A stretch of 64,000 bases of DNA from a virus. How positions within the stretch are numbered: the stretch's first letter is position 1; each line of letters opens with the position of its first letter. The DNA lies in the IMG/VR virus record IMGVR_UViG_3300026680_000001, positions 7,089 to 71,088 of that record; one strand, written 5' to 3'. The position numbers and the translations under genes are program-made. Below are positions 1-64,000 of the stretch, piece by piece. The notes below the pieces were generated by a model. It did no database searches and had not been told where the DNA came from. It saw nothing but the letters and a program-made list of their open reading frames with translations.

Positions 1-17
1 CCACCGTCGTTGCCACC

Positions 18-455
18 TTGGGGTACGAGGCGAAGCGCGCCGTGTATGACCGGCTCGCGATGGCCGCCGTGCCCGGTGGGGCGCTGGAGGGGGTTCAGGT
101 CTCCTACGAGGCCCCGGCACAGCTGGAGCGACGGTCGATGTACCTGGGTGGGTTCCGGACCGTCCAGGACGAGGCCATGGCTGAGGTGGGGTTGTTACGT
201 GCTGAACGTGTCCGGGTCGCGCTCGTGGTCCGGGTGGCTGAACCGTTCGAGACCGTGCGGGAGGCCGAGCAGGTCGCCGAGGCCCTGGCCAACGTCGTGG
301 CCGGTGAGCTGGCACGGGACCCGAACATGGCTGGACGGCTTACCTGGACCGGGATCGGTGGAGGCGCCAGTGACTACGCCAAGACCGAGGAAGGACCGGT
401 GGTCACCGCCGGGTACCACCTTGACCTGACGGGGTTCGCGGGGTGTTCGCCGTGA
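18..455 (+). CDS. phage virion protein (head-tail connector/adaptor region); may extend 5' beyond window edge
   Basis: ORF in frame from near position 1; lies directly upstream of gp10-like and major tail genes; start overlaps next gene. Confidence 0.4.
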   Translation: MGYEAKRAVYDRLAMAAVPGGALEGVQVSYEAPAQLERRSMYLGGFRTVQDEAMAEVGLLRAERVRVALVVRVAEPFETVREAEQVAEALANVVAGELARDPNMAGRLTWTGIGGGASDYAKTEEGPVVTAGYHLDLTGFAGCSP

Positions 456-754
456 GCTATGAGGTCGCCGTCACGGTCCGGCCAGGCGAGATCACGGACC
501 TGGTGGACGAGCACGAGGTCCGTGATCTCGCCACCGACATCGGCGAACGGGTCGCTCGGACCGCTACTGGGTTGGCTCCACGACGGACGGGCGCGGGCGC
601 GACCAGCATCCACGCGGAAGTAGTCATGGATCATCCCAACTGGGAAGTCCGGGCCGGGTGGGACCGGCTGCATCGGTACATGTACTTCCACGAGGTCGGA
701 ACCGAGCACATGCGTCCGGCCCCGTTCCTGGTCCCGTCCTTGGAGGGTCTCTGA
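443..754 (+). CDS. HK97 gp10-family head-tail joining / tail-completion protein
   Basis: 103 aa; ATGLAPRRTGAGATS segment typical of the HK97 gp10 family; position before major tail gene; stop overlaps next start (TGATG). Confidence 0.55.
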   Translation: MFAVSYEVAVTVRPGEITDLVDEHEVRDLATDIGERVARTATGLAPRRTGAGATSIHAEVVMDHPNWEVRAGWDRLHRYMYFHEVGTEHMRPAPFLVPSLEGL

Positions 755-1104
755 TGGGTGTCTACACCGTGAACGACCCGCCCACGGCATCCAGCGTGGT
801 CATCACCCCGAACAACGCCGCCGCGAGCGACACCTTCCCGGCCCAGGCCGGGGAGACCTACATCATCGACGTGAACAACGCCGGGGGCAGCCCGGACAGC
901 GTGGCCGTGGACGACCCCACCTCGGTGGCGCCCAGCGGGGCCACCGCATTCAACCCTGATCTGACGATCAGCGTCACGAACGGCACCCGACGGCAGATCC
1001 GGGTCGACGGTACCCGGCACCGGGACTCCACCGGGAACATCACCGTCACCCACTCCTTCACCGCGTCCGTGACGGTGGTCGTGACCCGAGCCGGGAGGGT
1101 GTGA
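754..1104 (+). CDS. hypothetical Thr/Val-rich virion protein (tail-terminator position)
   Basis: ATG at 754 overlapping upstream TGA; ends 2 nt before next ORF; tightly packed structural operon. Confidence 0.4.
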   Translation: MGVYTVNDPPTASSVVITPNNAAASDTFPAQAGETYIIDVNNAGGSPDSVAVDDPTSVAPSGATAFNPDLTISVTNGTRRQIRVDGTRHRDSTGNITVTHSFTASVTVVVTRAGRV

Positions 1105-1105
1105 C

Positions 1106-1384
1106 ATGGCCGCGAAGCCGAGCCAGCAGGACCGGCGAGAGCCCCGGCGGGTAGACGGTCGGGCGTTCCTCTCCACTCCACCAGAGGCGCCCCCTGCGGG
1201 CACGGTCGCTGACCGGCTAGCCGCACAGGTCGCGGAGTACGGCCAGTGGGTCGCCGTAGCGGACATCCTCGTCGACGGGGCACTGGCGTATCGGAAGGGG
1301 CACGCCGTGCCCGTGAGCAACGTCGAGCGGCACGGATACGACCGGCTGGGTCTCGTGACCCCCGCCGGGAATGAGGTGAGCTGA
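1106..1384 (+). CDS. hypothetical phage protein
   Basis: 92-aa ORF fitting exactly between neighbours in tail operon. Confidence 0.4.
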   Translation: MAAKPSQQDRREPRRVDGRAFLSTPPEAPPAGTVADRLAAQVAEYGQWVAVADILVDGALAYRKGHAVPVSNVERHGYDRLGLVTPAGNEVS

Positions 1385-1386
1385 CA

Positions 1387-1974
1387 ATGCCAACCACCGC
1401 GGTACCGAACATCCTGGTCGACCCCGGGTACCTGTTCTGGGCTCCGCTGGGCAGCGCTGAGCCGACCAATACCGTGTCCGGTTCCAAGTTCACCGACGCC
1501 TGGCCGGTTGCCTGGTTGAGCCTCGGGGCGACCAAGGACGGCTCTGAGTTCACCCCCGAATTGACCGTCGAGGAGATTCTCGTCGCTGAGTTCTTCGACC
1601 CGGTTGCGTACCGGACGACGAAGCGAACCAACAAGTTCGCGTTCGCCCTGGCGGACATCACGATGAAAAACTGGAGCCGGGCCATGAACGGAGGCGGCGC
1701 GGTGGTCACCGTCTCCGGGTCTGGCGCCACATTACTTTCCTCGTTCGTCCCGACCGCCCCGGGAGCTGAGATCCGGGCCATGCTCGGATGGGAGGCACTC
1801 GGCAACGACCTACGGTTGATCGTGTACCAGACGATCTGCGCGGGGGCGGTGAAGTTGGCCTTCAAGAAGGCGCCTGACTTCGCGACCATCCCCTGTGAGT
1901 TCAGTTGTGAGGTTCCGTCTTCCGGTATCCCCTGGAAGATGTACTCGGCTGGCACGGCGAGGGTGGGTACCTGA
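1387..1974 (+). CDS. major tail protein
   Basis: 195 aa, located immediately upstream of the G/G-T chaperone pair and tape measure gene; size/composition typical of siphovirus major tail subunit. Confidence 0.6.
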   Translation: MPTTAVPNILVDPGYLFWAPLGSAEPTNTVSGSKFTDAWPVAWLSLGATKDGSEFTPELTVEEILVAEFFDPVAYRTTKRTNKFAFALADITMKNWSRAMNGGGAVVTVSGSGATLLSSFVPTAPGAEIRAMLGWEALGNDLRLIVYQTICAGAVKLAFKKAPDFATIPCEFSCEVPSSGIPWKMYSAGTARVGT

Positions 1975-2498
1975 TGGCGAGGCGCAAGGCACGTGGGCGC
2001 TCAAAGGCTCCCTCGGCGTACATCCCGGACCCGGGAACACACCTCGGCTCGTTCGGTTCGCCCCGCGAGGCGCTGGATGTCACCTTCGGATACCTCGGGG
2101 AACAGATTCGGGTCAACCCCGAGCTATCCGAACTTGGTCTCATGGACTGGACCGAGGGGGCCATGGAGATCGGGGAGGACGACCCGCGGGCCGTCACCGC
2201 GGTCAAGGACCAGGTCCGGGAGCTGGTACACCCGGACGACTTCGAACGATTCTGGGCCGCAGCTCGGAGGCATCGGCAACGACTCCCCGACCTGCTTCAG
2301 TTCATGCAGGACCTCATGTCGGCGTTGACACAACGCCCTACTGGGAGGCCCTCCGACTCCTCCGCTGGGCCGCCGTCAACCACCAGCTCATTCGCGGACG
2401 ACTCATCCTCGCGGGCGGTCGCAACGCTGGAGGCACGTGGCCGTCCCGACCTCGCGGTGGTAGTGGACGAGACCGCCAGGAGCCGGGAAGTGGGCTGA
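1974..2498 (+). CDS. tail assembly chaperone (G-like)
   Basis: 174-aa acidic ORF between major tail and tape measure genes; overlapping -1 frame stays open to 2737 (classic G/G-T arrangement). Confidence 0.6.
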   Translation: MARRKARGRSKAPSAYIPDPGTHLGSFGSPREALDVTFGYLGEQIRVNPELSELGLMDWTEGAMEIGEDDPRAVTAVKDQVRELVHPDDFERFWAAARRHRQRLPDLLQFMQDLMSALTQRPTGRPSDSSAGPPSTTSSFADDSSSRAVATLEARGRPDLAVVVDETARSREVG

Positions 2499-2737
2499 CC
2501 GTGGCGCAACTATGCGACCTGTCCTACGTCCTGCAGCGAGATGACATCGTCCGGCGGGTGGAGCTGGTCCAGTTGGCCACTGCCATGGCGGCGGTCAATG
2601 GTGCCCGTGTCACCATCCCGGACCTGGATGAGGAACTCGCCCGGTTCGATGACTGGCTGGCCTCCGAGCCGGCCCAGTCAAAGGACCTGGACCCTGACGT
2701 GGCGGACCTGCGCCAGGCCCTCGACCTCGACGGGTAG
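1974..2737 (+). CDS. tail assembly chaperone -1 frameshift product (G-T-like); exact slip site not determined
   Basis: Frame -1 relative to 1974 ORF is open from 1895 to 2737 and continues about 80 codons past the G stop at 2496-2498; candidate slip region around CCGGGAAG at 2483-2490. Confidence 0.45.
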
Positions 2738-2743
2738 CCGGCC

Positions 2744-2983
2744 ATGGGCTGCCAGGAATGTCCCGGGCCAGGAACCTGGCGTGTCGATCGCCGGGGAGAC
2801 GCGGTGGTCTCGTGGTCCTGTTCGGCGCACCTGGCGCGTGTCTGTGCGGATTTACAGCGGGACTGGGAAGTAACACAGCTTGTGGTCACCCACGCGCGTC
2901 CAAGCTTGCGGAGTGGGCAGGGATCGGGGCCAGGCTTGACGAGATCGCTGAGGGGTTCTAGCCGTGTCCCGCACGCTGGCTGA
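2744..2983 (+). CDS. small Cys-rich hypothetical protein (CxxC...C...C); alternative frame 2758..2961 possible
   Basis: 79-aa ORF between G-T and tape measure; two alternative overlapping small ORFs, neither with clear RBS. Confidence 0.25.
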   Translation: MGCQECPGPGTWRVDRRGDAVVSWSCSAHLARVCADLQRDWEVTQLVVTHARPSLRSGQGSGPGLTRSLRGSSRVPHAG

Positions 2984-5900
2984 CGCCTTCGTCGCGATCC
3001 GACCTCGCGTCCACGAGTCCGCCGTCCAGGACGCCAAGGCCGCGGGGGAGCTGACTGGCCGTGCGTTCGGAGACGCCGCGTCCAAGAACGCGGCGTCAGC
3101 CGGGGAACGAACCGGGAGAGAGTTCGGCGCCGCTGCCGTTACCGGTGCCAAGAAGGCCGCCGACCGGGACGCCAAGGGTATGGGCGTGACGATCGGGGAG
3201 AAGATGGCCCTGGGAGTCGGCGCGGGGCTCTCCGTTGGCCTCCCACTGGTCGGGTCGGCGGCAGCCGTGGGATTGGTGGCTTCCATGGCCGCGGTCGGGG
3301 TCGCCATCGCGGCGCAGAACGAGCAGGTCAAGGCCGGGTTTTCGGTACTCGCGCAGCAGGTCACGACCGGGATGACCACCGCCGCCGCACCGCTGGTCCC
3401 GTTCCTGCTCGACGTGGCCGGTCAGGCGAGTACCGCGTTCGCCACGTTCCTTCCGGCCGTGACCGGTGCGTTCACCGCGCTCGGACCGGCGTTACAGGCG
3501 GGGCTCGCACCGTTCATGGCCGGGCTGACGCAGGCGTTCGTGAGCCTCGCGGAGGCCACCGCCAGATCAGCACCAATGATCACTGACATCATGACCCGGC
3601 TAGGCCAGCTACTGCCCACGGTGGTGGGCCTGGTCGTGGCACTCATCGAGCTTGGTGGTAACGCCATCGACCCGCTACTGGCCGTGATCAACGCACTGGT
3701 CGGTGGTCTCACCACGGTGATTGGGTGGATGGACCGGTACCAAGTCGTCACCATCGCCGTGGCTGCGGCACTGGCAGCGCTTGTGACGGTATCCAAGGTG
3801 CACGCCGCCGTGCTCACCGTCCAGGCCGCCGGGGGGCTCGCCAAGTACCTGGCGGGGCTGAATCTGGTGAAGGCGGCCACCCTGATCTGGACCGGTGTGC
3901 AGTGGGCGTTGAACTTCGCGTTGACCGCCAACCCGATCGGGCTCATCATCGTCGGGATCGCCGCGCTGGTCGCGGGCGTGATCCTGGCTTGGCGGCACAG
4001 CCAGACGTTCCGAACCGTGGTCGTGGGTGCCTGGGACGCGATCAAGGTCGCTGCCCAGTTCATGTGGTCGGTCATCAAAGTCGTGTTCGGGCTCTGGCTG
4101 GACTGCTACAAGCTCATCGGTGGGGCCGCGCTGTGGCTGTGGCGGAACGCTATCCTGCCGGCGTTCGAGGGCGTGGTCACCGCCGTCACGGCCGTGGGGA
4201 GTGCGTTCGTCTGGCTATGGCAGAACATCATCGCACCCGCCGTGTCAGCCATCGCGTCGCAGGTGACCTGGTTGTGGCGCAACATCATCGAGCCGGCCTG
4301 GACCGGGATCTCGTTCATCATCCAGGTCGTCTGGACCGTGATCCAGATCGTGTTCGGACTCTGGATGATTTACTACAAGCTCATCGGCGAGACGGCGCTG
4401 TGGCTGTGGCGGCACGGGGTACAGCCAGCGTTCGAGGGCGTTGCCGCCGTCGTGCTCTGGGCCTGGGACGCCGTCATTCGACCCACGTTCGACGCGTTCG
4501 CCGCCGTCGTCGTCTGGGTCGTGAACCAGGTCATCCGACCGGTCATGGACGCGCTGGTGTGGTTCTGGCGGAACGCCGTGGTCCCTGCCGCGTTGTTCTT
4601 GCGGGACATGGTCCGGGCCGCGATCGAGGCCATGGGACAGGCCATCCAGTTCGTCTCGGAACGGGTCATCCGACCGACCATGGACGCGCTGGTGTGGTTC
4701 TGGCGGAACGCCGTGGTCCCTGCCGCGTTGTTCTTGCGGGACATGGTCCGGGCCGCCATCGAGGCCATGGGTCAGGCCATTCAGTTCACCTGGGACCACA
4801 CTATTCGACCAGTCATGGACGCGATCGCGTTTGTGATCCGGGATGTGGTACCCACGGCGTTCCGGGTCGGAGTCGACGCCATCGCCCGAGCCTGGGACTT
4901 GCTTCGGGAAGCGGCCAAGGTACCGGTCAGGTTCGTGGTCGACGTGGTCATGAACCCCCTGATCCGGGGATACAACAAGATCGCCTCGTCGTTCGGGGTG
5001 AACACCGTCGCTGAGATCGGTCTCCCGTTCGTTACCGGTGGTATCTATCCCGGGTATTCCCCTGGCCGAGACATCGGACTGGCCGCTGTTTCCGGCTATG
5101 AGGCGATCATGCGTCCGGAGTGGACACGGGCCGTGGGGCCGGCGTATGTCCACGGGGCCAACGCCGCCGCGAGAACCGGTGGAGTCCCCGGGGTCCGTGC
5201 CTGGCTGGCTGGGGGGTTCGCTGACGGTGGCATCGTCGGTGACCTGCTCGGGTGGGTCACCGATCCCGTGGGGCGGGCCAGGGACGCGCTGGGTGGGCCT
5301 TTGAACCGGCTCAGGGAGCTTTCCAACACCCCGTTCAGTCAGATGATCGCCGCCATGCCACGGCGGATCTACGAGGCCGCCGTGGCGAAGGTGGAGTCGA
5401 TCGTCAAGGGGTTCGGGTCCAGTCTTGGATTTGGTGGTGGTGGTGTTGAGCGGTGGCGGGGTGTCGCGCTCTCGGCGCTGAGTTTGGCAGGTGCGCCAGC
5501 GTCGTGGATCGGATCATTGTTGCGCCGGATGAACCAGGAGTCCGGTGGAAATCCCATGGCGATCAACTTGTGGGACTCGAACGCGATGCGTGGCACCCCT
5601 TCGAAGGGCCTCATGCAGGTGATCCAACCCACGTTCAATGCCTACGCCGGCCCGTTACGGGATCGAGGGATCTGGGACCCCTTGGCGAACATCTTCGCCG
5701 CGATCCGGTACACGATCGCTCGTTACGGCTCCGGCCCCGCCGGGTGGGACCGGCCCGGTGGTTACGCTCGTGGCGGCATCGTGGGTGACGTGCGGTCATT
5801 GTCCATGGATGGTGGGTTCGGGGTTCTGCGGCCGGGCCCGAACATGGTGTTCAACGGGACCGGGCGGGATGAACCGATCACCTCCGGCCCCGTCGAGGTC

Positions 5901-6023
5901 CGGGTCTACATCGGCGACCGGGAGTTGACCGACATCACCCGTGTCGAGGTCGAACGGATCAACCGGCAGGTGGCCCGTCAACTGGCCGGGAGCCGGACCA
6001 CTGGGAACTACGACATACTATGA
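2964..6023 (+). CDS. tail tape measure protein with C-terminal lytic transglycosylase (SLT-like) domain
   Basis: 1019 aa; GTG start with GAGGGG RBS; N-terminal TM/helical repeats; periodic W-rich repeats (WLWRNAILPAFEGV etc.); C-terminal NQESGGNP...GLMQV...Y motif typical of SLT/lysozyme-like domain. Confidence 0.85.
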   Translation: MSRTLADAFVAIRPRVHESAVQDAKAAGELTGRAFGDAASKNAASAGERTGREFGAAAVTGAKKAADRDAKGMGVTIGEKMALGVGAGLSVGLPLVGSAAAVGLVASMAAVGVAIAAQNEQVKAGFSVLAQQVTTGMTTAAAPLVPFLLDVAGQASTAFATFLPAVTGAFTALGPALQAGLAPFMAGLTQAFVSLAEATARSAPMITDIMTRLGQLLPTVVGLVVALIELGGNAIDPLLAVINALVGGLTTVIGWMDRYQVVTIAVAAALAALVTVSKVHAAVLTVQAAGGLAKYLAGLNLVKAATLIWTGVQWALNFALTANPIGLIIVGIAALVAGVILAWRHSQTFRTVVVGAWDAIKVAAQFMWSVIKVVFGLWLDCYKLIGGAALWLWRNAILPAFEGVVTAVTAVGSAFVWLWQNIIAPAVSAIASQVTWLWRNIIEPAWTGISFIIQVVWTVIQIVFGLWMIYYKLIGETALWLWRHGVQPAFEGVAAVVLWAWDAVIRPTFDAFAAVVVWVVNQVIRPVMDALVWFWRNAVVPAALFLRDMVRAAIEAMGQAIQFVSERVIRPTMDALVWFWRNAVVPAALFLRDMVRAAIEAMGQAIQFTWDHTIRPVMDAIAFVIRDVVPTAFRVGVDAIARAWDLLREAAKVPVRFVVDVVMNPLIRGYNKIASSFGVNTVAEIGLPFVTGGIYPGYSPGRDIGLAAVSGYEAIMRPEWTRAVGPAYVHGANAAARTGGVPGVRAWLAGGFADGGIVGDLLGWVTDPVGRARDALGGPLNRLRELSNTPFSQMIAAMPRRIYEAAVAKVESIVKGFGSSLGFGGGGVERWRGVALSALSLAGAPASWIGSLLRRMNQESGGNPMAINLWDSNAMRGTPSKGLMQVIQPTFNAYAGPLRDRGIWDPLANIFAAIRYTIARYGSGPAGWDRPGGYARGGIVGDVRSLSMDGGFGVLRPGPNMVFNGTGRDEPITSGPVEVRVYIGDRELTDITRVEVERINRQVARQLAGSRTTGNYDIL
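4530..4799. repeat. near-perfect 2 x 135-bp tandem duplication inside tape measure gene (45-aa unit IRPxMDALVWFWRNAVVPAALFLRDMVRAAIEAMGQAIQF), with a partial third copy starting at 4800
   Basis: Copies at 4530-4664 and 4665-4799 differ at only a few positions; in-frame. Confidence 0.85.
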
Positions 6024-6026
6024 GCT

Positions 6027-7100
6027 ATGACGCGACTGATATTGGTCAGGGCCGAAGGTAGCTCCACGATCTGGTTGTCGAATGGCCTGCAACGGCGCCG
6101 GGTAGCCGATGATGAGGTTCGACTGCTCCAACGACTGTTCACCACCACCGAGGTGGTCACGGTCACCGACCTACGGGTCCTCGGTGTACCCATCCCCGAA
6201 CCGCTGCGGCTCGCCCGGACTGTGGACGACCCGACGATCTGGCTTGGGGACGGAATCCTCCGCAGAGTCGTCGACCTGTTAGAGCTTTCCGAGGTCCAGC
6301 GCTGGCTCGCCCGGTCGCAGAACGACACCACGGTTCGGACCTTCGCCGACATCCGGGTCCTGGGCGCCGCGTTCCCTCCCGATGAGGACGTGCCCGAGCC
6401 GGAACCGCCCGCCGGGACCTGCGTCAGTCCATGGTTCACCACGGCTGAGCGCAATGGCGGTATCGCGTTCGGCGATTACTACATTCACAACAACATCTGG
6501 AACCCGGAGGCCCCGGCGAACCAGTCATTGCATGTCTGCTCTCCTGCGTCCTGGTTCGTGAGGTCCGGACCGTACTCGGGTACGGCGGTGAAGACGTTTC
6601 CGAATGTGCACCGGGACATGCCGGACGCCTTCGGGGCCGGCGTGCCATGGTCGGACTACTCCACAGTGTCAGCCCGGTTCGCCAGTTCCGTGGATGCCGA
6701 ACACCAGACGGGCGGGATCTGGAACGTGGCTTTCGACATTTGGCTGAACGGGGTTGGCTGGGGCGGTGGCAGCACTGAGGTCATGATCTGGACAGAGAAC
6801 CGGGGACAGCGCCCGGCTGGTGAACGACTCTCGGCCGACGTGGCCATCGGCGGCACAATCTGGCAACAATGGCACCTCCGCGAGGGGGATGCCAACGTGG
6901 TTACCTTTGTCGCGCTGACACCCGTCAAGGCCGGGACCGTGGACATCAAGGCACTGGTCGACTTCGGTATCCAGCGCGGGCTGATTCCGCAGGGGCCGAC
7001 CGTTCACCAGCTCGGCTACGGGATCGAAATCTGCGACACCGCCGGCACCGTCCTGCGCTATGACGTGACCGACTTCGAGCTGACCATGACGAAGGCATGA
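6027..7100 (+). CDS. tail-associated protein with C-terminal GH12-like glycoside hydrolase domain and internally duplicated N-terminal domain
   Basis: 357 aa directly after tape measure; motifs GDYYIHNNIWNP, AFDIWLNG, STEVMIWTENRG (E-x-MIW nucleophile motif of GH12), GYGIEICDTAG (candidate acid/base Glu); N-term has two TIWL...RVLG repeats. Confidence 0.55.
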   Translation: MTRLILVRAEGSSTIWLSNGLQRRRVADDEVRLLQRLFTTTEVVTVTDLRVLGVPIPEPLRLARTVDDPTIWLGDGILRRVVDLLELSEVQRWLARSQNDTTVRTFADIRVLGAAFPPDEDVPEPEPPAGTCVSPWFTTAERNGGIAFGDYYIHNNIWNPEAPANQSLHVCSPASWFVRSGPYSGTAVKTFPNVHRDMPDAFGAGVPWSDYSTVSARFASSVDAEHQTGGIWNVAFDIWLNGVGWGGGSTEVMIWTENRGQRPAGERLSADVAIGGTIWQQWHLREGDANVVTFVALTPVKAGTVDIKALVDFGIQRGLIPQGPTVHQLGYGIEICDTAGTVLRYDVTDFELTMTKA

Positions 7101-7103
7101 GGT

Positions 7104-7343
7104 GTGATGACCGTCGCTGGCGATTTCTGGTTCCGGGCCTTCGAGGAACCGGATGATCCCAACCGTTTGGAATACCGGTTCGTCATGCCCCACGTGGCCC
7201 TCAGTGGTGATTGTGGCATCATCTGGGACCGCGACGTGAAACAATGGCGTATCACCCCAGGTGGAAGACGGGCGTTCCTGGGAGGTCACCGGGGACGACC
7301 GAGTGACCGCGGTCCTGGCGCTGATAGCTCGCCGATGGGGTAA
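7104..7343 (+). CDS. hypothetical protein
   Basis: 79-aa ORF starting 4 nt after previous stop. Confidence 0.35.
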   Translation: MMTVAGDFWFRAFEEPDDPNRLEYRFVMPHVALSGDCGIIWDRDVKQWRITPGGRRAFLGGHRGRPSDRGPGADSSPMG

Positions 7344-7378
7344 GATGGCCAGTTTCGAGGACATACCGGAGGCGTAAC

Positions 7379-7627
7379 GTGGGAGTAAGTAGGATGGAAT
7401 CCCCAGGTGGGTTCATGAATCGTTGTAGGCACATCCTCGCAGTTGTTCGACTTTACCGTGAGGTTGGGAAGAAGTTGAAGCTTGTTGAGAATGACTCCGA
7501 CGGACAACGTCTAGTCGAATGGACCCGGAATGAACTCAGTCGTATCGACGACAAGTACGGGGTACGTGCACTGGATTTGGGTGACAGCAGGGCCGAAGGG
7601 GGTAGTCATGGCTCGACTGACCAGTGA
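7379..7627 (+). CDS. hypothetical protein in low-GC island (moron candidate)
   Basis: GTG at 7379 preceded by GGAGG (7368-7372); alternative ATG 7394 with GGGAG; local GC clearly lower than flanks. Confidence 0.35.
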   Translation: MGVSRMESPGGFMNRCRHILAVVRLYREVGKKLKLVENDSDGQRLVEWTRNELSRIDDKYGVRALDLGDSRAEGGSHGSTDQ

Positions 7628-7916
7628 CCCGTCCGATCCCGATCTCACCCGTGGCGTGGACGCTGGACCAGCCCCGCAGGCGGACGCGTACCTGGTGTTG
7701 TCCGAAGAGGACCGTGGCCGGAGGTTCGTGCGTCCAGTCCGTTGCCGGTATCGTCACGTGACCTGCGGCACCGTGACGACCATGGCGTTGCCGATCGCCG
7801 AGACGTATGCCCGGCAGCCGTCCTTCTACGGCGCCACCTACTGCGTCGGCTGTCGACGGCACGTGCCGGTCGGGGAGTGCCGTTGGGACGGTACCGATGA
7901 GGTGGTCGGGTCGTGA
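7608..7916 (+). CDS. Cys-rich putative zinc-ribbon protein
   Basis: ATG 7608 with AAGGGGG RBS; RCRYRHVTCG...YCVGCRRH motif. Confidence 0.4.
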   Translation: MARLTSDPSDPDLTRGVDAGPAPQADAYLVLSEEDRGRRFVRPVRCRYRHVTCGTVTTMALPIAETYARQPSFYGATYCVGCRRHVPVGECRWDGTDEVVGS

Positions 7917-8719
7917 GCATCGCGAACTACGACCAGCTGGTCGCCGGTCTGCTCCCACCCAGCAGCTTTGACAAGGCGGCCGGGACGGCGGAGGCGGCCG
8001 GCGAGTACTTCTCCGCCTGGTACCTGACCGGCCGTCCTGGCGCCGGGGTCGCTCCCTCCTCCGGGCTCAACGGCGCCGCGCTGACCGCCACCGTGTCTGG
8101 ACAGCTACCCACGGCGGGCACCGTCACCGGCAAGCAGGCGTACCTGGCGTCCATGCGAGCGGCTCAGGGTGGCAACGTCGGCACGGTCCGGCTCCTGGAC
8201 CGGCTTTATGCCAATTCTGGGTACACGGTGACCTCGACCGGCAGCCAGGCCAGCACCCACGCGGGACTACCCAGCCGGGACTCCAACGGGTCGAACACCG
8301 GGGCCGGCGTCGGGTTGGCCCTGGAGGTGTCCACGGCCACGACCAACGCCGGAGTGGTCACGGCCACGATCTCCTACACCAACGAGTCCGGGGTAGCTGG
8401 TCGGACCGGAACCATCACTGTCCCGATCACGGCAGTGGCAGGGCACTGGGCCGAGATGGACTTGCAGGCCGGGGACTTCGGGGTGCGCTCGTTCCAGTCC
8501 CTGACCCTGTCGGCGTCGCTGGTCACCGGGGCTATTCACCTCGTCCAGTTCCGGGAAATCACCGCCATTGACCAGCCAGCAGACAACCGGGGTGATCGGA
8601 TGTCACCACTAGAGTGTTTCGGGCCGGTGTATGACGGGTCCGTGCTCGCCTTGGTGTACCTGGCCACCGGCACCGCCGTGGGCCGGGTTCGGGGTGGCCT
8701 TCGACTGGCCCAGGGGTGA
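7913..8719 (+). CDS. putative minor tail / virion structural protein
   Basis: 268 aa, GTG start overlapping upstream stop (GTGA); Gly/Thr/Ser-rich beta-type composition. Confidence 0.45.
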   Translation: MSIANYDQLVAGLLPPSSFDKAAGTAEAAGEYFSAWYLTGRPGAGVAPSSGLNGAALTATVSGQLPTAGTVTGKQAYLASMRAAQGGNVGTVRLLDRLYANSGYTVTSTGSQASTHAGLPSRDSNGSNTGAGVGLALEVSTATTNAGVVTATISYTNESGVAGRTGTITVPITAVAGHWAEMDLQAGDFGVRSFQSLTLSASLVTGAIHLVQFREITAIDQPADNRGDRMSPLECFGPVYDGSVLALVYLATGTAVGRVRGGLRLAQG

Positions 8720-9174
8720 GAATGACGACAACCTGGACACCCGATGAGTTCGCGGCGATACTCAAGACCAGGATGCTGGAACAGCACAAGATACGTGGCG
8801 GCCATACCATATCCCGAAGGATGGTCGAGCGAGCCGAGTTTGATACCGTTGAACTGGTTGCGAACCAACTCCACGTCGATTTGCATACTTACGTGTACGC
8901 AGAACAAGCCGCGACCAATGTCGATGAGTTGGTCCTTGACGGCGGGCCGGCCACGTGGTGGCAGCACATAAAGCAGGCGTTCTTCCCGTACGGTGACGAT
9001 CCCGTGGGACGTTGGTTGCTTCGGCGTTGGCCGGTTCGACGCCACCAGATCCGGGTCCCGGTCACGGCTACGCGCTGGGCGGTGTACCCGGACATCGAAG
9101 GGTACCGAGCGTTGCCGGACTGCGGACCCGTGGTCTTCCATGACTACGTTGAGTTTGATCGGCAGGGACAATGA
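8716..9174 (+). CDS. hypothetical protein
   Basis: 152 aa; start overlaps upstream stop. Confidence 0.4.
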   Translation: MRMTTTWTPDEFAAILKTRMLEQHKIRGGHTISRRMVERAEFDTVELVANQLHVDLHTYVYAEQAATNVDELVLDGGPATWWQHIKQAFFPYGDDPVGRWLLRRWPVRRHQIRVPVTATRWAVYPDIEGYRALPDCGPVVFHDYVEFDRQGQ

Positions 9175-9402
9175 ATGAATGAATGGGTTCTCTGGGGGTT
9201 CCACCCCAGATACGCCGACGGCGAACCAATCAAGATAACCGGCGGTGGTATCCGTCGTTGCCGAACAGAGCAACGCTGGCGTATCGACTGCGAGGGTGGT
9301 TGGACCTGTGCGATTCACCGAGCGGGTACGTCGCCGGTCGGATTGCGTATTCAAGCGACGGCCGCACGTACCTATCGTGCCTTGTTGTACATGAGCCCAT
9401 AG
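9175..9402 (+). CDS. small hypothetical Cys-containing protein
   Basis: ATG immediately after upstream TGA (ATGAATG); ends 14 nt before next predicted start. Confidence 0.3.
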   Translation: MNEWVLWGFHPRYADGEPIKITGGGIRRCRTEQRWRIDCEGGWTCAIHRAGTSPVGLRIQATAARTYRALLYMSP

Positions 9403-9416
9403 CGGGGGTTATTACA

Positions 9417-10295
9417 ATGGCCTCGTCCGGACGTGGTGCGTACCCGCTCTGGTCACCACGCCGCCGGCCGCAGCTGGTCGAGCCGTCGATCTTCGCGCCG
9501 GCACAGTCACGGGTGTTGGCCGACCACGTCATCGGGCCCATTCCCACCTTGCGTGCCGAGCCGTGCCGCGGGGCCGTGCTGCTGCGCCTGACCTGGCCGC
9601 AGGTCCGGACGGCACACCTGATTCGGCTGGAACCGGATGGAACGCAGACCACCGTCTCCGCCACCGAGGGGGTCATGGTCTGTGGTACTTGGGTCGGCCT
9701 GGACCACGAGGTTCCTTTAGATCAGGCATGTGTCTGGCGGGCCACGTCGCCCGAGTCACAGGAGGTTCTGACGACCCCGGAGGCCATTGGCGTTCCGTCC
9801 GGGGGCCGTGCCTGGTTGCGTCACCTGAGCCGACCGGGGTTGAGCCGACCGATCCGGGTGGCCATCCGGCCAACCCAGCGCAGGGCCGCTCGACGGGGGA
9901 TCTATTACTTGGCTGGGAGGCCGGACCCGATGGTCGTGACCGATCTCCGGGCCGGTGACGAGGGGTCGATGGGGATCTATGTCGAATCGGACATCGAGAG
10001 CGTAGCCATACGGGCATTGCTCGCTGACGGGTCCGTCCTGCTCCTGTCTTGTCCGGCCGCGTGGACCGGACCCCGCCAGTTGTACATCAGTCCCGGGGAC
10101 GTGGACCTCACCCCGGCCGCCCGGGTGGTCACCGAGGCGGGCGAATATATGACCCTGCCGTATGTGGTGGTGCAACGCCCTGACCTACCGGCGGTGTCCA
10201 CTCCCGGCGCCACCTGGGCCGATGTATCCCGGCTGGGTTCGTGGGACGAGCTGGCCGGGCGACCCTGGGACGACCTACTCGTCCCAGGATGGTGA
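9417..10295 (+). CDS. putative minor tail protein
   Basis: ATG 9417 with GGGGG RBS 8 nt upstream; long ORF in tail operon. Confidence 0.4.
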   Translation: MASSGRGAYPLWSPRRRPQLVEPSIFAPAQSRVLADHVIGPIPTLRAEPCRGAVLLRLTWPQVRTAHLIRLEPDGTQTTVSATEGVMVCGTWVGLDHEVPLDQACVWRATSPESQEVLTTPEAIGVPSGGRAWLRHLSRPGLSRPIRVAIRPTQRRAARRGIYYLAGRPDPMVVTDLRAGDEGSMGIYVESDIESVAIRALLADGSVLLLSCPAAWTGPRQLYISPGDVDLTPAARVVTEAGEYMTLPYVVVQRPDLPAVSTPGATWADVSRLGSWDELAGRPWDDLLVPGW

Positions 10296-10301
10296 ACGAC
10301 G

Positions 10302-11429
10302 ATGCTCACTCCCGGTGGTGACCTGGATCAATTCCTCGGGGCTTTGCGGCGCAGCCACGGCTTCGTGACGCGGGTCACCCCCTACTACGGCGGGGTCCCC
10401 GGTCCGCCGGTTCCACTGGCGTCGGGGGAGATCAGCGTCGCGGCCGGGCAGCGCAGCCGGCGAACCATGACCGCCACCGTGGACCCCCGACTCGTCCCCC
10501 GACAGCCGGGCGACCCCACGAGCCCGTTCGGGACGGAGTGGCGCGTCGAGTGGGGACTGGTCCAGGACCAACGCACGGGCCCGGACCAGTGGGTAGACGT
10601 GTTCTACGGGCGGGTGGTCACCGCCGATGACCTGTCCCCGGGCGGCGAGGTGCGGGTAGAACTCGCGGACAACGCCGCCCGGGTCGTCGAGGGCCGGTTC
10701 CTGTCTCCGGAGTCGTCCCGGGACGGGTACTCCGTCGGCGCGGAGATCAGCCGACTGATCGGCGACATCGACCCGGGCGCGACCGTCACGTTCGACGACC
10801 GGCTTTCGCCGCAGGTCCCGGTCGGGTATCACTTGTGGTTCCCGGACCGGGACCAGGCGGTGGACGACATCTGTGCCGCCATCGGAGCCACGTGGCACGC
10901 ACGGCCCACGGGACCAACCGGGTCATACCACGTGGCTCCGGTCCCGTCCACGGACGGTGACTTGATTCCCTGGGAGATCAATGACGGAGCCGATGGGGTG
11001 GTGGTGTCCACGGCCCGCCGGCAGTCACGGGAGATGACCTACTCCGCAGTGGTCGTGGAAGGTCAGGGGCCGAACAACGAGCCTGTCCGAGGGGTGGCCA
11101 TCGATGACGATCCATCATCACCCACGTTCTACTTTGGCCCCTTCGGGCGTAAGCCCCGGCACGTCAACTCGCCGAGCGTGACGACCACTGAGCAGGCTAG
11201 GGATGCCGCACTCCGGTTCCTTGCCGAGTCTCGATCCATGGTCTGGTCCCGGTCCATCAGCTGCCCCCCGATGCCGCTGCTCGACGTGGATGACGTGGTG
11301 GTCGTGCGAGTCAACGGCGGGTACGAGGTCCACGTCGTAGACGCGATCCGGTCATTGCCGCTCGTGGCCCCGCCCGGTTCCGGCCTGTCCTCGATGACGA
11401 TCGAGACCCGGTCGTTGCGAGCGGGATAG
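10302..11429 (+). CDS. putative minor tail protein
   Basis: 375 aa ORF in tail operon, 6 nt after previous stop. Confidence 0.45.
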   Translation: MLTPGGDLDQFLGALRRSHGFVTRVTPYYGGVPGPPVPLASGEISVAAGQRSRRTMTATVDPRLVPRQPGDPTSPFGTEWRVEWGLVQDQRTGPDQWVDVFYGRVVTADDLSPGGEVRVELADNAARVVEGRFLSPESSRDGYSVGAEISRLIGDIDPGATVTFDDRLSPQVPVGYHLWFPDRDQAVDDICAAIGATWHARPTGPTGSYHVAPVPSTDGDLIPWEINDGADGVVVSTARRQSREMTYSAVVVEGQGPNNEPVRGVAIDDDPSSPTFYFGPFGRKPRHVNSPSVTTTEQARDAALRFLAESRSMVWSRSISCPPMPLLDVDDVVVVRVNGGYEVHVVDAIRSLPLVAPPGSGLSSMTIETRSLRAG

Positions 11430-11438
11430 GATCAAACG

Positions 11439-11684
11439 GTGACCGTCACAGAGGCCCGTGGGCTTCTTCTCCTGCTGCGGGCTAAGCCGACACTGCTCCC
11501 GCCCGCGCCGTTGGGCCTCGACCCACGTGCAATGGACCGTCGAGCCTACGATGAAGTCCATCCCTGCCTGGGTTGTGGGTCACTGGCGCATCTCGCCTAC
11601 GTCGCCGACTGCCAGCTTTACGGGTTCCGGTGGCTGGACCTGTGCTATGACTGCGCCGCCTCGGTTCGGGAGGCGAACAATTGA
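11439..11684 (+). CDS. small Cys-rich protein (HPCLGCGS...CYDC)
   Basis: 81-aa ORF; CxxC pairs; overlaps next start. Confidence 0.4.
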   Translation: MTVTEARGLLLLLRAKPTLLPPAPLGLDPRAMDRRAYDEVHPCLGCGSLAHLAYVADCQLYGFRWLDLCYDCAASVREANN

Positions 11685-12433
11685 CCGGCCCATCCTTGAA
11701 CGACGCCCTGATGCGGTTTATCACAGGGCCACGGATGCGGGTGTTCCGGGGCCGGGTCGTCGAGATCGTAGGCGACACCATCAAGGTCCAGCTCGGTGAT
11801 AACACGGAGATCGTGCGCGCGTACCGGCACATCGGCGTGCTGGCGGTGGGTGATTACGTAGACGTGGTCCAGTCCGGGAATCGTGGATATATCCTCGGCG
11901 TGCTGGACCCACCACAACCAGGCGTGATCGCCAACGGGTCTTTCGAACAAGCGGACGCGGGTGCTCAACCCCGTCACTGGCTGACCTACCACGTCTCGAC
12001 CCCGGCCTTGGTGGACGTACTCGCCACCCAGACCCGTGATGGCCAGCGAGCGCTACGGGTGACTTCAACCGCGTCCGGCGGCACACCGGGCATTGACAGC
12101 TACGTGTACTCAACCCCCGTGGGGGTCGCCCCCGATCAGTCGTATGCGTTGCGCGGCTGGGCGCAAGGTCCCGCTGGTTCCACGCAGACCATGGACGCGT
12201 ACTTGGGTGCGATGTGGTTCGCCACGGTCGAGGACCGGTATCCAACGGTCGTGGCCGCCAACTCGACGGCGGCCAGCGTAATCCCCGTACCCAACGGCGA
12301 GTGGACACCATTGGCCGGGTTTGTCACCGTCCCCGCCGGAGCTACCGGCATGTCCGTGTTCCTGCGTACCGTGTCCTCGACGGGGGAATCCGGCTCGGTG
12401 TTCTGGGATACCGTCGACGGTATCCAAACGTAA
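11681..12433 (+). CDS. minor tail protein with C-terminal carbohydrate-binding module (CBM_4_9-like)
   Basis: NGSFEQADAGAQPRHW motif and beta-sandwich-like C-terminal 150 aa typical of CBM4/9 galactose-binding-like fold. Confidence 0.5.
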   Translation: MTGPSLNDALMRFITGPRMRVFRGRVVEIVGDTIKVQLGDNTEIVRAYRHIGVLAVGDYVDVVQSGNRGYILGVLDPPQPGVIANGSFEQADAGAQPRHWLTYHVSTPALVDVLATQTRDGQRALRVTSTASGGTPGIDSYVYSTPVGVAPDQSYALRGWAQGPAGSTQTMDAYLGAMWFATVEDRYPTVVAANSTAASVIPVPNGEWTPLAGFVTVPAGATGMSVFLRTVSSTGESGSVFWDTVDGIQT

Positions 12434-12445
12434 TCCAAGGGCGGT

Positions 12446-13117
12446 GTGGTGCAGGTGGGATCGACCGGGCAGGGGTTACCGTATCCGACCAACTCGGACC
12501 GTCCAGACTACACCGGGAACTTGTACCAGGCGTTCTCCGCCGCCGAGCGACTGGCCGTGATGCGGTTCCCCAACACCACCACTCGGGCTCGACTGCTCCC
12601 CGAGCCTGCCGAAGGCATGCTCTGCTACCTGGCCGAGGAACGCCGGCTGGAGTCGTTCTGGAGTGGTAGGTGGGTCCCGGCTCCGGTAACCCATGTCGTA
12701 TCTGGTATCTCGCTGGTACAAACTCAGAGTCAGGATTTGCCGTCGGGGACTGATACCCGACTGGAGTGGGACACCGTAGTTAGCGGTTCCTTCACCCCGT
12801 CGATGTGGTCATCCGGGAACCCGTCCGTCGTTACCGTGCCGTACAGGGGGGTCTGGGGAATTTCCTCGTATTTCCGGATCGGCAGAGTCCTGACCGGCCG
12901 CAGGGTCGCCCGAATCAAAATCAACGGCACCGTTCAGGTGGCACGGGTGCGGGACTGGGACCCACGCGGGTACGAACATATGACCATTGGCTTCTCATAT
13001 CCGCTCAACCTGGGTGACCAGGTCGAAATCGAGGCCCGGCAGGCGTCCGGCTCCCCGGCCAAGATTGGCGAGTTCGAACCATCGCGGCTCACGGTCACCC
13101 TGCGGTATCCGGTATAG
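12446..13117 (+). CDS. putative receptor-binding/minor tail protein, paralog 1 of 3
   Basis: 223 aa; shares GLPYP N-terminus, W...W...W spacing and RLT(V/I)xLRYxV C-terminus with next two genes. Confidence 0.5.
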   Translation: MVQVGSTGQGLPYPTNSDRPDYTGNLYQAFSAAERLAVMRFPNTTTRARLLPEPAEGMLCYLAEERRLESFWSGRWVPAPVTHVVSGISLVQTQSQDLPSGTDTRLEWDTVVSGSFTPSMWSSGNPSVVTVPYRGVWGISSYFRIGRVLTGRRVARIKINGTVQVARVRDWDPRGYEHMTIGFSYPLNLGDQVEIEARQASGSPAKIGEFEPSRLTVTLRYPV

Positions 13118-13119
13118 GA

Positions 13120-13815
13120 GTGATACCCCCCATGCCCGAGACCCCCATACTGGGCATCCCAGTCCCGGACCCCGACGACTCAGCCGCCGGCCCTGTGGAC
13201 TTACGGAGGGCACTGGAGGTATTGGAACTGTACCTGGTCGGGGACTGGCCGAACCTCACAGCCCAACAACGCCTGCAACCCGCACCACCTGATGGGGCCA
13301 TAGCATGGTTTGGCAACACCAGTCGGCATGAGCTGCGCCGTGGTGGCGCGTGGGAACACCTCAGCGGCGCTTCGGTGGTCGACGCGCACCTGGTTCGTTC
13401 TCCCGGCCAATTCATCCCTGGATGGCGAACCACGCCCATATCCTGGTCTAGTACCAGTTTCGGCACCCGCGCGGTCCAAGACATGTGGACGGTCACAGCA
13501 CCCACGAAGATCACCATTCCCAGGTCTGGGCTCTACGGGGTTCGGGTCGCCTGCCCGCTAATCCGGTTCTCCGGTTCCGGGTCAGGCCGGGTCCGCCTCG
13601 CGGTTAGAGTCAACGGGGAGTCCAAGTGGCGGGTCGCGGACAGCCGGCAGACTTCTACCGCGGCGGGGGACAACTACGTGTCGGTCACCTACGAGGACAA
13701 CTTGGCTTCGGGTGACTATCTGGTCATCGAGGCATACCACGAGGTCGACACTGGATTGGGTACTGGTAACGGGCCGTTCGCCCGGCTCGCCGTGGTCCTG
13801 CGAGCTACCACATGA
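13120..13815 (+). CDS. putative receptor-binding/minor tail protein, paralog 2 of 3
   Basis: 231 aa; alignable to 12446 and 13837 ORFs. Confidence 0.5.
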   Translation: MIPPMPETPILGIPVPDPDDSAAGPVDLRRALEVLELYLVGDWPNLTAQQRLQPAPPDGAIAWFGNTSRHELRRGGAWEHLSGASVVDAHLVRSPGQFIPGWRTTPISWSSTSFGTRAVQDMWTVTAPTKITIPRSGLYGVRVACPLIRFSGSGSGRVRLAVRVNGESKWRVADSRQTSTAAGDNYVSVTYEDNLASGDYLVIEAYHEVDTGLGTGNGPFARLAVVLRATT

Positions 13816-13836
13816 AACAACGGAGGTATCCACGTC

Positions 13837-14520
13837 GTGGGTGAGACCCCGCTGCTCCGGCTCCCGTATCCAGATGGACCCGAGGGAATCGATCCGGATA
13901 TCGCGTTGCGACGGGCCATGGAGGCCGTCGAGCGCCGATCAGTGATGGTCTTCTCGGACGAGACGGCGAGAGCCGCTGGACTCGTCCATCCCGTGGACGG
14001 GATGGTGACGGGGCTGCGGAACCGTCGGCGGCATGAGGTGTTCCTGAACGGTGCCTGGTCCACGCTGCTGCCCAGCACCGCCGTGGTGCTGTCCCGGGCC
14101 GGGGTCGGGCAGAGTATCCCGCACAATGTCTGGACCCCGGTCCAGTGGGACACCGAGGACCCCACGTTCACGACGGATGCAGTCATATGGTCGGCCGGGG
14201 CACCCAGTGTGGTCGCGATCCCCTGGACAGGGGACTATGGGGTTACGGCGACCCTCGGGCTGGCCGGGAACGTGACCGGCCGCCGGTCCATCGCCGTCGC
14301 CGTGACCCGTGCTGGGGTGACGACCCGTACCCATGTCGATGCCCAGAACCCCCCACCGGCCGGAGCTGACATCGCCCACCTGAACATCGACACGGATATT
14401 GGCCTGTTCGCGGGTGACACCGTAGCCATTCATGTCTTGCAGACCTCGGGGGTTCCGTTGTTGACTGATACATCCGAGACCATTCCGAGACTCACGATCG
14501 ACCTACGGTACGTGGTCTAG
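13837..14520 (+). CDS. putative receptor-binding/minor tail protein, paralog 3 of 3
   Basis: 227 aa; LRLPYPDG N-term, RLTIDLRYVV C-term; alignable to the two upstream genes. Confidence 0.5.
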   Translation: MGETPLLRLPYPDGPEGIDPDIALRRAMEAVERRSVMVFSDETARAAGLVHPVDGMVTGLRNRRRHEVFLNGAWSTLLPSTAVVLSRAGVGQSIPHNVWTPVQWDTEDPTFTTDAVIWSAGAPSVVAIPWTGDYGVTATLGLAGNVTGRRSIAVAVTRAGVTTRTHVDAQNPPPAGADIAHLNIDTDIGLFAGDTVAIHVLQTSGVPLLTDTSETIPRLTIDLRYVV

Positions 14521-14809
14521 GTTAACGGAATAGCTCCCACACCAGGATTACCAGCCGTAACACACCGGTAGTTGGTGGGGTCCGTTATTATCAGTCGTCA
14601 GCATCATCGCACGTCGCGATAGTAGTGGCGTTCCGCATGTCTGTCGCAGCTTGCTCGTATTTCGCCTTCGCTGCCAACCGTTGAAGCTCCATCCGCACCA
14701 TGTCATCGGTCAGCCGCTTCGATGTAACAAGCTGTCAGGGGTGCGGGGCACTTTCGTTTGCCATTTCGGTTACCTCCTGTGTGTTTCTGTATGACAGATA
14801 GTCATTCAT

Positions 14810-14848
14810 GACCACTCGACTACCGACCCGGACGGTAGTCGAGTGGTC
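14810..14848. terminator. strong 16-bp perfect hairpin (GACCACTCGACTACCG / CGGTAGTCGAGTGGTC) at convergence point of rightward tail operon and leftward block; candidate bidirectional terminator
   Basis: Perfect inverted repeat with 7-nt loop in a 390-bp lower-GC non-coding gap. Confidence 0.45.
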
Positions 14849-14912
14849 AGTGTTGACCTCCTAGTACAGGCAATCGCATACTGACACGAGTTCGCGCTTG
14901 TCCCGTCGCCCC

Positions 14913-15170
14913 TCATATCGGTCCATCTTCGTAGAAATGGTTATGGTCGGCTGTCCATTCAAGGGTCCACTTGTCTTGGTAGGCATAGCAGTCATATGGT
15001 GGAATGTATTGGCCCAGGCCATGCCACGTACATACCTTGCCTGGATCGTGCTTCACGAGGTCGGGCCGACAATCGCTTAGCCAGTGCCGGGCACCATCGG
15101 TCTCGTAACCGTTCAGGACGTAGGTTCCACAAAGGCAGCATTGGTGACAGTCATAATCACCTAATCTCAT
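14913..15170 (-). CDS. Cys-rich hypothetical protein
   Basis: ATG at 15170 with GGGGGAG RBS 9 nt upstream; multiple CxxC/CC motifs. Confidence 0.4.
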   Translation of the reverse strand: MRLGDYDCHQCCLCGTYVLNGYETDGARHWLSDCRPDLVKHDPGKVCTWHGLGQYIPPYDCYAYQDKWTLEWTADHNHFYEDGPI

Positions 15171-15172
15171 GG

Positions 15173-15394
15173 TTACTTGCTCCCCCGTCGTCCCCGGATG
15201 ATGATTGCAACCAGGCTTGGCGAGCATCCAACAGCAGCAGCGAGAACGTCATATTTCCATCGGTCCGGGTCCTCGTCACGGAGCTGGCGGATCAACTGGT
15301 CCCGTTGGTCCCGGTGAGCCCTAGCCAACCCATCGGCATCATCTGCCATCCGGTGATGTTTTCGGGCCTCACGGGCTCGTCGGTCACTCATCAC
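15173..15394 (-). CDS. small HTH DNA-binding protein
   Basis: 73 aa; VLAAAVGCSPSLVAIIIRG helix-turn-helix-like segment; start overlaps upstream gene. Confidence 0.4.
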   Translation of the reverse strand: MMSDRRAREARKHHRMADDADGLARAHRDQRDQLIRQLRDEDPDRWKYDVLAAAVGCSPSLVAIIIRGRRGSK

Positions 15395-15858
15395 GCACCA
15401 CCGTCGCTGGTGGTTCGGTAGAGGTGGCCGTGGCGCAAGAGCTGGTCAATGGTGTCGGCCAAGGTTGGGGGCATGAGATCATTGAAACTGTCGGGACAGA
15501 GGATGGAACTGACCAAGATGGAGCACTTCGCGCGCGTGGCACCCGCCAATAGCCTGCGAAAGCCCTCAGCTTCTTCAACTCCAACCTGGACCCCAATACC
15601 GTCGACAACGATGAGATCGGAACTAGCTGTGGTGCTGATAACGTTACCGCTGCGGGTAAACACACCCAGATTTTTCAGGTCGTTCAGGGCAAACCAGAAC
15701 ACGTGCATGCCGGCCTCGGCCGCTTGCTGGCTTAGGCTCCGTAGTATGAACGTCTTGCCGGTGCCACGCGGTCCACAGACCATCAGGTTCTCTCGACGGC
15801 GAATCCATTCTAGTTTGCGTAATGTGTTCACATCAGTGAGGCACCGATTAGTCATCAT
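15391..15858 (-). CDS. IstB/DnaC-like AAA+ ATPase (helicase-loader-like)
   Basis: Walker A GPRGTGKTF and Walker B LIVVDGIG; short 155-aa form; no adjacent istA-like transposase. Confidence 0.6.
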   Translation of the reverse strand: MMTNRCLTDVNTLRKLEWIRRRENLMVCGPRGTGKTFILRSLSQQAAEAGMHVFWFALNDLKNLGVFTRSGNVISTTASSDLIVVDGIGVQVGVEEAEGFRRLLAGATRAKCSILVSSILCPDSFNDLMPPTLADTIDQLLRHGHLYRTTSDGGA

Positions 15859-16092
15859 GATTTGTCTCCAACTCCACGCACTTCCTCGTTACGTCGGCAG
15901 TTTCCCCTGCCATCGTTCGTGACCTCTCCCGTTATGCCAACGTTTCGCCTGACCTGGTGACCCGTACCGATGCTGAACCGGCGTCACCAGCCGGCCTATC
16001 GCTGGATGCCAATGGCCCATGCGATAAGCAACTCGCCAGGTCCCGCATCGGCGCGAGGATCATCCGGTCATCATGGGATGTTAGTTGGTTAG

Positions 16093-17739
16093 TCACAGGT
16101 CACCCCGGGAAAAGTCCGCGATCAGTGACGGGACCGTGGCATCCATACCGGCGATGTCGAGCATCCCGGCGTCGGACGGGTCCGCGATGCTGAACTCAGT
16201 GGCCGTCATCCCGACGACTGCGAGCCGGGCGTCGATCCCGGAAGCGTCCCGGTACTGGGCCAGTGCCTCGTGTGGGTGTATGGCTCCTGCCCAGGTCTCG
16301 TTGTCCGTGTAGATCACAAAGGTGTCAATTTCCAGATTGCGTTTCATGGCATAGATCATCGGCAGGGCACAGTCCGTGCCACCGAACGGCAGGCTGGACA
16401 CCGCACCCACGGCGTCGTCCAGCCGCTGTCGTGGGCTGATCGAGAGTGGGGTCAGTGTTGGACTCCCGCCACCCCACAGCCCACCGCAGTAACCACTGTC
16501 CGCACGGGTAAACCCCAAGATCACGTGCCGGGACTCGGTTGCCGCCGTGACCAGTGCCAGCGCCGCGCTGGCCTCCCGGCACGTGATCGGCATACCGCTG
16601 ATCTGTTGTCCCATGGACCCGGACACGTCCAGCGCCAGCAACATCCGCTCCCCGGATGGTTCCACGGCCCCGAACGATGCATAGAACGCCTCGTCCAGCG
16701 CGTCGACGATGATCCGCGACGGAGTCCAGCTGGTCGCGCCTCGTGCGCTATGCCCAGAGGCGTAGGTCCGCTGCGCCAACAGTACGGAGATCGGATGCAC
16801 GCGCGCCTGACGCAGCCGCTCCGGACTGGTCAATTGCACGGCTACCGCCGTGGCACGGTGCCCAAACGGGTCGAGCAGACCCAGCCTGGTCAGCCGGGGC
16901 AGTTGCCGTATCAGCGCGGTCTGCGGCATGTCGGCGTCTAACAACGCCTCCCACACCACCGGCTCGGCCAGTGCCGAGTCTGGAAGCATCTCCCAGGACA
17001 AGCCAACCCCATCAGTGATCATTCGGGCCACTTCGCGAGGTGAAGCGGTCTGGGCGCGGGTGAACGCCTCAACCAGGTAGAGACCATTCGATGACGTGAA
17101 GTTGCCACACGGCTCACAGATCCAGCTGAACAGCTCGTCTCGTGCCTCGGAGTCGGGTACGGGATGGGCGAGCCGGAGCAGGTCCCGGTGCGTCCAACCC
17201 TCCCGGTTCCGGTACTTGACCACCTGGTATTCCAGGTCATGGACAGACTTGTTCAGGTACCAGTTCGATACCGCTCGACGCATTCCCCGACCCCAGCCAC
17301 GGAACTGCTCGACGTACCTGACGAACGTGAACAGGTGCGTTCCGGTGCGGGCCACGGCAGGCAACGCCACCAGTGCGGCCCTGCGACCGTGGTTGTCGCC
17401 GAGTGAGGCCACAGCCGCGAGCGCGAACAGTGCCGGTCCCTGGCGTGGTGCCCGGCCAGCGATGGATATCTCCACGATCGCACGAACCAGGTCGAGAGGC
17501 CGGTCGCGGGCCATGTCGAGTACGATGCCCGCGTTGTCCTTGGCCAGTTCACTGGCCCCGACGTAGTACGTGCCGCCATCCACGCCGAGGGTCAGGAAGC
17601 GTTGTAGCCGTGCGTCGTCGGTGATTCCGAAGGTGAACCCGCCGGCACTGTTCTTGACCTGGTCAGGGTGGGCCGGTTCGTTCTGTGGGGTCGTGAGGTT
17701 CCGAGTCCGGATCGCTACCAGTGGGTCCGTCTTGGTCAT
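16093..17739 (-). CDS. rsr: Ro60/Rsr ortholog (TROVE domain + C-terminal vWA domain)
   Basis: 549 aa from ATG 17739 (AAGGAG RBS); N-terminal TROVE-like region; C-terminal vWA with MIDAS motif DVSGSM; size and architecture match bacterial Rsr. Confidence 0.75.
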   Translation of the reverse strand: MTKTDPLVAIRTRNLTTPQNEPAHPDQVKNSAGGFTFGITDDARLQRFLTLGVDGGTYYVGASELAKDNAGIVLDMARDRPLDLVRAIVEISIAGRAPRQGPALFALAAVASLGDNHGRRAALVALPAVARTGTHLFTFVRYVEQFRGWGRGMRRAVSNWYLNKSVHDLEYQVVKYRNREGWTHRDLLRLAHPVPDSEARDELFSWICEPCGNFTSSNGLYLVEAFTRAQTASPREVARMITDGVGLSWEMLPDSALAEPVVWEALLDADMPQTALIRQLPRLTRLGLLDPFGHRATAVAVQLTSPERLRQARVHPISVLLAQRTYASGHSARGATSWTPSRIIVDALDEAFYASFGAVEPSGERMLLALDVSGSMGQQISGMPITCREASAALALVTAATESRHVILGFTRADSGYCGGLWGGGSPTLTPLSISPRQRLDDAVGAVSSLPFGGTDCALPMIYAMKRNLEIDTFVIYTDNETWAGAIHPHEALAQYRDASGIDARLAVVGMTATEFSIADPSDAGMLDIAGMDATVPSLIADFSRGDL

Positions 17740-17956
17740 GCAAATCTCCTTCCGGCCCGTTACCGGGCAATGGAAAGACCCCCACGGTCCGGGCGAGAAA
17801 TTCAAGACTGGCCATGGGGGTGGGTAGCCAGTCCTCCGGACCGTGGGGGTCCGTCTGTGGCCTACGGGCAAGTTGGTGGCATCCGGGGATCACCATTCGC
17901 AGAGGTAACCGAACACCGTCCAGCCCGTAGGTCGTGCGGGGCAACAACGATGGAGT

Positions 17957-18093
17957 GAGGCGGACGGGCAAGGTGTGCGTGCCGGGTTTCAGCGCTCTGC
18001 CAGCTGAGCTACACGGTCAATGCCGTGACGGGACTCGAACCCGCGACCTCTCCATTACAAGTGGTAACCGACTCGCTTCGGCCCGTCCGCCTC
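17957..18093 (-). ncRNA. Y-RNA-like (YrlA-like) RNA: 13-bp terminal stem enclosing a circularly permuted tRNA-like domain
   Basis: Perfect inverted repeat GAGGCGGACGGGC (17957-17969) / GCCCGTCCGCCTC (18081-18093); on minus strand T-arm GCGGG-TTCGAGT-CCCGT, then acceptor-like hairpin CACGG-cattga-CCGTG, then D-arm GCTC-AGCTGGCA-GAGC; 218 bp upstream of rsr, same strand. Confidence 0.5.
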
Positions 18094-18238
18094 GCTCTCG
18101 TGTTGTCCAACGATGCCGACTGTAATGGTCTACAGTTGGGCCTGTCAAGCTGCCATCGGCTTACCAAGTCCACCACCCCCGTCGTACGATGGGTGGCGAC
18201 CGTACGAGACCAGCAACGACGGGGAGGGACGATCACTC

Positions 18239-18988
18239 GTGAGCCGTCGTCACATGGTGGTCCTGTTAGCGGTCGCGTCAGGACTGGCCGGCGAGATCCT
18301 CGCAGCCACATCCATGACCCGGATCGCGGGGCCGGTGGACGTGGCCGGGGGCCGACTCGGGTTCCCCGGCGGCGCCGATGGCCTGGACCTTCGATGGACC
18401 CTGTTCGCGGTGGTGTCGATCGCGGGATGGGCCGGGGCCGTGCTCTGGACCAGCAACCGAGCGCGGGACCGTAAGTGGGGCGCCCCGATCAATGTTGGTG
18501 CCGGTGTCTTGGCCGGGATCGCCATCGGCCTGGACCATGTGGTCCACGCGGACCCGGCCCTGGCCTGGCGACTGGTCGCGTTCTTCGTCGGGCTGGCCGT
18601 CCCGCTGTTTTCCTCCCTCATGATCCACACCATTGCCCATGTAGCGTCCGCGGACACCAAGTTGCCCGATCGGCCGAAGAGGCGTGAACGACACCAGCCG
18701 GCCACCCCCGTGCCGCCCCACAACGGTATTCCCATGCCATCCGTGAATGGCACCCCGGTCCCACTACCGGCACCCACACGAGCCATTCGGCCGGTGGCCG
18801 ACGGAACCCAAGACCTGCCAGCGGTCGAGGCCCGGCGAGCGTTCGCCACGCGATGGCTCACGGAACACCTGACCTCCGAGACCCAGCCGAATGATCTCGT
18901 CACCGCAGCGGCGCGGGAAGGCCTGACAATAACCCGTCAGGCCGCCCACAAATGCCTGAAAAGGGCCAGGGACCAGGTTCGCGCATGA
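18239..18988 (+). CDS. integral membrane protein with C-terminal HTH-like segment
   Basis: GTG 18239 with GGGAGGGA RBS; 4-5 hydrophobic helices; C-terminal TAAAREGLTITRQAAHKCLKRARDQV; stop overlaps next start (ATGA). Confidence 0.4.
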   Translation: MSRRHMVVLLAVASGLAGEILAATSMTRIAGPVDVAGGRLGFPGGADGLDLRWTLFAVVSIAGWAGAVLWTSNRARDRKWGAPINVGAGVLAGIAIGLDHVVHADPALAWRLVAFFVGLAVPLFSSLMIHTIAHVASADTKLPDRPKRRERHQPATPVPPHNGIPMPSVNGTPVPLPAPTRAIRPVADGTQDLPAVEARRAFATRWLTEHLTSETQPNDLVTAAAREGLTITRQAAHKCLKRARDQVRA

Positions 18989-20925
18989 CCAATGTGGACG
19001 ACCGACTTCCCGTCATTGTCGAGGATGATGGCGGGACACCTCCTGACCCCATCCCAGATGATGATCGACCATCTCCGGATTCGCCATCACCGAGTGGCAG
19101 GGCCGGTGTCTGGTTGGAGCGGGCCGCCATGTGGCGGTTTCCCACGCCTGCGCGGATGTGGTCGGTATGCCGGTGGTGGATGCTCACCGCGCTGGCCGCC
19201 TCCCCATACATGGCATTACGGCTACCAGTCGCGGCGTGGCGCCATGTACGAGCCATCCTGGTCGGGCTCGGAATGGTTCTCGCCGCATGGGCACGGTGGC
19301 GAATCCGAGAAGACTGGCTCAAGGATGTACAGGCGGCTGACGGTCTCAAGCGCGCCAAGCACCGAGAATACTTCGAGAAGCGTCGTCGAGCCCGGTCACT
19401 GTGGTCGGCGTTCCTGCTCATCGTCGTGTGCGTGGCCATCTTGGCAGCGGTACGGCTCTGGCCCCACTATCTGGCCCTGGTCGTTCTCCTGACGATGATC
19501 GGCCTCGACGCGCTCGGGCATCGCGGGGCTCCGGACCCCGACCTACCTCAGCCACCGTCCTCACCACTTCGCGAGGGTGCTCCGGCACGGGTGATTGTGT
19601 CCCAGGTGCACGACATTCTCACCGGCCGGGGTCACCGGGCGACCGTCGTGGCCCCGGTCGTCGGCCCACATGGTGTCGCGATGGAGGTCCACGACCCAGA
19701 GCGAGCGATTGATGAAGGCGATCTGGACGCCCTGGAACGAGGATTGCAGACCTATCCGGGGGCAGTGTTGCAATCACCGTCCCGGACCAACGCCGCGGTC
19801 ACGGCGCTACGCGTGCACTGGAGTGACCCACTGGCCGAGCACCGCCCACCGCCGGCCAGGGCACCGCTGTCGCGCACCGTGGCCGACCCGGCGGACCTGG
19901 GATATGGCGTTCGCGGGGAAGTGCTGCGACTGGGATTGCTGCGGACCAGTGTCCTGGTCGTGGGTGGTCCGGGGTCAGGCAAGTCCACCACACTGTCCGG
20001 GATGCTGGATTATCTCACCGCGTGCGGTGACGTGGTCGTCGACGCGATCGACCTGTCCGGTGGGGCCACATTCGGGCCCTGGCGGGCTTGCCTGCGTAGC
20101 GTGTCCACCGACCGGGACGAGGCTGAGGAAGTCCTGCGGGACGCGGTGGCGCTGGCCAAACGCCGGACCCGGCAGCTGGAACACCATGACAGTTGGTCTC
20201 CCGGGGATGGTCCGTGCCGGGTCCTGTTCATCGACGAGTTCCCGCTGCTGGCCATGGACGAGACATTGCTCGCGCTGTACGGCGAGCACCTACAGATCGG
20301 GCGCAAGGCCGGGTCCACCTCCGTCGTCGGGGTCACGGACCTGACCAAGGAGACGATGGGTGCCACTCGGATGCGCAAGTACCCGAGTAGCTACATTCTG
20401 CATGCCTGCTCCCGTGAGGACGTGGTGATCGCGCTCGGGGGCGGGATGGTGGCCGCCGGCTGGGCTCCGCACCGACTCGTCCCCGAGCAGGGCGATGAGG
20501 TCATGGACGCGGGTAAGGCATACGTCTGGTCCGGCCGGTACAGGGCCCCCGAGCCGTGGCGGTTCTGGAAGGTCTCCAAGGACGAGGCACGGCGCCGTGC
20601 CGGAGAGCGGGCACGTGCCGGCACACCCCAGCTGGACGAGGACGACGTGATCGACGCTGTGGTGGTGCCGGCGGACCTGGAGATCTTCCGAACCGCGTTC
20701 GCCGACGCGGGCTGGCCGGAGTTCATGGCCACCGACGACATCATCGAACATCGGCGATCGACCAACGGCGACACTCCGACGCGAGAGAACCTGTCTGAGA
20801 TCGCGGCTCGGTACGGATTCGCCCCCGCCGCCTCTCGTCGCCGGCCAGTCGGGGGCGGGAATCCCCGGCGCGGGTACCTCGCTGCGGATGTGCGGCGGGC
20901 ACTGTCTGAGCTTGAGGCAGAATGA
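18985..20925 (+). CDS. FtsK/SpoIIIE-family DNA translocase (TraB-like)
   Basis: N-terminal TM segments, Walker A VVGGPGSGKST, Walker B VLFIDEF; about 646 aa. Confidence 0.7.
   Translation: MTNVDDRLPVIVEDDGGTPPDPIPDDDRPSPDSPSPSGRAGVWLERAAMWRFPTPARMWSVCRWWMLTALAASPYMALRLPVAAWRHVRAILVGLGMVLAAWARWRIREDWLKDVQAADGLKRAKHREYFEKRRRARSLWSAFLLIVVCVAILAAVRLWPHYLALVVLLTMIGLDALGHRGAPDPDLPQPPSSPLREGAPARVIVSQVHDILTGRGHRATVVAPVVGPHGVAMEVHDPERAIDEGDLDALERGLQTYPGAVLQSPSRTNAAVTALRVHWSDPLAEHRPPPARAPLSRTVADPADLGYGVRGEVLRLGLLRTSVLVVGGPGSGKSTTLSGMLDYLTACGDVVVDAIDLSGGATFGPWRACLRSVSTDRDEAEEVLRDAVALAKRRTRQLEHHDSWSPGDGPCRVLFIDEFPLLAMDETLLALYGEHLQIGRKAGSTSVVGVTDLTKETMGATRMRKYPSSYILHACSREDVVIALGGGMVAAGWAPHRLVPEQGDEVMDAGKAYVWSGRYRAPEPWRFWKVSKDEARRRAGERARAGTPQLDEDDVIDAVVVPADLEIFRTAFADAGWPEFMATDDIIEHRRSTNGDTPTRENLSEIAARYGFAPAASRRRPVGGGNPRRGYLAADVRRALSELEAE
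20872..20916. repeat. copy 1 of a 44-bp imperfect direct repeat (3' end of FtsK-like gene); copy 2 at 21695-21737
   Basis: GGGTACCTCGCTGCGGATGTGCGGCGGGCACTGTCTGAGCTTGA vs GGGTACCTCGCTACGGATGTGCGGGACGCACTGTCTAGGCTCGA; both encode GYLA(A/T)DVR(R/D)ALS(E/R)L. Confidence 0.7.
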
Positions 20926-21323
20926 CAGGGAGGTCAACTATGCGAGATCACGACATGGAGGAGCCATCCGAACCACCCGGACGTGACCAAATGAACCGCC
21001 ATCCGGAGATTCACCGATTCCTCGTCACAGCGGATACCAACCGCAAGATACACCACTGGTCAGCAACCGCAACGTTCGTCAACTGGATCGAGGGCCGTGA
21101 CAACGGTGACCGCGAGACATGGCTAGTGACATGTTACGAGCCGCAAGTCAAGTCATTCCTCAATACTGCTAAAACCATCGGTGTCACCGTACAGAAGATC
21201 CATGACGCTGGTGACAGGGAGACGTACGAGTTGCTGGTCGGTAATCCCGGGACCGGATGGCCACCATGTATACGACCCGCACACTTTGACTACCAGCCAG
21301 GTAGCGCATCGAGTCAGAATTAA
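20922..21323 (+). CDS. hypothetical protein
   Basis: 133-aa ORF overlapping FtsK stop (ATGA). Confidence 0.35.
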   Translation: MTGRSTMRDHDMEEPSEPPGRDQMNRHPEIHRFLVTADTNRKIHHWSATATFVNWIEGRDNGDRETWLVTCYEPQVKSFLNTAKTIGVTVQKIHDAGDRETYELLVGNPGTGWPPCIRPAHFDYQPGSASSQN

Positions 21324-21344
21324 GGAAAGTCGGGGTAGGCCACG

Positions 21345-21779
21345 ATGATGTTTCAGGGTCGGGTTCACACTACGGGTAGCGACGACATATTCGACGACGA
21401 GGCATTTAGCGGCCAGATCGGCAAAAATGTCCCACTCACCGTCGGTGGGCAACACGTTGGCTACGTCACGATCGTTGCAGCCGAGGTTGTGGACGGTGGC
21501 CGGGCAGTGCTACTGACCTACACAGCCCCCGGCACTGACCGGTGCGGGAGTCAACCGTCCTCGAATTCCAGTGCCCGTTGTGAGCGGCCGAGTGGCCACA
21601 CATCCAATAACTGTGTCGGCCGGACCCGTGGAGGCTACTGGAAGTCGTGGACGACGCCAGACCCCTCCCTGAACGATGGTGGCACGACCCCCACGGGTAC
21701 CTCGCTACGGATGTGCGGGACGCACTGTCTAGGCTCGACCAACGGGAGTAGTGGCTGGTTATGCGAGATAGCGAGATAG
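21345..21779 (+). CDS. hypothetical protein; 3' half looks degenerate (possible pseudogene/frameshift remnant)
   Basis: N-terminal 65 aa protein-like; remainder Ser/Arg/Gly-rich low-complexity; alternative frame carries duplicated FtsK C-terminus. Confidence 0.2.
   Translation: MMFQGRVHTTGSDDIFDDEAFSGQIGKNVPLTVGGQHVGYVTIVAAEVVDGGRAVLLTYTAPGTDRCGSQPSSNSSARCERPSGHTSNNCVGRTRGGYWKSWTTPDPSLNDGGTTPTGTSLRMCGTHCLGSTNGSSGWLCEIAR
21695..21737. repeat. copy 2 of FtsK 3'-end repeat, in an otherwise non-coding-looking frame
   Basis: See copy 1; lies about 780 bp downstream. Confidence 0.7.
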
Positions 21780-22096
21780 CGCAAGAGTTCCCGTCCGCTG
21801 AGGCGTGGGAGCACTTCGGGGGTGGGAGGCACCGTGCCAGGATCTTACTAGATCCCTGGACGGAAAAACGGTGCTGGCTGCTCGTGGTCGAGCACGAGTA
21901 CCAATATGTAGCTGAACAGGTCAGTGACCTATCCACGACACCCATCAACACATCTGAAACTGAACTGTGGGAGTACCTGTTCCAGCGCCTAGAACAGCTC
22001 ATCAGGCATGGCACGACCCCCGGCACCGACCCGGCACCGAGTGTGCCACGGCACAGCACGTGCCGGCCTGGTGCCGGGGGTGGGTCAGCACCATGA
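21761..22096 (+). CDS. hypothetical protein
   Basis: 111-aa ORF; stop overlaps next start (ATGATG). Confidence 0.35.
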   Translation: MRDSEIAQEFPSAEAWEHFGGGRHRARILLDPWTEKRCWLLVVEHEYQYVAEQVSDLSTTPINTSETELWEYLFQRLEQLIRHGTTPGTDPAPSVPRHSTCRPGAGGGSAP

Positions 22097-22911
22097 TGGG
22101 CCGGACCCACGCCGTGTCAGGGATCTTGTCCGGGGAGTTGACACTGCTCATGGCCAAGTACGTCCCGGTGGTCTCGCCGGTCCCGTTCGAGGTCGCCGTC
22201 CTGTTCGTCCTCGTCATAACAGGCGCCACGCTGCTCCCGGATCTGGATCAACCATCATCTGTCGCGGCCCGGTCCCTGGGACCGGTGACGCGGTGGATGG
22301 CACGCGGGATCGGGGCCGGGTCCGTGTCCCTGTACCACCTGACCCGGGGACCGGGGGACAACCCGGGACGCGAGGGGGGACACCGGCTGGTGACGCATAC
22401 CCCCATCGGCTGTGTCGCCTTTGGTGCCGTCGCCCTCGTGGCCCAGGCGTCCCCGGTGACGGCATGCGTGTCCCTGGGGCTACTTGTCGCACTCGGGTTC
22501 CGGGCCGTCACCGGGGGACGGGGTGATACCGCCGACGCCATCCGTCGCGTCACCCGCACCCTGGGAGTGACGACGTTCGTCGCCCTCGTGGCGGGGACGG
22601 GGTTGGCCTGGTACGTCGTCACTCGTCACCCCGACGCGTCCCTTGTTTGGGGGTTCGCCGTGGTCATTGGCTGTTGGGCACACCGGGAAGGGGACAGGTG
22701 GACGATCGGGGGCGTCCCTCGTGCGACGTGCCCGGTTCGGGTGGGGACGCGGTCCTGGGGACGCACCCGTCCCCTGGGGGACATCAGGACGGGTGGAGCG
22801 GAGGAAGCAGGGGCCGTCCTGCCTGTCCTGTTCATCGCCATCATCGTCGTCACCCTGTCCCTGGTTGGTGTCCTGGGTGACATCGTCACTCTCGTGATGG
22901 GGACACTATGA
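22093..22911 (+). CDS. membrane-bound metal-dependent hydrolase (DUF457/YdjM-like)
   Basis: MMGRTHAVSG start, LLPDLD and GHRLVTHTPIG motifs, multiple TM helices. Confidence 0.55.
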   Translation: MMGRTHAVSGILSGELTLLMAKYVPVVSPVPFEVAVLFVLVITGATLLPDLDQPSSVAARSLGPVTRWMARGIGAGSVSLYHLTRGPGDNPGREGGHRLVTHTPIGCVAFGAVALVAQASPVTACVSLGLLVALGFRAVTGGRGDTADAIRRVTRTLGVTTFVALVAGTGLAWYVVTRHPDASLVWGFAVVIGCWAHREGDRWTIGGVPRATCPVRVGTRSWGRTRPLGDIRTGGAEEAGAVLPVLFIAIIVVTLSLVGVLGDIVTLVMGTL

Positions 22912-23453
22912 GCCGGGTGGGGGAGGGACGGGCGACGTTCCGCGACGCTGCCGCCGAGACGTTGGTGCGACGGAGACGCCGCGGGGACGCCAAGCGTCGC
23001 AAGGTGCGACAGGTGGGACGCCCACGTCCCCGCCACCGTCCCCGACGACGGGGTCACCGCCGACGTGCCAGACCCCGCGGGCTGGTCTTCGGTCTGGTCA
23101 CGATCATTGTCTCGTTGCTCGTCGCGGTCTTGGCCCTGGCCGGCTATCTGGTCACGTGGCTTGCCGTACTAGTCGCCGCTGGGGTGAGCGGGACTGTGGC
23201 GGTGTTCGAGGTGCAACGTGAGTTGCGCGGTGGACCGGCCGCCTACCGGGGGCCGGTGAAGATCTCTGAGCCTCGCCGGCACACGGGACGCAAACGGAGA
23301 TCAACGGGCGGTGTGGAAGGTTCCGGGGGTCCGCGTGCCACCCGCCGCCGAACCTGCTCGGCGCGTTGCCAAACCTCCACCCGGCCAGTGTCGGAATGTG
23401 ACTGCTCATGCGGGGGTTCATCGCACGGCCGGACCACCCGCGAGCGCGTGTAA
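22908..23453 (+). CDS. basic membrane protein
   Basis: Arg-rich N-terminus, two TM helices; ATGA overlap with upstream gene. Confidence 0.4.
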   Translation: MSRVGEGRATFRDAAAETLVRRRRRGDAKRRKVRQVGRPRPRHRPRRRGHRRRARPRGLVFGLVTIIVSLLVAVLALAGYLVTWLAVLVAAGVSGTVAVFEVQRELRGGPAAYRGPVKISEPRRHTGRKRRSTGGVEGSGGPRATRRRTCSARCQTSTRPVSECDCSCGGSSHGRTTRERV

Positions 23454-23468
23454 CCACCACCGAACCGA

Positions 23469-23495
23469 CCCCACGCAAAGAATCTTTGCGTGGGG
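23469..23495 (+). terminator. intrinsic-terminator-like hairpin CCCCACGCAAAGA / TCTTTGCGTGGGG followed by T-rich tract
   Basis: 13-nt perfect arms, 16 nt after stop at 23453, followed by TCTTGACTTGTT. Confidence 0.55.
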
Positions 23496-23497
23496 TC

Positions 23498-23526
23498 TTG
23501 ACTTGTTCCCACCCAGGGGTTAGATT
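23498..23526 (+). promoter_or_regulatory. sigma70/HrdB-type promoter TTGACT-17-TAGATT
   Basis: -35 TTGACT (23498-23503), 17-nt spacer, -10 TAGATT (23521-23526); drives a roughly 370-nt leader before the 23903 gene. Confidence 0.5.
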
Positions 23527-23902
23527 ATATGTAGAAGCAAGAACGAAGATTGAAAACTTCAAAGCGGGAGCCCCACCCGGGTGAGACCACAGGGCCGCGA
23601 CGATCGGACACACAATGTCCAGGAGCGGAAGCCGGAGACGCGGACGGGGGACAACGAACGAAACAAAAGCATTCCACTATCGGCGCTGGAAAAGCCGAGA
23701 GCCCGGCAGGAACCGGGTGACGCATGGGCACGTGCGTCGGTGAGGTTCGAGACCCACTGGTGGAGCACATGGCAGCCATCCCCCGGGGAAAGCCCCGGCG
23801 AGGCAGGGAGACGTGGCCTAGCGAGCCACTACAGGCGCGGTGCGAGTCCGCTGGTTGCCACCCATCCGACACCCCCACATACCAACCCCTGAAGGGTTCA
23901 CA

Positions 23903-24421
23903 ATGACCAAGGTCAAGACCGTCAAGATGGTCGTGCTCGTATACCTCCTCGGAGCCCTGGCTGGCTCGTTCTGCCACATCATCGAAACCGCCCACAAGAT
24001 CGGCCTAGTCGGTCTGGAAGCCTGGACCGTTCCATTCATGATCGACGGCATCGTCGTGATCGCCATGGTCATGCGGTCGGCCAGCTTCGGGCGGTCCACC
24101 CAGCGGATCGGGTTCCGGACGCTACTGCTGTCCGGTGGCCTGTCCCTGACCGCCAACGTCTACGCCGCGGAGACCCTCGGTGGCGTCCTGTTCGGCGTCG
24201 GGATCGTCGTGCTGTACGTGTACGCCGACTGGCTGTCCAGCCGGCTGGAGAGCGCTGAGGCCGAGCGTGCCCGTGAGGCCGCCGAGGCCCGGACGGCCAA
24301 GCGCCGCGAGGCCGCTCGCAAGGGCGCGGCCACCCGCAGGACACGGGCTCGCAGTGCGAAGATCCGGAAGACCCGCGAGGCCAAGGTCTTGGACGAGTTG
24401 GTCCACGGCCACACGGCCTAA
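23903..24421 (+). CDS. DUF2637-like membrane protein with Arg/Ala/Glu-rich C-terminal tail
   Basis: ATG 23903 with GAAGGG RBS; 4 TM helices (HIIETAHKIGLVGLEAWTVPFMIDG...); family resemblance to actinomycete plasmid/ICE-associated DUF2637. Confidence 0.45.
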   Translation: MTKVKTVKMVVLVYLLGALAGSFCHIIETAHKIGLVGLEAWTVPFMIDGIVVIAMVMRSASFGRSTQRIGFRTLLLSGGLSLTANVYAAETLGGVLFGVGIVVLYVYADWLSSRLESAEAERAREAAEARTAKRREAARKGAATRRTRARSAKIRKTREAKVLDELVHGHTA

Positions 24422-24429
24422 TCATGAAG

Positions 24430-24479
24430 CCCGGCCCCCGCGAGGGGACGCGACGTTGGGGATCAGATCCCCGGCCGGG
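24430..24479 (+). repeat. structured element copy 1 (closing stem CCCGGC/GCCGGG; hairpin CCCC-GCGA-GGGG; linker ACGCGACGTT; hairpin GGGGA-TCAGA-TCCCC)
   Basis: Begins 9 nt after stop of 23903 gene; one of three paralogous copies with compensatory changes. Confidence 0.6.
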
Positions 24480-24748
24480 TACGCGGAGAGAGTGAGGAAC
24501 GGGGTACGACCGGGCCGCGGGAGGGTCTGGATCGTCTCGCGCAGGGGGGACTGCCCCCGGACCACCCCCGATAAACCCCGACCATTACTGGATAGGATCA
24601 ACAGGACATAGCTAACTATTTTTTCGTGATGACGGTACAAGGTCCAGTCCACAGTGTGCCGGGTGCACGTTGGACCAGTACAGTATCCGGGACAGTTCAA
24701 GCAACGGGCCATACCCGCACCTCGGTATACAACAATATACTTGGCCAG

Positions 24749-24777
24749 ATCACTGCACAGGCTCGCACTGATAGAAT
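24749..24777 (+). promoter_or_regulatory. candidate extended -10 promoter (TGaTAGAAT) in low-GC gap upstream of repeat-protein gene
   Basis: TG at 24769-70, TAGAAT 24772-24777; weak -35 ATCACT 17 nt upstream; region about 50% GC. Confidence 0.3.
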
Positions 24778-24916
24778 GTGTGGTCCCGACGAGCAACTAG
24801 ATGTGATGTTCTGGTCACTGGAACTGGACGAGCTGACCTAACCTAACGCAGCCTGGAGCTCCATATGACCAATGAAGTTGAGGACTGATCATTACCAAAT
24901 TGGAGTTTTCTGACTC

Positions 24917-25495
24917 ATGAGCACGTCAACGTACTTGACTGTCGAGATGTTAACCAAGGCAAGCGCCTGCGCCAACCAAGTGAGCCGCTTCCACCAGAAA
25001 TACCCGGCGGGTGTCGACATCACTATTGACCTATGCCGTGACAGTTCCGCGGACTGGGACTGGGACTGGGCAGCAAAACAACTACTGCCGCAGTCCGCGT
25101 GGGCTGGATACGAGCGGGTCAAGCAGCCGGCTTGGGCCGAGTACGCGCGGGTCGAGCAGTCGGCTTGGGCCGAGTACGCGCGGGTCCGGCAGCCCTCGCG
25201 AGCCAAGTACGAACGGGTCTGGCGGTCCGCGCGGGCCGAGTACGCGCGGGTCGAGCAGTCGGCTTGGGCCGAGTACGCGCGGGCCGAGTACGCGCGGGCC
25301 GAGTACGAGCAGGCCCGGCAGTCTGCGTCGGCCGAGTATGAGCGGGTCTGGCAGCCCGCGCGGGCCGAGTACGAGCGGGTCCGGCAGTCCGCGCGGGCCG
25401 AGTACGAGCGGGTCCGGCAGTCCGCGCGGGCCGAGTACGAGCAAGCATGTGCCGTAGCGTTCGCAAATGCTGTCTTGGCGTATGGCCTACGCTGA
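24917..25495 (+). CDS. tandem-repeat protein (11-aa AEYARV(E/R)QSAW repeats)
   Basis: 192 aa; GGAG RBS 9 nt upstream; about 10 copies of an 11-residue helical repeat. Confidence 0.5.
   Translation: MSTSTYLTVEMLTKASACANQVSRFHQKYPAGVDITIDLCRDSSADWDWDWAAKQLLPQSAWAGYERVKQPAWAEYARVEQSAWAEYARVRQPSRAKYERVWRSARAEYARVEQSAWAEYARAEYARAEYEQARQSASAEYERVWQPARAEYERVRQSARAEYERVRQSARAEYEQACAVAFANAVLAYGLR
25094..25446. repeat. 33-bp tandem repeat array (about 10 units of GCTTGGGCCGAGTACGCGCGGGTCGAGCAGTCG), coding
   Basis: Visible periodicity of 33 bp with unit variants including truncated 24-bp units. Confidence 0.85.
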
Positions 25496-25505
25496 CCGAC
25501 GCCTG

Positions 25506-25556
25506 CCTGGTCCCCCCGCAAGGGATGTGACGTTGGGGGTCGAATCCCCGGCCGGG
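25506..25556 (+). repeat. structured element copy 2 (CCTGGT/GCCGGG closing stem with G-U pairs; CCC-GCAA-GGG; linker TGTGACGTT; GGGGG-TCGAA-TCCCC)
   Basis: Begins 11 nt after stop of repeat-protein gene. Confidence 0.6.
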
Positions 25557-25591
25557 TACTTCAACAACAAGAATCAACGATTGGAACCACG

Positions 25592-26866
25592 ATGACCAGT
25601 ACCACCATTCGCAATGCCACCATCCTCGACCTCAACGCACTACTTCTGGACCGGCAGGCTCGTAAGGTCGATGCCGTTGTTCCGGCCACGGCCATGTCAT
25701 TCCGTGACGGGGTGGCGCACTTGCGGGGCGTCGTGCCACTGCTCAACGATGACGGTGTCACCGATGTGAACGGCGACTACCGGCCCACCAACGTCGCCGA
25801 TGAGCACCTCGGTCAAAAGCTTGGCATTCCGGTGCCCTACCTGCGGAAGCTGCGTTCGGAGCGCCCCCACCTCTACGACGCCAACGTCAACGCCTGGCTG
25901 CACGGTCGCCGTGTTCGTCGTGATGGCGAGGTCGAGACCGTTCACCCGGCCGATGACAGGTCCTTCCTGTTGCGCATGTTCCGTGCCGACGCTGGTGAGG
26001 GTGTCCTGCGCGGGGTGTTGTCCACCGGTTACGGCCTCATCGACGACTTCGATGTCCTGACCGCCACCCTGGAGGGGGTGCGGGAATCCGGTGCCGAGGT
26101 CAGCATCGACAGCTGTGACCTCACCGAACGCACGATGCGGGTCCGGCTTGTCGCGCCCGGTGTCGCAGCACTGGCACCCGTGCTGTTGACCGACTACCGG
26201 TCGCCGTTCACGTCTGGTGGGGCCAAGCGAGCCGGTAGTGGTAATGGTCTTGACCTCGACACCCACACCAACCGGTGGCGTGCCCTGGCTGAGCGTGAGG
26301 GTACGTCATACCCACCTGGACAGGAACCCGTCGTGTTCGCCGGGTTTGAGATCAGTAACAGCGAGCTTGGTGCTGGTGCGTTCACCCTGACTCCACGACT
26401 GGTCGTGAAGATCTGTCGCAATGGGCTCACCGTCACCGCCGACGCACTTCGTCGCGTCCACCTCGGTAGCAAGCTCGACGATGGTGTTGTGGCCTGGTCG
26501 GACAACACCCGGAACAAGTACCTGGAATTGATCAAGTCGAAGGCCACCGATGCCGTCCGGACCTTCCTGTCACCCGGATACGTGACCAGCAAGGTCACCG
26601 AGATCGAGCGAAAGGCCGGTGCCCGACTGCCCGAGCCGGAGAAGCAGGTCAAGATCCTCGGTAAGCGGCTCGGGTTGTCAAAGGAACGAACTGAACAGGT
26701 TCTCGCGCATTTCATCATGGGTGGCAGCCTGACCGCTGGCGGGTTCCTCAACGCGGTCACGTCAGTCGCGCAGGTATGCGAAGACGGTGACGAGGCCGCC
26801 GATCTTGAAGGACGTGGTCTCGACGCGCTCGACGCGGCAACCGCGCTGGCACACGCTACCAGGTAG
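25592..26866 (+). CDS. DUF932-like phage/plasmid-associated protein
   Basis: 424 aa; segments YLRKLRSERPHLYDANVNAWLHG and FAGFEISNSELGAGAF resemble the DUF932 family; assignment from memory of family features. Confidence 0.45.
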   Translation: MTSTTIRNATILDLNALLLDRQARKVDAVVPATAMSFRDGVAHLRGVVPLLNDDGVTDVNGDYRPTNVADEHLGQKLGIPVPYLRKLRSERPHLYDANVNAWLHGRRVRRDGEVETVHPADDRSFLLRMFRADAGEGVLRGVLSTGYGLIDDFDVLTATLEGVRESGAEVSIDSCDLTERTMRVRLVAPGVAALAPVLLTDYRSPFTSGGAKRAGSGNGLDLDTHTNRWRALAEREGTSYPPGQEPVVFAGFEISNSELGAGAFTLTPRLVVKICRNGLTVTADALRRVHLGSKLDDGVVAWSDNTRNKYLELIKSKATDAVRTFLSPGYVTSKVTEIERKAGARLPEPEKQVKILGKRLGLSKERTEQVLAHFIMGGSLTAGGFLNAVTSVAQVCEDGDEAADLEGRGLDALDAATALAHATR

Positions 26867-26873
26867 CAACAAA

Positions 26874-26921
26874 GCCCGGTCCCGTGAGGGACGTGACGTT
26901 GGGGACCGAATCCTCGACCGG
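26874..26921 (+). repeat. structured element copy 3 (CCCGGT/ACCGGG closing stem; CCC-GTGA-GGG; linker CGTGACGTT; GGGGA-CCGAA-TCCTC)
   Basis: Begins 8 nt after stop of DUF932-like gene. Confidence 0.6.
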
Positions 26922-26964
26922 GCACTTCCAACGAAATGACCATTACTTGAGTGGAGCCAGACCT

Positions 26965-27111
26965 ATGGCCGACTGCCCGAACCATGACAGCGGGAATCAC
27001 GACGACAATGGGGACCAGGAGCAACGGGGGGACAAGCTGTTCACGAAATGCACCTGCGGCGCCACTGTCTCCGTCGACGACGTGACCATCGACTACGACG
27101 ACCAGGCTTAA
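26965..27111 (+). CDS. small acidic Cys/His-containing protein
   Basis: ATG 26965 with GGAG RBS 8 nt upstream; 48 aa. Confidence 0.3.
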   Translation: MADCPNHDSGNHDDNGDQEQRGDKLFTKCTCGATVSVDDVTIDYDDQA

Positions 27112-27194
27112 CATGAAAGGAGCGTGGGGGTTCGCGAACTTCAACGTCGACCGGATCGTCAGATTGGCGGCTGATACCGACGCGCTCAGGAGCG

Positions 27195-27725
27195 GTGGCG
27201 AGGTCAATGACACATGACTGGCGACAGCAAATCACCGAACTGGCGCGGCAACTAGCCGAGTTCGCGCGAACGAAAGATCCCGCGGCACGCGTCGCCCAGG
27301 CACCGGGCCTTACCCTTGACTGCCAGGCCGTGCTGGCCCAGGCCAGGGCCGCGAGCCTGGCTGAGCTGGTCGACCGGGGGATGACCCTAGCCCAGGCCGC
27401 CGAGACAGCAGGCCTCACCCCCGAACGTGCCGACCAACTGATCCGCCGACTGTTCATCGCTTACGGTGGGGCTGGTCGCCGGATCTCTCCCGAGGTCCGG
27501 GGTGACCTGCTCGACCTGTTCGAGCGGGCTGGCGTGCTCGACCCCGATGGCCGGGACCGGGTGGCCACGGCATTGCTCGGCCGTCCGGTCGAGAGCGCCG
27601 TTACCACGATCTCATTGGATGAAGGCCGACTTCTTCGTGACCGGCTACGGGCCATGTCCGCAAGCAACGACTACGCAATAGTGGTCGCGGAACTTATCAA
27701 ACAAGGGAAGGATCAGACATCATGA
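27195..27725 (+). CDS. putative HTH DNA-binding protein
   Basis: GMTLAQAAETAGLTPERADQLIRR helix-turn-helix-like segment; stop overlaps next start. Confidence 0.4.
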   Translation: MARSMTHDWRQQITELARQLAEFARTKDPAARVAQAPGLTLDCQAVLAQARAASLAELVDRGMTLAQAAETAGLTPERADQLIRRLFIAYGGAGRRISPEVRGDLLDLFERAGVLDPDGRDRVATALLGRPVESAVTTISLDEGRLLRDRLRAMSASNDYAIVVAELIKQGKDQTS

Positions 27726-28183
27726 CACACGCAACCACTACGGCACCGGTAGAGTCCCAGTACGAGGAGAGATTCGTCAGGGTCATCGTCGCCTCGTTCG
27801 GATTCCTTCATGGCCCGCCGCCTGAGGGCCAACACCTGGTCGTCGACGTACGCACAATACTGTGTGACCCACACGTCGACCCCAGGATGCGGGAACTGAC
27901 CGGGCTCAATCTCATCGTTCGGCGACATGTACTGAACACACCCGGTGCGTCAACGCTGGTCGCCAACCTAGTCCCCGTGGTCCTCGGGATCGCAGCCATT
28001 ATCAGCACGCCCAGCCCACAATGGGAGGTTACGAAAATCGCCATCGGGTGCGCGGGTGGTCGCCACCGGTCTGTCGTCCTAGCGAACGAACTCACACAGC
28101 GGCTGATCGACGGTGGCATCGGTGCCGAGGTCAGTCATCGAGATATCCAGCAGCCCGTCATCGACCGTGTGACCGAAGAGTAA
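27722..28183 (+). CDS. RapZ C-terminal-domain-like protein
   Basis: SFGFLHGPPP, VVDVRTILCDPH, RELTGLN segments resemble RapZ C-terminal RNA-binding domain motifs (SFGFKYG / DVRFLPNPH / LTG). Confidence 0.45.
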   Translation: MTHATTTAPVESQYEERFVRVIVASFGFLHGPPPEGQHLVVDVRTILCDPHVDPRMRELTGLNLIVRRHVLNTPGASTLVANLVPVVLGIAAIISTPSPQWEVTKIAIGCAGGRHRSVVLANELTQRLIDGGIGAEVSHRDIQQPVIDRVTEE

Positions 28184-28185
28184 CC

Positions 28186-28872
28186 ATGAACGGACCAACG
28201 CTGGCCGAGCGTGAGAAGGCACTGTTCGAGGACCTGGACATGTTGGCGCAGGCCCTCGACCCGGACAACTGTGAACGGCTCGCCGAGTGCCTGCGCCGAG
28301 CACGACATGACGATATGGGCAACGTGATCCGCCGCTGGCGTGAGGCGCAGGGTCTAACCACTCAACGACGCTCTATGAAGCCCGGACCTTATTGCAACCG
28401 GCACTGCCGATGCTTCGTCCCCGGTGGGCGGGCAGCACACCTAGTCGTGATCGACATAGATGGTATCGCGGACCGGGCAGCGCTGTGTGGAGCGCGAGCC
28501 CAGCTTGGGCGAGTCACCGAGGCTGAACGACGCTTCGTCGCTACGCTCCCGATCTGCCAGGAATGCGAACACCGACACTGGATGGTCCATCGGGACGGTG
28601 TCCAGTCCGCGAGGCCTCGGGGGGCCGAGGAGTGTGGTCACCACGGCCGGCGCTACACCCATGGCGGGCGGGTCGCTCATTTACTCGACGTGCACTCCTA
28701 CACGTTCTCGGCCACCGCGCTGTGCGGTCAGGACACGGGCATGCTCAGCATATCCGGGTGGCTCGGGACCGGCTCGCAGCGGGAGTACGAGCGAGCCGAG
28801 GCATTACCACTGTGCCGCGCCTGCGAACGTCGACATGTCCGTGAGCACCCACTACCGGAGATGGCCGGCTGA
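28186..28872 (+). CDS. Cys/His-rich putative zinc-binding protein
   Basis: ATG 28186 just after upstream stop; PICQECEHRH and PLCRACERRH repeats. Confidence 0.4.
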   Translation: MNGPTLAEREKALFEDLDMLAQALDPDNCERLAECLRRARHDDMGNVIRRWREAQGLTTQRRSMKPGPYCNRHCRCFVPGGRAAHLVVIDIDGIADRAALCGARAQLGRVTEAERRFVATLPICQECEHRHWMVHRDGVQSARPRGAEECGHHGRRYTHGGRVAHLLDVHSYTFSATALCGQDTGMLSISGWLGTGSQREYERAEALPLCRACERRHVREHPLPEMAG

Positions 28873-29111
28873 TGCCTGTGCTCGCCGTTTCAATCCATGC
28901 GGCACGCTGGGACCTCGTCGACGCGATGCGTGCCGCGGGTGTGGACACCGCGCTACTCGATGCATACGACGAGGTCCGTGCCCATGAAGATGACGTGGAC
29001 AGCATGATTGAGGCCGCCTGCGAGCGAGGTTACGAGGAGGGGTTCGCAGCTGGTGAAAGGGCCGCCAAAGCGGCCATGCGCAAGAAAGCGAAAACAGGAG
29101 TCAAACCATGA
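28872..29111 (+). CDS. hypothetical protein
   Basis: 79-aa ORF, overlapping stop/start on both sides. Confidence 0.35.
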   Translation: MPVLAVSIHAARWDLVDAMRAAGVDTALLDAYDEVRAHEDDVDSMIEAACERGYEEGFAAGERAAKAAMRKKAKTGVKP

Positions 29112-29494
29112 CGAATCAGCACGACAGCAAGGAGCTAGTCAACCTTGACCAGCTCGACGGCGTCCGTGATCTTTGCGTCGGGGTGGTCGCCAGTGCGCCG
29201 TTCTGGCATTACGGACTCAGTACACAGCACGTGGACGTGAGCCGGGAGACCATCCAGCTCCGGACCGCTTCCTATGGTAGGTCCTACCCAGCACAGGAAG
29301 TTCGGGAGCGGGTCTGTGAAATGATCCGCCTGACGGTCGTCGAGCTGGACGTTGTGATCAAAGAGCTGACCCGTCACCGTGACCGACTGATCGACCAAGT
29401 CCTGAAACAGGGTCAGCGCGAGGACTGGGTCACCCACGATCCCACACTCGGACCTGACGATCGCCCGACCTGTCGTCGGAAGATTGACTCATGA
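29108..29494 (+). CDS. hypothetical protein
   Basis: 128-aa ORF with overlapping stop/start coupling. Confidence 0.35.
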   Translation: MTNQHDSKELVNLDQLDGVRDLCVGVVASAPFWHYGLSTQHVDVSRETIQLRTASYGRSYPAQEVRERVCEMIRLTVVELDVVIKELTRHRDRLIDQVLKQGQREDWVTHDPTLGPDDRPTCRRKIDS

Positions 29495-30234
29495 ACATAT
29501 GCTACCGGGTGATGATCGTACTGGTCACCACCTTCGCTTGGGTGATCCCCGGCTGCAACGCGGGCCAGTACACCTCCGAACCGGTCCCGACCCCCGGCGA
29601 CCAGCAGGTCACCACCGTTCCGCCCTACGCGGTACCAGCCGGGACCTTGCCGCGTGACGACGCATTATCTGCGCTCAACGGCCTGGTGATCGCCCCGGAG
29701 GGAACTCAGGCTGGCTATGACCGGGATTGCGGGTCTGGCCATGCCTGTTCGTTCGGCCCGGCATGGTCCGACGATGTGCGGGTGGCCGGCGGGCATAACG
29801 GGTGCCGGACCCGCGATGACATCCTGCGCCGGGACCTGACCGACGTGCGATCACCCGATGGGTGTGTGGTCACGGCGGGGGAGCTGCTGGACCCCTACAC
29901 TGGGCAGACCATCGCCTACCAGCGCGGCGAGTCGGACGTGGACATCGACCACGTGGTAGCCCTGGCACAGGCGTGGCGCTCGGGTGCGGCCGGATGGGAC
30001 CCGGACCAGCGCCGGGACCTGGCCAACGACCCCCGTAACCTGCTCGCCGTCGAGGCCGGCGTCAACCGGAGCAAGGGCGACGACGACGCCGGCCAATGGT
30101 TGCCGCCCAACGCGGAGTACCGCTGTACTTATGCGCTGATCGTCACCACGGTCAAGGCCCTGTACAGGTTGACCGTGGACGCCCAAGAAATGTCGATGCT
30201 AAGGAGTGAGGTGGAGACGTGTCCAAGAGGTTAA
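29491..30234 (+). CDS. secreted lipoprotein with DUF1524/HNH-like nuclease domain
   Basis: N-terminal signal plus lipobox-like VIPGC; DIDHVVALAQAW...NLLAVEAGVNRSKGD motif typical of DUF1524 (GmrSD C-terminal-like) nucleases. Confidence 0.55.
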   Translation: MNICYRVMIVLVTTFAWVIPGCNAGQYTSEPVPTPGDQQVTTVPPYAVPAGTLPRDDALSALNGLVIAPEGTQAGYDRDCGSGHACSFGPAWSDDVRVAGGHNGCRTRDDILRRDLTDVRSPDGCVVTAGELLDPYTGQTIAYQRGESDVDIDHVVALAQAWRSGAAGWDPDQRRDLANDPRNLLAVEAGVNRSKGDDDAGQWLPPNAEYRCTYALIVTTVKALYRLTVDAQEMSMLRSEVETCPRG

Positions 30235-30581
30235 TCGATGACCAGGGAAGGCTCACGGACGAAGGCCGTCGACGATGGGAAACGCCACGTGAACAACCAC
30301 CGCCGACCCCGAGTAGCGGGCCGTGCATCCAAGACCTCGTGATCGAGGACATCCGCGAGCGGACCCGGCTGGGTATCGAACGGTACGGGACGGTGCTCCG
30401 GCCACACAATGGCCGGGACGCACTCCGTGATGCGTATGAGGAGGCCATGGACCTAGTGATCTACCTCCGCCAGGTCATCGCCGAGTTCGGCGACACCGAG
30501 GGGCTCCAGGTCCGGCTCCGTGGCTGGTGCGAACACTGCGGTCAGGAGTCCACACCGGCCCCGGTGATGGACAATGGCTGA
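30219..30581 (+). CDS. hypothetical protein
   Basis: 120-aa ORF overlapping previous gene end. Confidence 0.35.
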   Translation: MSKRLIDDQGRLTDEGRRRWETPREQPPPTPSSGPCIQDLVIEDIRERTRLGIERYGTVLRPHNGRDALRDAYEEAMDLVIYLRQVIAEFGDTEGLQVRLRGWCEHCGQESTPAPVMDNG

Positions 30582-30704
30582 GCGGCTGTTTCACACCATG
30601 GAAGCCAGCGCAATATTCACCCTCACCGTTGTCCATGGCACCGTCGAAGGTGACCGGTACTGGTACTTCGGATCGCTGAACGCACAAAGGGCGGTGACAA
30701 AGTA

Positions 30705-31415
30705 ATGCAATACCTGGGTGGTAAGGCCAGGGCGGGACTTTGGGTGGCCAAAGCACTACTTGCGGACACCCCGAGACGGAGTACGTACCTGGAACCATTT
30801 GTCGGGGCTGGTTGGGTTTTGTGGCGGGTCGCCCCTGGTTTCCGGCGCGTGGAGGCAGGTGACTACCATCAGGACCTTTGTCTGCTCTGGGATGCCATTC
30901 TGAACGGATGGGAGCCACCTCAGGAGGTCACACGAGCAGAATACACGCAACTCCGCGACGCCGAACCAAGCGCCCTTCGGGCCTTCGCTGGTTTCGGCCT
31001 GTCCTTTGGGGGCAAGTGGTTCGGTGGATACGCAAGCAATGATCGTGGTGACGACTACTGTAGGGCGGCCCGCAGAGGACTGCTCCGTAAGGCAACCGGC
31101 ATGGTCGGGGTAAAAGTTGAGCACCGTGATTACCGATCATGGTCACCAGGTTCGGACCACCTTGTCTACTGCGATCCGCCCTACCAAGGCACTACGCAGT
31201 ACCGAGGGGGCAATGTTGATGGATTTGACCACGACGAGTTCTGGGACGTGATGACCCGGTGGTCCACTTCAGGCGCTCAAGTGTACGTGTCCGAGTACAC
31301 AGCTCCTACGAACCTCGCGGAGGTGGTCTGGGAACAACCTGTAAAGGGGTCGCTGGAGCGACGGTCCAACAACCGGACTGTGATAGAACGCTTGTACCGG
31401 GTCACGTCGCACTAA
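30705..31415 (+). CDS. Dam-family N6-adenine DNA methyltransferase (D12 class)
   Basis: Motif I YLEPFVGAGWVLW and motif IV DPPY (VYCDPPYQG) in alpha-class order. Confidence 0.8.
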   Translation: MQYLGGKARAGLWVAKALLADTPRRSTYLEPFVGAGWVLWRVAPGFRRVEAGDYHQDLCLLWDAILNGWEPPQEVTRAEYTQLRDAEPSALRAFAGFGLSFGGKWFGGYASNDRGDDYCRAARRGLLRKATGMVGVKVEHRDYRSWSPGSDHLVYCDPPYQGTTQYRGGNVDGFDHDEFWDVMTRWSTSGAQVYVSEYTAPTNLAEVVWEQPVKGSLERRSNNRTVIERLYRVTSH

Positions 31416-31460
31416 GGAAACCCTTACCTTGCACCCCCGTCTTCCGTGTCCTGGAAATAG

Positions 31461-32261
31461 TCATAGCCCCTTAGACGCCAACCACTCGCGAGCCGCAGCC
31501 GCAAACAGCACATCCGGCGAGTCTGCCGGTTCTGGGGCGGGACGGTTCCACGGCGTGAACACGGTCACGTCACCGTCCTGCCCTAGCAACTGACCGTAGT
31601 CGTCCCAGCTCATCCAGAACCGGCCACCCACACCCCAACCTGGCCCCCACGAGTTCGAGAACCAAATACGCGAGTTCTCCACGTCCAGCTCGTCAGCCAC
31701 ATACTCGTGGCCACCGGCGATGTTCCCCGTTGGGGACACCCGACCACTCACGTCGGGTTCGAACATTGCCGTGTACCAGTACGTCCCGGTGATGAAGGGA
31801 GTAACGGTCAACGCCGCGAACGCGGCAGCCGTGCTGAATGTGTGTTGGTAGCCAGCGATTTCCCCGGACGACCTGAGCACCTTGGCAATCGTCAACCCAT
31901 CGGAGCCGGTGTCGGTGGGTGGGTACTCGCCGGGATAGGGGTCGATCTGTGTGGCATCACCATAGAGCCGTACCGCTCCGGCCTTGTCAAGTGAGTACCA
32001 GTGGTTGCCTCGCAACCACTCCCGGTAGAACCCACCCGTGGCAAGGCAGCCGATGCCGGCCGAGCCGGTGCAACTCCCCAGGCTACGGCCCGTGGTGGGG
32101 TCGACCTGATCAAACACGGGCACATGTCGTTCATGACGGATGGAGACCAGCGTCAACCCCTCGGTGGGGAACTCGTAGCGCCGGGACCGGTCGTCGTGGT
32201 TGATGTGCCGGCCGAGTCGTGGGTCGGTGGCAACGATGCGTTCACGGGTGATCAACGTCAC
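31461..32261 (-). CDS. papain-like (C1 family) cysteine peptidase-like protein
   Basis: GSCTGSAG candidate catalytic Cys; C-terminal GGHEYV...NSWGPGWGVGGRFWM matching the C1 His/Asn-Trp region. Confidence 0.55.
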   Translation of the reverse strand: MTLITRERIVATDPRLGRHINHDDRSRRYEFPTEGLTLVSIRHERHVPVFDQVDPTTGRSLGSCTGSAGIGCLATGGFYREWLRGNHWYSLDKAGAVRLYGDATQIDPYPGEYPPTDTGSDGLTIAKVLRSSGEIAGYQHTFSTAAAFAALTVTPFITGTYWYTAMFEPDVSGRVSPTGNIAGGHEYVADELDVENSRIWFSNSWGPGWGVGGRFWMSWDDYGQLLGQDGDVTVFTPWNRPAPEPADSPDVLFAAAAREWLASKGL

Positions 32262-32322
32262 TGTGGGTTCTCCTCACGGGGCTGGGTCATTCAGTGCTGG
32301 CAGCCGCTGGCGGCATCGGCTC

Positions 32323-32553
32323 TCACGAGCGTTCCGGTGTCCATCCAGTGACTTCACGGATCTGCTCGATCCGCTCCGCAGGCGTACACCTTGTCTCATA
32401 TTCACGCACCGTGTCAATCAGACCAAAGATGAACTCCTGATCGGCTTTGGTCATCTCGAACGGATTCACAATCACTGACAGAGTGACAGCACCGGCCTGC
32501 CCCACTGGAATGTGCTTACTAAAAAGGTGCTGAGTATCACTCATCGTAGTCAT
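32323..32553 (-). CDS. hypothetical protein
   Basis: 76-aa ORF, start overlaps next gene. Confidence 0.35.
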   Translation of the reverse strand: MTTMSDTQHLFSKHIPVGQAGAVTLSVIVNPFEMTKADQEFIFGLIDTVREYETRCTPAERIEQIREVTGWTPERS

Positions 32554-32792
32554 TCACTGTTCCGGCTTGGAAGTGTGTCCCTAGGCCGCTCGGGGCCGTG
32601 CCAGACGCCGTCCATCAGGCGAAGTGGACCCCGCAGTGTTTGTGGGTCACGGCACGCACCGTGATTGCCGAACCCCACCCGATGCGCGTCGAAGAGCGAA
32701 ACCCCACTAAAGGTTTGATGGCAGGCGGTGCAGTGAGCTGTGGCGAGCCCGGTCCACTGGGCCGGGCAGCGCCCGCATACGATCGTGGTCAT
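32550..32792 (-). CDS. FDXHR-family putative zinc-binding phage protein
   Basis: CGRCPAQW...CTACHQTFSGVSLFDAHR with the FDxHR signature; ATG chosen at 32792 (M46 of longer ORF). Confidence 0.5.
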   Translation of the reverse strand: MTTIVCGRCPAQWTGLATAHCTACHQTFSGVSLFDAHRVGFGNHGACRDPQTLRGPLRLMDGVWHGPERPRDTLPSRNSE

Positions 32793-32808
32793 TGGTTTTG
32801 CGCCGTCC

Positions 32809-33153
32809 TCAGTTTCGATACCGGGAGCGAAGTCGGGAGCCGAACCGAAGCACGTGCCCACTCCCGTCACATCGCCAGCAGAACCGGTGGTTGTGCCCGT
32901 CCCGTACCACCTTGCCATTGCCACCACACCACGAGCAGTCGGTACGTGGGTATAACATCACCGACGTAACGTAGGCCAGCGCCACCATGGCCACGCCAGC
33001 TATGTTGGCCAGCGCTACCGACCCCTGCCAGGCCCCTACGGTCACCCAGGCCATGATCCCTGCGATGGCAGGCCATGCCAGCTTGGTCACGGCTCGCAAG
33101 GTCAGGTACCCGATCGGGAAGACCAACAACGCCACAATGAGTCTCCAGTCCAC
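32809..33153 (-). CDS. membrane protein with C-terminal zinc ribbon (DCSWCGGNGK...FCWRCDGSG)
   Basis: GTG 33153 with GAGAGA upstream; two TM helices then CxxC...CxxC. Confidence 0.4.
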   Translation of the reverse strand: MDWRLIVALLVFPIGYLTLRAVTKLAWPAIAGIMAWVTVGAWQGSVALANIAGVAMVALAYVTSVMLYPRTDCSWCGGNGKVVRDGHNHRFCWRCDGSGHVLRFGSRLRSRYRN

Positions 33154-33158
33154 ATCGG

Positions 33159-33407
33159 CTAGTCTCTCACGGACCAGCGTCGGCGTCGTCTGCCGATGGC
33201 ATCCGTGGGGACCGGGTCCACGTCCGGGTCGTTGACGAGTCCGAGAGCCTGAAGCAAAAACCGAGCGTCCTCGACGGACCTGGCCCGCGAGCACACTGCT
33301 AGGGCCGCCCGTTGAGCCACGGCGGGGTCAACCTGGGCTAAGGCGGATGACAGGCCACGGCCGAGATCCAGGTCCTGGTACTTTCCCCCTCGCGCATCCA
33401 TGGTCAT
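33159..33407 (-). CDS. hypothetical protein
   Basis: 82-aa ORF, overlapping coupling. Confidence 0.35.
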   Translation of the reverse strand: MTMDARGGKYQDLDLGRGLSSALAQVDPAVAQRAALAVCSRARSVEDARFLLQALGLVNDPDVDPVPTDAIGRRRRRWSVRD

Positions 33408-34084
33408 CCGATATCCTGTTCATCTTCGTTAGCAACTGGCCACTTCACTACCGCAAGGCACGATTCATGCCTGGCCAGTCGGGGCACGTCCCAGCCAAGG
33501 TGTTGGGCGCCAATCGTGGCCAGGGCAAGCGCGTCGGCACAATCGGAACAGTCCAGCTCGATGAGTGGCCAAAGTCGGGCAACCGCAGCCGACACAGCGG
33601 CCTTGTCGCTCCGACCGGTACCGGTAGCCCATTTGGCCCGGGTAGCCGGCACGCAGGTGGCAACCCGGTCAACGGCCACCTTGTTGACCAGCTCCCACCA
33701 GAGGTACGCACGGTCCCAGGCGGAACCGCCCCGTGAGCCATGCGACGGGGCCTCGATCACGGTCAGAACCGGTAGTGTCTCCCCCATTGAATTGACCGCC
33801 AGGCCCCAACAGTTCGCTCCGTAGATCCACCCGGTTACCGATTGCATGATGAAACGCACGCGGGCAGCGCGGTCAATGAGGGTCTCGTTACGGCGCCCCT
33901 TGCGCCCGAAGTGGTTGACGAAGACAGTACCGTCCTTATAGATCCGAGCAACGCCCGTACCGGTAAGACTCGGATCAATGCCGAGCACGTAAGGTATTGG
34001 TTCATATGGTTCATGTGTGTCCATGTGCTCAGAGGTGTCACCACGGCTAAGGTTGGCCACGCCGTACTGTTCATCGACGGTCAT
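33404..34084 (-). CDS. RuvC-like Holliday junction resolvase
   Basis: VLGIDPSLTGTGVA N-terminal catalytic motif; ATG 34084 overlaps upstream stop (ATGA). Confidence 0.65.
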   Translation of the reverse strand: MTVDEQYGVANLSRGDTSEHMDTHEPYEPIPYVLGIDPSLTGTGVARIYKDGTVFVNHFGRKGRRNETLIDRAARVRFIMQSVTGWIYGANCWGLAVNSMGETLPVLTVIEAPSHGSRGGSAWDRAYLWWELVNKVAVDRVATCVPATRAKWATGTGRSDKAAVSAAVARLWPLIELDCSDCADALALATIGAQHLGWDVPRLARHESCLAVVKWPVANEDEQDIG

Positions 34085-35052
34085 CGAGCTACCTGCACCA
34101 ATGGCGTCACCGAACCCGCGGAACCCAAGCCACAGTCCGGCATCACCTGCGGTTTGACCTCTCGTACCACGGCCAAACACTCACGGGTCAGTGCCTCGGG
34201 GGTAAGGCCGACCTGCCTCGCCTGGGCTGCGGCTCGTTCCGCATTCGCCAGTTCAAGATCCTTGTTCGCCGCGGCGATTTCGGCATCCTTCTGCTTCTGC
34301 CGCAGCTCGGTATCCTTTTCCGCGGCGCGAATCGCCGTGTCCTTGTTCAACAAATCATTAACTTGGGTTTGCGCCTCGGTGGACAGGTACACCGCACCCA
34401 GCGTCACTGAGTCGAGGTCAATACCCTTCTCGTCCAGGGCGCGGCGGAGACGACTAGTCAGATCGTCGGTGATCACCTGCCGCTTAGACCCGTCCACAGC
34501 ATCGAACGGCGGTTGCTGACCAAAGGTGTACCCTGCCGCGTCGTCGGTGCTCCGGTTGACCAGATCGGTGTTGAGACGCTCGAACGACCCCCACCCGCGC
34601 CACAGCGTCTCGGCGTTGACCGCATCGATGCGGTACAGCACCGTGAGGTCGACGCAGCCAGTGGCGCCCGAGCGGAACTTGACAGGCACACAGTCGTACT
34701 CGCCCTTGTCGCCCCGGTCCCGGTCGGACTTCTGAATACGGGTAGGGAACGTGTCGACTCGTGTCCAGGGCAGGGTGATATGCCACCCAGAGGACAACGT
34801 CCCGGACCAACGGCCGAAGTTCGTGGCCACTCCGACGGAGTTGGCCGGCACGACAGTCACGGCGGACATCACCGGGAGCACGACGGCACCGAGGACCAGC
34901 CCGCTCGCAGCCACACGCCGGCAGAACCGGCCAATCGACGGAGCATCGGGATCGTCAGACTTGGCCGCTACCGGAACAAGCGCGCCTGCGATGGCACCAA
35001 CGGTGAGGCAAACAATGGCGATATACAGGATAAATGGCATTGTGTGGGTCAA
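34081..35052 (-). CDS. SPFH/band-7 domain membrane protein
   Basis: N-terminal TM anchor; ITLPWTRVDTFPTRIQ and following region typical of SPFH (HflK/C, prohibitin) fold; C-terminal coiled coil. Confidence 0.65.
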   Translation of the reverse strand: MTHTMPFILYIAIVCLTVGAIAGALVPVAAKSDDPDAPSIGRFCRRVAASGLVLGAVVLPVMSAVTVVPANSVGVATNFGRWSGTLSSGWHITLPWTRVDTFPTRIQKSDRDRGDKGEYDCVPVKFRSGATGCVDLTVLYRIDAVNAETLWRGWGSFERLNTDLVNRSTDDAAGYTFGQQPPFDAVDGSKRQVITDDLTSRLRRALDEKGIDLDSVTLGAVYLSTEAQTQVNDLLNKDTAIRAAEKDTELRQKQKDAEIAAANKDLELANAERAAAQARQVGLTPEALTRECLAVVREVKPQVMPDCGLGSAGSVTPLVQVAR

Positions 35053-35091
35053 CTTCCAATCTATGCCGATGATAAGTTATGGAGTGCACAT

Positions 35092-35451
35092 TTACGGCTT
35101 CCAGTCCTTCATCCAGGGATACACCTTTACCACCTCGACAACAATACCGTCATCGGTGACGGTGACCCCAGGAAATCGTTCTCCCAACCGGTTGTTGAGT
35201 TGGTCTGCCTGGACCGTCAGCTCATCAAGATAGTCCGACAGGCTCACGACCCCCGACCGGACGAGCAGCTCAGTCAGTGCGCTCACCTCGGCCCGGAGCA
35301 GAAGCGTGGCCTCACGATGATCCCGGACCGCGTCTGACTCTGGATCACCCTTGGCGCGAGTCCCGAGCTGCCAACCGGCTAGGATCGTTCGCCACTTCGC
35401 GAGCCGGTCCAATGCTCGGTCGGTCCGCTTGGCCCGTTCATCCTCACTCAT
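35092..35451 (-). CDS. hypothetical protein
   Basis: 119-aa ORF. Confidence 0.35.
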
Positions 35452-36218
35452 GACCCCATCACCTCCGCGTGGGCGTACGGACTGTGCGCGGTCTCCGGAG
35501 GCCCTGGTCGGATCTCGAAGTCCCCGAACGAGTTCGGCGCCACCTCGCGCAGCCGGCGCAGGACGTGCACGGCCAGCTCACGGATCTCGGCGTCGGCAGC
35601 CTCGGTGGCGCGGGCCGCGATGAAGTGGCGCCAGGCCCGGTAGTTCCCGGTGACCACAATCCGGGTAGCCGCCGCGTTGGGCAGTGCGGCCCTGGCCGCG
35701 CCAAGCCGGACCTTACGGGCACGACTACCCAAGACCCGCTGGATGCCCTCGTACTCGTTCGTGGCATCGTCGACGATCTGGCCAATGACCTGGCCACCCA
35801 TGAGATGCGTGTCCGCATACCGGTCGTGCATCTCAGGCGGTACAACGTAGTCACCGTCGTACGGCACGTACCGCTGCGACTCCTGGGAGAACGATAGGTG
35901 CCGGTGCCGGACCAGCTCGTGGGTCAACGCCCGCGACACGCCCGTGATGTAAAACGTGGCGCTGGCATGTTCAAGCACGGACAGGTGGCCCACCCGGACG
36001 ATGTGAGCGACGTAACCAGCGTTGCTGGCCGTCGCCGGGTTGGGCCGGTGCCAGGACCGGTAACAGGCCCGGCCTGCGAACTCGACGAGGTCATCTCCAC
36101 CATCGCTCTCAGACACCCAGGGATGGGTGTCTGAGGATTCGAGATCTGAAGCCCACATGAGACCATCGAAGGTCGTATGTGCGATAAGTGTGACGTTCAA
36201 CCGACGCTCTACACCCAT
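35448..36218 (-). CDS. thyX: flavin-dependent thymidylate synthase ThyX
   Basis: ThyX signature [14 protein letters not shown] (RHRx7-8S..RY); start taken at M33 ([11 protein letters not shown]). Confidence 0.8.
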
Positions 36219-36234
36219 TGAGTTACTTCCTCTT

Positions 36235-36420
36235 TCAGTAATCGTACGCCCCACACGTACACGGCGTGTTACCACATCGGTCACAGATTCGTGCCTTGGC
36301 AATCTCAGTGTCAACTGTTGCAGTACAGGAACACTCGCTCACCTTGTTCCCGCACTTACCACACTTCGACTCGTGGTTACTGCCCATCACGCTTGACCCA
36401 CTCACTGGCCACCCAGACAT
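36235..36420 (-). CDS. small Cys-rich protein (CGKCGN...CSC...[11 protein letters not shown])
   Basis: 61-aa ORF overlapping 3' end of next gene; may be spurious. Confidence 0.25.
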
Positions 36421-36808
36421 CGTCGGGCGTGACCGGCACCTCGCCAGACGCGAAGTACAGGACGAACTCGTCCCACGTCATCCCCGTCCGGGACCCAGTG
36501 GTGCCCGTGAGGTACCACTGACCATTGGCCACCTTGATGGCTGCGTACGAGTACGCCCGGGCGTCGGGTGTGGACGAGAATCGCTTCTCAAACTTGACAA
36601 CGGTCCCCGCCGGGTATATGTCCGCACCGAACGAGTCGACGATGGCCAGCCGCCGTGCGACCTCGACATCCACGGACTGGGCTCGCACCTGCTCGGCTAC
36701 CTGAACGTTAATAGACCGCCGCACCGTTCGGTTTTCAGATCGTCTAGCGGCACGATCTGCGGCAATATCACACGGCCAGATTTCCGCATCCCACTCGAAG
36801 TCGCCCAT
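36377..36808 (-). CDS. hypothetical protein
   Basis: 143-aa ORF. Confidence 0.4.
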   Translation of the reverse strand: MGDFEWDAEIWPCDIAADRAARRSENRTVRRSINVQVAEQVRAQSVDVEVARRLAIVDSFGADIYPAGTVVKFEKRFSSTPDARAYSYAAIKVANGQWYLTGTTGSRTGMTWDEFVLYFASGEVPVTPDDVWVASEWVKRDGQ

Positions 36809-36821
36809 GACTCACTCCAAC

Positions 36822-37238
36822 TCATCGTTTCTCAGTGGACGGAGCGGGACCGCACTTGGACGCGTGCCGGTACACGGCCCCCGGCGACGCCGGGTACACA
36901 GCGTAAACACTGACCGTCACTGGTTCCTCATCCGGAAAGCCCAGTCGTCTAACAGACAACACGTCGCCGTCACGGGCCAGGACCACGAACTCAGGATTCC
37001 AGCGCTCAGCGTGAAGTGCGCCTACCCCGGCCACTCCCTGCGGTGGGGCCGGCGGGTCGATGAATTTCACTCGTTGGTCCGTCCCACCCTGACCGTAAGG
37101 CTGTGGGTCGAACCCACGCATCAATGACCACTGACGAAGCGGGCACAGGAACTGGCCCCCAAATGACTTCGAGTTATGCCCGAGCCAGAAGCCCTCACCA
37201 GCTGAACACGATCGCAACGGACTCGCGTATGTCATCAT
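36822..37238 (-). CDS. hypothetical protein
   Basis: ATGATG start at 37238 preceded by AGGAGAG. Confidence 0.4.
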   Translation of the reverse strand: MMTYASPLRSCSAGEGFWLGHNSKSFGGQFLCPLRQWSLMRGFDPQPYGQGGTDQRVKFIDPPAPPQGVAGVGALHAERWNPEFVVLARDGDVLSVRRLGFPDEEPVTVSVYAVYPASPGAVYRHASKCGPAPSTEKR

Positions 37239-37377
37239 GACTCTCCTCTGTCGCTCCTGGTCTCTCCCTGACCTTACCACAAAGTTTCGTACGGCGAGAG
37301 TGGACTGAACAGTTGACTCCGAACAGGTAAGGTTTGGTGTAGAGACCCAAACCCCCTCACCCACGTAGGAGATCACA

Positions 37378-38262
37378 ATGGCGGTGATGCCCGGAGTCGC
37401 CTACCGACCAATCAACTACGACAGTGTGGACCGGATGGCCCGTTACGACGTGGTCTGCCTACACACCATCGTCGGGCACGACCCGGCCCCGGCGGCGCAC
37501 TTCTCAGTAGGCGCTGGTGGAGAGATCACCCAAAACCGTGACACCGTATACCAGTCCGCCGCCAACTACACAGGCAACTACCGAGTGATCGCCATCGAGA
37601 CCGAGGACATGGGTCCGGAGTTCGGGTCATGGAACGTCAACGACGGCCATGCCGTACCCGCCTGGACCGACGCACAGTGTGAGGCCATCGCGCGAATCCT
37701 GGTCTGGTGCCATCGGACCCACGGCGTGCCGCTGAGTATGGCACCGAACTCGTGCCCGGCAAGCCGAGGTGTCGGGTACCACCGGATGGGTATCGACGGG
37801 AACTGGGCCGGTTACGCCTACGGCGGTCGGGTGGCCGGATGTGAGGTCTGGACGAGGTCACCGGGCAAGGTCTGCCCGGGGGACCGCCGAATTCGACAAC
37901 TCATTGAACGCGTCCTCCCTCGGGCCGGGGCGCTCGTAGCACCTGGTGGAGGTGTCCGAAACGTGATGCACCAAGAGCCGCTACTCGGTAGCGACGGTGG
38001 ATACATCTCACGAACCCTGCCGATGGCCGTGGGCAGTAACTCCGGCTGTTACAGCCGGGTCTGGCTGTCAATAGCGGGTGACCTGGAAGTACGCGCGACC
38101 GTCTGGTTCCAGGGCGGTCCAAACCCTGCACAGTACGTGGACCAAGTCATCGCAAACGATGACCGGTGGTACCGAGAGATTCCGAGCGGGACAGAGTCCG
38201 TCATCATCCATGCGGCAAGCACCGGGAGTATGGGTCTCATGTTAGAAGGCCAACCGAAGTAA
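37378..38262 (+). CDS. endolysin, N-acetylmuramoyl-L-alanine amidase (Amidase_2/PGRP-like) with C-terminal putative wall-binding region
   Basis: HTIVGH, WCHRTHGVP, GYHRMG and C-x-G motifs of zinc amidase_2 fold. Confidence 0.7.
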   Translation: MAVMPGVAYRPINYDSVDRMARYDVVCLHTIVGHDPAPAAHFSVGAGGEITQNRDTVYQSAANYTGNYRVIAIETEDMGPEFGSWNVNDGHAVPAWTDAQCEAIARILVWCHRTHGVPLSMAPNSCPASRGVGYHRMGIDGNWAGYAYGGRVAGCEVWTRSPGKVCPGDRRIRQLIERVLPRAGALVAPGGGVRNVMHQEPLLGSDGGYISRTLPMAVGSNSGCYSRVWLSIAGDLEVRATVWFQGGPNPAQYVDQVIANDDRWYREIPSGTESVIIHAASTGSMGLMLEGQPK

Positions 38263-38410
38263 CCATGCCACAGCCCCAACCAACCACGGAGCGGGACCAC
38301 CCCCAGATGTACTGGTATGTGGTCCCGCTCCGCAACGACTGCTACAGGGTAGCCGGCTCGGTCACTGGCCGTACACTTATCATCTGGCCCATTACTTGAC
38401 CTCCCCCCTA

Positions 38411-38917
38411 CTACCAGGTCTTGATCCATGCCGTGGCGATCGGGCGGGCCAGGTCCTTGTCGGCTCCGTTGGGCTTTTCGAGGACCCACGCGTCCCCGAA
38501 CCCCTTGGTCTGGCTCGGCTGTTGACCAACGACACCGAGGCAGATTGGCTTCACACGGTCGCCGATATGACGCTTGAGCTGCGACGTGATCACCGTACCT
38601 GAGAAGAACATGCCCCTGACCTCGAAGGGGATCTCGGGAATCGTCTCCGTGACCGCCCCAGAACATACCATCACGTCAGCGGTGATGGACTCGTACTTCT
38701 TCCCCACCGAGCCGGGGAGTCGGCTCTCCCGCTCCTCGATCCGCAGTGGTCGGACTAGGACCAACCGGCCAACCAGATCGTCTGTCTTGACGAACGTGCT
38801 GCTGGCTTCGGTGAACGGGTCGCTACCACCAACATCCAGGTCGAGGTCCGTGTCCTCCGGAGCCGGGACACCCACAGATCGTGGTGTGGTCATTGCTTTC
38901 CTGAACGGGTTGGTCAT
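38411..38917 (-). CDS. hypothetical protein
   Basis: ATG 38917 overlapping upstream stop (ATGA). Confidence 0.4.
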   Translation of the reverse strand: MTNPFRKAMTTPRSVGVPAPEDTDLDLDVGGSDPFTEASSTFVKTDDLVGRLVLVRPLRIEERESRLPGSVGKKYESITADVMVCSGAVTETIPEIPFEVRGMFFSGTVITSQLKRHIGDRVKPICLGVVGQQPSQTKGFGDAWVLEKPNGADKDLARPIATAWIKTW

Positions 38918-39546
38918 GCTGTCAACTCCTCTGTTCTCCACTCGATATCAGTGTTGCGTGGGTCATCGCCGAGGCCCCCGAGCCCGGCCGCCCACCGTAC
39001 GGCCTCACCGGCTAGCTGACGGTACCGGGGACTGTCATACAACGGGTTCCGCCCGCTCGGGTGCGGGATGGCGCAGAACCGGCCACGGCGCTCGAACCAG
39101 TCGAGGTCAGTCAGGCCAAAGCTGGCCCGGACGTGCGCGCCGAGCAGTAGCATACGGGTCTCCGGGCCAACCTCGACTATCAGCTCGCCCCGCCGCCGCT
39201 GCGCCTCCACTTCTGACCACCCACCCTTGGTCTGGAGAAGGTTCACCCGTCTCAGCCTCGCCAGATACTGCTCGATCGAAAGCTCCGACATGGTATGGAG
39301 ACGCGCGCCTGCGGAACCGCTCGGGTATGGGAACAAGGTGCAGGTCTCCCACCCGGCACTGCCTGGCATCTCCCCGACGATTACTCCAACGGCCGGTACG
39401 TCAGGCAGTTCACCGACACGGGCCAGCCACGCGAGAACCCGCTCTCGTGAGTTCAACGTGACTCGTCCACGCTCGTCAACAGTTGTGATCAGCAATCGAT
39501 TTCCAGTCTCACTGGTCACTGTCACGATCAGGGCTGGCCAGTTCAT
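38914..39546 (-). CDS. uracil-DNA glycosylase superfamily protein (family 4/5-like)
   Basis: GEMPGSAGWETCTLFPYPSGSAGARL (GE-x-PG...F-x-G-x-AG) and C-terminal AIPHPSGRN (HPS) motifs. Confidence 0.55.
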   Translation of the reverse strand: MNWPALIVTVTSETGNRLLITTVDERGRVTLNSRERVLAWLARVGELPDVPAVGVIVGEMPGSAGWETCTLFPYPSGSAGARLHTMSELSIEQYLARLRRVNLLQTKGGWSEVEAQRRRGELIVEVGPETRMLLLGAHVRASFGLTDLDWFERRGRFCAIPHPSGRNPLYDSPRYRQLAGEAVRWAAGLGGLGDDPRNTDIEWRTEELTA

Positions 39547-40832
39547 CGGTCCTCATCACTCTCAGCTATCCATTCCCACCGACATATAAATGAGTCCCGA
39601 ACCTGCTCGGTAAGAACACCATGTTGCTCTGCGACATCCCAGAGAACGGCGAGTTCTTCGACATAGCCGGCAACCTTGATACCCGCCAAAATGGTACCTT
39701 CGGTGACCTGTTCCAGCACAGTCCCACCCGTATCACCGATAATGTCTGTCGGCGTCGCACTATCATGGGTCGGCCACGGCTCTACCTCATTCCCCCGGCC
39801 CATAAGGGCGTTCTTCACGTCCTCAGTGAGCAGTCCATGCCGATCCGCGATGTCCCAGAGCGTAGCTAGCTCTTCAACGCTCTGTGCGGCTATCACATCC
39901 TTGATAATGCCGTCTGTGGTGGCCACACAGTCATCCCATGGCACCTCCTCATCGTCAGGACCACCCGCACCAGCCGCCAGCGACGCACCATCATGGGTCG
40001 GCCACGGTTCCACCAGCCCGCCCGCTTTGGCCACCCGTCGCATCTCCCGGACTTCGCTGGCCTTCTCGGCGGCGATGCGACCACCCACCAGGTTGAGTTT
40101 GTGCACCTCACCATGACCGCTGCCGGCTGGTACGTGAATCACGGCACCGACCTCCTGGTCGAACTCAGGCATCGGCTGGAACTCGCCCGTCCGCCAGTCC
40201 CAAACGTGGGTCGCGCTGGCATACAAGTAGATCTGGACCGCGATCTCCAGCCAGTTGTAGTCCAGGTTCTGACCCGACTTGAAGTCGCCCACGACGAGTC
40301 CGGGGCGGTGCGCGGTCCACAATCCCCGATCTAGTCGGCCGACCACCCCGTAGTCCAGGTTGAGCACACACACCTCGACCATGCCATCTGCCACGGCCAG
40401 CCCATGGCGTTCCAGGGCCTCGTAATAGGCGGCCACGTCACTGGCCAGGATGTGCGGGACGTGTACATCCTGGCCGAGGTCACGATATTCCAGGATCTTA
40501 TGCAGGGCACTGCCCAGCTCTGCCCCGGCAAAGGCCCCGGCAGACTCCTTCGCGGCCTCAGCGATGGCCTGGATCTCGTCCCGGTTGTCATTGCGGGCCA
40601 GTGCGGCTACGGCCTTCGCCCTCAGCTCGTTCTGGGTGGCCATCCCTTCGACGACCTTCCGCTGTCGCCACTGGTCGAGCGCGTACGAGTCCGCCAGTAT
40701 CTTCGCGAAGTTGGTCACGCGCTGCCATGTCCGTATCCGGCCCGTATTCGGGTCGGGGACCACGTACCGTCCACCCCGGATCTCCGGGCCGTCGTGACCG
40801 CTGGACGGAGTACTGAAAGGATCACCGCTCAT
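39543..40832 (-). CDS. PD-(D/E)XK-family nuclease (Cas4/RecB-like) with duplicated C-terminal about 60-aa module
   Basis: GRLDRG...LVVGDFKSGQ motif; two C-terminal repeats VEPWPTHD...ELAxLWDxAxxHGxLTExV; N-terminus MSGDPFSTPSSGHDG identical to next gene. Confidence 0.5.
   Translation of the reverse strand: MSGDPFSTPSSGHDGPEIRGGRYVVPDPNTGRIRTWQRVTNFAKILADSYALDQWRQRKVVEGMATQNELRAKAVAALARNDNRDEIQAIAEAAKESAGAFAGAELGSALHKILEYRDLGQDVHVPHILASDVAAYYEALERHGLAVADGMVEVCVLNLDYGVVGRLDRGLWTAHRPGLVVGDFKSGQNLDYNWLEIAVQIYLYASATHVWDWRTGEFQPMPEFDQEVGAVIHVPAGSGHGEVHKLNLVGGRIAAEKASEVREMRRVAKAGGLVEPWPTHDGASLAAGAGGPDDEEVPWDDCVATTDGIIKDVIAAQSVEELATLWDIADRHGLLTEDVKNALMGRGNEVEPWPTHDSATPTDIIGDTGGTVLEQVTEGTILAGIKVAGYVEELAVLWDVAEQHGVLTEQVRDSFICRWEWIAESDEDR
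40789..40832. repeat. copy 1 of exact 44-bp direct repeat at the 5' ends of two adjacent leftward genes; copy 2 at 41438-41481
   Basis: GCCGTCGTGACCGCTGGACGGAGTACTGAAAGGATCACCGCTCA identical at both sites; encodes (M/V)SGDPFSTPSSGHDG on minus strand. Confidence 0.85.
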
Positions 40833-41488
40833 GGTTGCCTCACCTCCGGCAACGGTGTGTACGTCGCCACATCAGACAGCGTTTTAGCATCCAGGCCAGC
40901 AGCGGCAAACTCTTGTACTGCACTGGTCAGTAACGTGAAACCCCGACTTGGAGTGAGTATGGACAGACCTTCATCACGGGTATCGATTCCATTCTCCCGC
41001 GCCGCAAGGAACTCAACAGCGCAACCTGCACTGTATTGCCATCCGTCAGCGAACACGACGGTTTGGACAAACTGTTCGATGATAGCCGTCCAGAACTGGT
41101 GATAGTCTGACTGATCCCAGCCATCGATACCAACGAACAGTGTTGGATCGATGACGGGGCCGGTGACCTGCCGACGTACCCGCGCAATGACATCTCGCGC
41201 ATTGTCCAAATTCACCCTGACAACGTTCTCCTGGTGAGCACCCTGGTATTCGGGGTGTGATTCTTCCAGTTGCGGGTTTTGTCGTCTCCACGACAAGTAT
41301 GACCGTCCAGTGGTGATTGGCACACTGACGTAGGTAACGTCACGATCAGTAATGCCGCAGCACCGTATCATAGACAGTAACGTGTCTTGAACTTGGCCAC
41401 CCATTAACTCATCCTCCTGAACCCGCGAACCGGTCGAGCCGTCGTGACCGCTGGACGGAGTACTGAAAGGATCACCGCTCACCACCAC
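40829..41488 (-). CDS. DUF4406 (nucleoside 2-deoxyribosyltransferase-like) protein
   Basis: YVSVPITTG, VIDPTLF, ADGWQYSAGCAVEFLAARENGIDT resemble the DUF4406 family; GTG start; N-terminus SGDPFSTPSSGHDG shared with upstream nuclease. Confidence 0.5.
   Translation of the reverse strand: MVVSGDPFSTPSSGHDGSTGSRVQEDELMGGQVQDTLLSMIRCCGITDRDVTYVSVPITTGRSYLSWRRQNPQLEESHPEYQGAHQENVVRVNLDNARDVIARVRRQVTGPVIDPTLFVGIDGWDQSDYHQFWTAIIEQFVQTVVFADGWQYSAGCAVEFLAARENGIDTRDEGLSILTPSRGFTLLTSAVQEFAAAGLDAKTLSDVATYTPLPEVRQP
41438..41481. repeat. copy 2 of exact 44-bp direct repeat
   Basis: See copy 1. Confidence 0.85.
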
Positions 41489-41817
41489 ACCTCCGGTGGT
41501 TTAGCAGCCTCGACCTGTTCCACAGAAGCGGCCGCTATGCGCAGTTTACTCTCGGTCACAGATCTGGTAGCCACCATGTCAAGCGCCTCTGCGGCGCTCG
41601 ACTCGACCATGGGGCCACGATGACGAACAAGCTCTGGCCATTGCTCCATCACCGGAATCGACCAGTCAGCGTGGTCTACGGATACGTGTACCCATTTATC
41701 GCAAGTTCTGGAAACGACCCACGGCTCGCCGTCCCGGTCCAGCACAACTTCCACACCGTCATCAGCCGGTATGCCGGCATCATTCTTCCACCAACATCTC
41801 CGAGTCACGCCCCTCAT
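41479..41817 (-). CDS. hypothetical protein
   Basis: 112-aa ORF. Confidence 0.35.
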   Translation of the reverse strand: MRGVTRRCWWKNDAGIPADDGVEVVLDRDGEPWVVSRTCDKWVHVSVDHADWSIPVMEQWPELVRHRGPMVESSAAEALDMVATRSVTESKLRIAAASVEQVEAAKPPEVWW

Positions 41818-43445
41818 CTCCCATCCACAAACCGGTCGAGCCGTCGTGACACCAGCTCGGTACTGATCATGTCACTGATCTCTCCCTGACGACGGTCACC
41901 AGGATCGATCCCAAGGGCCTGCGCGAACGCAAGCTGACGTGGCTTCGGCCTGGCCCGTCGCCAGCTCGACGACCGTGAGCTGTACGTGCCGTTCTCACGG
42001 GCGTACCCATCGGCCCAGGCCATGGCGTAGCCGACGGTGGTGCCATGGTGGAGCCGCTGCGCCACACCTGGCCCCGCCCCCAGCGAGACCCGGCCGACAG
42101 TGAACACCGCGTCACCGCTACCGTCAGTCTCCGGCCAGATGAAGAAGGCATCATCGGCGCTCGGGATAAACCAAACACCACCATGAGTTCGTAGCCAGGT
42201 CGACGACGACTGGTCCAGGACCTGGAATGCCTCCGAACCCAGCTCACCGGCCAGTGCTACCGGCTCGAATCCGGAGTCCGGGTCACGAACCTTACCCACC
42301 CGGCGGATTGACTCCATGAGGCTCTCGCCATCGCCGGTATGGTCCAGCCCCGGGGCCAGGTCCGCCATCGTGGCGACCTGGTGTCGCCGCGACACCCCGG
42401 TCAGGTCGATCACGATAGCCTCGACCTTGCCAGGGTGTGGTCGCAGCACTCGCCCGACAATCTGGGCGTAAGTGCCGCTGAACAGCACAGGCCGAGCAAC
42501 GATCACCACTGTGGCCGCCGGCTCATCGAATCCCTCGGCCAGGACCATGCAGGTAACCAGGCACCGTGTCTTCCCGGTCCGGAACCGCGCGTAGAGCCGT
42601 TGCCGCTCGTCCAACGGCGTGTCCCCGACAATCACACCCACGGGCACGCCGGCTTGCTCCATGGACTCGGCCCATGCCCGCGCCGTGGCCACCGTTGGCG
42701 TGAACATGATCGCGGGTTGGTCGTCGCTGTGTCTCCGGTACGCCCGCGCGGCGGCCTCCCCAGCGCCGGCCGCGTGCATCGCCTCACCGAGCGGGCCGTC
42801 CCGGAACTCCCCGCCAGATGTGGGGCAGCGTCCCAAGTCCAGGCCGTCCACGGTGACCCGGTGCCCACGCGCGTCGACGAGCCAGCCAGGTGGGATGAAG
42901 TACGGGATGTCACGGTGGTAGGCGACGCCGTCCCAAACAGTGTCGAGCCCCCGGCCGTCAGCCCGTGCCAGCGTCGCGGAGAACCCCACGGACCGGGTCC
43001 GGCCGTCCATGACGCCGAAATGGTCCAGGACCGCCACGTACGATTTGGCCGCCGCATGGTGGGCCTCGTCGACGACCACGAGGTTGAACTGGTCTCGGGG
43101 GACACGGTCTCGGCGAGCCTTCCGGGCAAGGGTCTGCACCGAGGCGACAACCACCCGCCGGTCCCAGTCGTCCCGCGCGGCCTTGACCACGCCGATGTCG
43201 TCACTAAGGTCCGGGTTCGCTCCTGCGATCTTCCGGACGGTCTGCCGAAGCAGCTCATCCCGGTGGACCAGCACAAGCGCCCGGCCACGCTGCTCGACCT
43301 CGCGCCGCACGTGCTCGGCGAAGCAGACCGTCTTGCCGGTGCCGGTTGGCAGGCTCACGGCTGGACGGGTCGTTCCCGCCATCCAGTCACGCTCTACGGC
43401 GTCAATGGCCTCTTCCTGGTATGGACGCAAGGGCAGGGCGGTCAC
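41814..43445 (-). CDS. SF2 DEAD/DEAH-box-type DNA helicase
   Basis: RPYQEEAID, Walker A LPTGTGKT, DEAH box VVVDEAHH; GTG 43445 with AGGAG RBS and GTGA overlap with upstream gene. Confidence 0.75.
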   Translation of the reverse strand: MTALPLRPYQEEAIDAVERDWMAGTTRPAVSLPTGTGKTVCFAEHVRREVEQRGRALVLVHRDELLRQTVRKIAGANPDLSDDIGVVKAARDDWDRRVVVASVQTLARKARRDRVPRDQFNLVVVDEAHHAAAKSYVAVLDHFGVMDGRTRSVGFSATLARADGRGLDTVWDGVAYHRDIPYFIPPGWLVDARGHRVTVDGLDLGRCPTSGGEFRDGPLGEAMHAAGAGEAAARAYRRHSDDQPAIMFTPTVATARAWAESMEQAGVPVGVIVGDTPLDERQRLYARFRTGKTRCLVTCMVLAEGFDEPAATVVIVARPVLFSGTYAQIVGRVLRPHPGKVEAIVIDLTGVSRRHQVATMADLAPGLDHTGDGESLMESIRRVGKVRDPDSGFEPVALAGELGSEAFQVLDQSSSTWLRTHGGVWFIPSADDAFFIWPETDGSGDAVFTVGRVSLGAGPGVAQRLHHGTTVGYAMAWADGYARENGTYSSRSSSWRRARPKPRQLAFAQALGIDPGDRRQGEISDMISTELVSRRLDRFVDGR

Positions 43446-43759
43446 GACAGCTCCTGAGCAGTCCGGGGACCTGTTTGGACGGCCTCTGAGGATAAATCTA
43501 TGGCTGCTAGGCCACCGCCACCCATCGCACGGACAAAATCCGCCGTTGCATCGCACACGTCCGCGTTAGTCCAGCCTCGTTGGACTCCAAATGGCAACTG
43601 ACCGTCACGGAGAAGCTGGCGCTTCCCCCAGCTTCTCCCGACAGTGAGACAAAAAATGTCAGCCCAGGACCCGTCACGAGCGACCCTGGTTACCTCGATG
43701 AAGACCCGCACACAGGGTCGCTGATCCGCATGTACCACATAACGATCACCTCGTTTCAT
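43442..43759 (-). CDS. hypothetical protein
   Basis: 105-aa ORF; translationally coupled to helicase. Confidence 0.35.
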   Translation of the reverse strand: MKRGDRYVVHADQRPCVRVFIEVTRVARDGSWADIFCLTVGRSWGKRQLLRDGQLPFGVQRGWTNADVCDATADFVRAMGGGGLAAIDLSSEAVQTGPRTAQELS

Positions 43760-44544
43760 ACCGACCTTGCAGCGTCAGGTGGTTCAGGGTCACCCGACTG
43801 GCCACAGAGCCAGACTTGGACAGCACCGGGGGTTCCAGCGGCGACATACTCCCACCGGGGATCGTCAGGCCCCGGTTCCCAGTCGTCCGGTGGGTCGAGT
43901 GGCGGGTCCGGTGCTGGACCTCCACACGGGTAGTTCTGATCAACCCAATGCAAGGAACCCCAGTCAGCCCAGATCTCACGGACAGTCAACGGTCGGATAT
44001 GACGTTCCCAGACACGAACATCATTCCACTGGAGACCCCGTGCGCTCGCGTACGCATCAGCGGCAGCATTCTGTGACTGTGACGTGGTCAGCGTCGAGGT
44101 CCAGCCTGGCATGACCCACTCCGCACGTCGCACACAGCCGGGTGGATCGCATCGGTGACCACCGTGCCAGCAGTAACCGTCTACGTGGTCATCGTAGGGC
44201 TCGTCGAATGGGTGAGTCATGAGCTGGAACGTTACCTTGCAGTGTTGATGGCCCAGCGGACGCACGAGCTGGCCAACCTCGGACAGCATCACCCAGCTTC
44301 CAAGTGTCCGCGTCCCGCAGCACAACTCCGTAACCGCCTTCACTGACCCTCCTGCTGCCAGTTGGGACGCTAGCAACCCATCACTGTCACACATCACTGG
44401 CTTGTTCTCCCGTCCCGCGACCAGAAGCGTCTGGTAGGGACAGTAGCAGTCAAGGAGGTCCATGAGCAACGGTCGCGCCGTGTTACGGTAGCCGGGAGTT
44501 TTCCTTGGCCCTGGGCCACAGAGTTGGAGGAGATCCGGTGACAA
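43756..44544 (-). CDS. hypothetical Cys/His-rich protein (first gene of leftward operon; true start may be internal)
   Basis: 262-aa ORF divergent from the excisionase-like gene. Confidence 0.35.
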   Translation of the reverse strand: MSPDLLQLCGPGPRKTPGYRNTARPLLMDLLDCYCPYQTLLVAGRENKPVMCDSDGLLASQLAAGGSVKAVTELCCGTRTLGSWVMLSEVGQLVRPLGHQHCKVTFQLMTHPFDEPYDDHVDGYCWHGGHRCDPPGCVRRAEWVMPGWTSTLTTSQSQNAAADAYASARGLQWNDVRVWERHIRPLTVREIWADWGSLHWVDQNYPCGGPAPDPPLDPPDDWEPGPDDPRWEYVAAGTPGAVQVWLCGQSGDPEPPDAARSV

Positions 44545-44768
44545 GTGTCAACGACAAGCTGGTCGCCGGGGGAGAGGAACTCCTCACCCGGGCACAGGCT
44601 GCAGACTATCTCAAGGTTTCGCTCCGAACGATCGACCGGCTCGCCCGGTCAGGGGATCTGACAAAGCTCTATGTGACCCGATGGTCACCTCGGATCAGGC
44701 AGGGCGACCTTGAGGGGCTCCTGAGAGCTGTGAGACCAGCAAGACCCAACCAACCGATCGTCGAGTGA
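44538..44768 (+). CDS. excisionase/AlpA-like HTH DNA-binding protein
   Basis: GTG 44538 with GGAGGA RBS; LTRAQAADYLKVSLRTIDRLARSGDL HTH typical of excisionase-family regulators. Confidence 0.5.
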   Translation: MTSVNDKLVAGGEELLTRAQAADYLKVSLRTIDRLARSGDLTKLYVTRWSPRIRQGDLEGLLRAVRPARPNQPIVE

Positions 44769-44794
44769 CGGCTCTGCGTTGACGGGAGTCGGTC

Positions 44795-47700
44795 ATGCCC
44801 AACACAGCAGAGCCGTCACTGTCCCCTGAACACGCCGAGCTGCTTCGTCATCACGCCGTGGACTTGGGGGTAGCCGCCGCCGCAGGGGTCCGCTCGGTCC
44901 TGACCCGGGAGGACCTTCCCGAGCCACTTCGTGAGATCGGCTGGATAGCCGACCTGGTTCCCGGGATCGTGTACGTGTGGCGTCACCAAGGGATCACCGA
45001 GTACCAGTTCGCCACTGACGACCGGTCAGACGACCGGCCCAAGTACGCCTTTCGGCCCGGGGCCACACCGGTCCCCAACCAGGTCCGTGAGACCGGCGAC
45101 GGTGGACCGGTGCTCCTTGTGGAGGGCACCAAGCAGCAGTTGGCCGCCGCGTCCTGGGTTGACCAATCATGGTCCGTCTACGGGATCGCCGGGTGTTGGA
45201 GCTGGACCACTGCGGACCTGTCGTTCGTGTCCGACCGTAAAGTGGTGGTCATCTACGACGGGGACGTGACCATCAACCGTCACGTCTGGGACGCGGGAGA
45301 GCGGCTCGCCGAGACACTCCACCTCTACGGTGCTGATATGGTCACCTTCGTCAGGGTTCCGACCACGGGGTCCGACGGCCTCGACGACCTGTTGGGCCGG
45401 ATACCACCCACGCAGCGTGGCTCAGCACTCAAGCGGTTGCTCGACAAGGCCGGCAAGTTGCCCAAGCGGCCGCCACGCCGGCCGGCTGAGTCCGGCAACG
45501 CCTACATCGACCCGGCCAACGGCGGGTTCCAGGTCCGGCGACTGGCCGCAGCGGTCTACGAGCGGTGGCCGATGGCCCTGACCCGGGAGCGCCGGCCGGC
45601 GGTGTACCAGCGCGGCACCTACCGGATGGACGGCACGGCGCTGGTCTCGGCGGTGACCCAGCTCATGGGTGAGCAGTACCGGCCAGCACAGCTGTCGGCC
45701 GTGACCGATGTCCTGGTCGGCACCCTGTACGACGAGGGGATCTTTTTACCGGATCATCTCGACAAACCATTGCTGAACTGCCGGAACGGAATGCTGGATC
45801 TGGAAACCGGAACGCTCTACCCACACGCGCCCAGCTATCTGTCCAGTCTCCAGATCCCCCTTTGCTGGACTCCTGATGCCGAGGCGCCCGTCTACAACGA
45901 ATGGCTGGACCAGGTCCTCGGGGACCAGGCCGAGGATCTGGAAGAAGTCACGGCGTCAATGTTGGACCCGTCCCGAACACCGTCCAAGGCAGTGTTTTTG
46001 TTCGGTCCGTCGAAGTCTGGTAAGTCAACGTACCTACGCCTGATGCGGGCTGTTGCCGGCTCGGCCAATGTCTCGGCTGTGGGACTTCACCAACTGGTCG
46101 TCAACCGGTTCATGGCCGCGATGGTGTACGGCATGATGCTGAACGCCCACGCCGACCTGTCCGCCGCGCATGTCGAGGATGTGTCACTGTTCAAGATGAT
46201 GATCGGTGATGACCTCATCCCAGCCGATCGAAAGTACGGCGGCACGTTCAACTTCGTCAACCAGGCCCTCTTTGCGTTCTCCGCCAATGACCCACCCACG
46301 GTCGGAGAATCCTCGCGGGCCTACGCCGAACGCATCAAGCCGTTCAAGTTCCCGTTCTCGTTCGCCGGTCGGGAGGACCCCACGATCGAGGACCACATCA
46401 TGGCCCATGAACTGGAGGGGGTCCTGGTGCGCTGGGTGGCCGCCTGGCAGCGCCGCCAGCAACGGGGCAGCTGGCACCCCACGGCGCCCGAGGTCCAGCA
46501 CGAGTTCGAGGTGCGCTCGGACCGGGTGCGCCAATGGGTTGACGAGGAAATGATCGTATGGCCGGTCAACGGGACCTACCAGAACCGGGACGAGTGCACC
46601 GTCCCCAGGGACCTGGCCCGTGCGTTCAACCGGTGGGCCGAGGACAACGCCGGCAGCAAGATGGGCGAACGGAAGATCATCGATCGGCTTCGGACCATGC
46701 CCGACGTGGCTGAGGTCCGGCAGCGAGAGACACGGGCGAGGGCACTCAACCTCACCAAGCGACCCCCCGGTGAGAGCGGGGGCAGTTTGCTCGGGCAAAC
46801 TGCCCCCCGATCCGAGCAAACTGCCCACGAATCAGGCCAGGTCACGCCGGATGGGGCAGAAGGGGCAGTTTCGGCCCACCCTACCTATACACTATGTAAA
46901 AAACATGGCCCGGAAGGTCAGGTATTAGAACAAGTAGAAAATACAGAGACCATAGGTAGGGGTGGGCCGAAACTGCCCCTTCTGCCCACGCCCGATCCCG
47001 GCGAACCCGTTAACGATGTTGAAACTGCCCCCGGCCAACGTGTTGATGATGTTGAACCTGCTGCCTCCGCCGACCAACATGACGATCTTGGTCCCGCCCT
47101 GATCGGCCCTGAGTTCACCGCACCCGTTGGGTCAGTCCTTGACTTCGACCTTGAGACCTACGATGCTGGAGACATCTGGCACAGAGGACCAGACTTTGTG
47201 TTCGCCGCCGGCTATCGGGGATCTCAAGATCCCGAGGCACTCCTTACCACTGACATCGATGCCCTGACCCACCAGCTCGCCGCTCCCGGAACGACCGTTC
47301 GTGGACATAACGTCCTGAACTTTGATCTCGTCGCCCTCGCCAGGTATCACGGCCTCGATCAACTTTCGTTGACTTGGCGTGGTGGGGTGGTCGACACCAA
47401 GCTCTTGGCGTTCCTCGCGGACCCACCACCTGCTCGAATGGGATCGGGCGAGTGCGAGAAGCACTACAAGCTCGATGCTGTTGGGCAGCGACTGTTCGGG
47501 GTCGGCAAGCAGGGCACCTTCGCTGACTTGCTTGCCAAGCATAACGGTGACCGGCTGTCACTCCGCCACGACCCTGAATTCGTCGAATATCTCCGGCAGG
47601 ACGTTGCGCTCACGGGTCGGCTTGCGCGGCACTTTGGTACATGGCCATATGCTGAGCGAGAGCATCGAGTGCTTGCTGTGCTATCCCAGATGAGTTTGAA

Positions 47701-48877
47701 TGGATTCCGGGTCGATACCGGACTGCTCAATCAAAGGTATGCCGAGGGTGAGGCGACCAAGGCGCGACTTCAGGAACGACTCGTCACCGAGTATGGGATG
47801 CCAACCGACACCGCGGCCGGGAAACCGGCAAAGTCACCATGGACCACCGCGAAGGGTAAGGCCGCGATCAGCGCCGCGTTCCAGGCCGCGGGTGGACCTC
47901 CGTTGCCGATAAGTCCTAAGGGAAACACCCTTACGAGCAAAACCGTGATGGAAGCACTCGTCGTGCGGTACGAGGATGAGGTACCCGAGGTCGCTCAGCT
48001 CGCTCGGGTCGTGATGGAGTTGCAGGGTGTGCGGTCAATTTATGGAACGGTGTTGGACCATCTCGTGGGTGACCGGGTTCACCCGAAGTTCGACGCCCGT
48101 CAGGCGTCCGGGCGTATCTCCACCATCAACCCCGGCCTGACCGTGATCGGCAAACGGGACGGCCGGGTCCGTGAACGGGAAATTTTCTTACCCGAAGAGG
48201 GTCACGTGATCATCACCGCTGACCTGGCCCAGTGTGACGCGCGTGTCGTGGCGGCACTCTCCCAGGACCACGCGTACATGGACCTGTTCGAGCCTGACGG
48301 GTCCGGGCTCGACCTGTGGTCCCGGTTCGCACTGCGGTTGTTCGGGACCGTGGACAAGCGGGAGTGGGCCAAGTGGATCGGGCACGGGTCCAACTACGGC
48401 CAGGGCGCCGCAGCCATCTCCACAACGTACGGGGTTCCCCGTGACGAGGTGGATCGGTACCTGGCTGAGCGGGCCGAGCAGTTCCCGCGGCTCGCGCGGT
48501 GGACCAACGAGGTCCGGGAACGGGCACGCGCCGGGGACCTGTTGGACAACGGGTGGGGTCGGCTGATGCGCCCCGACCCGCATCGCTACTACACGCAGGG
48601 GCCGGCCCTGATGGGTCAGGGCGGTACCCGTGACGTGATGGCGGAGGGCATGCTTCGGCTCGTGACCGCCGTACCCGAGGTGGCCCCGTTGCTGCGGGCA
48701 ACCGTTCACGACGAGCTGGTCCTATCCGTCCCCGTGGACTGGGCCGACGATGTGGAACGGGTGCTGGTCGAGTGCATGTCGTTCGAGTGGTGCCCACCAG
48801 GCGGCAGCCGACCTATCAAGATCATGGCAGACGTGGGCCAGCGTGGTCAGACCTGGGCGGGGGCATACGCGAAATGA
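44795..48877 (+). CDS. fused replicase: TOPRIM primase-like N-terminus, SF3/D5-like helicase P-loop, family A DNA polymerase C-terminus
   Basis: VLLVEGTKQQ + VIYDGD (TOPRIM E and DxD); Walker A FLFGPSKSGKST; PolA-like motifs IITADLAQCDARV, YGQGAAAIS, VHDELVL; 1360 aa. Confidence 0.8.
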   Translation: MPNTAEPSLSPEHAELLRHHAVDLGVAAAAGVRSVLTREDLPEPLREIGWIADLVPGIVYVWRHQGITEYQFATDDRSDDRPKYAFRPGATPVPNQVRETGDGGPVLLVEGTKQQLAAASWVDQSWSVYGIAGCWSWTTADLSFVSDRKVVVIYDGDVTINRHVWDAGERLAETLHLYGADMVTFVRVPTTGSDGLDDLLGRIPPTQRGSALKRLLDKAGKLPKRPPRRPAESGNAYIDPANGGFQVRRLAAAVYERWPMALTRERRPAVYQRGTYRMDGTALVSAVTQLMGEQYRPAQLSAVTDVLVGTLYDEGIFLPDHLDKPLLNCRNGMLDLETGTLYPHAPSYLSSLQIPLCWTPDAEAPVYNEWLDQVLGDQAEDLEEVTASMLDPSRTPSKAVFLFGPSKSGKSTYLRLMRAVAGSANVSAVGLHQLVVNRFMAAMVYGMMLNAHADLSAAHVEDVSLFKMMIGDDLIPADRKYGGTFNFVNQALFAFSANDPPTVGESSRAYAERIKPFKFPFSFAGREDPTIEDHIMAHELEGVLVRWVAAWQRRQQRGSWHPTAPEVQHEFEVRSDRVRQWVDEEMIVWPVNGTYQNRDECTVPRDLARAFNRWAEDNAGSKMGERKIIDRLRTMPDVAEVRQRETRARALNLTKRPPGESGGSLLGQTAPRSEQTAHESGQVTPDGAEGAVSAHPTYTLCKKHGPEGQVLEQVENTETIGRGGPKLPLLPTPDPGEPVNDVETAPGQRVDDVEPAASADQHDDLGPALIGPEFTAPVGSVLDFDLETYDAGDIWHRGPDFVFAAGYRGSQDPEALLTTDIDALTHQLAAPGTTVRGHNVLNFDLVALARYHGLDQLSLTWRGGVVDTKLLAFLADPPPARMGSGECEKHYKLDAVGQRLFGVGKQGTFADLLAKHNGDRLSLRHDPEFVEYLRQDVALTGRLARHFGTWPYAEREHRVLAVLSQMSLNGFRVDTGLLNQRYAEGEATKARLQERLVTEYGMPTDTAAGKPAKSPWTTAKGKAAISAAFQAAGGPPLPISPKGNTLTSKTVMEALVVRYEDEVPEVAQLARVVMELQGVRSIYGTVLDHLVGDRVHPKFDARQASGRISTINPGLTVIGKRDGRVREREIFLPEEGHVIITADLAQCDARVVAALSQDHAYMDLFEPDGSGLDLWSRFALRLFGTVDKREWAKWIGHGSNYGQGAAAISTTYGVPRDEVDRYLAERAEQFPRLARWTNEVRERARAGDLLDNGWGRLMRPDPHRYYTQGPALMGQGGTRDVMAEGMLRLVTAVPEVAPLLRATVHDELVLSVPVDWADDVERVLVECMSFEWCPPGGSRPIKIMADVGQRGQTWAGAYAK
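46777..47032. other. putative origin of replication embedded in replicase ORF: six copies of GGGCAGTTT/AAACTGCCC, a 12-bp-arm palindrome, and an about 36-bp near-perfect inverted repeat flanking a 62-bp AT-rich spacer
   Basis: Palindrome 46777-46806; inverted-repeat arms 46854-46889 and 46952-46987; AT-rich core 46890-46951; falls in a low-complexity inter-domain linker of the protein. Confidence 0.5.
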
Positions 48878-49020
48878 CGAGTTCAACCAAACCAACCCGA
48901 GCCCAGCTTGTGTCCATGGCCACGTACGGGGATCTGGTCAGAGAGCAGCAAGATCTTGTACGGAGGGCCTGTGCGTGGCGTTGCCACCCACGACAGATCA
49001 TAACAGTGCGCTTACCTTGA
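48874..49020 (+). CDS. small hypothetical protein
   Basis: ATG overlapping replicase stop (ATGA); 48 aa. Confidence 0.25.
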   Translation: MTSSTKPTRAQLVSMATYGDLVREQQDLVRRACAWRCHPRQIITVRLP

Positions 49021-49045
49021 CAATGGGCGACCCGTGTGCAAGGAT
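49017..49045 (+). promoter_or_regulatory. candidate promoter TTGACA-17-AAGGAT giving a leaderless transcript for the 49053 gene
   Basis: Perfect -35 TTGACA (49017-49022); weak -10 (49040-49045); predicted TSS at or next to ATG 49053. Confidence 0.3.
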
Positions 49046-49052
49046 CTTTCCT

Positions 49053-49403
49053 ATGCCAGAGCCAACGTTCGGGGGGATTCACCCCGACAAGGAATCGAAT
49101 GGGTGTGAGTGTGCGATTCTGATGTGCCGGAGGTGTAAGCAGCAGTACGACATCGATGGTGGTATCCGTGCACTTGTCGATCCTGCGGACCTGGTGGGAT
49201 TTAGTGAGGCGGCTGACCTTCTCAAGGTGGCTTATCACACGGTGACCTCGTGGCAGGCTCGCAGTCTGCGCAACGGCTTCCCCGAACCGGTCGTGCACTT
49301 ACGGAACGGTCCCCTGTTTTCACGGAAGGCTATCCGTGCATGGCGAAAACAGTATCAGCCTCGGCGCGGTCGTAAAGTGGCCGTGCGGGAAACGAAGGAG
49401 TAG
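49053..49403 (+). CDS. HTH DNA-binding protein (excisionase/MerR-like)
   Basis: LVGFSEAADLLKVAYHTVTSWQAR HTH; N-terminal CxxC...CxxC. Confidence 0.45.
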   Translation: MPEPTFGGIHPDKESNGCECAILMCRRCKQQYDIDGGIRALVDPADLVGFSEAADLLKVAYHTVTSWQARSLRNGFPEPVVHLRNGPLFSRKAIRAWRKQYQPRRGRKVAVRETKE

Positions 49404-49485
49404 TCGAGCAGGGACGCAAGGGTGAGGCGCAGGAGAGTCCACCAAGCAAGGCAGCGGGCTCAGATATTAGGAGGGCGACGTAACC

Positions 49486-49647
49486 ATGAAACTCTTCGGT
49501 GATCCGCAAGCTGTGGCGGATCACAAAGCAGCCAGAGAAGAACTGGATCGGGTAAGTAGGCGTGACCGCGCTGAGACGGACGATGTCCTGGCGGCCAATC
49601 GTCGAGTGGTTGAAACAGAGCAGAACGTACCATGGTGGCGTCGTTAA
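49486..49647 (+). CDS. small hypothetical protein (53 aa)
   Basis: Strong RBS AGGAGGG 9 nt upstream of ATG; lower-GC region; below ORF-track length cutoff. Confidence 0.4.
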   Translation: MKLFGDPQAVADHKAAREELDRVSRRDRAETDDVLAANRRVVETEQNVPWWRR

Positions 49648-49705
49648 TGCCTCGCGACATGTCGACCTGCTGTTCAAGCGAGCTGGGTAGGGAGGGTGTG
49701 TAGCC

Positions 49706-50239
49706 ATGTATCGGATCATCGGCCCAGCGTCGGCTAGCCGCGAGGCGGTGTGGGCGGCTCTAGCAGATCCGGCACGGAACGTGACACCACTGTTCTTGGA
49801 GCAGATGTTCCCCGTGCTGTGGGTCGTCGCGGAGGACTACGGCATCGACCCCGTGGGGGTCGTGGCCCAGTCCGGCAAAGAGACCGGGTGGGGCAGGTTC
49901 GCGGGCCTCGTCCGCCCGGCGTTCCACAATACGTGCGCGCTCAAGCTGGCCGAGGACCAGCAGGCGATGTTCCCCGGAATCACCGACGGGGACCGCCCAC
50001 TCGCGCACGCGATCTTCCCGAGCTGGTGGGTGGGGGCCGAGGCTCATGTCCAGCACTTGCGGGCCTACGCGGGCTGGCCAGTGTCGTCGACGATCGTTGA
50101 CCCGAGGTACGAGCTGGCACTGTCCCGTACCCCGGACCGGTGGGTCGAGCAGTTCTCCGGGCTCGGTGGTCGGTGGGCGCCGAGCACGACGTACGGCACG
50201 CAGATTGAGACGATCATGGATGAGATCGGCAGAAGGTGA
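49706..50239 (+). CDS. glucosaminidase-family (GH73/FlgJ-like) peptidoglycan hydrolase
   Basis: AQSGKETGWGRFAGLVRPAFHNTCALK resembles the glucosaminidase ESGWG...N-x-FGIK motif. Confidence 0.5.
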   Translation: MYRIIGPASASREAVWAALADPARNVTPLFLEQMFPVLWVVAEDYGIDPVGVVAQSGKETGWGRFAGLVRPAFHNTCALKLAEDQQAMFPGITDGDRPLAHAIFPSWWVGAEAHVQHLRAYAGWPVSSTIVDPRYELALSRTPDRWVEQFSGLGGRWAPSTTYGTQIETIMDEIGRR

Positions 50240-50245
50240 CTGGCC

Positions 50246-51013
50246 GTGTTCGATCGCGTCAACGAGCTGACCAGGCGGCACCTGGCCATCCTCGCGGACG
50301 TGGCCCGTGGCGGCGCCCGGATGACGACCGGAGCGGAGCCAAGCCTGTATGTGGGTACCCGCACGTGCTGTGACCAGGAGGCATTCCGGGTCCTGGTACG
50401 GCTCCACCTGGTGGACGCCTCGGGAATACCGGTTCGTGGCCTGGTGGATGCCCACGTCACCTTGGCGGGGCTGGACGTGATCCTTGACGCGGGTGAGGTT
50501 CGGGTAGCGCGGCAACCGGAGGTGAGGTGGGTGACCGTGGACGGGCTACCATACCCGGCCCCTGACTGGGACTCGTTGGCCCGGCGCTACCGGGCCACGG
50601 TCGGGGCGATGCTGCATGAGGGTCGCGTCGACCCGAGCAAGGACGCATTCCACGCTGAGGCACTCCGGCGGGTGTTCTGTGGAAGTGACGGGCACGTCAT
50701 TCCATCCACCGGGCTGGTCACCGCCGTGGACGCGCATCGGGTGCTGTCCGCGAGCATTGCCTGCGAACGGCAACGACAGGAGCGACTTCAGCTCGATCTC
50801 GCCGAGGCCCGGGCAGTGGCACGCGGTGTGGCGTTGAACACCGCCCGGTGGGTGGTTGAGATCCTTCGTAGGCGGTCCGATGAGGTACGGGCCAAGGTAC
50901 GTCGCGAGGGGGTGCTACTCGCAGCCGGCTGGGTGGAACAGACTGCCCTGGATGGCGGGGATTTGGGCATCGTCAGGCAGGTCGCCAGTCAGCATAGCGG
51001 AGAGGTCAAGTGA
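50246..51013 (+). CDS. hypothetical protein
   Basis: 255-aa ORF. Confidence 0.4.
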   Translation: MFDRVNELTRRHLAILADVARGGARMTTGAEPSLYVGTRTCCDQEAFRVLVRLHLVDASGIPVRGLVDAHVTLAGLDVILDAGEVRVARQPEVRWVTVDGLPYPAPDWDSLARRYRATVGAMLHEGRVDPSKDAFHAEALRRVFCGSDGHVIPSTGLVTAVDAHRVLSASIACERQRQERLQLDLAEARAVARGVALNTARWVVEILRRRSDEVRAKVRREGVLLAAGWVEQTALDGGDLGIVRQVASQHSGEVK

Positions 51014-51204
51014 CCTATGAGAACTGTACGACCACCCCGGTTGGAGCACAAACCGAAACAGCCACGAGAACAAGCAGGACGTGTGGCGAGGAGCATACAG
51101 ACTGTCAATGGCATTCTGAACCGGCAAGCGATGCAGGCGAACGCAAAGGCTCGCCGCCGTGTCCAGAACAAGATGGCGCGACGATCTCGAAGGATGAACC
51201 GGCG

Positions 51205-51810
51205 ATGAGCCTGTTGGCGGACACGGATATCAGGCGGGAATTGGCTTACCCGGACGGACTGTTCCAGGTAGACCCGTTCGAGCCGGCGAACCTACAACCG
51301 GCCAGTCTTGACGTGCGGCTCGCTCCCGGGTTCATCAGTCTGTTGCCCGTAACTAGCGTTCTTGACCTTGATCGGTCAGAGGATGGGTTCTGTGAAATGT
51401 TCTATAGTTCATGTGAGACGCAATGGGTGCTCCATCCAGGAGAGTTCGTGCTCGGGTCCACGGTTGAACAGATAAAGCTGGGCCCTGCCATGGCCGCGCG
51501 GTTGGAGGGCCGGTCGAGTCTAGGCCGGGTGGGGTTGCTCGTCCACTCCACCGCCGGGTGGGTTGATCCGGGCTTCAGGGGAACGCTGACCTTGGAAATC
51601 TTCAACGCCTCACCACGGCCCGTGCGGCTGCGTGCCGGCATGCGCATCGGCCAGTTGTGCTTCTTCCGGTTGGAGTCCCCAGCCAGCCGCCCATACGGGT
51701 CGCCTGGCCTCGGGTCCAAGTATCAGGGCCAGAGCGGTGTCACCCCACGACGAACCAGGGAAGGTACCGATGAAGGTGTATCTCGCGTCCCGGTACAGCC
51801 GCCATGCTGA
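51205..51810 (+). CDS. dcd: dCTP deaminase
   Basis: MSLLADTDIRR start; SLDVRL and GWVDPGFRGTLTLEIFN motifs; C-terminal GSKYQGQSG. Confidence 0.75.
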   Translation: MSLLADTDIRRELAYPDGLFQVDPFEPANLQPASLDVRLAPGFISLLPVTSVLDLDRSEDGFCEMFYSSCETQWVLHPGEFVLGSTVEQIKLGPAMAARLEGRSSLGRVGLLVHSTAGWVDPGFRGTLTLEIFNASPRPVRLRAGMRIGQLCFFRLESPASRPYGSPGLGSKYQGQSGVTPRRTREGTDEGVSRVPVQPPC

Positions 51811-52231
51811 GATGCAGTATATCCGTGACCGGTTGCGGGACTTGGGTCATCATGTCACGTCTCGGTGGATCGATTGCCACACTGACGTGGCTGGGGATTT
51901 CACAGAATCATTCACGAAGGGGTTTCTGAATGAGCACCCCGAGCGTTGTGCGTTACTTGGCCAGCATGACATCGACGACCTCATGGCCGCTGATACTGTC
52001 ATCTCTTTCACTGGACAGGGCGGTAAGGGCGGGCGTCACGTCGAGTTCGGGATCGGTCTGGCAACCGGGAAACGTATGATCATCGTGGGGTCACGGGAGA
52101 ACGTGTTTCACACGCTTCCGCAGGTGGTGTGGTACCGGTCCTGGCCGGAGCTGTTCGCCGATCTGAATGTGCCAGCGACGCCGTGGGACGAGAAGCAGGC
52201 GAGTGTTCCGGGCCAGGAGCACCCGTCGTGA
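51770..52231 (+). CDS. nucleoside 2-deoxyribosyltransferase-like protein
   Basis: MKVYLASRYS start with GGGAAGG RBS; ADTVISFTGQGG...GRHVEFGIGLATGKRMII resembles the Nuc_deoxyrib_tr fold. Confidence 0.5.
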   Translation: MKVYLASRYSRHAEMQYIRDRLRDLGHHVTSRWIDCHTDVAGDFTESFTKGFLNEHPERCALLGQHDIDDLMAADTVISFTGQGGKGGRHVEFGIGLATGKRMIIVGSRENVFHTLPQVVWYRSWPELFADLNVPATPWDEKQASVPGQEHPS

Positions 52232-52575
52232 GTGCGGTCGACATGCTCTCTCCGGAGGCCGCGGGCGCGCTTCGCGACGAGCACGAGAACCCCGGGTGCT
52301 GCGCGTTCTTCGCCTGTCCCGGTCCGGACGTGGAGCCGATCCCGATGGCGACGTGCTCGTTCTGCGGGCTCATGGCTGAGCTTGCGAAGCGTGCTGGCCG
52401 CGAGGTCAAGTCGGCGGACGCGTACTACGCGCGCCTTGATGCTCAGGACGAGAAGCACGAGGGTGAGCCGACACCGGTCCGGGGTGGGCCAGTTGATGTC
52501 CGCTGGGACACTAAGTTGGGGACGTATCGCTGGTGTTACCCGGTACTCACCCCTGATGTGATCAAGTACCGGTGA
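52228..52575 (+). CDS. hypothetical Cys-containing protein
   Basis: GTG overlapping upstream stop (GTGA). Confidence 0.35.
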   Translation: MSAVDMLSPEAAGALRDEHENPGCCAFFACPGPDVEPIPMATCSFCGLMAELAKRAGREVKSADAYYARLDAQDEKHEGEPTPVRGGPVDVRWDTKLGTYRWCYPVLTPDVIKYR

Positions 52576-52579
52576 TGGC

Positions 52580-52843
52580 GTGGCGTACCTGATCCGTACA
52601 CTTCATCGTCACGGCATTGCCCGAGTTCTCAATGTCCGCACCGACAGCACGAGCCGTGAGGGCCACGCACTCATCCAGGTCAAGGCCCACGCTCGTTGGC
52701 TGGCCGGGCGTCTCGCGGTGTGGCGTCTCCGTCACGACACTGTGCATACACCAGTCGTATGGGACAGCGTTCGACCGGTGACCATCGAGCGCCATAGTCG
52801 GTGGACCTGGCACGTTGACCTGTCATTTAAGCGGGGTAGGTGA
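52580..52843 (+). CDS. hypothetical protein
   Basis: 87-aa ORF, GTG start. Confidence 0.3.
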   Translation: MAYLIRTLHRHGIARVLNVRTDSTSREGHALIQVKAHARWLAGRLAVWRLRHDTVHTPVVWDSVRPVTIERHSRWTWHVDLSFKRGR

Positions 52844-53104
52844 AGTAGTGTCAACATCGGATGGGATGTCGGATTCTGATCGGGCGCTGGTCGAGGTGTC
52901 GCTGGCACGGCATGAGGACAGGATGTGCAAGGCCGGGCGATCTTTTTCAGCCGCCCACATCCGGACAGCTGCCGCTGTCCACGGTTTTGTGTGTATGGAG
53001 CCGATCATAGAGTTGATCTAGATGGCTGGCCGTAGGGTCATGAGCGCTGAGCTGGCCGCTGCACTGGAGGCCCCCAAACGGCTAGATATGGAGGGCCGGA
53101 CATC

Positions 53105-53302
53105 GTGATTGAGATAAACGTTGAGGAGACCAACCGGCGGCGGCGGGTGGGCGAGCACGCGTACCTGAGGTGGCACTGTCCAGAGGATGGCCGGGAGCTG
53201 GACGACGCGGCGACCGTTGGCCGGCTCGGGTGTGTGGGGTGTGGCCGTGAGTTCCGGCTCGATGGTAGCCCGGTCCCGGCCTGTGAGGCGGCGTGGCAAT
53301 GA
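53105..53302 (+). CDS. small Cys-rich protein
   Basis: 65-aa ORF; WHCPEDG...CVGCGREF...C. Confidence 0.3.
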   Translation: MIEINVEETNRRRRVGEHAYLRWHCPEDGRELDDAATVGRLGCVGCGREFRLDGSPVPACEAAWQ

Positions 53303-53327
53303 CCGCTCATGTTCGGGGCACCGAAGG

Positions 53328-53963
53328 ATGACGCGGGGGTGTGCCAACACCAGGGTGGGCTGTTCGCGGCCGACGTGCCAGCGTGACGCGCAGACTCGGG
53401 GGATGTGCGAGCAGCACTACCGTCGCCGGGTACGAATGGGGCACTTCCGTTACCGACCGGCGGCACCGGTCCGAGAGCACGTGGACGGGTTGCGGGCCCT
53501 GGGATGGACCTGGCAGCAGACCGCCGACGCCGCTGGGGTCTCGGCTTGGGTGGCGTACCACGTGAGCACTGGACGGACCCACCAAGTGCTGACCGAGTCC
53601 CGAGACGCCCTGCTCGCCGTTCCCCTCGTGCCGAGGGAATCGCATCGTGGTGTCGACTCGACTGGTACCCGGCGCCGGGTCCAGGCATTGGCGTGGATGG
53701 GGTGGCCTGTCAGGGAGGTCGCTGCCATGGCCGGTACCACCGCAGCGACACTGCGGACACTCATTCTCCCCACCAGGCGACCCTCGTACTCACTGGCACG
53801 GCGGGTGGTGGACGTGTACGAGCGGATCTCGCACGTTCCAGGCCCGTCGCGGATCACGGCCGGGAAGGCGCGGGGTCTCGGGTTCGCTCCGCCGTTGGCC
53901 TGGGATGACGAGACCATCGACGACCCGAAGGCAAGGCCGGCAGGTGTCCGTCGTAGTGCGTGA
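53328..53963 (+). CDS. DNA-binding protein with N-terminal Cys motif and two HTH-like repeats
   Basis: ATG 53328 with GAAGG; CANTRVGCSRPTCQRDAQTRGMCEQHYRR; GWTWQQTADAAGVS and GWPVREVAAMAGTT repeats. Confidence 0.4.
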   Translation: MTRGCANTRVGCSRPTCQRDAQTRGMCEQHYRRRVRMGHFRYRPAAPVREHVDGLRALGWTWQQTADAAGVSAWVAYHVSTGRTHQVLTESRDALLAVPLVPRESHRGVDSTGTRRRVQALAWMGWPVREVAAMAGTTAATLRTLILPTRRPSYSLARRVVDVYERISHVPGPSRITAGKARGLGFAPPLAWDDETIDDPKARPAGVRRSA

Positions 53964-54125
53964 CATTACAGCTAACCAGTGGTAGTGTCATGTACATGAC
54001 AAAGAACGAGCGTAAGTCAGAAGCGGACCGGAAGTTCTGGTGCCGACCGGGTGTTACCACCCGGACCCAACCGACTTCGACGAGGCACGGGCAGTAGCTG
54101 TCCAGGACGAGGCGGTGAATGGCTG

Positions 54126-54326
54126 ATGCCCCGCCCAGGACCACGGAAGCCGAACGTCGTGTTGCGGCTCGATCAGGACGACATTGATTGGTTCGATCGG
54201 CGGGCACTGATCGAAGAGTTTACTATCCGCCACGGTGAGCCCAATCGGTCGGAGGTCATGCGCCTTGCCCTGTGCTATGCCCGTCGGCATATGCCGGTGG
54301 GGTGGCGGCCGGGTCGCGGTGTGTGA
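54126..54326 (+). CDS. ribbon-helix-helix (CopG-like) protein
   Basis: VVLRLDQDDIDWFDRRA...SEVMRLAL pattern of RHH fold; GAGG RBS. Confidence 0.45.
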   Translation: MPRPGPRKPNVVLRLDQDDIDWFDRRALIEEFTIRHGEPNRSEVMRLALCYARRHMPVGWRPGRGV

Positions 54327-54509
54327 GGGGTGCGACGTGACGAAAGCGTGGAAGGCCACACCCGTGGCTACGGGTGTGGGGCTATGACTGAGGACGAGCC
54401 GTACTCAGTAGCTCAGACGAGCCATCCCCGGCTACGCTCGATGCCGCCGAACGGACACTGATCGCCGGTCGGTTCGTTGCCCGGTAGGTGCTGGTAGGGG
54501 TGGTGTTCC

Positions 54510-54959
54510 ATGGTAGATACCTGGCTTGTGTTTGGTGCCGTGGTCGTCACTTCCATCGTTGCCCCGGTCGTGCTCACCTTCTTCACTGGCCATCAGCGCA
54601 GGGAGGACAAGCGGGAGGACTGGGCGCGGCAGGACCAGGTCAAAGCGGACCTGATGGCCGAGAACAAGCGGGTTGCGGATGTTCTACAGGCCGAGAACCG
54701 AAAGGTCATGGAGTCCTCACAGCTGACCCAGGAGAAGTTGAACGAGGTTCACACGCTCGTCAACAGCAACCTGACGGCCGAGCTGCGGGACGGTCGGGAC
54801 TCAACGCAACGGATCTTGGCTTTGATGGGCGAGGTCATCGAGTTGCGGCGCGCGTCCGGTAAGGAACCAACCGCCGAGACCCTGGCCGTGTACGAGTCGA
54901 CGCGGCGCAAGCTCGCGGAGCAGGACGCGGTACTGGCTGATCGCACTCCGGCTGGGTAG
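54510..54959 (+). CDS. single-pass membrane protein with long coiled-coil
   Basis: N-terminal TM helix then heptad-like KADLMAENKRVADVLQAENRKV... Confidence 0.45.
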   Translation: MVDTWLVFGAVVVTSIVAPVVLTFFTGHQRREDKREDWARQDQVKADLMAENKRVADVLQAENRKVMESSQLTQEKLNEVHTLVNSNLTAELRDGRDSTQRILALMGEVIELRRASGKEPTAETLAVYESTRRKLAEQDAVLADRTPAG

Positions 54960-55020
54960 CGGTCACGGATCACTCGTAGCTATCCTGACGGGAGTATCCA
55001 AGCTACAGGGAGCGTGGCAA

Positions 55021-55224
55021 GTGGGAATTTCCGGGATGTGGAAGGCCGTCGTCGCTGGTGTGACTGGTATAGCGCTGCTGGCTACCGACATACTCGCTGA
55101 TGACGTGTTCACCCTCGATGAGGGCACCTCACTGCTCACGAAGGTCATCGTGACCGTCGTGGGTGTCTGGAGCGTGTGGCGGGTACGCAACGCGACGCCG
55201 GTCGAGTCTCGCCAGGGGATGTAG
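55021..55224 (+). CDS. small two-TM membrane protein (holin-like)
   Basis: 67 aa with two hydrophobic helices. Confidence 0.4.
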   Translation: MGISGMWKAVVAGVTGIALLATDILADDVFTLDEGTSLLTKVIVTVVGVWSVWRVRNATPVESRQGM

Positions 55225-55543
55225 ATGGCCGAAATCGTGGGGCCTGGGCAGGCATTCTGGACCACGTGCAACGGATCTGGACACCTTGCATGGAGGATCA
55301 CCGAGTTCGGTGGCTGGGCTGCCACGTGGGTGAATATCGGTACAGTGGTGGACACGGCCAATCTCGTATCGAGCGTGACCGCGTCGGGTTTGTGACTTCC
55401 GATGGGGAGCGTAGGTGAGCCGTGGAAAACATCGCCGACGCTGGACAGATCGGCGCTTCCCGCACCAGCACAGCAGTCGACCTGTGCGACGCACAGTGAG
55501 ATTATGTCGATGTGGTCCGTCCCGTAGCCGGTAGGGAGCCTGG

Positions 55544-56185
55544 ATGTCCGCCGTTCTGACCGACGTTTGTGTCCATGCGATGCTTGACAGCGCCGTGTCC
55601 GGGGCACCTGGCACGGCGCTGTTCGTGGGTGCGCACACGGCGCTGGGCATCGCCGGGGCGGAAGTGGCTGGTGGGTCCCCGGCCTATGCGCGGAAGGCGA
55701 TCACCTGGCAGGCTGCGGGCACTCCCACTGCGCGGTCCAAGTCCATCACCGCTCCGGTAATCTTCGACATTCCCGCCGGGACCACGGTTCGTGGGATCGT
55801 GCTGTGGTCGGCATTGACGGCGGGCACGGCGCGGGCATGGGCTCCTGCGGGCGCTTCGGCGCGTCGCGCGTTCTCGGTGGACACCACTGGCCTGACCAAC
55901 AACGACATCTTCTCGCCCGCGCATGGCCTGGTCGCCGGGAACTCGGTGTGCTTCTGGCCCACCATCGGGGCTGTGCTCCCAACCCCGCTCGCCGAGGACA
56001 CCGAGTACTTCGTGATCGCCGCTGGGCTGACCACCGACGCGTTCCGGGTGTCGGCTACGCTGGGTGGCGCGTCGATTGACATCACCGCTATCGGTGACGG
56101 CGATGTGCAGAAGTTCACCCCCGAGGTGTATGGCGGCCAGGGCACTTACCAGGCGACCGACTTCCCGATCAGCCTGCCGGGGTAA
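55544..56185 (+). CDS. putative minor tail / fibre-associated protein
   Basis: GGGAG RBS; Ala/Gly/Thr-rich beta composition. Confidence 0.4.
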   Translation: MSAVLTDVCVHAMLDSAVSGAPGTALFVGAHTALGIAGAEVAGGSPAYARKAITWQAAGTPTARSKSITAPVIFDIPAGTTVRGIVLWSALTAGTARAWAPAGASARRAFSVDTTGLTNNDIFSPAHGLVAGNSVCFWPTIGAVLPTPLAEDTEYFVIAAGLTTDAFRVSATLGGASIDITAIGDGDVQKFTPEVYGGQGTYQATDFPISLPG

Positions 56186-56205
56186 CCCTGAGGGAGAAAG
56201 AGTTC

Positions 56206-56979
56206 ATGCGCTCACTGTTGTTTGTCTTGCCACTACTAGCGGGTTTGCTGTTGTTCCCGGACACCGCGACGGCGACACCACCGAAGACGATTGTGCAAAC
56301 CAACCAGGGTTCGTCGGTCGGCGCGACGTTCACTGCCTCGCTGGCTCGTAGCCCGAAGGCGGGAAACTCGATCGTGATCGTCACCGGGTTGGATAACGCG
56401 TCCACCGTCGGAGTGCTGGAGCCGGACGACGTAGCGAACGTGATCGACGCCTCCGAGAGTGTCGCGGCGTGGCAGGTGCCGGGTGCACCGTACGCGATCG
56501 TGTGGGTGGCCAAGGCCGATCCAGCAGTGCGCACCTGGGGATTCCATGGGGTGGCGCAGCCGCATACCTGGCTGGTGGCCGAGGTCGCCGGCCTACAGAC
56601 GTTTCAGCCGTCTGGGGTCCCGATCTGGGATGGCCCGGCCTCCCATTCCAGTGTCGAGGTCGGCACAGGCGGGACGACCCAAGGTACCGGGACTGGCAGT
56701 CCCACGGCGGTGCCACGTGAGGTGATGATCGCTTCGTTCGTGGCTCGCGTTCCGTCCGGCAGCCCACCCACGGTGACCGGGTTCACGAATTCGTGGCCTC
56801 AGGAAGGTACCTGGTCCCGTCTCGGAACCAGCGTGGCAACTGCCGGTGGCGGCGCGAATCACCGGTTGGATGTGGCGTTCAAGGTAGTCACCACATCCGG
56901 AAGTTACGCCTGTGACGCCACCTACACGGCCGCCCCGTCGGGGATGGCCGCGCTGCTCACCGGTTTGTACGCAGTCTGA
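56206..56979 (+). CDS. secreted protein, paralog family member 1
   Basis: Clear signal peptide MRSLLFVLPLLAGLLLF...ATA; shares N-terminal LxVxxG...W domain pattern with next three large genes. Confidence 0.45.
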   Translation: MRSLLFVLPLLAGLLLFPDTATATPPKTIVQTNQGSSVGATFTASLARSPKAGNSIVIVTGLDNASTVGVLEPDDVANVIDASESVAAWQVPGAPYAIVWVAKADPAVRTWGFHGVAQPHTWLVAEVAGLQTFQPSGVPIWDGPASHSSVEVGTGGTTQGTGTGSPTAVPREVMIASFVARVPSGSPPTVTGFTNSWPQEGTWSRLGTSVATAGGGANHRLDVAFKVVTTSGSYACDATYTAAPSGMAALLTGLYAV

Positions 56980-59141
56980 TGGGGTTGTCGCCAGACGACT
57001 TGGTACAGGTCGCTACCGGATCGTTTACCGGAACGTCCGGATCGGTAACACTAAACGCTACCACCGCTGGGAATGCTGTGCTGATCCTGGCCGGGCTCGG
57101 AGCGGACGGTACGAACCTGTTCGATCTCTCTGCGTCCGGATTCACGGAGCCGATCAGTCTTGGTGATTCAGGGTTCAATGGCGCCTTGTACGCGTTCATC
57201 AAGTCGGGTGTCTCAGCCGGGGAGGCATCGTGGACGCTCACGGTGACCGGTGGCTCGCAGCAGGTGGCGTGGGCGGCATTCGAGCTATCCGGTATCGATG
57301 TCGACTGGCCCGGCAAGGTGTACATCACCAACTTGTACAAGTCACCAACCACTCCTACTGCTGTCGCATCACACACCTGTGATACGGGTGGAGCTACGTC
57401 CGAGACGTTTTCGGGCCTGACCCTGGCGGGGTTCTTCGCTGAGAACGCAGCCGGTACTACCCCCACGATCAACGGTTACACCAACGGGTTCGAGGAGATC
57501 GCCAACCAGACGGTAACAGGAACGCGAGCGCATCGGCTCGCGGTGGCAGTCAAGGTACAGCAACAGGTCGAGGCTCCGTCCTGTACGGCGTCGATCAGTC
57601 CAGACTCGTACGCCAGCTCGTTCATGCTCGTGTTCACCGGGGTGGACAGCCTGCACGTACCCGACGTGTACGCGTGCTTCGGCGCGGAGATCGGCACCGC
57701 GACCAACCTCACCACCAGTACCCTGCTTGAGAGTGTGATCGCTCCCTGGGACGAGGTCGTCGGTACTCCGGAGATCGTGACGACCAATGCCAGGTCCGGC
57801 GTGTACTGCATGAAGTTCTCGTCCACGTCGGCGGCCGAGAACGTGGCATGGGCGCGGCGCACCAGCCCGGCTGGCGGCACCCTCGGCACAGACCCGACGA
57901 CTGACTTGCCCACGGTGTGGGTGGACCGGTTGCACGTGTACTTCGACTCATTGCCCGGTATCGACGTGGACCTCGCCTCATGGGAGGTCGGATCACTCGC
58001 GAACGGCGCGGTGCTGTGGTACCGAACCGCCACCCAAAAACTCGGGATAAAGATCGGGACTGGTACCGAGATCGCCTCCGACGCGGTCATCGTCGCCGGT
58101 CAGCACATCGGCGTTGACGTACGCTATGACCCACGCACCACCACGCACGTCGTGGACTGGGCTGTGGACTACAACGCCAATCCCACCGACACCACCGCAG
58201 GTGTGTTCCAAACCCAGGCCACCACCGCGGGAATGACCGCAGGTGGAATCAGTAAGATCCGTAAGGGCCATACCAGCGCGGTCACCGTCACCTACTACAT
58301 GGACGACCTGGTCGGTTCCAAGAGCCGCAAGACCTTCCCGCTCGGTGACCTCCGGATCTTTCCGTTGCAGGCAGACCCCGCAGGCACGCCCACCGTGTTC
58401 GGCACGGCGGGGAATTTCCGGACGTTCACGAACAACGGCACGCTTGCGACGTGGACTGCCGCCGCCACTGTTGCCAACCTAACTGGTGTCCCGCCGATCG
58501 TTGGTGCCGCCGCGAAGGGATTTACGCAGATCACGACCGCTACCGGCGACTACGTCGAGGTCCCGATGGCACCGTTCACCTGCGCACCGGACTACGTGCC
58601 GGTGGGGGGCCGCTGGTACTGGGCCGGCTGGGCTGCGTCTGGGAACCCAGCACAATTCGGGTTCGCCGCCTATGACGGTGACTCGCAATTTGCGTTCGTG
58701 AACCCAGCTGACGCGGAGTTCGACAATTCGACACTGCGTTGGGTAACGAAGATGCACCGGAACAATCCAGCCGCCTACTACCCGTTCCCACAATCGAAAC
58801 TCGACGCACTGGCGTTTCGTGGTGGATTCTCCAATGACGCCAACCCAGACGCCGGGGTGCTGTTCGCGCTGTTCGAGCTGGTGGTGTTCAAGGCCACGGC
58901 GCAGACATTGTTCGGGAGTCTCGCGTCCACTACTGTGGACCCGTTCAGCCGGGGTATCGTTGGGATCTCGGTCAGCGCACCCACTGACTACGACACCAAC
59001 CTGTACTACGAAACCGACGGCACTCCGATCACGGTCCCCGTCACTGGCGGCACTACCCACGACGAGACGCTCAACGCGCTGGACGCGCCCACCACCAACT
59101 ACGTCGCTGCCTATCCAGCAGCTGAGCCACATCCAACGTAG
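56979..59141 (+). CDS. large fibre-like protein, paralog family member 2
   Basis: 720 aa; ATG overlaps upstream TGA; Gly/Thr/Ala-rich. Confidence 0.45.
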   Translation: MGLSPDDLVQVATGSFTGTSGSVTLNATTAGNAVLILAGLGADGTNLFDLSASGFTEPISLGDSGFNGALYAFIKSGVSAGEASWTLTVTGGSQQVAWAAFELSGIDVDWPGKVYITNLYKSPTTPTAVASHTCDTGGATSETFSGLTLAGFFAENAAGTTPTINGYTNGFEEIANQTVTGTRAHRLAVAVKVQQQVEAPSCTASISPDSYASSFMLVFTGVDSLHVPDVYACFGAEIGTATNLTTSTLLESVIAPWDEVVGTPEIVTTNARSGVYCMKFSSTSAAENVAWARRTSPAGGTLGTDPTTDLPTVWVDRLHVYFDSLPGIDVDLASWEVGSLANGAVLWYRTATQKLGIKIGTGTEIASDAVIVAGQHIGVDVRYDPRTTTHVVDWAVDYNANPTDTTAGVFQTQATTAGMTAGGISKIRKGHTSAVTVTYYMDDLVGSKSRKTFPLGDLRIFPLQADPAGTPTVFGTAGNFRTFTNNGTLATWTAAATVANLTGVPPIVGAAAKGFTQITTATGDYVEVPMAPFTCAPDYVPVGGRWYWAGWAASGNPAQFGFAAYDGDSQFAFVNPADAEFDNSTLRWVTKMHRNNPAAYYPFPQSKLDALAFRGGFSNDANPDAGVLFALFELVVFKATAQTLFGSLASTTVDPFSRGIVGISVSAPTDYDTNLYYETDGTPITVPVTGGTTHDETLNALDAPTTNYVAAYPAAEPHPT

Positions 59142-59839
59142 TGGCACCCACGGTGGTCGCGGTGGGGGCGGTGGACTCCGTTACCCCATGGGTGCCCGGC
59201 CTGCCCATTGGCTGGGCGGAGAATGACATTCTCTTGATCGTCGGTGAGAACATCGGTGGCGAGGCGCAGATGGCCGCCACCGGGTACGCCCACGCCGCCA
59301 CCGACGGCTCACCTGTCTCACCAGTCGTACAGGGCGTCAACACCCAATTGAACGTGTTGTGGAAGCGGGCCACCGCGTCCGAGTCGGCGCCCACCGTGAC
59401 CGGTCCATCGAACCACGCCGTGACACGGATGATCGCCATCCGTGGTTGTCCACTCACCGGGAATCCGTGGAACATCGTGTCCGTGGCGTCGTCGGCCGTC
59501 TCCGACGTGAACGCGGCCTGGCCCGGCGTTACGACCACGCTGGCCGACTGCCTGATCCTGGAGATCATCGCCACCGGCACGGACGTGGCCTCGACCGCCC
59601 AACTCGGCGCGCTCACGAACGGCACATACACGAGCATCACCGAGCAGATGGACAACTGGGCCGCCACCGGTACCGGTGGCGGCATCGCCCTCGTGTCCGG
59701 GGTCAAGGCCATTGCGGGGGCCACCGGGTCCAGTACCGCTACCCTCGTCACTGCGGCGACCAAGGCGTACATGACGTTGGCGATGGCTCCGGCGCCTGCG
59801 GGCACGGCTGTTCCGACGCTTGTCATGGCACCGATGTAG
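59141..59839 (+). CDS. paralog family member 3
   Basis: GTG overlapping upstream TAG; NDILLIVGENIGG...W pattern. Confidence 0.4.
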   Translation: MAPTVVAVGAVDSVTPWVPGLPIGWAENDILLIVGENIGGEAQMAATGYAHAATDGSPVSPVVQGVNTQLNVLWKRATASESAPTVTGPSNHAVTRMIAIRGCPLTGNPWNIVSVASSAVSDVNAAWPGVTTTLADCLILEIIATGTDVASTAQLGALTNGTYTSITEQMDNWAATGTGGGIALVSGVKAIAGATGSSTATLVTAATKAYMTLAMAPAPAGTAVPTLVMAPM

Positions 59840-59854
59840 GAGGAGGGCTGTTGG

Positions 59855-60295
59855 ATGGGTGAGTTCTCCGGCGGGTTCCGCACGGCGGGCGCAGGGTCGA
59901 CGACACTCCCGATCGCCAGCCTGTACGCGGTCGCCGGCACCACGTTCTCGCTGCGGGAAGTGGCCGTGTTCAACACGACAGCAGTAGCCGTCGTACTCGC
60001 GTTGCGGTTCCTTACCTCGACCGGAACACAGGGCACCGGGCGGGACGAGCTGAACCGGAACGCAGGCGTCGGTGGTACCCCGCAATGCACGCTGTTCGAT
60101 ACCCACACGGGTGGCCCGACGATTACGGCCGGGAACCTCGCGTTGTTCCCGTTGGGTGGCGTCATCGGCTCCGGTGTGATCCGTACCTTCAAGGGCATCG
60201 TAGTACCGAAAGGCACTACGAACGGGGTGGGCTTGGTTGTACTGACTGGTACCGGTCAGATTTGTGACGTGGATTGGGATTGGGACGAGATCTGA
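59855..60295 (+). CDS. hypothetical protein
   Basis: 146-aa ORF. Confidence 0.35.
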   Translation: MGEFSGGFRTAGAGSTTLPIASLYAVAGTTFSLREVAVFNTTAVAVVLALRFLTSTGTQGTGRDELNRNAGVGGTPQCTLFDTHTGGPTITAGNLALFPLGGVIGSGVIRTFKGIVVPKGTTNGVGLVVLTGTGQICDVDWDWDEI

Positions 60296-60319
60296 CACTG
60301 AGACCCCGGTGAGTCGGCT

Positions 60320-61930
60320 ATGAGTAGCCTCGTCCGGTACCCGGTACCGCAAGCGCCCACGGTTCGATGGCCGCAGTCGCGGATCATCGCCCCGCCGCAG
60401 GTTCCCGGTGGTTCCACCATCGCGGTGTTTCAATCGAGCTGGGCCACCACCACCACCCCCAAAACGGTGGTCGTCCCAGGGTGTCTCATCGGGGATCACT
60501 TGCTTGTCCTCGGTGGTGGGGACATGTCCACCGGGAACACCGTTGCCAGCGTTACCACCACGACCTCAGCCGGACCGGGCACCACTGGCTCCTGGACCGA
60601 ACCCGCCGAGGTCCTCACCGGTACCACCGATGACTGGCTGACCAGCGCTATCGCCACTGTCACCGGGGATGGGGACATCACCGTTCAGATGGCCCGCACC
60701 GTCGGCACCGGGGCACCCGGCGAGTGGGGTTTCTGGGTGCTCCGGGCCCGTGACAGTGCCGGGTTCGGTGCCCCGGTCACTCAGCTCACCAGTGGCTCCG
60801 GCCAGGTTGTGTCCGTCACCACCACAGCGGACTCCGTGGTGGCGTACCTGTCGGTGGACTGGGATGCCGCGTCTGTCGGTACCTTCACGCCTGGTGGTGC
60901 GGTGGAGGTGGAACGCGCGGCCATTGGTGGGGTGTACACAGTCCATGCCGCCTACTGGCCTTCCCAGGCCGCGGGCACCCGCGACTATGGGCATACCGGT
61001 GGTGGCGGTACCAAGTACCGCATCGTCGCAGTCGAGGTTCTCGGCCCATCCAGCGGAGTCAGCGGTGCCGGCAACATCGCACAGCGCAGTAGCACTGCGA
61101 GTGCCGCTACCAAATCGGTGGCCGGGGCCGGTACCGCACAGGCACGAACGACTTCGACCGTAACCGCCAGTAAGGCGGCTACCGGTGCCGCAATCACGAT
61201 GGGGCGGGTCAATACAGCCGCCGTGGGGCGCAAACTGTCCGCCAGCCTTGCCGGTCCAGCTCAACGTATGTCGACAAGCACCATTGCCGCCAAACAGGCT
61301 GCCGGGACGGCCACATCGGTCACCCATGTCATCACGAGGGCGGGATTCACCTCACCGGGGCCCAGCGGCGCCACGTCGGTTCCTCAACACGCCGTTACCG
61401 GCGCCGTGGGTCTCAAGCGGGTAGCCACACCGGCCAGTGCCTCAACACGTCCCAGCGTCGTGGCCAGCGGCCGCAAACAGGTCTCAGCGGGAGCACTGGC
61501 CGTCCAGCACATCACAACCAGAGCAACGTTCACACCCGCCGGTCCAGTGGGTACCACGGCAATCGTTCAGCGCTCCATTGTCGTCGCCGTTGGTGCCAAA
61601 CGGATCGTCGCGCTAACCGGTGCCGTGACGCATACGTACACCATGACGGGTGGCCGCAAGCAGGCCATGGTAACCGGCCCCGTAACCGGGCACAGTGTCA
61701 CTGCCACGACCGGGGCCAAGCTGACCGCAGGCGGAACTAGTGTGGCCCAGCGTACGGTGACCGTCGCCTCGATGTTCGTTGTTTCCCCATACGTACCGGC
61801 CCTCGTAGGTGTGGATGCCAATGGGTCGGTCGGTGGTGTGGACGCCAGTGGGTCGGTCGGTGGTGTGGGTGCCAACGGGTCGGTCGGTGGTGTGGACGCC
61901 GATGCCACCGTGGCGGGTAACTTGGGGTGA
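60320..61930 (+). CDS. fibre-like protein, paralog family member 4, with C-terminal Gly-rich 9-aa tandem repeats
   Basis: 536 aa; GDHLLVLGGG...W pattern; three 27-bp repeats encoding (A/D)NGSVGGVD at 61807-61890. Confidence 0.45.
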   Translation: MSSLVRYPVPQAPTVRWPQSRIIAPPQVPGGSTIAVFQSSWATTTTPKTVVVPGCLIGDHLLVLGGGDMSTGNTVASVTTTTSAGPGTTGSWTEPAEVLTGTTDDWLTSAIATVTGDGDITVQMARTVGTGAPGEWGFWVLRARDSAGFGAPVTQLTSGSGQVVSVTTTADSVVAYLSVDWDAASVGTFTPGGAVEVERAAIGGVYTVHAAYWPSQAAGTRDYGHTGGGGTKYRIVAVEVLGPSSGVSGAGNIAQRSSTASAATKSVAGAGTAQARTTSTVTASKAATGAAITMGRVNTAAVGRKLSASLAGPAQRMSTSTIAAKQAAGTATSVTHVITRAGFTSPGPSGATSVPQHAVTGAVGLKRVATPASASTRPSVVASGRKQVSAGALAVQHITTRATFTPAGPVGTTAIVQRSIVVAVGAKRIVALTGAVTHTYTMTGGRKQAMVTGPVTGHSVTATTGAKLTAGGTSVAQRTVTVASMFVVSPYVPALVGVDANGSVGGVDASGSVGGVGANGSVGGVDADATVAGNLG

Positions 61931-62184
61931 TGGCCAGGCCGAAACCACGCGTGACGTGCGACCGCCGTACCGGCAGGTGGACGGTGAGCAGGCCGACGCT
62001 GGGCTTCACCGGTCATGAGCTGCGTAGTTTCAGCACATGGCGTGAGGCGATGGAGTGGCTATCCGATGATGTCACCCGTCGTCAGGGCGTTTCTGCTGGG
62101 CAGCTGGAACGGTCAGCAACACCAACCCCGGTGGCGTGGCCGTACCAGCGCATGATGCATGTGGTCGCCGAGTCATTGACGTGA
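61927..62184 (+). CDS. hypothetical protein
   Basis: 85-aa ORF. Confidence 0.3.
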   Translation: MMARPKPRVTCDRRTGRWTVSRPTLGFTGHELRSFSTWREAMEWLSDDVTRRQGVSAGQLERSATPTPVAWPYQRMMHVVAESLT

Positions 62185-62185
62185 C

Positions 62186-62488
62186 ATGGCTGGATCAGGG
62201 CGTAACCTTGGTCGTCGCTACCGCCGGTCGAGGGCGCTGGTCCTGGCCGAGAGTGACCTGTGTTGGTTGTGCGGCCACCATGGGGCCAGGACGGCCGACC
62301 ACGTGGTACAGCCGAGGCACTGGCCAGTGGGCGTCCCAGGTCTTGACGACCCGGGCAATCTGCGACCCGCGCACGGGACCATGGGCGCCGGGGGTGCGCT
62401 GAACCGGTGCCCAACCTGCGGGTTACTGTGTAATCAGGTCCGGGGCGGTAGACAACCCCCGCCATCCCCGAGATCGGAGGCGTGGTGA
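62186..62488 (+). CDS. HNH endonuclease
   Basis: CWLCGHHG...DHVVQ...NLRPAH...CPTCGLLCN HNH-type arrangement; location just upstream of terminase. Confidence 0.6.
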   Translation: MAGSGRNLGRRYRRSRALVLAESDLCWLCGHHGARTADHVVQPRHWPVGVPGLDDPGNLRPAHGTMGAGGALNRCPTCGLLCNQVRGGRQPPPSPRSEAW

Positions 62489-62763
62489 TCCCGGAACCGG
62501 GTGAGATCGAGGCAGCGACACGAGCCGCTCTGGACCATCACGCGGCCACTACGGAGCCGGGGTTCAGGGCGTTGTGCGCGGTGATGGCGATACGGCTGGC
62601 CCACGCGTACGACGCTTGGGACGGAGCGGACGTGGCCACGGGGGTCCGGTTGAACGCGGAGCTGCTGCGTACGGTGTCAGCCGCGTGCGGTGAGGCGGAC
62701 CCGTGGGCCGGGGCTGAAGCCGAACATCTGTCAACCCCGGTAGGCCCCGACGACGGTGCATGA
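62482..62763 (+). CDS. hypothetical protein (small-terminase position)
   Basis: 93-aa ORF between HNH and terminase large subunit. Confidence 0.3.
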   Translation: MVIPEPGEIEAATRAALDHHAATTEPGFRALCAVMAIRLAHAYDAWDGADVATGVRLNAELLRTVSAACGEADPWAGAEAEHLSTPVGPDDGA

Positions 62764-63002
62764 TCGGTACATGTACTGGAGAATGTCACTGTGCGGGCTG
62801 GAGATCACCATACGGTACCGGCGTCACCCACGGGTGATGGTCACGTCCTCGACGGTTGACCGGTGCCGGAGCTGCCGCCGGCCACTTCACCGGCTGCCCG
62901 ATGTCGGGTGGCTGCACGGGGAGTACGCGCGGTACGCCAGCGAACCACCGGTTGAGTGTGCGGACCCGCACCCGACCTGGTGCCGTCTCAGAGGGGGCCA
63001 CA

Positions 63003-64000
63003 GTGGTGACTGCTCTCCCATGCCCACCACTGTACGGAACCCCCCGAACCCTTGACCGGCCCACCCTCGGCCCACGAGTCGCCGAGGTGCACCGTGCACT
63101 CGGCTGCGACCCGTTGCCGCACCAGCGCTACATCTATGACGTGGCGTTCGAGCTGGACCCCGATACCGGGTATCTCGCCTATGACGAGGTGGTGGTCATC
63201 GGCCCCCGGCAGGCCACGGGTAAGACCGAGATCATGCTTCCGGTGTGCACGTACCGGTGCGTGGCTTTCGACGATGAGCTGGCCAAGTGGTCGTTCGAGC
63301 ATCTCGGGCGCGAGGTTCGGTCCCCTGGTAAGCAGCGAGTGGTGTATACAGCTCAGACGGCAGATGATGCCCGTCTCAAGTGGCGCCAGACACATCTTCC
63401 GCGCTTGCGAGCGTCCAGGTACCGGCGGCAGTTCCGATCAACGTTACAGCGCAACTGGGAGACGTTGACGTGGCGGGACGGGTCGACGTGGTCACCGGCC
63501 AGCACCACCGCACGGACAGGTGGTACGGGTGACACCATCGACTTGCCCGTGATCGATGAGGCGTGGTCCCGGCCAGATGACCGGACCGAGCTGTCGATGC
63601 GACCAGCGAGGCTGACCCGGTGGTGGTCGCAGCTGTGGGTGCTGAGCATGGTTCCCGGGATATCGCGGGCCCAGCCCGGTACCTGGCCGTACTTGGACCG
63701 GAAGCGGGAGCTGGGCAGAGCCGCGGTCCGGGCTGGGGTCCGGACCGGAACCGCGTTCTTCGATTTCGCAGCCCCTGATGGTTCAGATCCGGCCGATCCG
63801 AAGACTTGGCGGGCCGCGATGCCAGGTTTGGGTGTCCTGGTCCCCGAGCGGTTCGTGCGCAAGGACCAGCAGGATATGAACCCGATCGATTTCGGGGCCG
63901 AGTACCTGGGTTGGAAACCAGAGGCTAAGGCGCCGCGGTGGACGCTGGTGCCCCGTGACGAGTGGCGGTCCCTGTTCGACCCGGGTTCGCGAATCGCGGG
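63003..64000 (+). CDS. terminase large subunit, N-terminal ATPase part (continues beyond window)
   Basis: Frame open from 62838 to window end; GTG 63003 with GAGGGGG RBS; Walker A VVVIGPRQATGKT, Walker B DLPVIDEAW. Confidence 0.75.
   Translation, partial: MVTALPCPPLYGTPRTLDRPTLGPRVAEVHRALGCDPLPHQRYIYDVAFELDPDTGYLAYDEVVVIGPRQATGKTEIMLPVCTYRCVAFDDELAKWSFEHLGREVRSPGKQRVVYTAQTADDARLKWRQTHLPRLRASRYRRQFRSTLQRNWETLTWRDGSTWSPASTTARTGGTGDTIDLPVIDEAWSRPDDRTELSMRPARLTRWWSQLWVLSMVPGISRAQPGTWPYLDRKRELGRAAVRAGVRTGTAFFDFAAPDGSDPADPKTWRAAMPGLGVLVPERFVRKDQQDMNPIDFGAEYLGWKPEAKAPRWTLVPRDEWRSLFDPGSRIA

Follow-up and report, generated by a model that had tools for sequence, protein, structure and literature searches.

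Recombination that is illegitimate, homeologous or directed by boundary sequences has been put forward as a source of phage mosaicism (PMC2327257, PMC3029335). In the lambdoid phages, short conserved boundary (linker) sequences have been proposed to serve module exchange (refs 21 and 22 of PMC3029335). The closest described counterpart of the locus analysed here is found in mycobacteriophage Island3, where genes 67 and 68 have approximately 50-60 bp in common at their 3' ends, together with 18 C-terminal residues, and where Brujita carries a single recombinant copy at the corresponding locus (PMC3029335). This duplication was attributed by its authors to recombination between sequences of roughly 50 bp, by which a gene is added or removed (PMC3029335).

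Here, we describe a duplication at the starts of two adjacent genes in a 64-kb window (the whole stretch of viral DNA that was analysed, 64,000 nucleotides). Like Island3 gp67/gp68 (Cluster I), the locus consists of adjacent genes, one of them an inserted orphan, with a short sequence common to their equivalent ends. In Island3, however, the 3' ends are shared and Brujita provides a sister genome, whereas here the 5' ends are shared, including the ribosome-binding site, and there is no sister genome. A further difference from Island3 is that the second partner site can be recognised in the same genome, from a piece of helicase tail and an 11-nt microhomology. The joint resembles illegitimate or microhomology-mediated recombination in its position at gene borders, its 11 nt of identity and the intact state of all genes in the product, although most illegitimate joints described so far have no duplicated sequence, and at this one 44 nt are duplicated and a piece of a gene has been left out of frame. 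As with the lambdoid boundary sequences, short identities flank an exchangeable gene and could support homologous exchange or deletion; the lambdoid sequences, however, occur in many genomes and at several module borders, while the present ones occur at one locus in one genome, and inside coding sequence. We propose that the identical gene starts are most probably a mosaic-junction scar, left when the genomes of two related phages were joined by a single unequal (illegitimate) crossover.

An exact repeat at the starts of two adjacent genes

The repeat lies in the replication module, a tight minus-strand operon with 4-nt stop/start overlaps between its genes (Table 1). The operon runs from small ORFs through the SF2 helicase gene, g112, a 217-219-aa accessory ORF and the exonuclease gene to two further ORFs, with no promoters between the genes and no convincing terminators. 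A primase-polymerase gene (44795-48877) is divergent from the operon.

The exonuclease gene and the 219-aa gene share an exact direct repeat, identical at 44/44 nt. The initial annotation had reported such a repeat at the starts of these two genes, and we confirm it as far above chance, with no matches in 100 shuffles of the sequence even when 3 mismatches were allowed. One copy was placed correctly, at 41438-41481; the other belongs at 40788-40831, one base away from where it had been put. Each copy comprises the last 2 nt (TG) of the start codon and codons 2-15 of its gene, the start codon being ATG for the exonuclease and GTG for the 219-aa gene. The TGA stop of the upstream gene falls inside each copy, giving overlaps of ATGA and GTGA. 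Extended without gaps, the repeat reaches 47 nt with one mismatch (40785/41435), and with a 3-nt gap the similarity runs upstream to the Shine-Dalgarno (SD) site CCGGAGGTG (65 columns, score 90 vs 15.6 +/- 2.4 for shuffles). There are no synonymous differences between the copies and no further copies in the window (2 matches in 64 kb at <=3 mismatches). The remainder of the two genes is dissimilar, as had been noted before; BLASTP finds only the 15 repeat-encoded residues in common between the two proteins. Elsewhere in the window there is a second, older boundary duplication (20871-20915 and 21694-21738).

Both genes had been given family names. That of PD-(D/E)XK nuclease for the exonuclease is below the threshold in Pfam (PDDEXK_1, E = 0.007), but the protein strongly matches PHROG exonuclease 466 (3e-61), and its residues D168, D183 and K185, forming the D...D/E-x-K motif, are invariant among homologues. 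The name DUF4406 for the accessory protein fared less well, since the 219-aa protein reaches only 13.8 bits against Pfam PF14359 (E = 0.08), where the gathering cut-off is 22 bits; weak DUF4406 matches are found in 11 of the 13 members of its family (best E 0.008). The fold of the accessory protein is predicted to be nucleoside-deoxyribosyltransferase/TIR-like, and its AlphaFold model is confident overall (pLDDT 87). GC3 is lowest in the accessory gene (0.55), followed by g112 (0.61), the exonuclease gene (0.71) and the helicase gene (0.79).

Table 1. Features of the helicase-exonuclease interval, with positions in the 64-kb window.
Feature	Position	Strand	Details
SF2 DNA helicase gene, 543 aa	41814..43445	-	
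Resident helicase gene 3' end, VSRRLDRFVDGR-stop	41813..41850	-	homologous to the remnant at 41408-41448
g112, 112-aa accessory ORF between the helicase gene and the duplicated start	41479..41817	-	no family match
Shine-Dalgarno site CCGGAGGTG before GTG 41482, identical to that of the exonuclease	41488..41496	-	anti-SD duplex -13.4 kcal/mol
Repeat copy 2 (duplicate)	41438..41481	-	last 2 nt of GTG, same 14 codons as copy 1, TGA of g112
11-nt microhomology GTCACGACGGC	41438..41448	-	also exact at 40788-40798 and 41840-41850
Remnant of helicase gene 3' end	41408..41448	-	helicase frame SRRLDRFAGSGG-stop, TGA at 41409-41411
Probable native ATG of the accessory gene (M29 of the 219-aa ORF; 191-aa product)	41402..41404	-	SD duplex -12.4 kcal/mol
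Accessory gene, DUF4406-like protein	40829..41482 (ORF to 41488)	-	217 aa from GTG, 191 aa from ATG 41404
Shine-Dalgarno site CCGGAGGTG of the exonuclease start	40841..40849	-	anti-SD duplex -15.4 kcal/mol
Repeat copy 1 (original)	40788..40831	-	last 2 nt of exonuclease ATG, codons 2-15 SGDPFSTPSSGHDG, TGA of the 219-aa gene
PD-(D/E)XK / Cas4-family exonuclease gene, 429 aa	39543..40832	-	

A helicase remnant and an 11-nt microhomology

The sequence adjoining the upstream repeat copy is a remnant of a helicase gene 3' end, lying out of frame within the accessory ORF. This helicase-derived sequence is a third element of the locus, which the initial annotation had overlooked. Aligned with gaps to the resident helicase 3' end, through the stop codon, the remnant gives 41 columns and a score of 44 (vs 15.8 +/- 2.2 for shuffles). 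In the accessory-gene frame it is translated as GHDGSTGSRVQEDEL; in the helicase frame it gives SRRLDRFAGSGG-stop, the C-terminal motif of the helicase family. In 86/119 helicase homologues, the last 30 residues include the pattern S[RK]x[LFIM]D, whose median distance to the C-terminus is 5 residues. Within the 3' end of the resident helicase gene there is also a partial third copy of the repeat (41825-41850) in another reading frame, with 21 nt exact and 24/26 identical overall. These three-way sequence relationships, and the reading frames involved, can be read directly from the genome.

The three sites have in common an exact 11-mer, GTCACGACGGC. At 41438-41448, the bases flanking this 11-mer are exonuclease-like on the 5' side and helicase-like on the 3' side, and because they switch from exonuclease to helicase across it, the crossover would be confined to these 11 nt. 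The helicase tail and the exonuclease 5' end have no similarity beyond 14 nt. Since the two genes share nothing further, homology would not have been the driver of the crossover. With 8 matches in the window vs 4.8 expected, the 11-mer shows no enrichment there.

Proposed origin by unequal crossover

The arrangement would be explained by a join between two parents in which the conserved helicase and exonuclease genes enclosed different accessory genes. Parent A would have had the order helicase - g112 - exonuclease, and parent B the order helicase' - DUF4406-like gene - exonuclease. In parent B, the helicase stop would have read ...GGAGGATGA, with the accessory gene directly after it; the full-length helicase tail would read ...GAGCTGGTGTCACGACGGCTCGACCGGTTCGCGG.... 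Parent A, just past exonuclease codon 15, would have been joined to parent B, 37 nt before the helicase stop, with the join inside the microhomology that exonuclease codons 12-15 of A share with the helicase tail of B. The product would have received the helicase gene, g112 and the exonuclease SD site, start and first 14 codons from A, and a 41-nt helicase tail, the accessory gene with its own SD and ATG, and then a complete exonuclease gene from B. An SD inside the remnant is what one would expect of an accessory gene that formerly followed a helicase gene directly; the last codons of the remnant do hold the SD AGGAGG (41413-41418), 8 nt upstream of ATG 41404.

Such a crossover would account for the order of the genes and their two ribosome-binding sites, for the duplicated 44 nt and the helicase remnant that lies out of frame, and for the one mismatch that directly follows the 11-mer. 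As in a boundary-duplication scar, the repeat is found at equivalent ends of adjacent unrelated genes, and the junction has a second identifiable site and a crossover interval (41408-41448, 11 nt). One observation goes against the model in its simple form; the 9-nt SD identity is set apart from the 44-mer by a diverged stretch of 6-9 nt, which would need the parents to have been different there already. The scar appears to be recent. Of the four interpretations first offered for the repeat, recombination with module shuffling was essentially right, although the repeat resembles what an earlier event would leave behind rather than a dedicated hotspot.

The single-copy or parental arrangement was not found in phage records, IMG/VR, JGI metagenome contigs, GTDB genomes or a collection of 5.8 billion proteins. 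Megablast of the region 39500-43600 against 50,697 phage records returned nothing, and neither did tblastn with the 219-aa protein; with the exonuclease, tblastn returned relatives at <=35% identity only. Protein-guided scans of IMG/VR, together with a 23-mer scan, gave no match. In the large protein collection, the accessory protein had no match above 55% besides the query, the exonuclease none above 40% and the helicase none above 48%. The sole other contig with the locus, L006, which carries the exonuclease and was considered as a possible variant, is 100% identical. As no relative with the single-copy arrangement was found, we infer both parents, and which way the event went, from this one genome.

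In Corynebacterium phage EmiRose, the helicase and exonuclease genes are adjacent. In L017 and L018, three different, unrelated small genes lie between them, and among Micromonospora prophages the gene upstream of the exonuclease varies. Together with the lower GC3 of the accessory gene and g112, this supports the helicase-exonuclease interval being a variable slot between two core genes. A gene of ~460 aa adjoins accessory-protein homologues in bacterial contigs; it was considered as an exonuclease partner and rejected, being unrelated to the exonuclease.

The same junction topology could have a different history, in which the segment bounded by the helicase 3' end and the exonuclease 5' end underwent an intragenomic tandem duplication (in one genome or a concatemer), and another gene subsequently took the place of one of the two internal copies. 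An exonuclease 5' end joined to a helicase 3' end is the head-to-tail signature of such a duplication. We nevertheless consider this origin unlikely. The two internal genes, g112 and the 219-aa gene, are without similarity, and the helicase tails differ at 2/26 nt and diverge beyond that, while the two exonuclease pieces match exactly. The extra replacement event that is needed also makes this history less parsimonious than a two-parent cross.

The shared N-terminus belongs to the exonuclease family

Which of the two families owns the repeat-encoded peptide can be seen directly from their homologues. The relatives of the exonuclease are all distant (<=40% identity) and come mostly from Micromonospora prophages and actinophages. 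Six of the 11 full-length homologues (34-40% identity) start with M-x(1,2)-D-[PL]-F-D-[TA]-P; variants of this motif occur in P0026, L017 (MTEPFD) and L018 (DDLFDS), and it is missing in three homologues. The conserved catalytic core begins at residue 20. Because the motif is found in distant exonuclease homologues, we regard MSGDPFSTP as the native N-terminus of the exonuclease family, and its retention over such distances suggests some role in its native protein. As in a boundary-duplication scar, the segment has its home in one family, that of the exonuclease, and is alien to the other, that of the 219-aa protein; the peptide was found in 0/12 homologues of the 219-aa protein, and the alignment with the closest of these (P0002, 55%) begins at the internal M29 of the 219-aa ORF.

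This bears on the proposal of the initial annotation that the shared residues are a tag, a degron or an interaction peptide. Stated more fully, the 15 residues would be an N-terminal peptide under selection, acting as a signal for targeting or packaging, as a degron, or as a short linear motif by which both enzymes are brought to the same partner. In each gene the residues are in frame and preceded by a strong ribosome-binding site, distant exonucleases keep the D-P-F motif at their N-termini, and the peptide is predicted to be disordered, as is usual for such motifs. Unrelated phage proteins can indeed share N-terminal targeting peptides, such as capsid-targeting sequences. In such tags, the peptide is conserved across relatives and occurs in several dispersed genes, with synonymous divergence. 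None of these properties is seen here. The peptide is absent from the homologues of one of its two bearers and from three exonuclease homologues, and no set of several proteins conserves it at the peptide level rather than the DNA level; its two copies are 100% identical DNA, lie next to each other and are the only ones in the 64 kb, with no other ORF of the window encoding it. The rest of the extension on the accessory protein is a helicase tail read out of frame. It had also been proposed to look for the tag on unrelated proteins elsewhere, and a codon-degenerate 43-nt pattern of the peptide gave no match in three public collections (JGI metagenome, GTDB genome and IMG/VR). A selected shared peptide therefore seems decidedly improbable.

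Two candidate starts for the accessory gene

Two candidate starts are directly visible in the accessory gene. The JGI annotation of the identical contig gives a 191-aa product from ATG 41404. The upstream candidate, GTG 41482, is served by the duplicated exonuclease SD (GGAGGTG; duplex energy in Table 1) and overlaps the g112 stop. As the duplicated exonuclease start is in frame with the accessory gene, a second initiation site would have been gained, and its use would lengthen the accessory protein by 26 residues (27 with the GTG start codon included). Residues 1-6 and 8-17 of this extension have an AlphaFold pLDDT < 50 and are predicted to be disordered, with the fold beginning at around residue 23. 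The native start is probably ATG 41404, and the long ORF with its 'shared tag' an artefact of history. From the sequence features, an in-frame open fusion with a strong SD and a GTG coupled to the upstream stop is probably translated as well, so the peptide may have a functional effect. Which start is in use, we can only infer.

A shared translational control element had been among the first suggestions, and this holds in a trivial sense, as the exonuclease SD and start have been duplicated, but there is no special RNA structure (z about 0). More specifically, the repeat could be a cis-acting element (for translational control, an RNA structure or a Cluster K-type start-associated motif) kept at both starts. 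SD, start codon and first codons together form a complete translation initiation region, and the genes belong to a minus-strand operon with overlapping stops and starts. However, other overlapping starts in the operon lack the repeat, it folds with unremarkable energies (z between -0.2 and +0.9) and it has no Rfam match. Start-associated motifs recur at many genes, and this repeat has two copies only in the 64-kb window, even with <=3 mismatches allowed. We regard such an element as very improbable.

Direct repeats that flank a single low-GC accessory gene might also suggest a mobile cassette, with the 650-bp unit as the element and the 44-47-bp repeats as a target-site duplication or attL/attR cores. 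This is extremely unlikely: the unit has no terminal inverted repeats, there is no transposase or integrase in or adjoining it, usual target duplications are far shorter than 44 bp, and the helicase-tail remnant inside the unit fits a crossover and not transposition. Although the sequence is metagenomic, with no isolates, there is next to no likelihood that the locus is an assembly artefact (a chimeric contig of two strain variants), because the 11-nt junction is too short for a de Bruijn assembler to create, lying below any assembler k-mer and hence presumably present in the reads; in addition, the 44-nt repeat is shorter than typical reads, and 7,553 bp with both repeat copies are 100% identical in JGI 3300001017 and the 71-kb ENA MEGAHIT contig, for which the same source reads are possible.

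Implications

Scars of this kind are already known in phages (Island3 gp67/68), and this one adds no new mechanism. It does carry a warning for annotation, as the long accessory ORF with a 'shared tag' is probably historical in origin.

Direct repeats of 44 bp are long enough for recombinase-mediated precise deletion in phages. Precise loss of the 650-bp unit between the repeats is a plausible prediction, and such instability would leave a join running from ...CCGGAGGTGTGGTGGTGAGCGG...GACGGC directly to CCCGGAGATCC. There is also a slim chance that the acidic D-P-F peptide is a short linear motif of the exonuclease family (for example, one docking a replication or recombination partner) that was transplanted, with the initiation region, onto the unrelated nucleoside-deoxyribosyltransferase/TIR-like enzyme. 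If true, the transplanted motif would recruit the accessory enzyme to the exonuclease's partner, and the locus would show motif shuffling between phage proteins that occurred naturally and very recently.

Read as the scar of an unequal crossover, the locus would be an unusually legible footprint of an accessory gene slotting between core phage replication genes, with both partner sites and the 11-nt crossover interval readable from a single genome.

Repeats and junctions elsewhere in the window

The 44-bp repeat at the starts of the exonuclease and accessory genes has a possible counterpart elsewhere in the window, a 45-nt boundary-type duplication. Its first copy encodes the C-terminus of a 657-aa ORF (18952-20925), GYLAADVRRALSELEAE-stop. 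The second copy lies 823 bp further downstream, in a short frame that lacks an obvious start and translates as GYLATDVRDALSRLDQRE-stop. Shortly after each copy lies a ATGCGAGAT (MRD) gene start. The duplication has the appearance of an older scar comparable to the 44-bp repeat, with its copies on either side of inserted small ORFs.

Ahead of the accessory gene's native ATG is a 2-codon mini-ORF (M-S-stop; ATGAGTTAATG), whose ATG is homologous to the start of g112, the small ORF following the resident helicase gene, at the helicase/g112 junction. This homology hints that the gene order of parent B, the putative ancestor carrying a helicase gene, the accessory gene and the exonuclease gene, itself arose by replacement just past a g112-like start.

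The start codon region of the helicase gene (GCGGTCACGACAGCTC) contains an inverted match to the junction motif, which spans the microhomology where the exonuclease and helicase pieces meet. This region could pair with the 44-bp repeat in the polycistronic mRNA; the match is probably a coincidence, as by rough estimate about 0.1-0.3 equally good matches are expected by chance per 4.5 kb.

The C-terminal extension of the exonuclease contains an internal duplication: it has two ~75-residue repeats (VEPWPTHD...EELA.LWD.A..HG.LTE) at a place where homologues have a single copy. Three copies of a ~48-nt repeat include a hairpin, GGGGAT/C..(loop)..ATCCCC; ARAGORN found no tRNA and Rfam no family in this repeat, which may represent a terminator or regulatory stem-loop family. 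Three in-frame tandem arrays are presumably repeats inside structural or tail proteins.

Repeats, junction features and bacterial cluster loci (window coordinates unless a contig is named)
Feature	Position	Strand	Details
Internal duplication, exonuclease gene	39752-39786 and 39980-40014	-	
~48-nt repeat	24438-24485, 25515-25562, 26881-26928		three copies; 75-83% identity to reference copy
In-frame tandem array	25059-25475		period 33 nt, 8 copies
In-frame tandem array	4518-4787		period 135 nt, 2-3 copies
In-frame tandem array	61803-61900		period 27 nt, 3 copies
Boundary-type duplication	20871-20915 and 21694-21738	+	45 nt, 84% identity
Mini-ORF	41404-41412		between remnant helicase stop and native ATG
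Inverted match to junction motif	43438-43453 vs 41436-41451 and 40788-40801	+	16 nt, 15/16; strand is that of 43438-43453
Bacterial cluster	L002 6001-8136 and 8157-9401		
Bacterial cluster	L014 4405-8039		
Bacterial cluster	L015/L016 4550-8053		
Bacterial cluster	L001 1464-3307		

Bacterial homologues of the accessory protein

On bacterial contigs, proteins with 37-55% identity to the 219-aa NDT/TIR-like protein are encoded in a gene cluster that recurs. There, the ~190-240-aa homologue accompanies a 414-467-aa membrane protein, whose gene is placed divergently or convergently, and a ~420-466-aa partner that lacks annotation and matches nothing in Pfam or PADLOC. In L002-L004 and L015/L016, a PycTM-like effector domain was recognised in the membrane protein (PADLOC E = 1e-8 to 1e-9); no PycTM match is on record for that of L014, and L001 has a peptidase in its place. 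Further defence-type genes (SLFN/AlbA_2 and a DUF4011 helicase) lie in the L002 neighbourhood. The cluster may represent an undescribed defence-like operon. Its NDT/TIR-like component is the only one present in the phage, where it could serve as a counter-defence or nucleotide-modifying gene.

Follow-up and report, generated by a model that had tools for sequence, protein, structure and literature searches.

A candidate replication origin in the helicase-polymerase linker of a phage replicase gene

Phage P4 replicates from an origin with octameric iterons and needs a second cis element, crr, that lies kilobases away from ori. In lambda, four direct iterons of ~19 bp are bordered on one side by an AT-rich region, and the initiator O recruits the host DnaB via P. 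In the P4 alpha protein, a Toprim primase and an SF3 helicase are followed by a C-terminal winged helix, the origin-binding domain, which recognises short repeats (PMC4234260). An SF3 helicase with a C-terminal winged helix is also found in ORF904 of the Sulfolobus plasmid pRN1, which has a stem-loop origin and a small DNA-binding gene upstream (PMC4234260). In the origins defined by experiment in pathogenicity islands of Staphylococcus aureus (SaPIs), 6-12 iterons are located immediately downstream of rep, around an AT-rich centre with at least two opposed iterons per side; they are bound by the C-terminal winged helix of the SF3 helicase, which in PriRep5 is fused to a primase (PMC9371898). 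Finally, bidirectional replication of N15 starts within repA, a multifunctional replicase gene of the primase/helicase type (PMC2847241).

Here we describe a locus that combines several of these traits. Within the 64-kb stretch of DNA that was analysed (the window), the segment 46778-47061 is probably the replication origin of a phage known from a metagenome contig. Judged by its sequence, it would belong to the self-loading SF3 helicase-initiator type and is placed in the linker of the replicase gene. It thereby offers a concrete candidate for a large family of uncultured, actinophage-like soil phages for which no origin is known. A literature search returned no earlier description of such an arrangement in actinophages, a result that holds for the searchable library and does not prove absence.

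The replicase gene and its linker

The replicase comprises 1360 residues, and an identical protein is encoded on a 71,097-nt metagenome contig. The gene, its parts and its upstream neighbour are as follows.

44505-44768, plus strand: small gene directly upstream of the replicase with a Pfam HTH_17 match (E 2.7e-6), an alternative candidate binder or regulator
44795-48877, plus strand: replicase ORF, 1360 aa, with primase, SF3 helicase, winged helix, repeat-carrying linker and family-A DNA polymerase
44972-45484, plus strand: Toprim-like primase region (aa ~60-230), annotated as DUF3854 in many homologs, with invariant residues
45761-46561, plus strand: P4-family SF3 helicase core, with D5_N (aa 323-375), the DUF5906 P-loop (aa 402-505) and TIGR01613 (aa 326-589)
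46580-46759, plus strand: winged-helix domain (aa ~596-655), candidate origin-binding domain, ending 21 nt ahead of the first iteron
47132-48868, plus strand: family-A DNA polymerase part (aa ~780-1358), opening at an exonuclease-like DFDLET motif

Pfam detects D5_N, DUF5906 and DNA_pol_A in this protein, and PHROG assigns residues 73-654 to DNA primase and 780-1358 to DNA polymerase. The helicase carries a conserved Walker A motif (GPSKSGKST) and matches the NCBIfam model TIGR01613 ('phage/plasmid primase, P4 family') with 116.5 bits, above the cut-off of 108.7. A tblastn search with the replicase reaches ORF904 of pRN1 (E 6e-11). The N-terminus is Toprim-like (DUF3854), and no archaeo-eukaryotic prim-pol domain was detected. 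DUF3854 itself stays below threshold in this replicase (18.7 bits against a cut-off of 23) and is recorded in many homologs; E110/G111 and D155/D157 of the region are invariant among the 30 homologs compared. For the winged helix, sequence searches against the PDB and Pfam gave no match and the fold search alone was informative, giving a match to 1ka8 from P4 alpha. The winged helix of SaPI Rep shares no detectable sequence similarity with it, and Pfam finds no Phage_rep_O domain in the replicase.

A repeat cluster occupies the stretch between the last conserved primase-helicase block (~aa 655) and the first PolA block (~aa 780). The cluster lies in-frame in the helicase-polymerase linker, as the preliminary description of this DNA had claimed.

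Iterons, inverted repeat and AT-rich core

The elements of the cluster are, in order of position:

46778-46807, no strand: outer palindrome of two head-to-head iterons, GGGGGCAGTTTGC / GCAAACTGCCCCC
46780 (plus), 46797 (minus), 46818 (minus), 46863 (plus), 46970 (minus) and 47022 (minus): six exact iterons GGGCAGTTT/AAACTGCCC, by word count
46818-46826, minus strand: third iteron, inside the second unit of a 21-nt tandem repeat (46792-46833)
46853-46888, plus strand: left arm of the large inverted repeat, with two tandem iterons 9 bp apart (GGGGCAGAA, GGGGCAGTTT) and a GC-rich clamp, CGGCCCACCC-TACCTAT
46889-46951, no strand: AT-rich core, candidate DNA-unwinding element, GC 0.385 between the perfect arms (46882-46959)
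46952-46988, minus strand: right arm, mirroring the left one, with a bulged G at 46959
46997-47061, minus strand: 33-nt tandem repeat in two copies, holding the sixth exact iteron (47022-47030) and a degenerate copy

The iterons exceed chance by far and are unique to one spot in the window. All six matches to GGGCAGTTT/AAACTGCCC fall within 46780-47030; for GGGCAGTTT, 0.29 matches would be expected by chance across the window, and none of 100 dinucleotide shuffles reached six copies. A second, distant cluster comparable to crr was not found, as GGGCAGTTT does not occur outside 46780-47030 in these 64 kb, with ~7 kb of the contig lying beyond the window. Two variant words, GGGCAGAA (46854-46861) and its mirror TTCTGCCC (46980-46987), are each placed 9 bp from the inner copies. 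Together they form a two-plus-two layout, with words at 46853 and 46862 on the plus strand and at 46970 and 46980 on the minus strand around the core of GC 0.385.

The arms of the large inverted repeat are perfect over 28 of 28 nt (46854-46881 versus 46960-46987) and can be extended to 46854-46888 and 46952-46987. Viewed as a stem-loop, the structure has arms of 35 and 36 nt and a 63-nt loop, and starts ~95 nt past the winged helix. As single-stranded DNA the inverted repeat folds with -50.3 kcal/mol, compared with -19.2 +/- 2.9 in shuffled sequences (z = -10.9). The spacer 46882-46959 is the 78-nt window with the lowest GC (0.385) of all 64 kb, and the lowest 62-nt window likewise begins at 46882. 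The 35-bp hairpin would form in the mRNA, too.

All features described before could be confirmed, and some of them sharpened. The six word copies said to occur within 256 bp are the exact count; the perfect palindrome, GGGGGCAGTTTGC-tcgg-GCAAACTGCCCCC, pairs at 13 of 13 positions (46778-46790 with 46795-46807) and is one base longer than stated; and the near-perfect inverted repeat of ~36 bp around an AT-rich spacer matches over 35 of 36 nt with one bulged G. The claim of a low local GC is borne out by the spacer; over the whole 256-nt span GC is only slightly reduced (0.58 versus 0.64).

Homologous loci and alternative readings

Is this design a peculiarity of one phage? At the DNA level there is no near match among 50,697 phage records, and a peptide-pattern search of IMG/VR for close relatives gave none; the closest protein to the replicase is 48-52% identical. 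In a plasmid collection searched for annotated origins beside homologs, only distant P4-family primases appeared, pRN1 among them. The comparison was built on metagenome loci with replicase homologs at 35-52% identity, in which an element was scored as an inverted repeat with a score of at least 14, a spacer of 30-160 nt and a distance of at most 450 nt from the end of the winged helix. Such a repeat is present at 49 of 72 homologous loci (44/63 after removal of redundancy), compared with 14 of 1076 control 500-nt windows from the same loci (Mann-Whitney p = 6e-32). Its spacers are GC-poor, the two-plus-two word layout recurs, and all 14 strong arms with a clear tandem sub-repeat carry two tandem words with a 9-nt period. 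Polarity is conserved as well: at 34 of 38 loci the left arm has its G-rich strand on top. The comparison of homologs that the preliminary description had proposed yields the same design of iterons, AT-rich core and inverted iterons, at an equivalent position, for the majority of homologous replicase loci. This supports its reading of the segment as an origin and strengthens it considerably.

The context of the element differs among the homologs: some carry it within a fused gene, others in the 3' tail of a separate primase gene, over the stop codon or outside coding sequence. Translation of the GGCAG words uses all three phases. In all 22 fused homologs GC3 drops at the junction, to 0.55 against flanking values of 0.84 and 0.83, and in this window it falls from 0.81 to 0.38. 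Since the element occurs whether translated or not, in every phase and with falling GC3, the constraint on it acts at the level of DNA and not of protein. This is a case of overlapping codes: the frame stays open, DNA-level constraints shape the sequence, and codon bias breaks down in all fused homologs.

The words themselves vary by lineage (GGCAG, GTGTGGG, GTGACAG and others) and track the sequence clades of the winged helix. This match is no stronger than the one with the helicase (class separation ratio 1.17 for the winged helix versus 1.16), so that it is inseparable from shared ancestry. Domain-specific covariation was accordingly discarded as evidence of binding; it is consistent with cognate binding and otherwise uninformative.

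About 30% of the homologous loci, cultured Streptomyces Woodruffvirus phages included, are without the element at the junction; the Woodruffvirus phages instead have a large cluster of iterons and inverted repeats upstream of the primase gene. Repeat-free sequence of normal GC at this position, which would have counted against the origin reading, was encountered only in this Streptomyces branch.

Could the repeats serve a protein with a role other than initiation? They might be an operator of the HTH_17 protein, a site of autoregulation or a centromere-like partition site, and we consider this improbable. The HTH_17 gene does lie directly upstream of the replicase, operators and parS sites typically show inverted repeated words, and N15 also has a centromere site within repA (PMC2847241). 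Yet such a role leaves the AT-rich core, the GC minimum of 64 kb, and the two-plus-two words without a function, the element follows the end of the winged-helix coding part and not a promoter, and none of the ten neighbouring ORFs scanned is a partition gene.

Another possibility, which we rate as quite improbable, is an mRNA hairpin that controls expression of the polymerase half, through RNase III-type processing, ribosome pausing or drop-off, or attenuation, and so sets the ratio of the two activities. The great stability of the hairpin (z = -10.9) is in line with this, as are its position exactly at the domain or gene boundary in fused and separate genes alike and the conservation of its polarity with respect to transcription. 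A hairpin, however, needs neither two tandem 9-nt words per arm nor the extra copies that lie outside it in both orientations, and the layout fits that of experimentally defined DNA origins. The AT-rich core holds no promoter and no T-tract terminator, and matches to Rfam families all stay far below threshold; the top one, a generic hairpin match to a miRNA family, has 31.5 bits where the gathering score is 190.

A functionless miniature inverted-repeat mobile element, or the scar of a primase-polymerase gene fusion, is very hard to credit: the terminal inverted repeats with an AT-rich interior, the near-identical flanking 9-mers ACGCCGGAT (46844-46852) and ACGCCCGAT (46988-46996) and the alternation of fused and separate genes among relatives speak for it, but the 9-mers agree at 8/9 only, copies of the word are found beyond the inverted repeat too, and the position shared by homologs of only 35-52% identity, together with their co-diverging words and constant polarity, argues for vertical inheritance under selection and not for insertion. 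The mobile element was rejected, as the window contains no other copy of the word, 185,579 genomes none of the 28-mer arm and 2.9 million viral contigs none of the 20-mer.

GC skew, which the preliminary description had proposed as a check, provides no independent support for an origin. The cumulative curve has a flat valley at 44.5-48 kb with its minimum close to the element, at 47,367, and this valley coincides with a switch of gene orientation at 44.6 kb. At four-fold sites, skew is higher upstream than downstream of the junction in 20 of 24 fused homologs, which runs opposite to the expectation for a simple bidirectional origin. Because the valley follows the orientation switch and the four-fold test points the other way, skew was dropped as support.

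A possible mechanism and the closest described origins

How might initiation at the candidate origin proceed? We infer that the winged helix encoded just upstream (aa ~596-655) would bind the 9-bp words GGGGCAG(T/A)(T/A)(T/A), with the outer iteron copies increasing local occupancy. The AT-rich core of 63-78 nt would melt, possibly aided by transcription of the gene and by extrusion of the 35-nt arms as a cruciform; double loading and origin activity itself are inferred likewise. Priming may then be carried out by the Toprim-like domain and extension by the PolA part of the same polypeptide. The iteron binder could also be another protein, for example the product of the upstream HTH_17 gene.

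A more far-reaching idea, which we regard as rather unlikely, is that of a dual code. Here, the element would be both an origin and a hinge for the repeated fusion and splitting of primase-helicase and polymerase genes. The fused 4.1-kb ORF would then be a complete replicon that unites the origin and its binding domain with helicase, primase and polymerase. Newly made protein would load in cis on its own coding DNA, and the mRNA hairpin may tune the balance of full-length and helicase-only protein. Should one ORF indeed hold an origin along with every enzymatic activity, the replicon would be unusually compact, and useful for vectors in high-GC Gram-positive hosts and for self-replicating DNA in vitro.

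Among the described systems, the lambdoid ori was the parallel drawn in the preliminary description. It is only a loose one, and applies in so far as that origin, too, lies in-frame in the inter-domain linker of its initiator gene O, with iterons beside an AT-rich stretch and the iteron-binding domain just upstream. Initiator and iteron layout differ: in the phage, 9-bp words flank the core as inverted pairs, and its initiator brings its own SF3 helicase, primase and polymerase and lacks Phage_rep_O. With N15 RepA the locus would share an initiation site inside the replicase gene, but N15 uses the host polymerase.

By analogy, the closest match is to the origins of SaPIs, pRN1 and P4, which adjoin a self-loading SF3 helicase with a C-terminal winged helix. 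The replicase has the domain order of P4 alpha, a winged-helix fold matching 1ka8 and a TIGR01613 match, with the Toprim domain sub-threshold here and present in homologs; P4 alpha is without a polymerase, and no counterpart of its second word cluster occurs in the window. As in pRN1, whose ORF904 is homologous to the replicase, a large stem-loop lies just 3' of the winged-helix coding part and a small gene, HTH_17, is positioned upstream like orf56; an analogous stem-loop is found 3' of the replicase in Bordetella phage BIP-1. In contrast to the phage, with its Toprim-like primase, arms made of iterons and further iterons outside the stem-loop, pRN1 has an archaeo-eukaryotic prim-pol and reportedly no iterons. 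All sequence-level features of SaPI origins are found here, including a first iteron 21 nt after the conserved winged-helix block, a place shared by most homologous loci. SaPI iterons have five or six nucleotides and lie past the stop codon in non-coding DNA, whereas the phage words are ~9 bp long, strictly paired at 9-bp spacing, part of a long cruciform-capable inverted repeat and translated within a PolA fusion, in what is presumably an actinobacterial host. These phages would join staphylococcal islands and archaeal plasmids in obeying the rule that an origin directly follows the winged helix of a self-loading SF3 helicase.

The repeat cluster and the replicase that contains it

Counting both strands, the 64-kb window contains the word GGGCAGTTT six times, always inside one cluster of iterons and inverted repeats, whereas shuffled sequence yields a mean of 0.29 matches and a maximum of two. 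The cluster has the following parts:

46780 (+), 46797 (-), 46818 (-), 46863 (+), 46970 (-), 47022 (-): copies 1 to 6 of GGGCAGTTT, on both strands
46778-46807: perfect palindrome of 13+13 nt, built from copies 1 and 2
46854-46881 and 46960-46987: perfect inverted repeat of 28 nt, containing copies 4 and 5
46854-46888 and 46952-46987: extended inverted repeat, 35/36 nt with one bulged G

Copies 4 and 5 are each preceded, at exactly 9 bp, by the variant GGGGCAGAA. As single-stranded DNA, the extended inverted repeat reaches -50.3 kcal/mol compared with -19.2 +/- 2.9 for shuffles (z = -10.9). The 78-nt spacer between the perfect arms has a GC content of 0.385, the lowest of all windows of that length in the 64 kb, and the lowest-GC 62-nt window begins at the same base. 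The preliminary description is thus borne out in its six-copy word within 46777-47032, which is unique to the cluster within the window, its perfect palindrome, its near-perfect inverted repeat of about 36 bp around an AT-rich spacer, its low local GC, and also its in-frame position between helicase and polymerase domains. Near-identical direct 9-mers, ACGCCGGAT (46844-46852) and ACGCCCGAT (46988-46996), flank the large inverted repeat in the manner of a target-site duplication; this is probably a coincidence, because no other copy of the element was found.

The cluster lies in-frame within a 1360-aa open reading frame (44795-48877, + strand), the replicase, which is composed, from N- to C-terminus, as follows:

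N-terminal: Toprim-like region; DUF3854 is sub-threshold here and recorded for homologs; E110/G111 and D155/D157 are invariant
After the Toprim-like region: P4-family SF3 helicase (D5_N, DUF5906; TIGR01613 at 116.5 bits, cut-off 108.7)
Up to about aa 655, after the helicase: conserved block without annotation
Between conserved block and polymerase: non-conserved stretch of about 125 aa, of which aa 660-746 are encoded by the repeat cluster
From about aa 780: family-A DNA polymerase, the C-terminal part

By its fold, the last domain ahead of the repeats is a winged helix, like the one with which P4 alpha binds the repeats of its origin (PMC4234260). This assignment is one of fold level only; sequence searches with the region gave no matches. 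The replicase belongs to a phage replication module in which it follows directly on a small HTH_17 gene and precedes a dCTP deaminase, with an SF2 helicase on the opposite strand; head and tail genes are found elsewhere in the window. The identical protein is present on a 71,097-nt metagenome contig, with the element at about 55% of its length. A search of phage records found no cultured phage close at the DNA level; the nearest cultured relatives are Streptomyces Woodruffvirus phages (about 39% protein identity), which encode primase and Pol I in two genes. In the Actinoplanes phage phiAsp2 the two are fused, as here.

Other tandem repeats are also observed in the window. At 25090-25442, 10.8 copies of a 33-nt unit (with the word GGCCGAGTA ten times) lie inside ORF 24917-25495; the 11-codon period keeps the reading frame and probably encodes a repetitive coiled-coil-like segment. 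Repeats of 135 nt (about two copies, 88-95% identity) and 57 nt at 4429-4823 fall inside the 1019-aa ORF 2964-6023, which by size and position looks like a tape-measure gene. A 27-nt unit (61808-61904, 3.6 copies) is located close to the 3' end of ORF 60320-61930.

The element in homologous loci

Soil and rhizosphere metagenomes contain over 100 fused homologs, 1200-1500 aa long and 35-52% identical. For comparison we used 80 loci, each anchored where the conserved winged-helix block stops. In an unbiased scan, clusters of any 9-mer (at least four copies in 300 nt) appeared directly after the anchor in about 20 loci, compared with only about ten such clusters elsewhere in roughly 700 kb. A comparison with homologs had been proposed at the outset, and inverted repeats (spacers of 30-160 nt, score of at least 14) were detected at 49/72 junctions, in contrast to 14/1076 control windows taken within those loci (p = 6e-32, Mann-Whitney test); with duplicates removed, 44 of 63 junctions carry one.

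The arms almost always consist of two tandem words at 9-nt distance, for example GTGGCAGAA-GTGGCAGTT, GGTGTGGGT-GGTGTGGGT or GTGACAGTT-GTGACA. Spacers are GC-poor and 60-130 nt long, additional word copies frequently lie outside the arms, and the G-rich strand of the left arm is on top in 34/38 loci, a conserved polarity. The element of the window is a typical member of this set. Words depend on lineage (GGCAG, GTGTGGG, GTGACAG and other classes) and their classes match winged-helix sequence clades; in a domain covariation test, the winged helix separated the classes no better than the helicase did. By eye, an A-tract, GAAAA(A)CA, is seen in the left half of the spacer in the window (46895-46905) and in loci L008, L011, L012, L038, L040, L067 and L069, with GTGTTTT(T)C sometimes mirroring it on the right. 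It could serve as a symmetric motif inside the spacer, or as a signal for priming or unwinding.

The Woodruffvirus-type relatives, Streptomyces phages among them, do not carry the junction element. They have a large nested cluster of iterons and inverted repeats in the non-coding DNA that immediately precedes the primase gene, with TTCCCGCGAA in at least six copies and both orientations, and arms of 37, 42 and 55 nt with identities of 95%, 83% and 76%, respectively:

1212-1574: upstream cluster in Streptomyces phage phiSAJS1 (L003)
1297-1598: upstream cluster in Xkcd426 (L002)
3980-4258: upstream cluster in locus L043

This may be a relocated origin.

Level of constraint and alternative readings

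Of 26 fused genes, 22 contain the element, which is also found inside the 3' end of primase genes that stand alone, across the primase stop codon (L064, L065) or entirely downstream of it (L063, L073). Across loci, GGCAG-type word pairs are read in all three phases and so encode unrelated peptides (GAEGAVS, GSSGSSG and GQVGQFQ, for example). GC3 is 0.84 in the primase-helicase part and 0.83 in the polymerase part of fused homologs, against 0.55 at the junction, and the fall is seen in 22 of 22. In the window, values of 0.81 and 0.73 in the flanks give way to 0.48, with 0.38 inside the inverted repeat. These four settings, three phases and the GC3 drop point to one thing: the element stays open for translation, yet what is constrained is the DNA (or RNA) and not the peptide. 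Among loci L005-L084, fused and separate genes (26 and 33, non-redundant) alternate inside single iteron classes, a pattern that points to repeated fusion or splitting of the genes at precisely this origin-like element.

An operator or centromere for another protein, for example the product of the upstream HTH_17 gene, is very unlikely, as the AT-rich core would have no explanation. Still less probable is a regulatory hairpin: it is expected in the transcript and has a conserved polarity, but the tandem-word substructure of the arms, the copies outside the hairpin and their two orientations would be left unexplained, and no fitting terminator, promoter or Rfam family was found. A mobile element is the least likely of these, given an element found in one copy and passed on at a conserved site.

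GC skew, proposed as a check in the preliminary description, turned out to be uninformative: the cumulative curve reaches its minimum (47,367) within a flat valley, at the place where gene orientation switches. In 24 fused homologs, skew at four-fold sites tends in the reverse direction to what a simple origin would predict. Cumulative skew peaks at 31,364 and bottoms over 44.5-48 kb; because gene orientation switches at both, skew in this genome follows transcription direction.

Comparison with known origins

In lambda the origin is situated inside the initiator gene. Replication of N15 likewise begins within repA (PMC2847241). The element also resembles the pRN1 origin, a stem-loop of about 100 bp located 54 bp downstream of a primase-SF3-winged-helix replicase gene (PMC4234260), and the helicase/winged-helix part of our replicase is detectably homologous to pRN1 ORF904 (E 6e-11). 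With SaPI origins the layout agrees feature for feature: 6-12 short iterons directly downstream of the rep ORF, at least two on each side of an AT-rich centre and in opposite directions, and a self-loading SF3 helicase whose C-terminal winged helix recognises them and which SaPI5 carries as a fusion with the primase (PMC9371898).

These parallels with SaPI, pRN1, lambda and N15 make an origin of replication the best explanation, and judged by its sequence the element quite probably is one. The winged helix would bind the 9-bp words, the paired inverted words would direct opening of the AT-rich core that they flank, and synthesis would be started by the primase and polymerase parts of this one polypeptide.

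The kind of element is already known. New is that it marks a broad family of phage replicase loci, for which we found no earlier description in the literature searched, although this does not prove that none exists. Also new is its translation as a primase-helicase-polymerase fusion linker in about 40% of lineages, including that of the window, and the strict pairing of words at 9 bp into a cruciform-capable inverted repeat, which combines SaPI-like with pRN1-like features.
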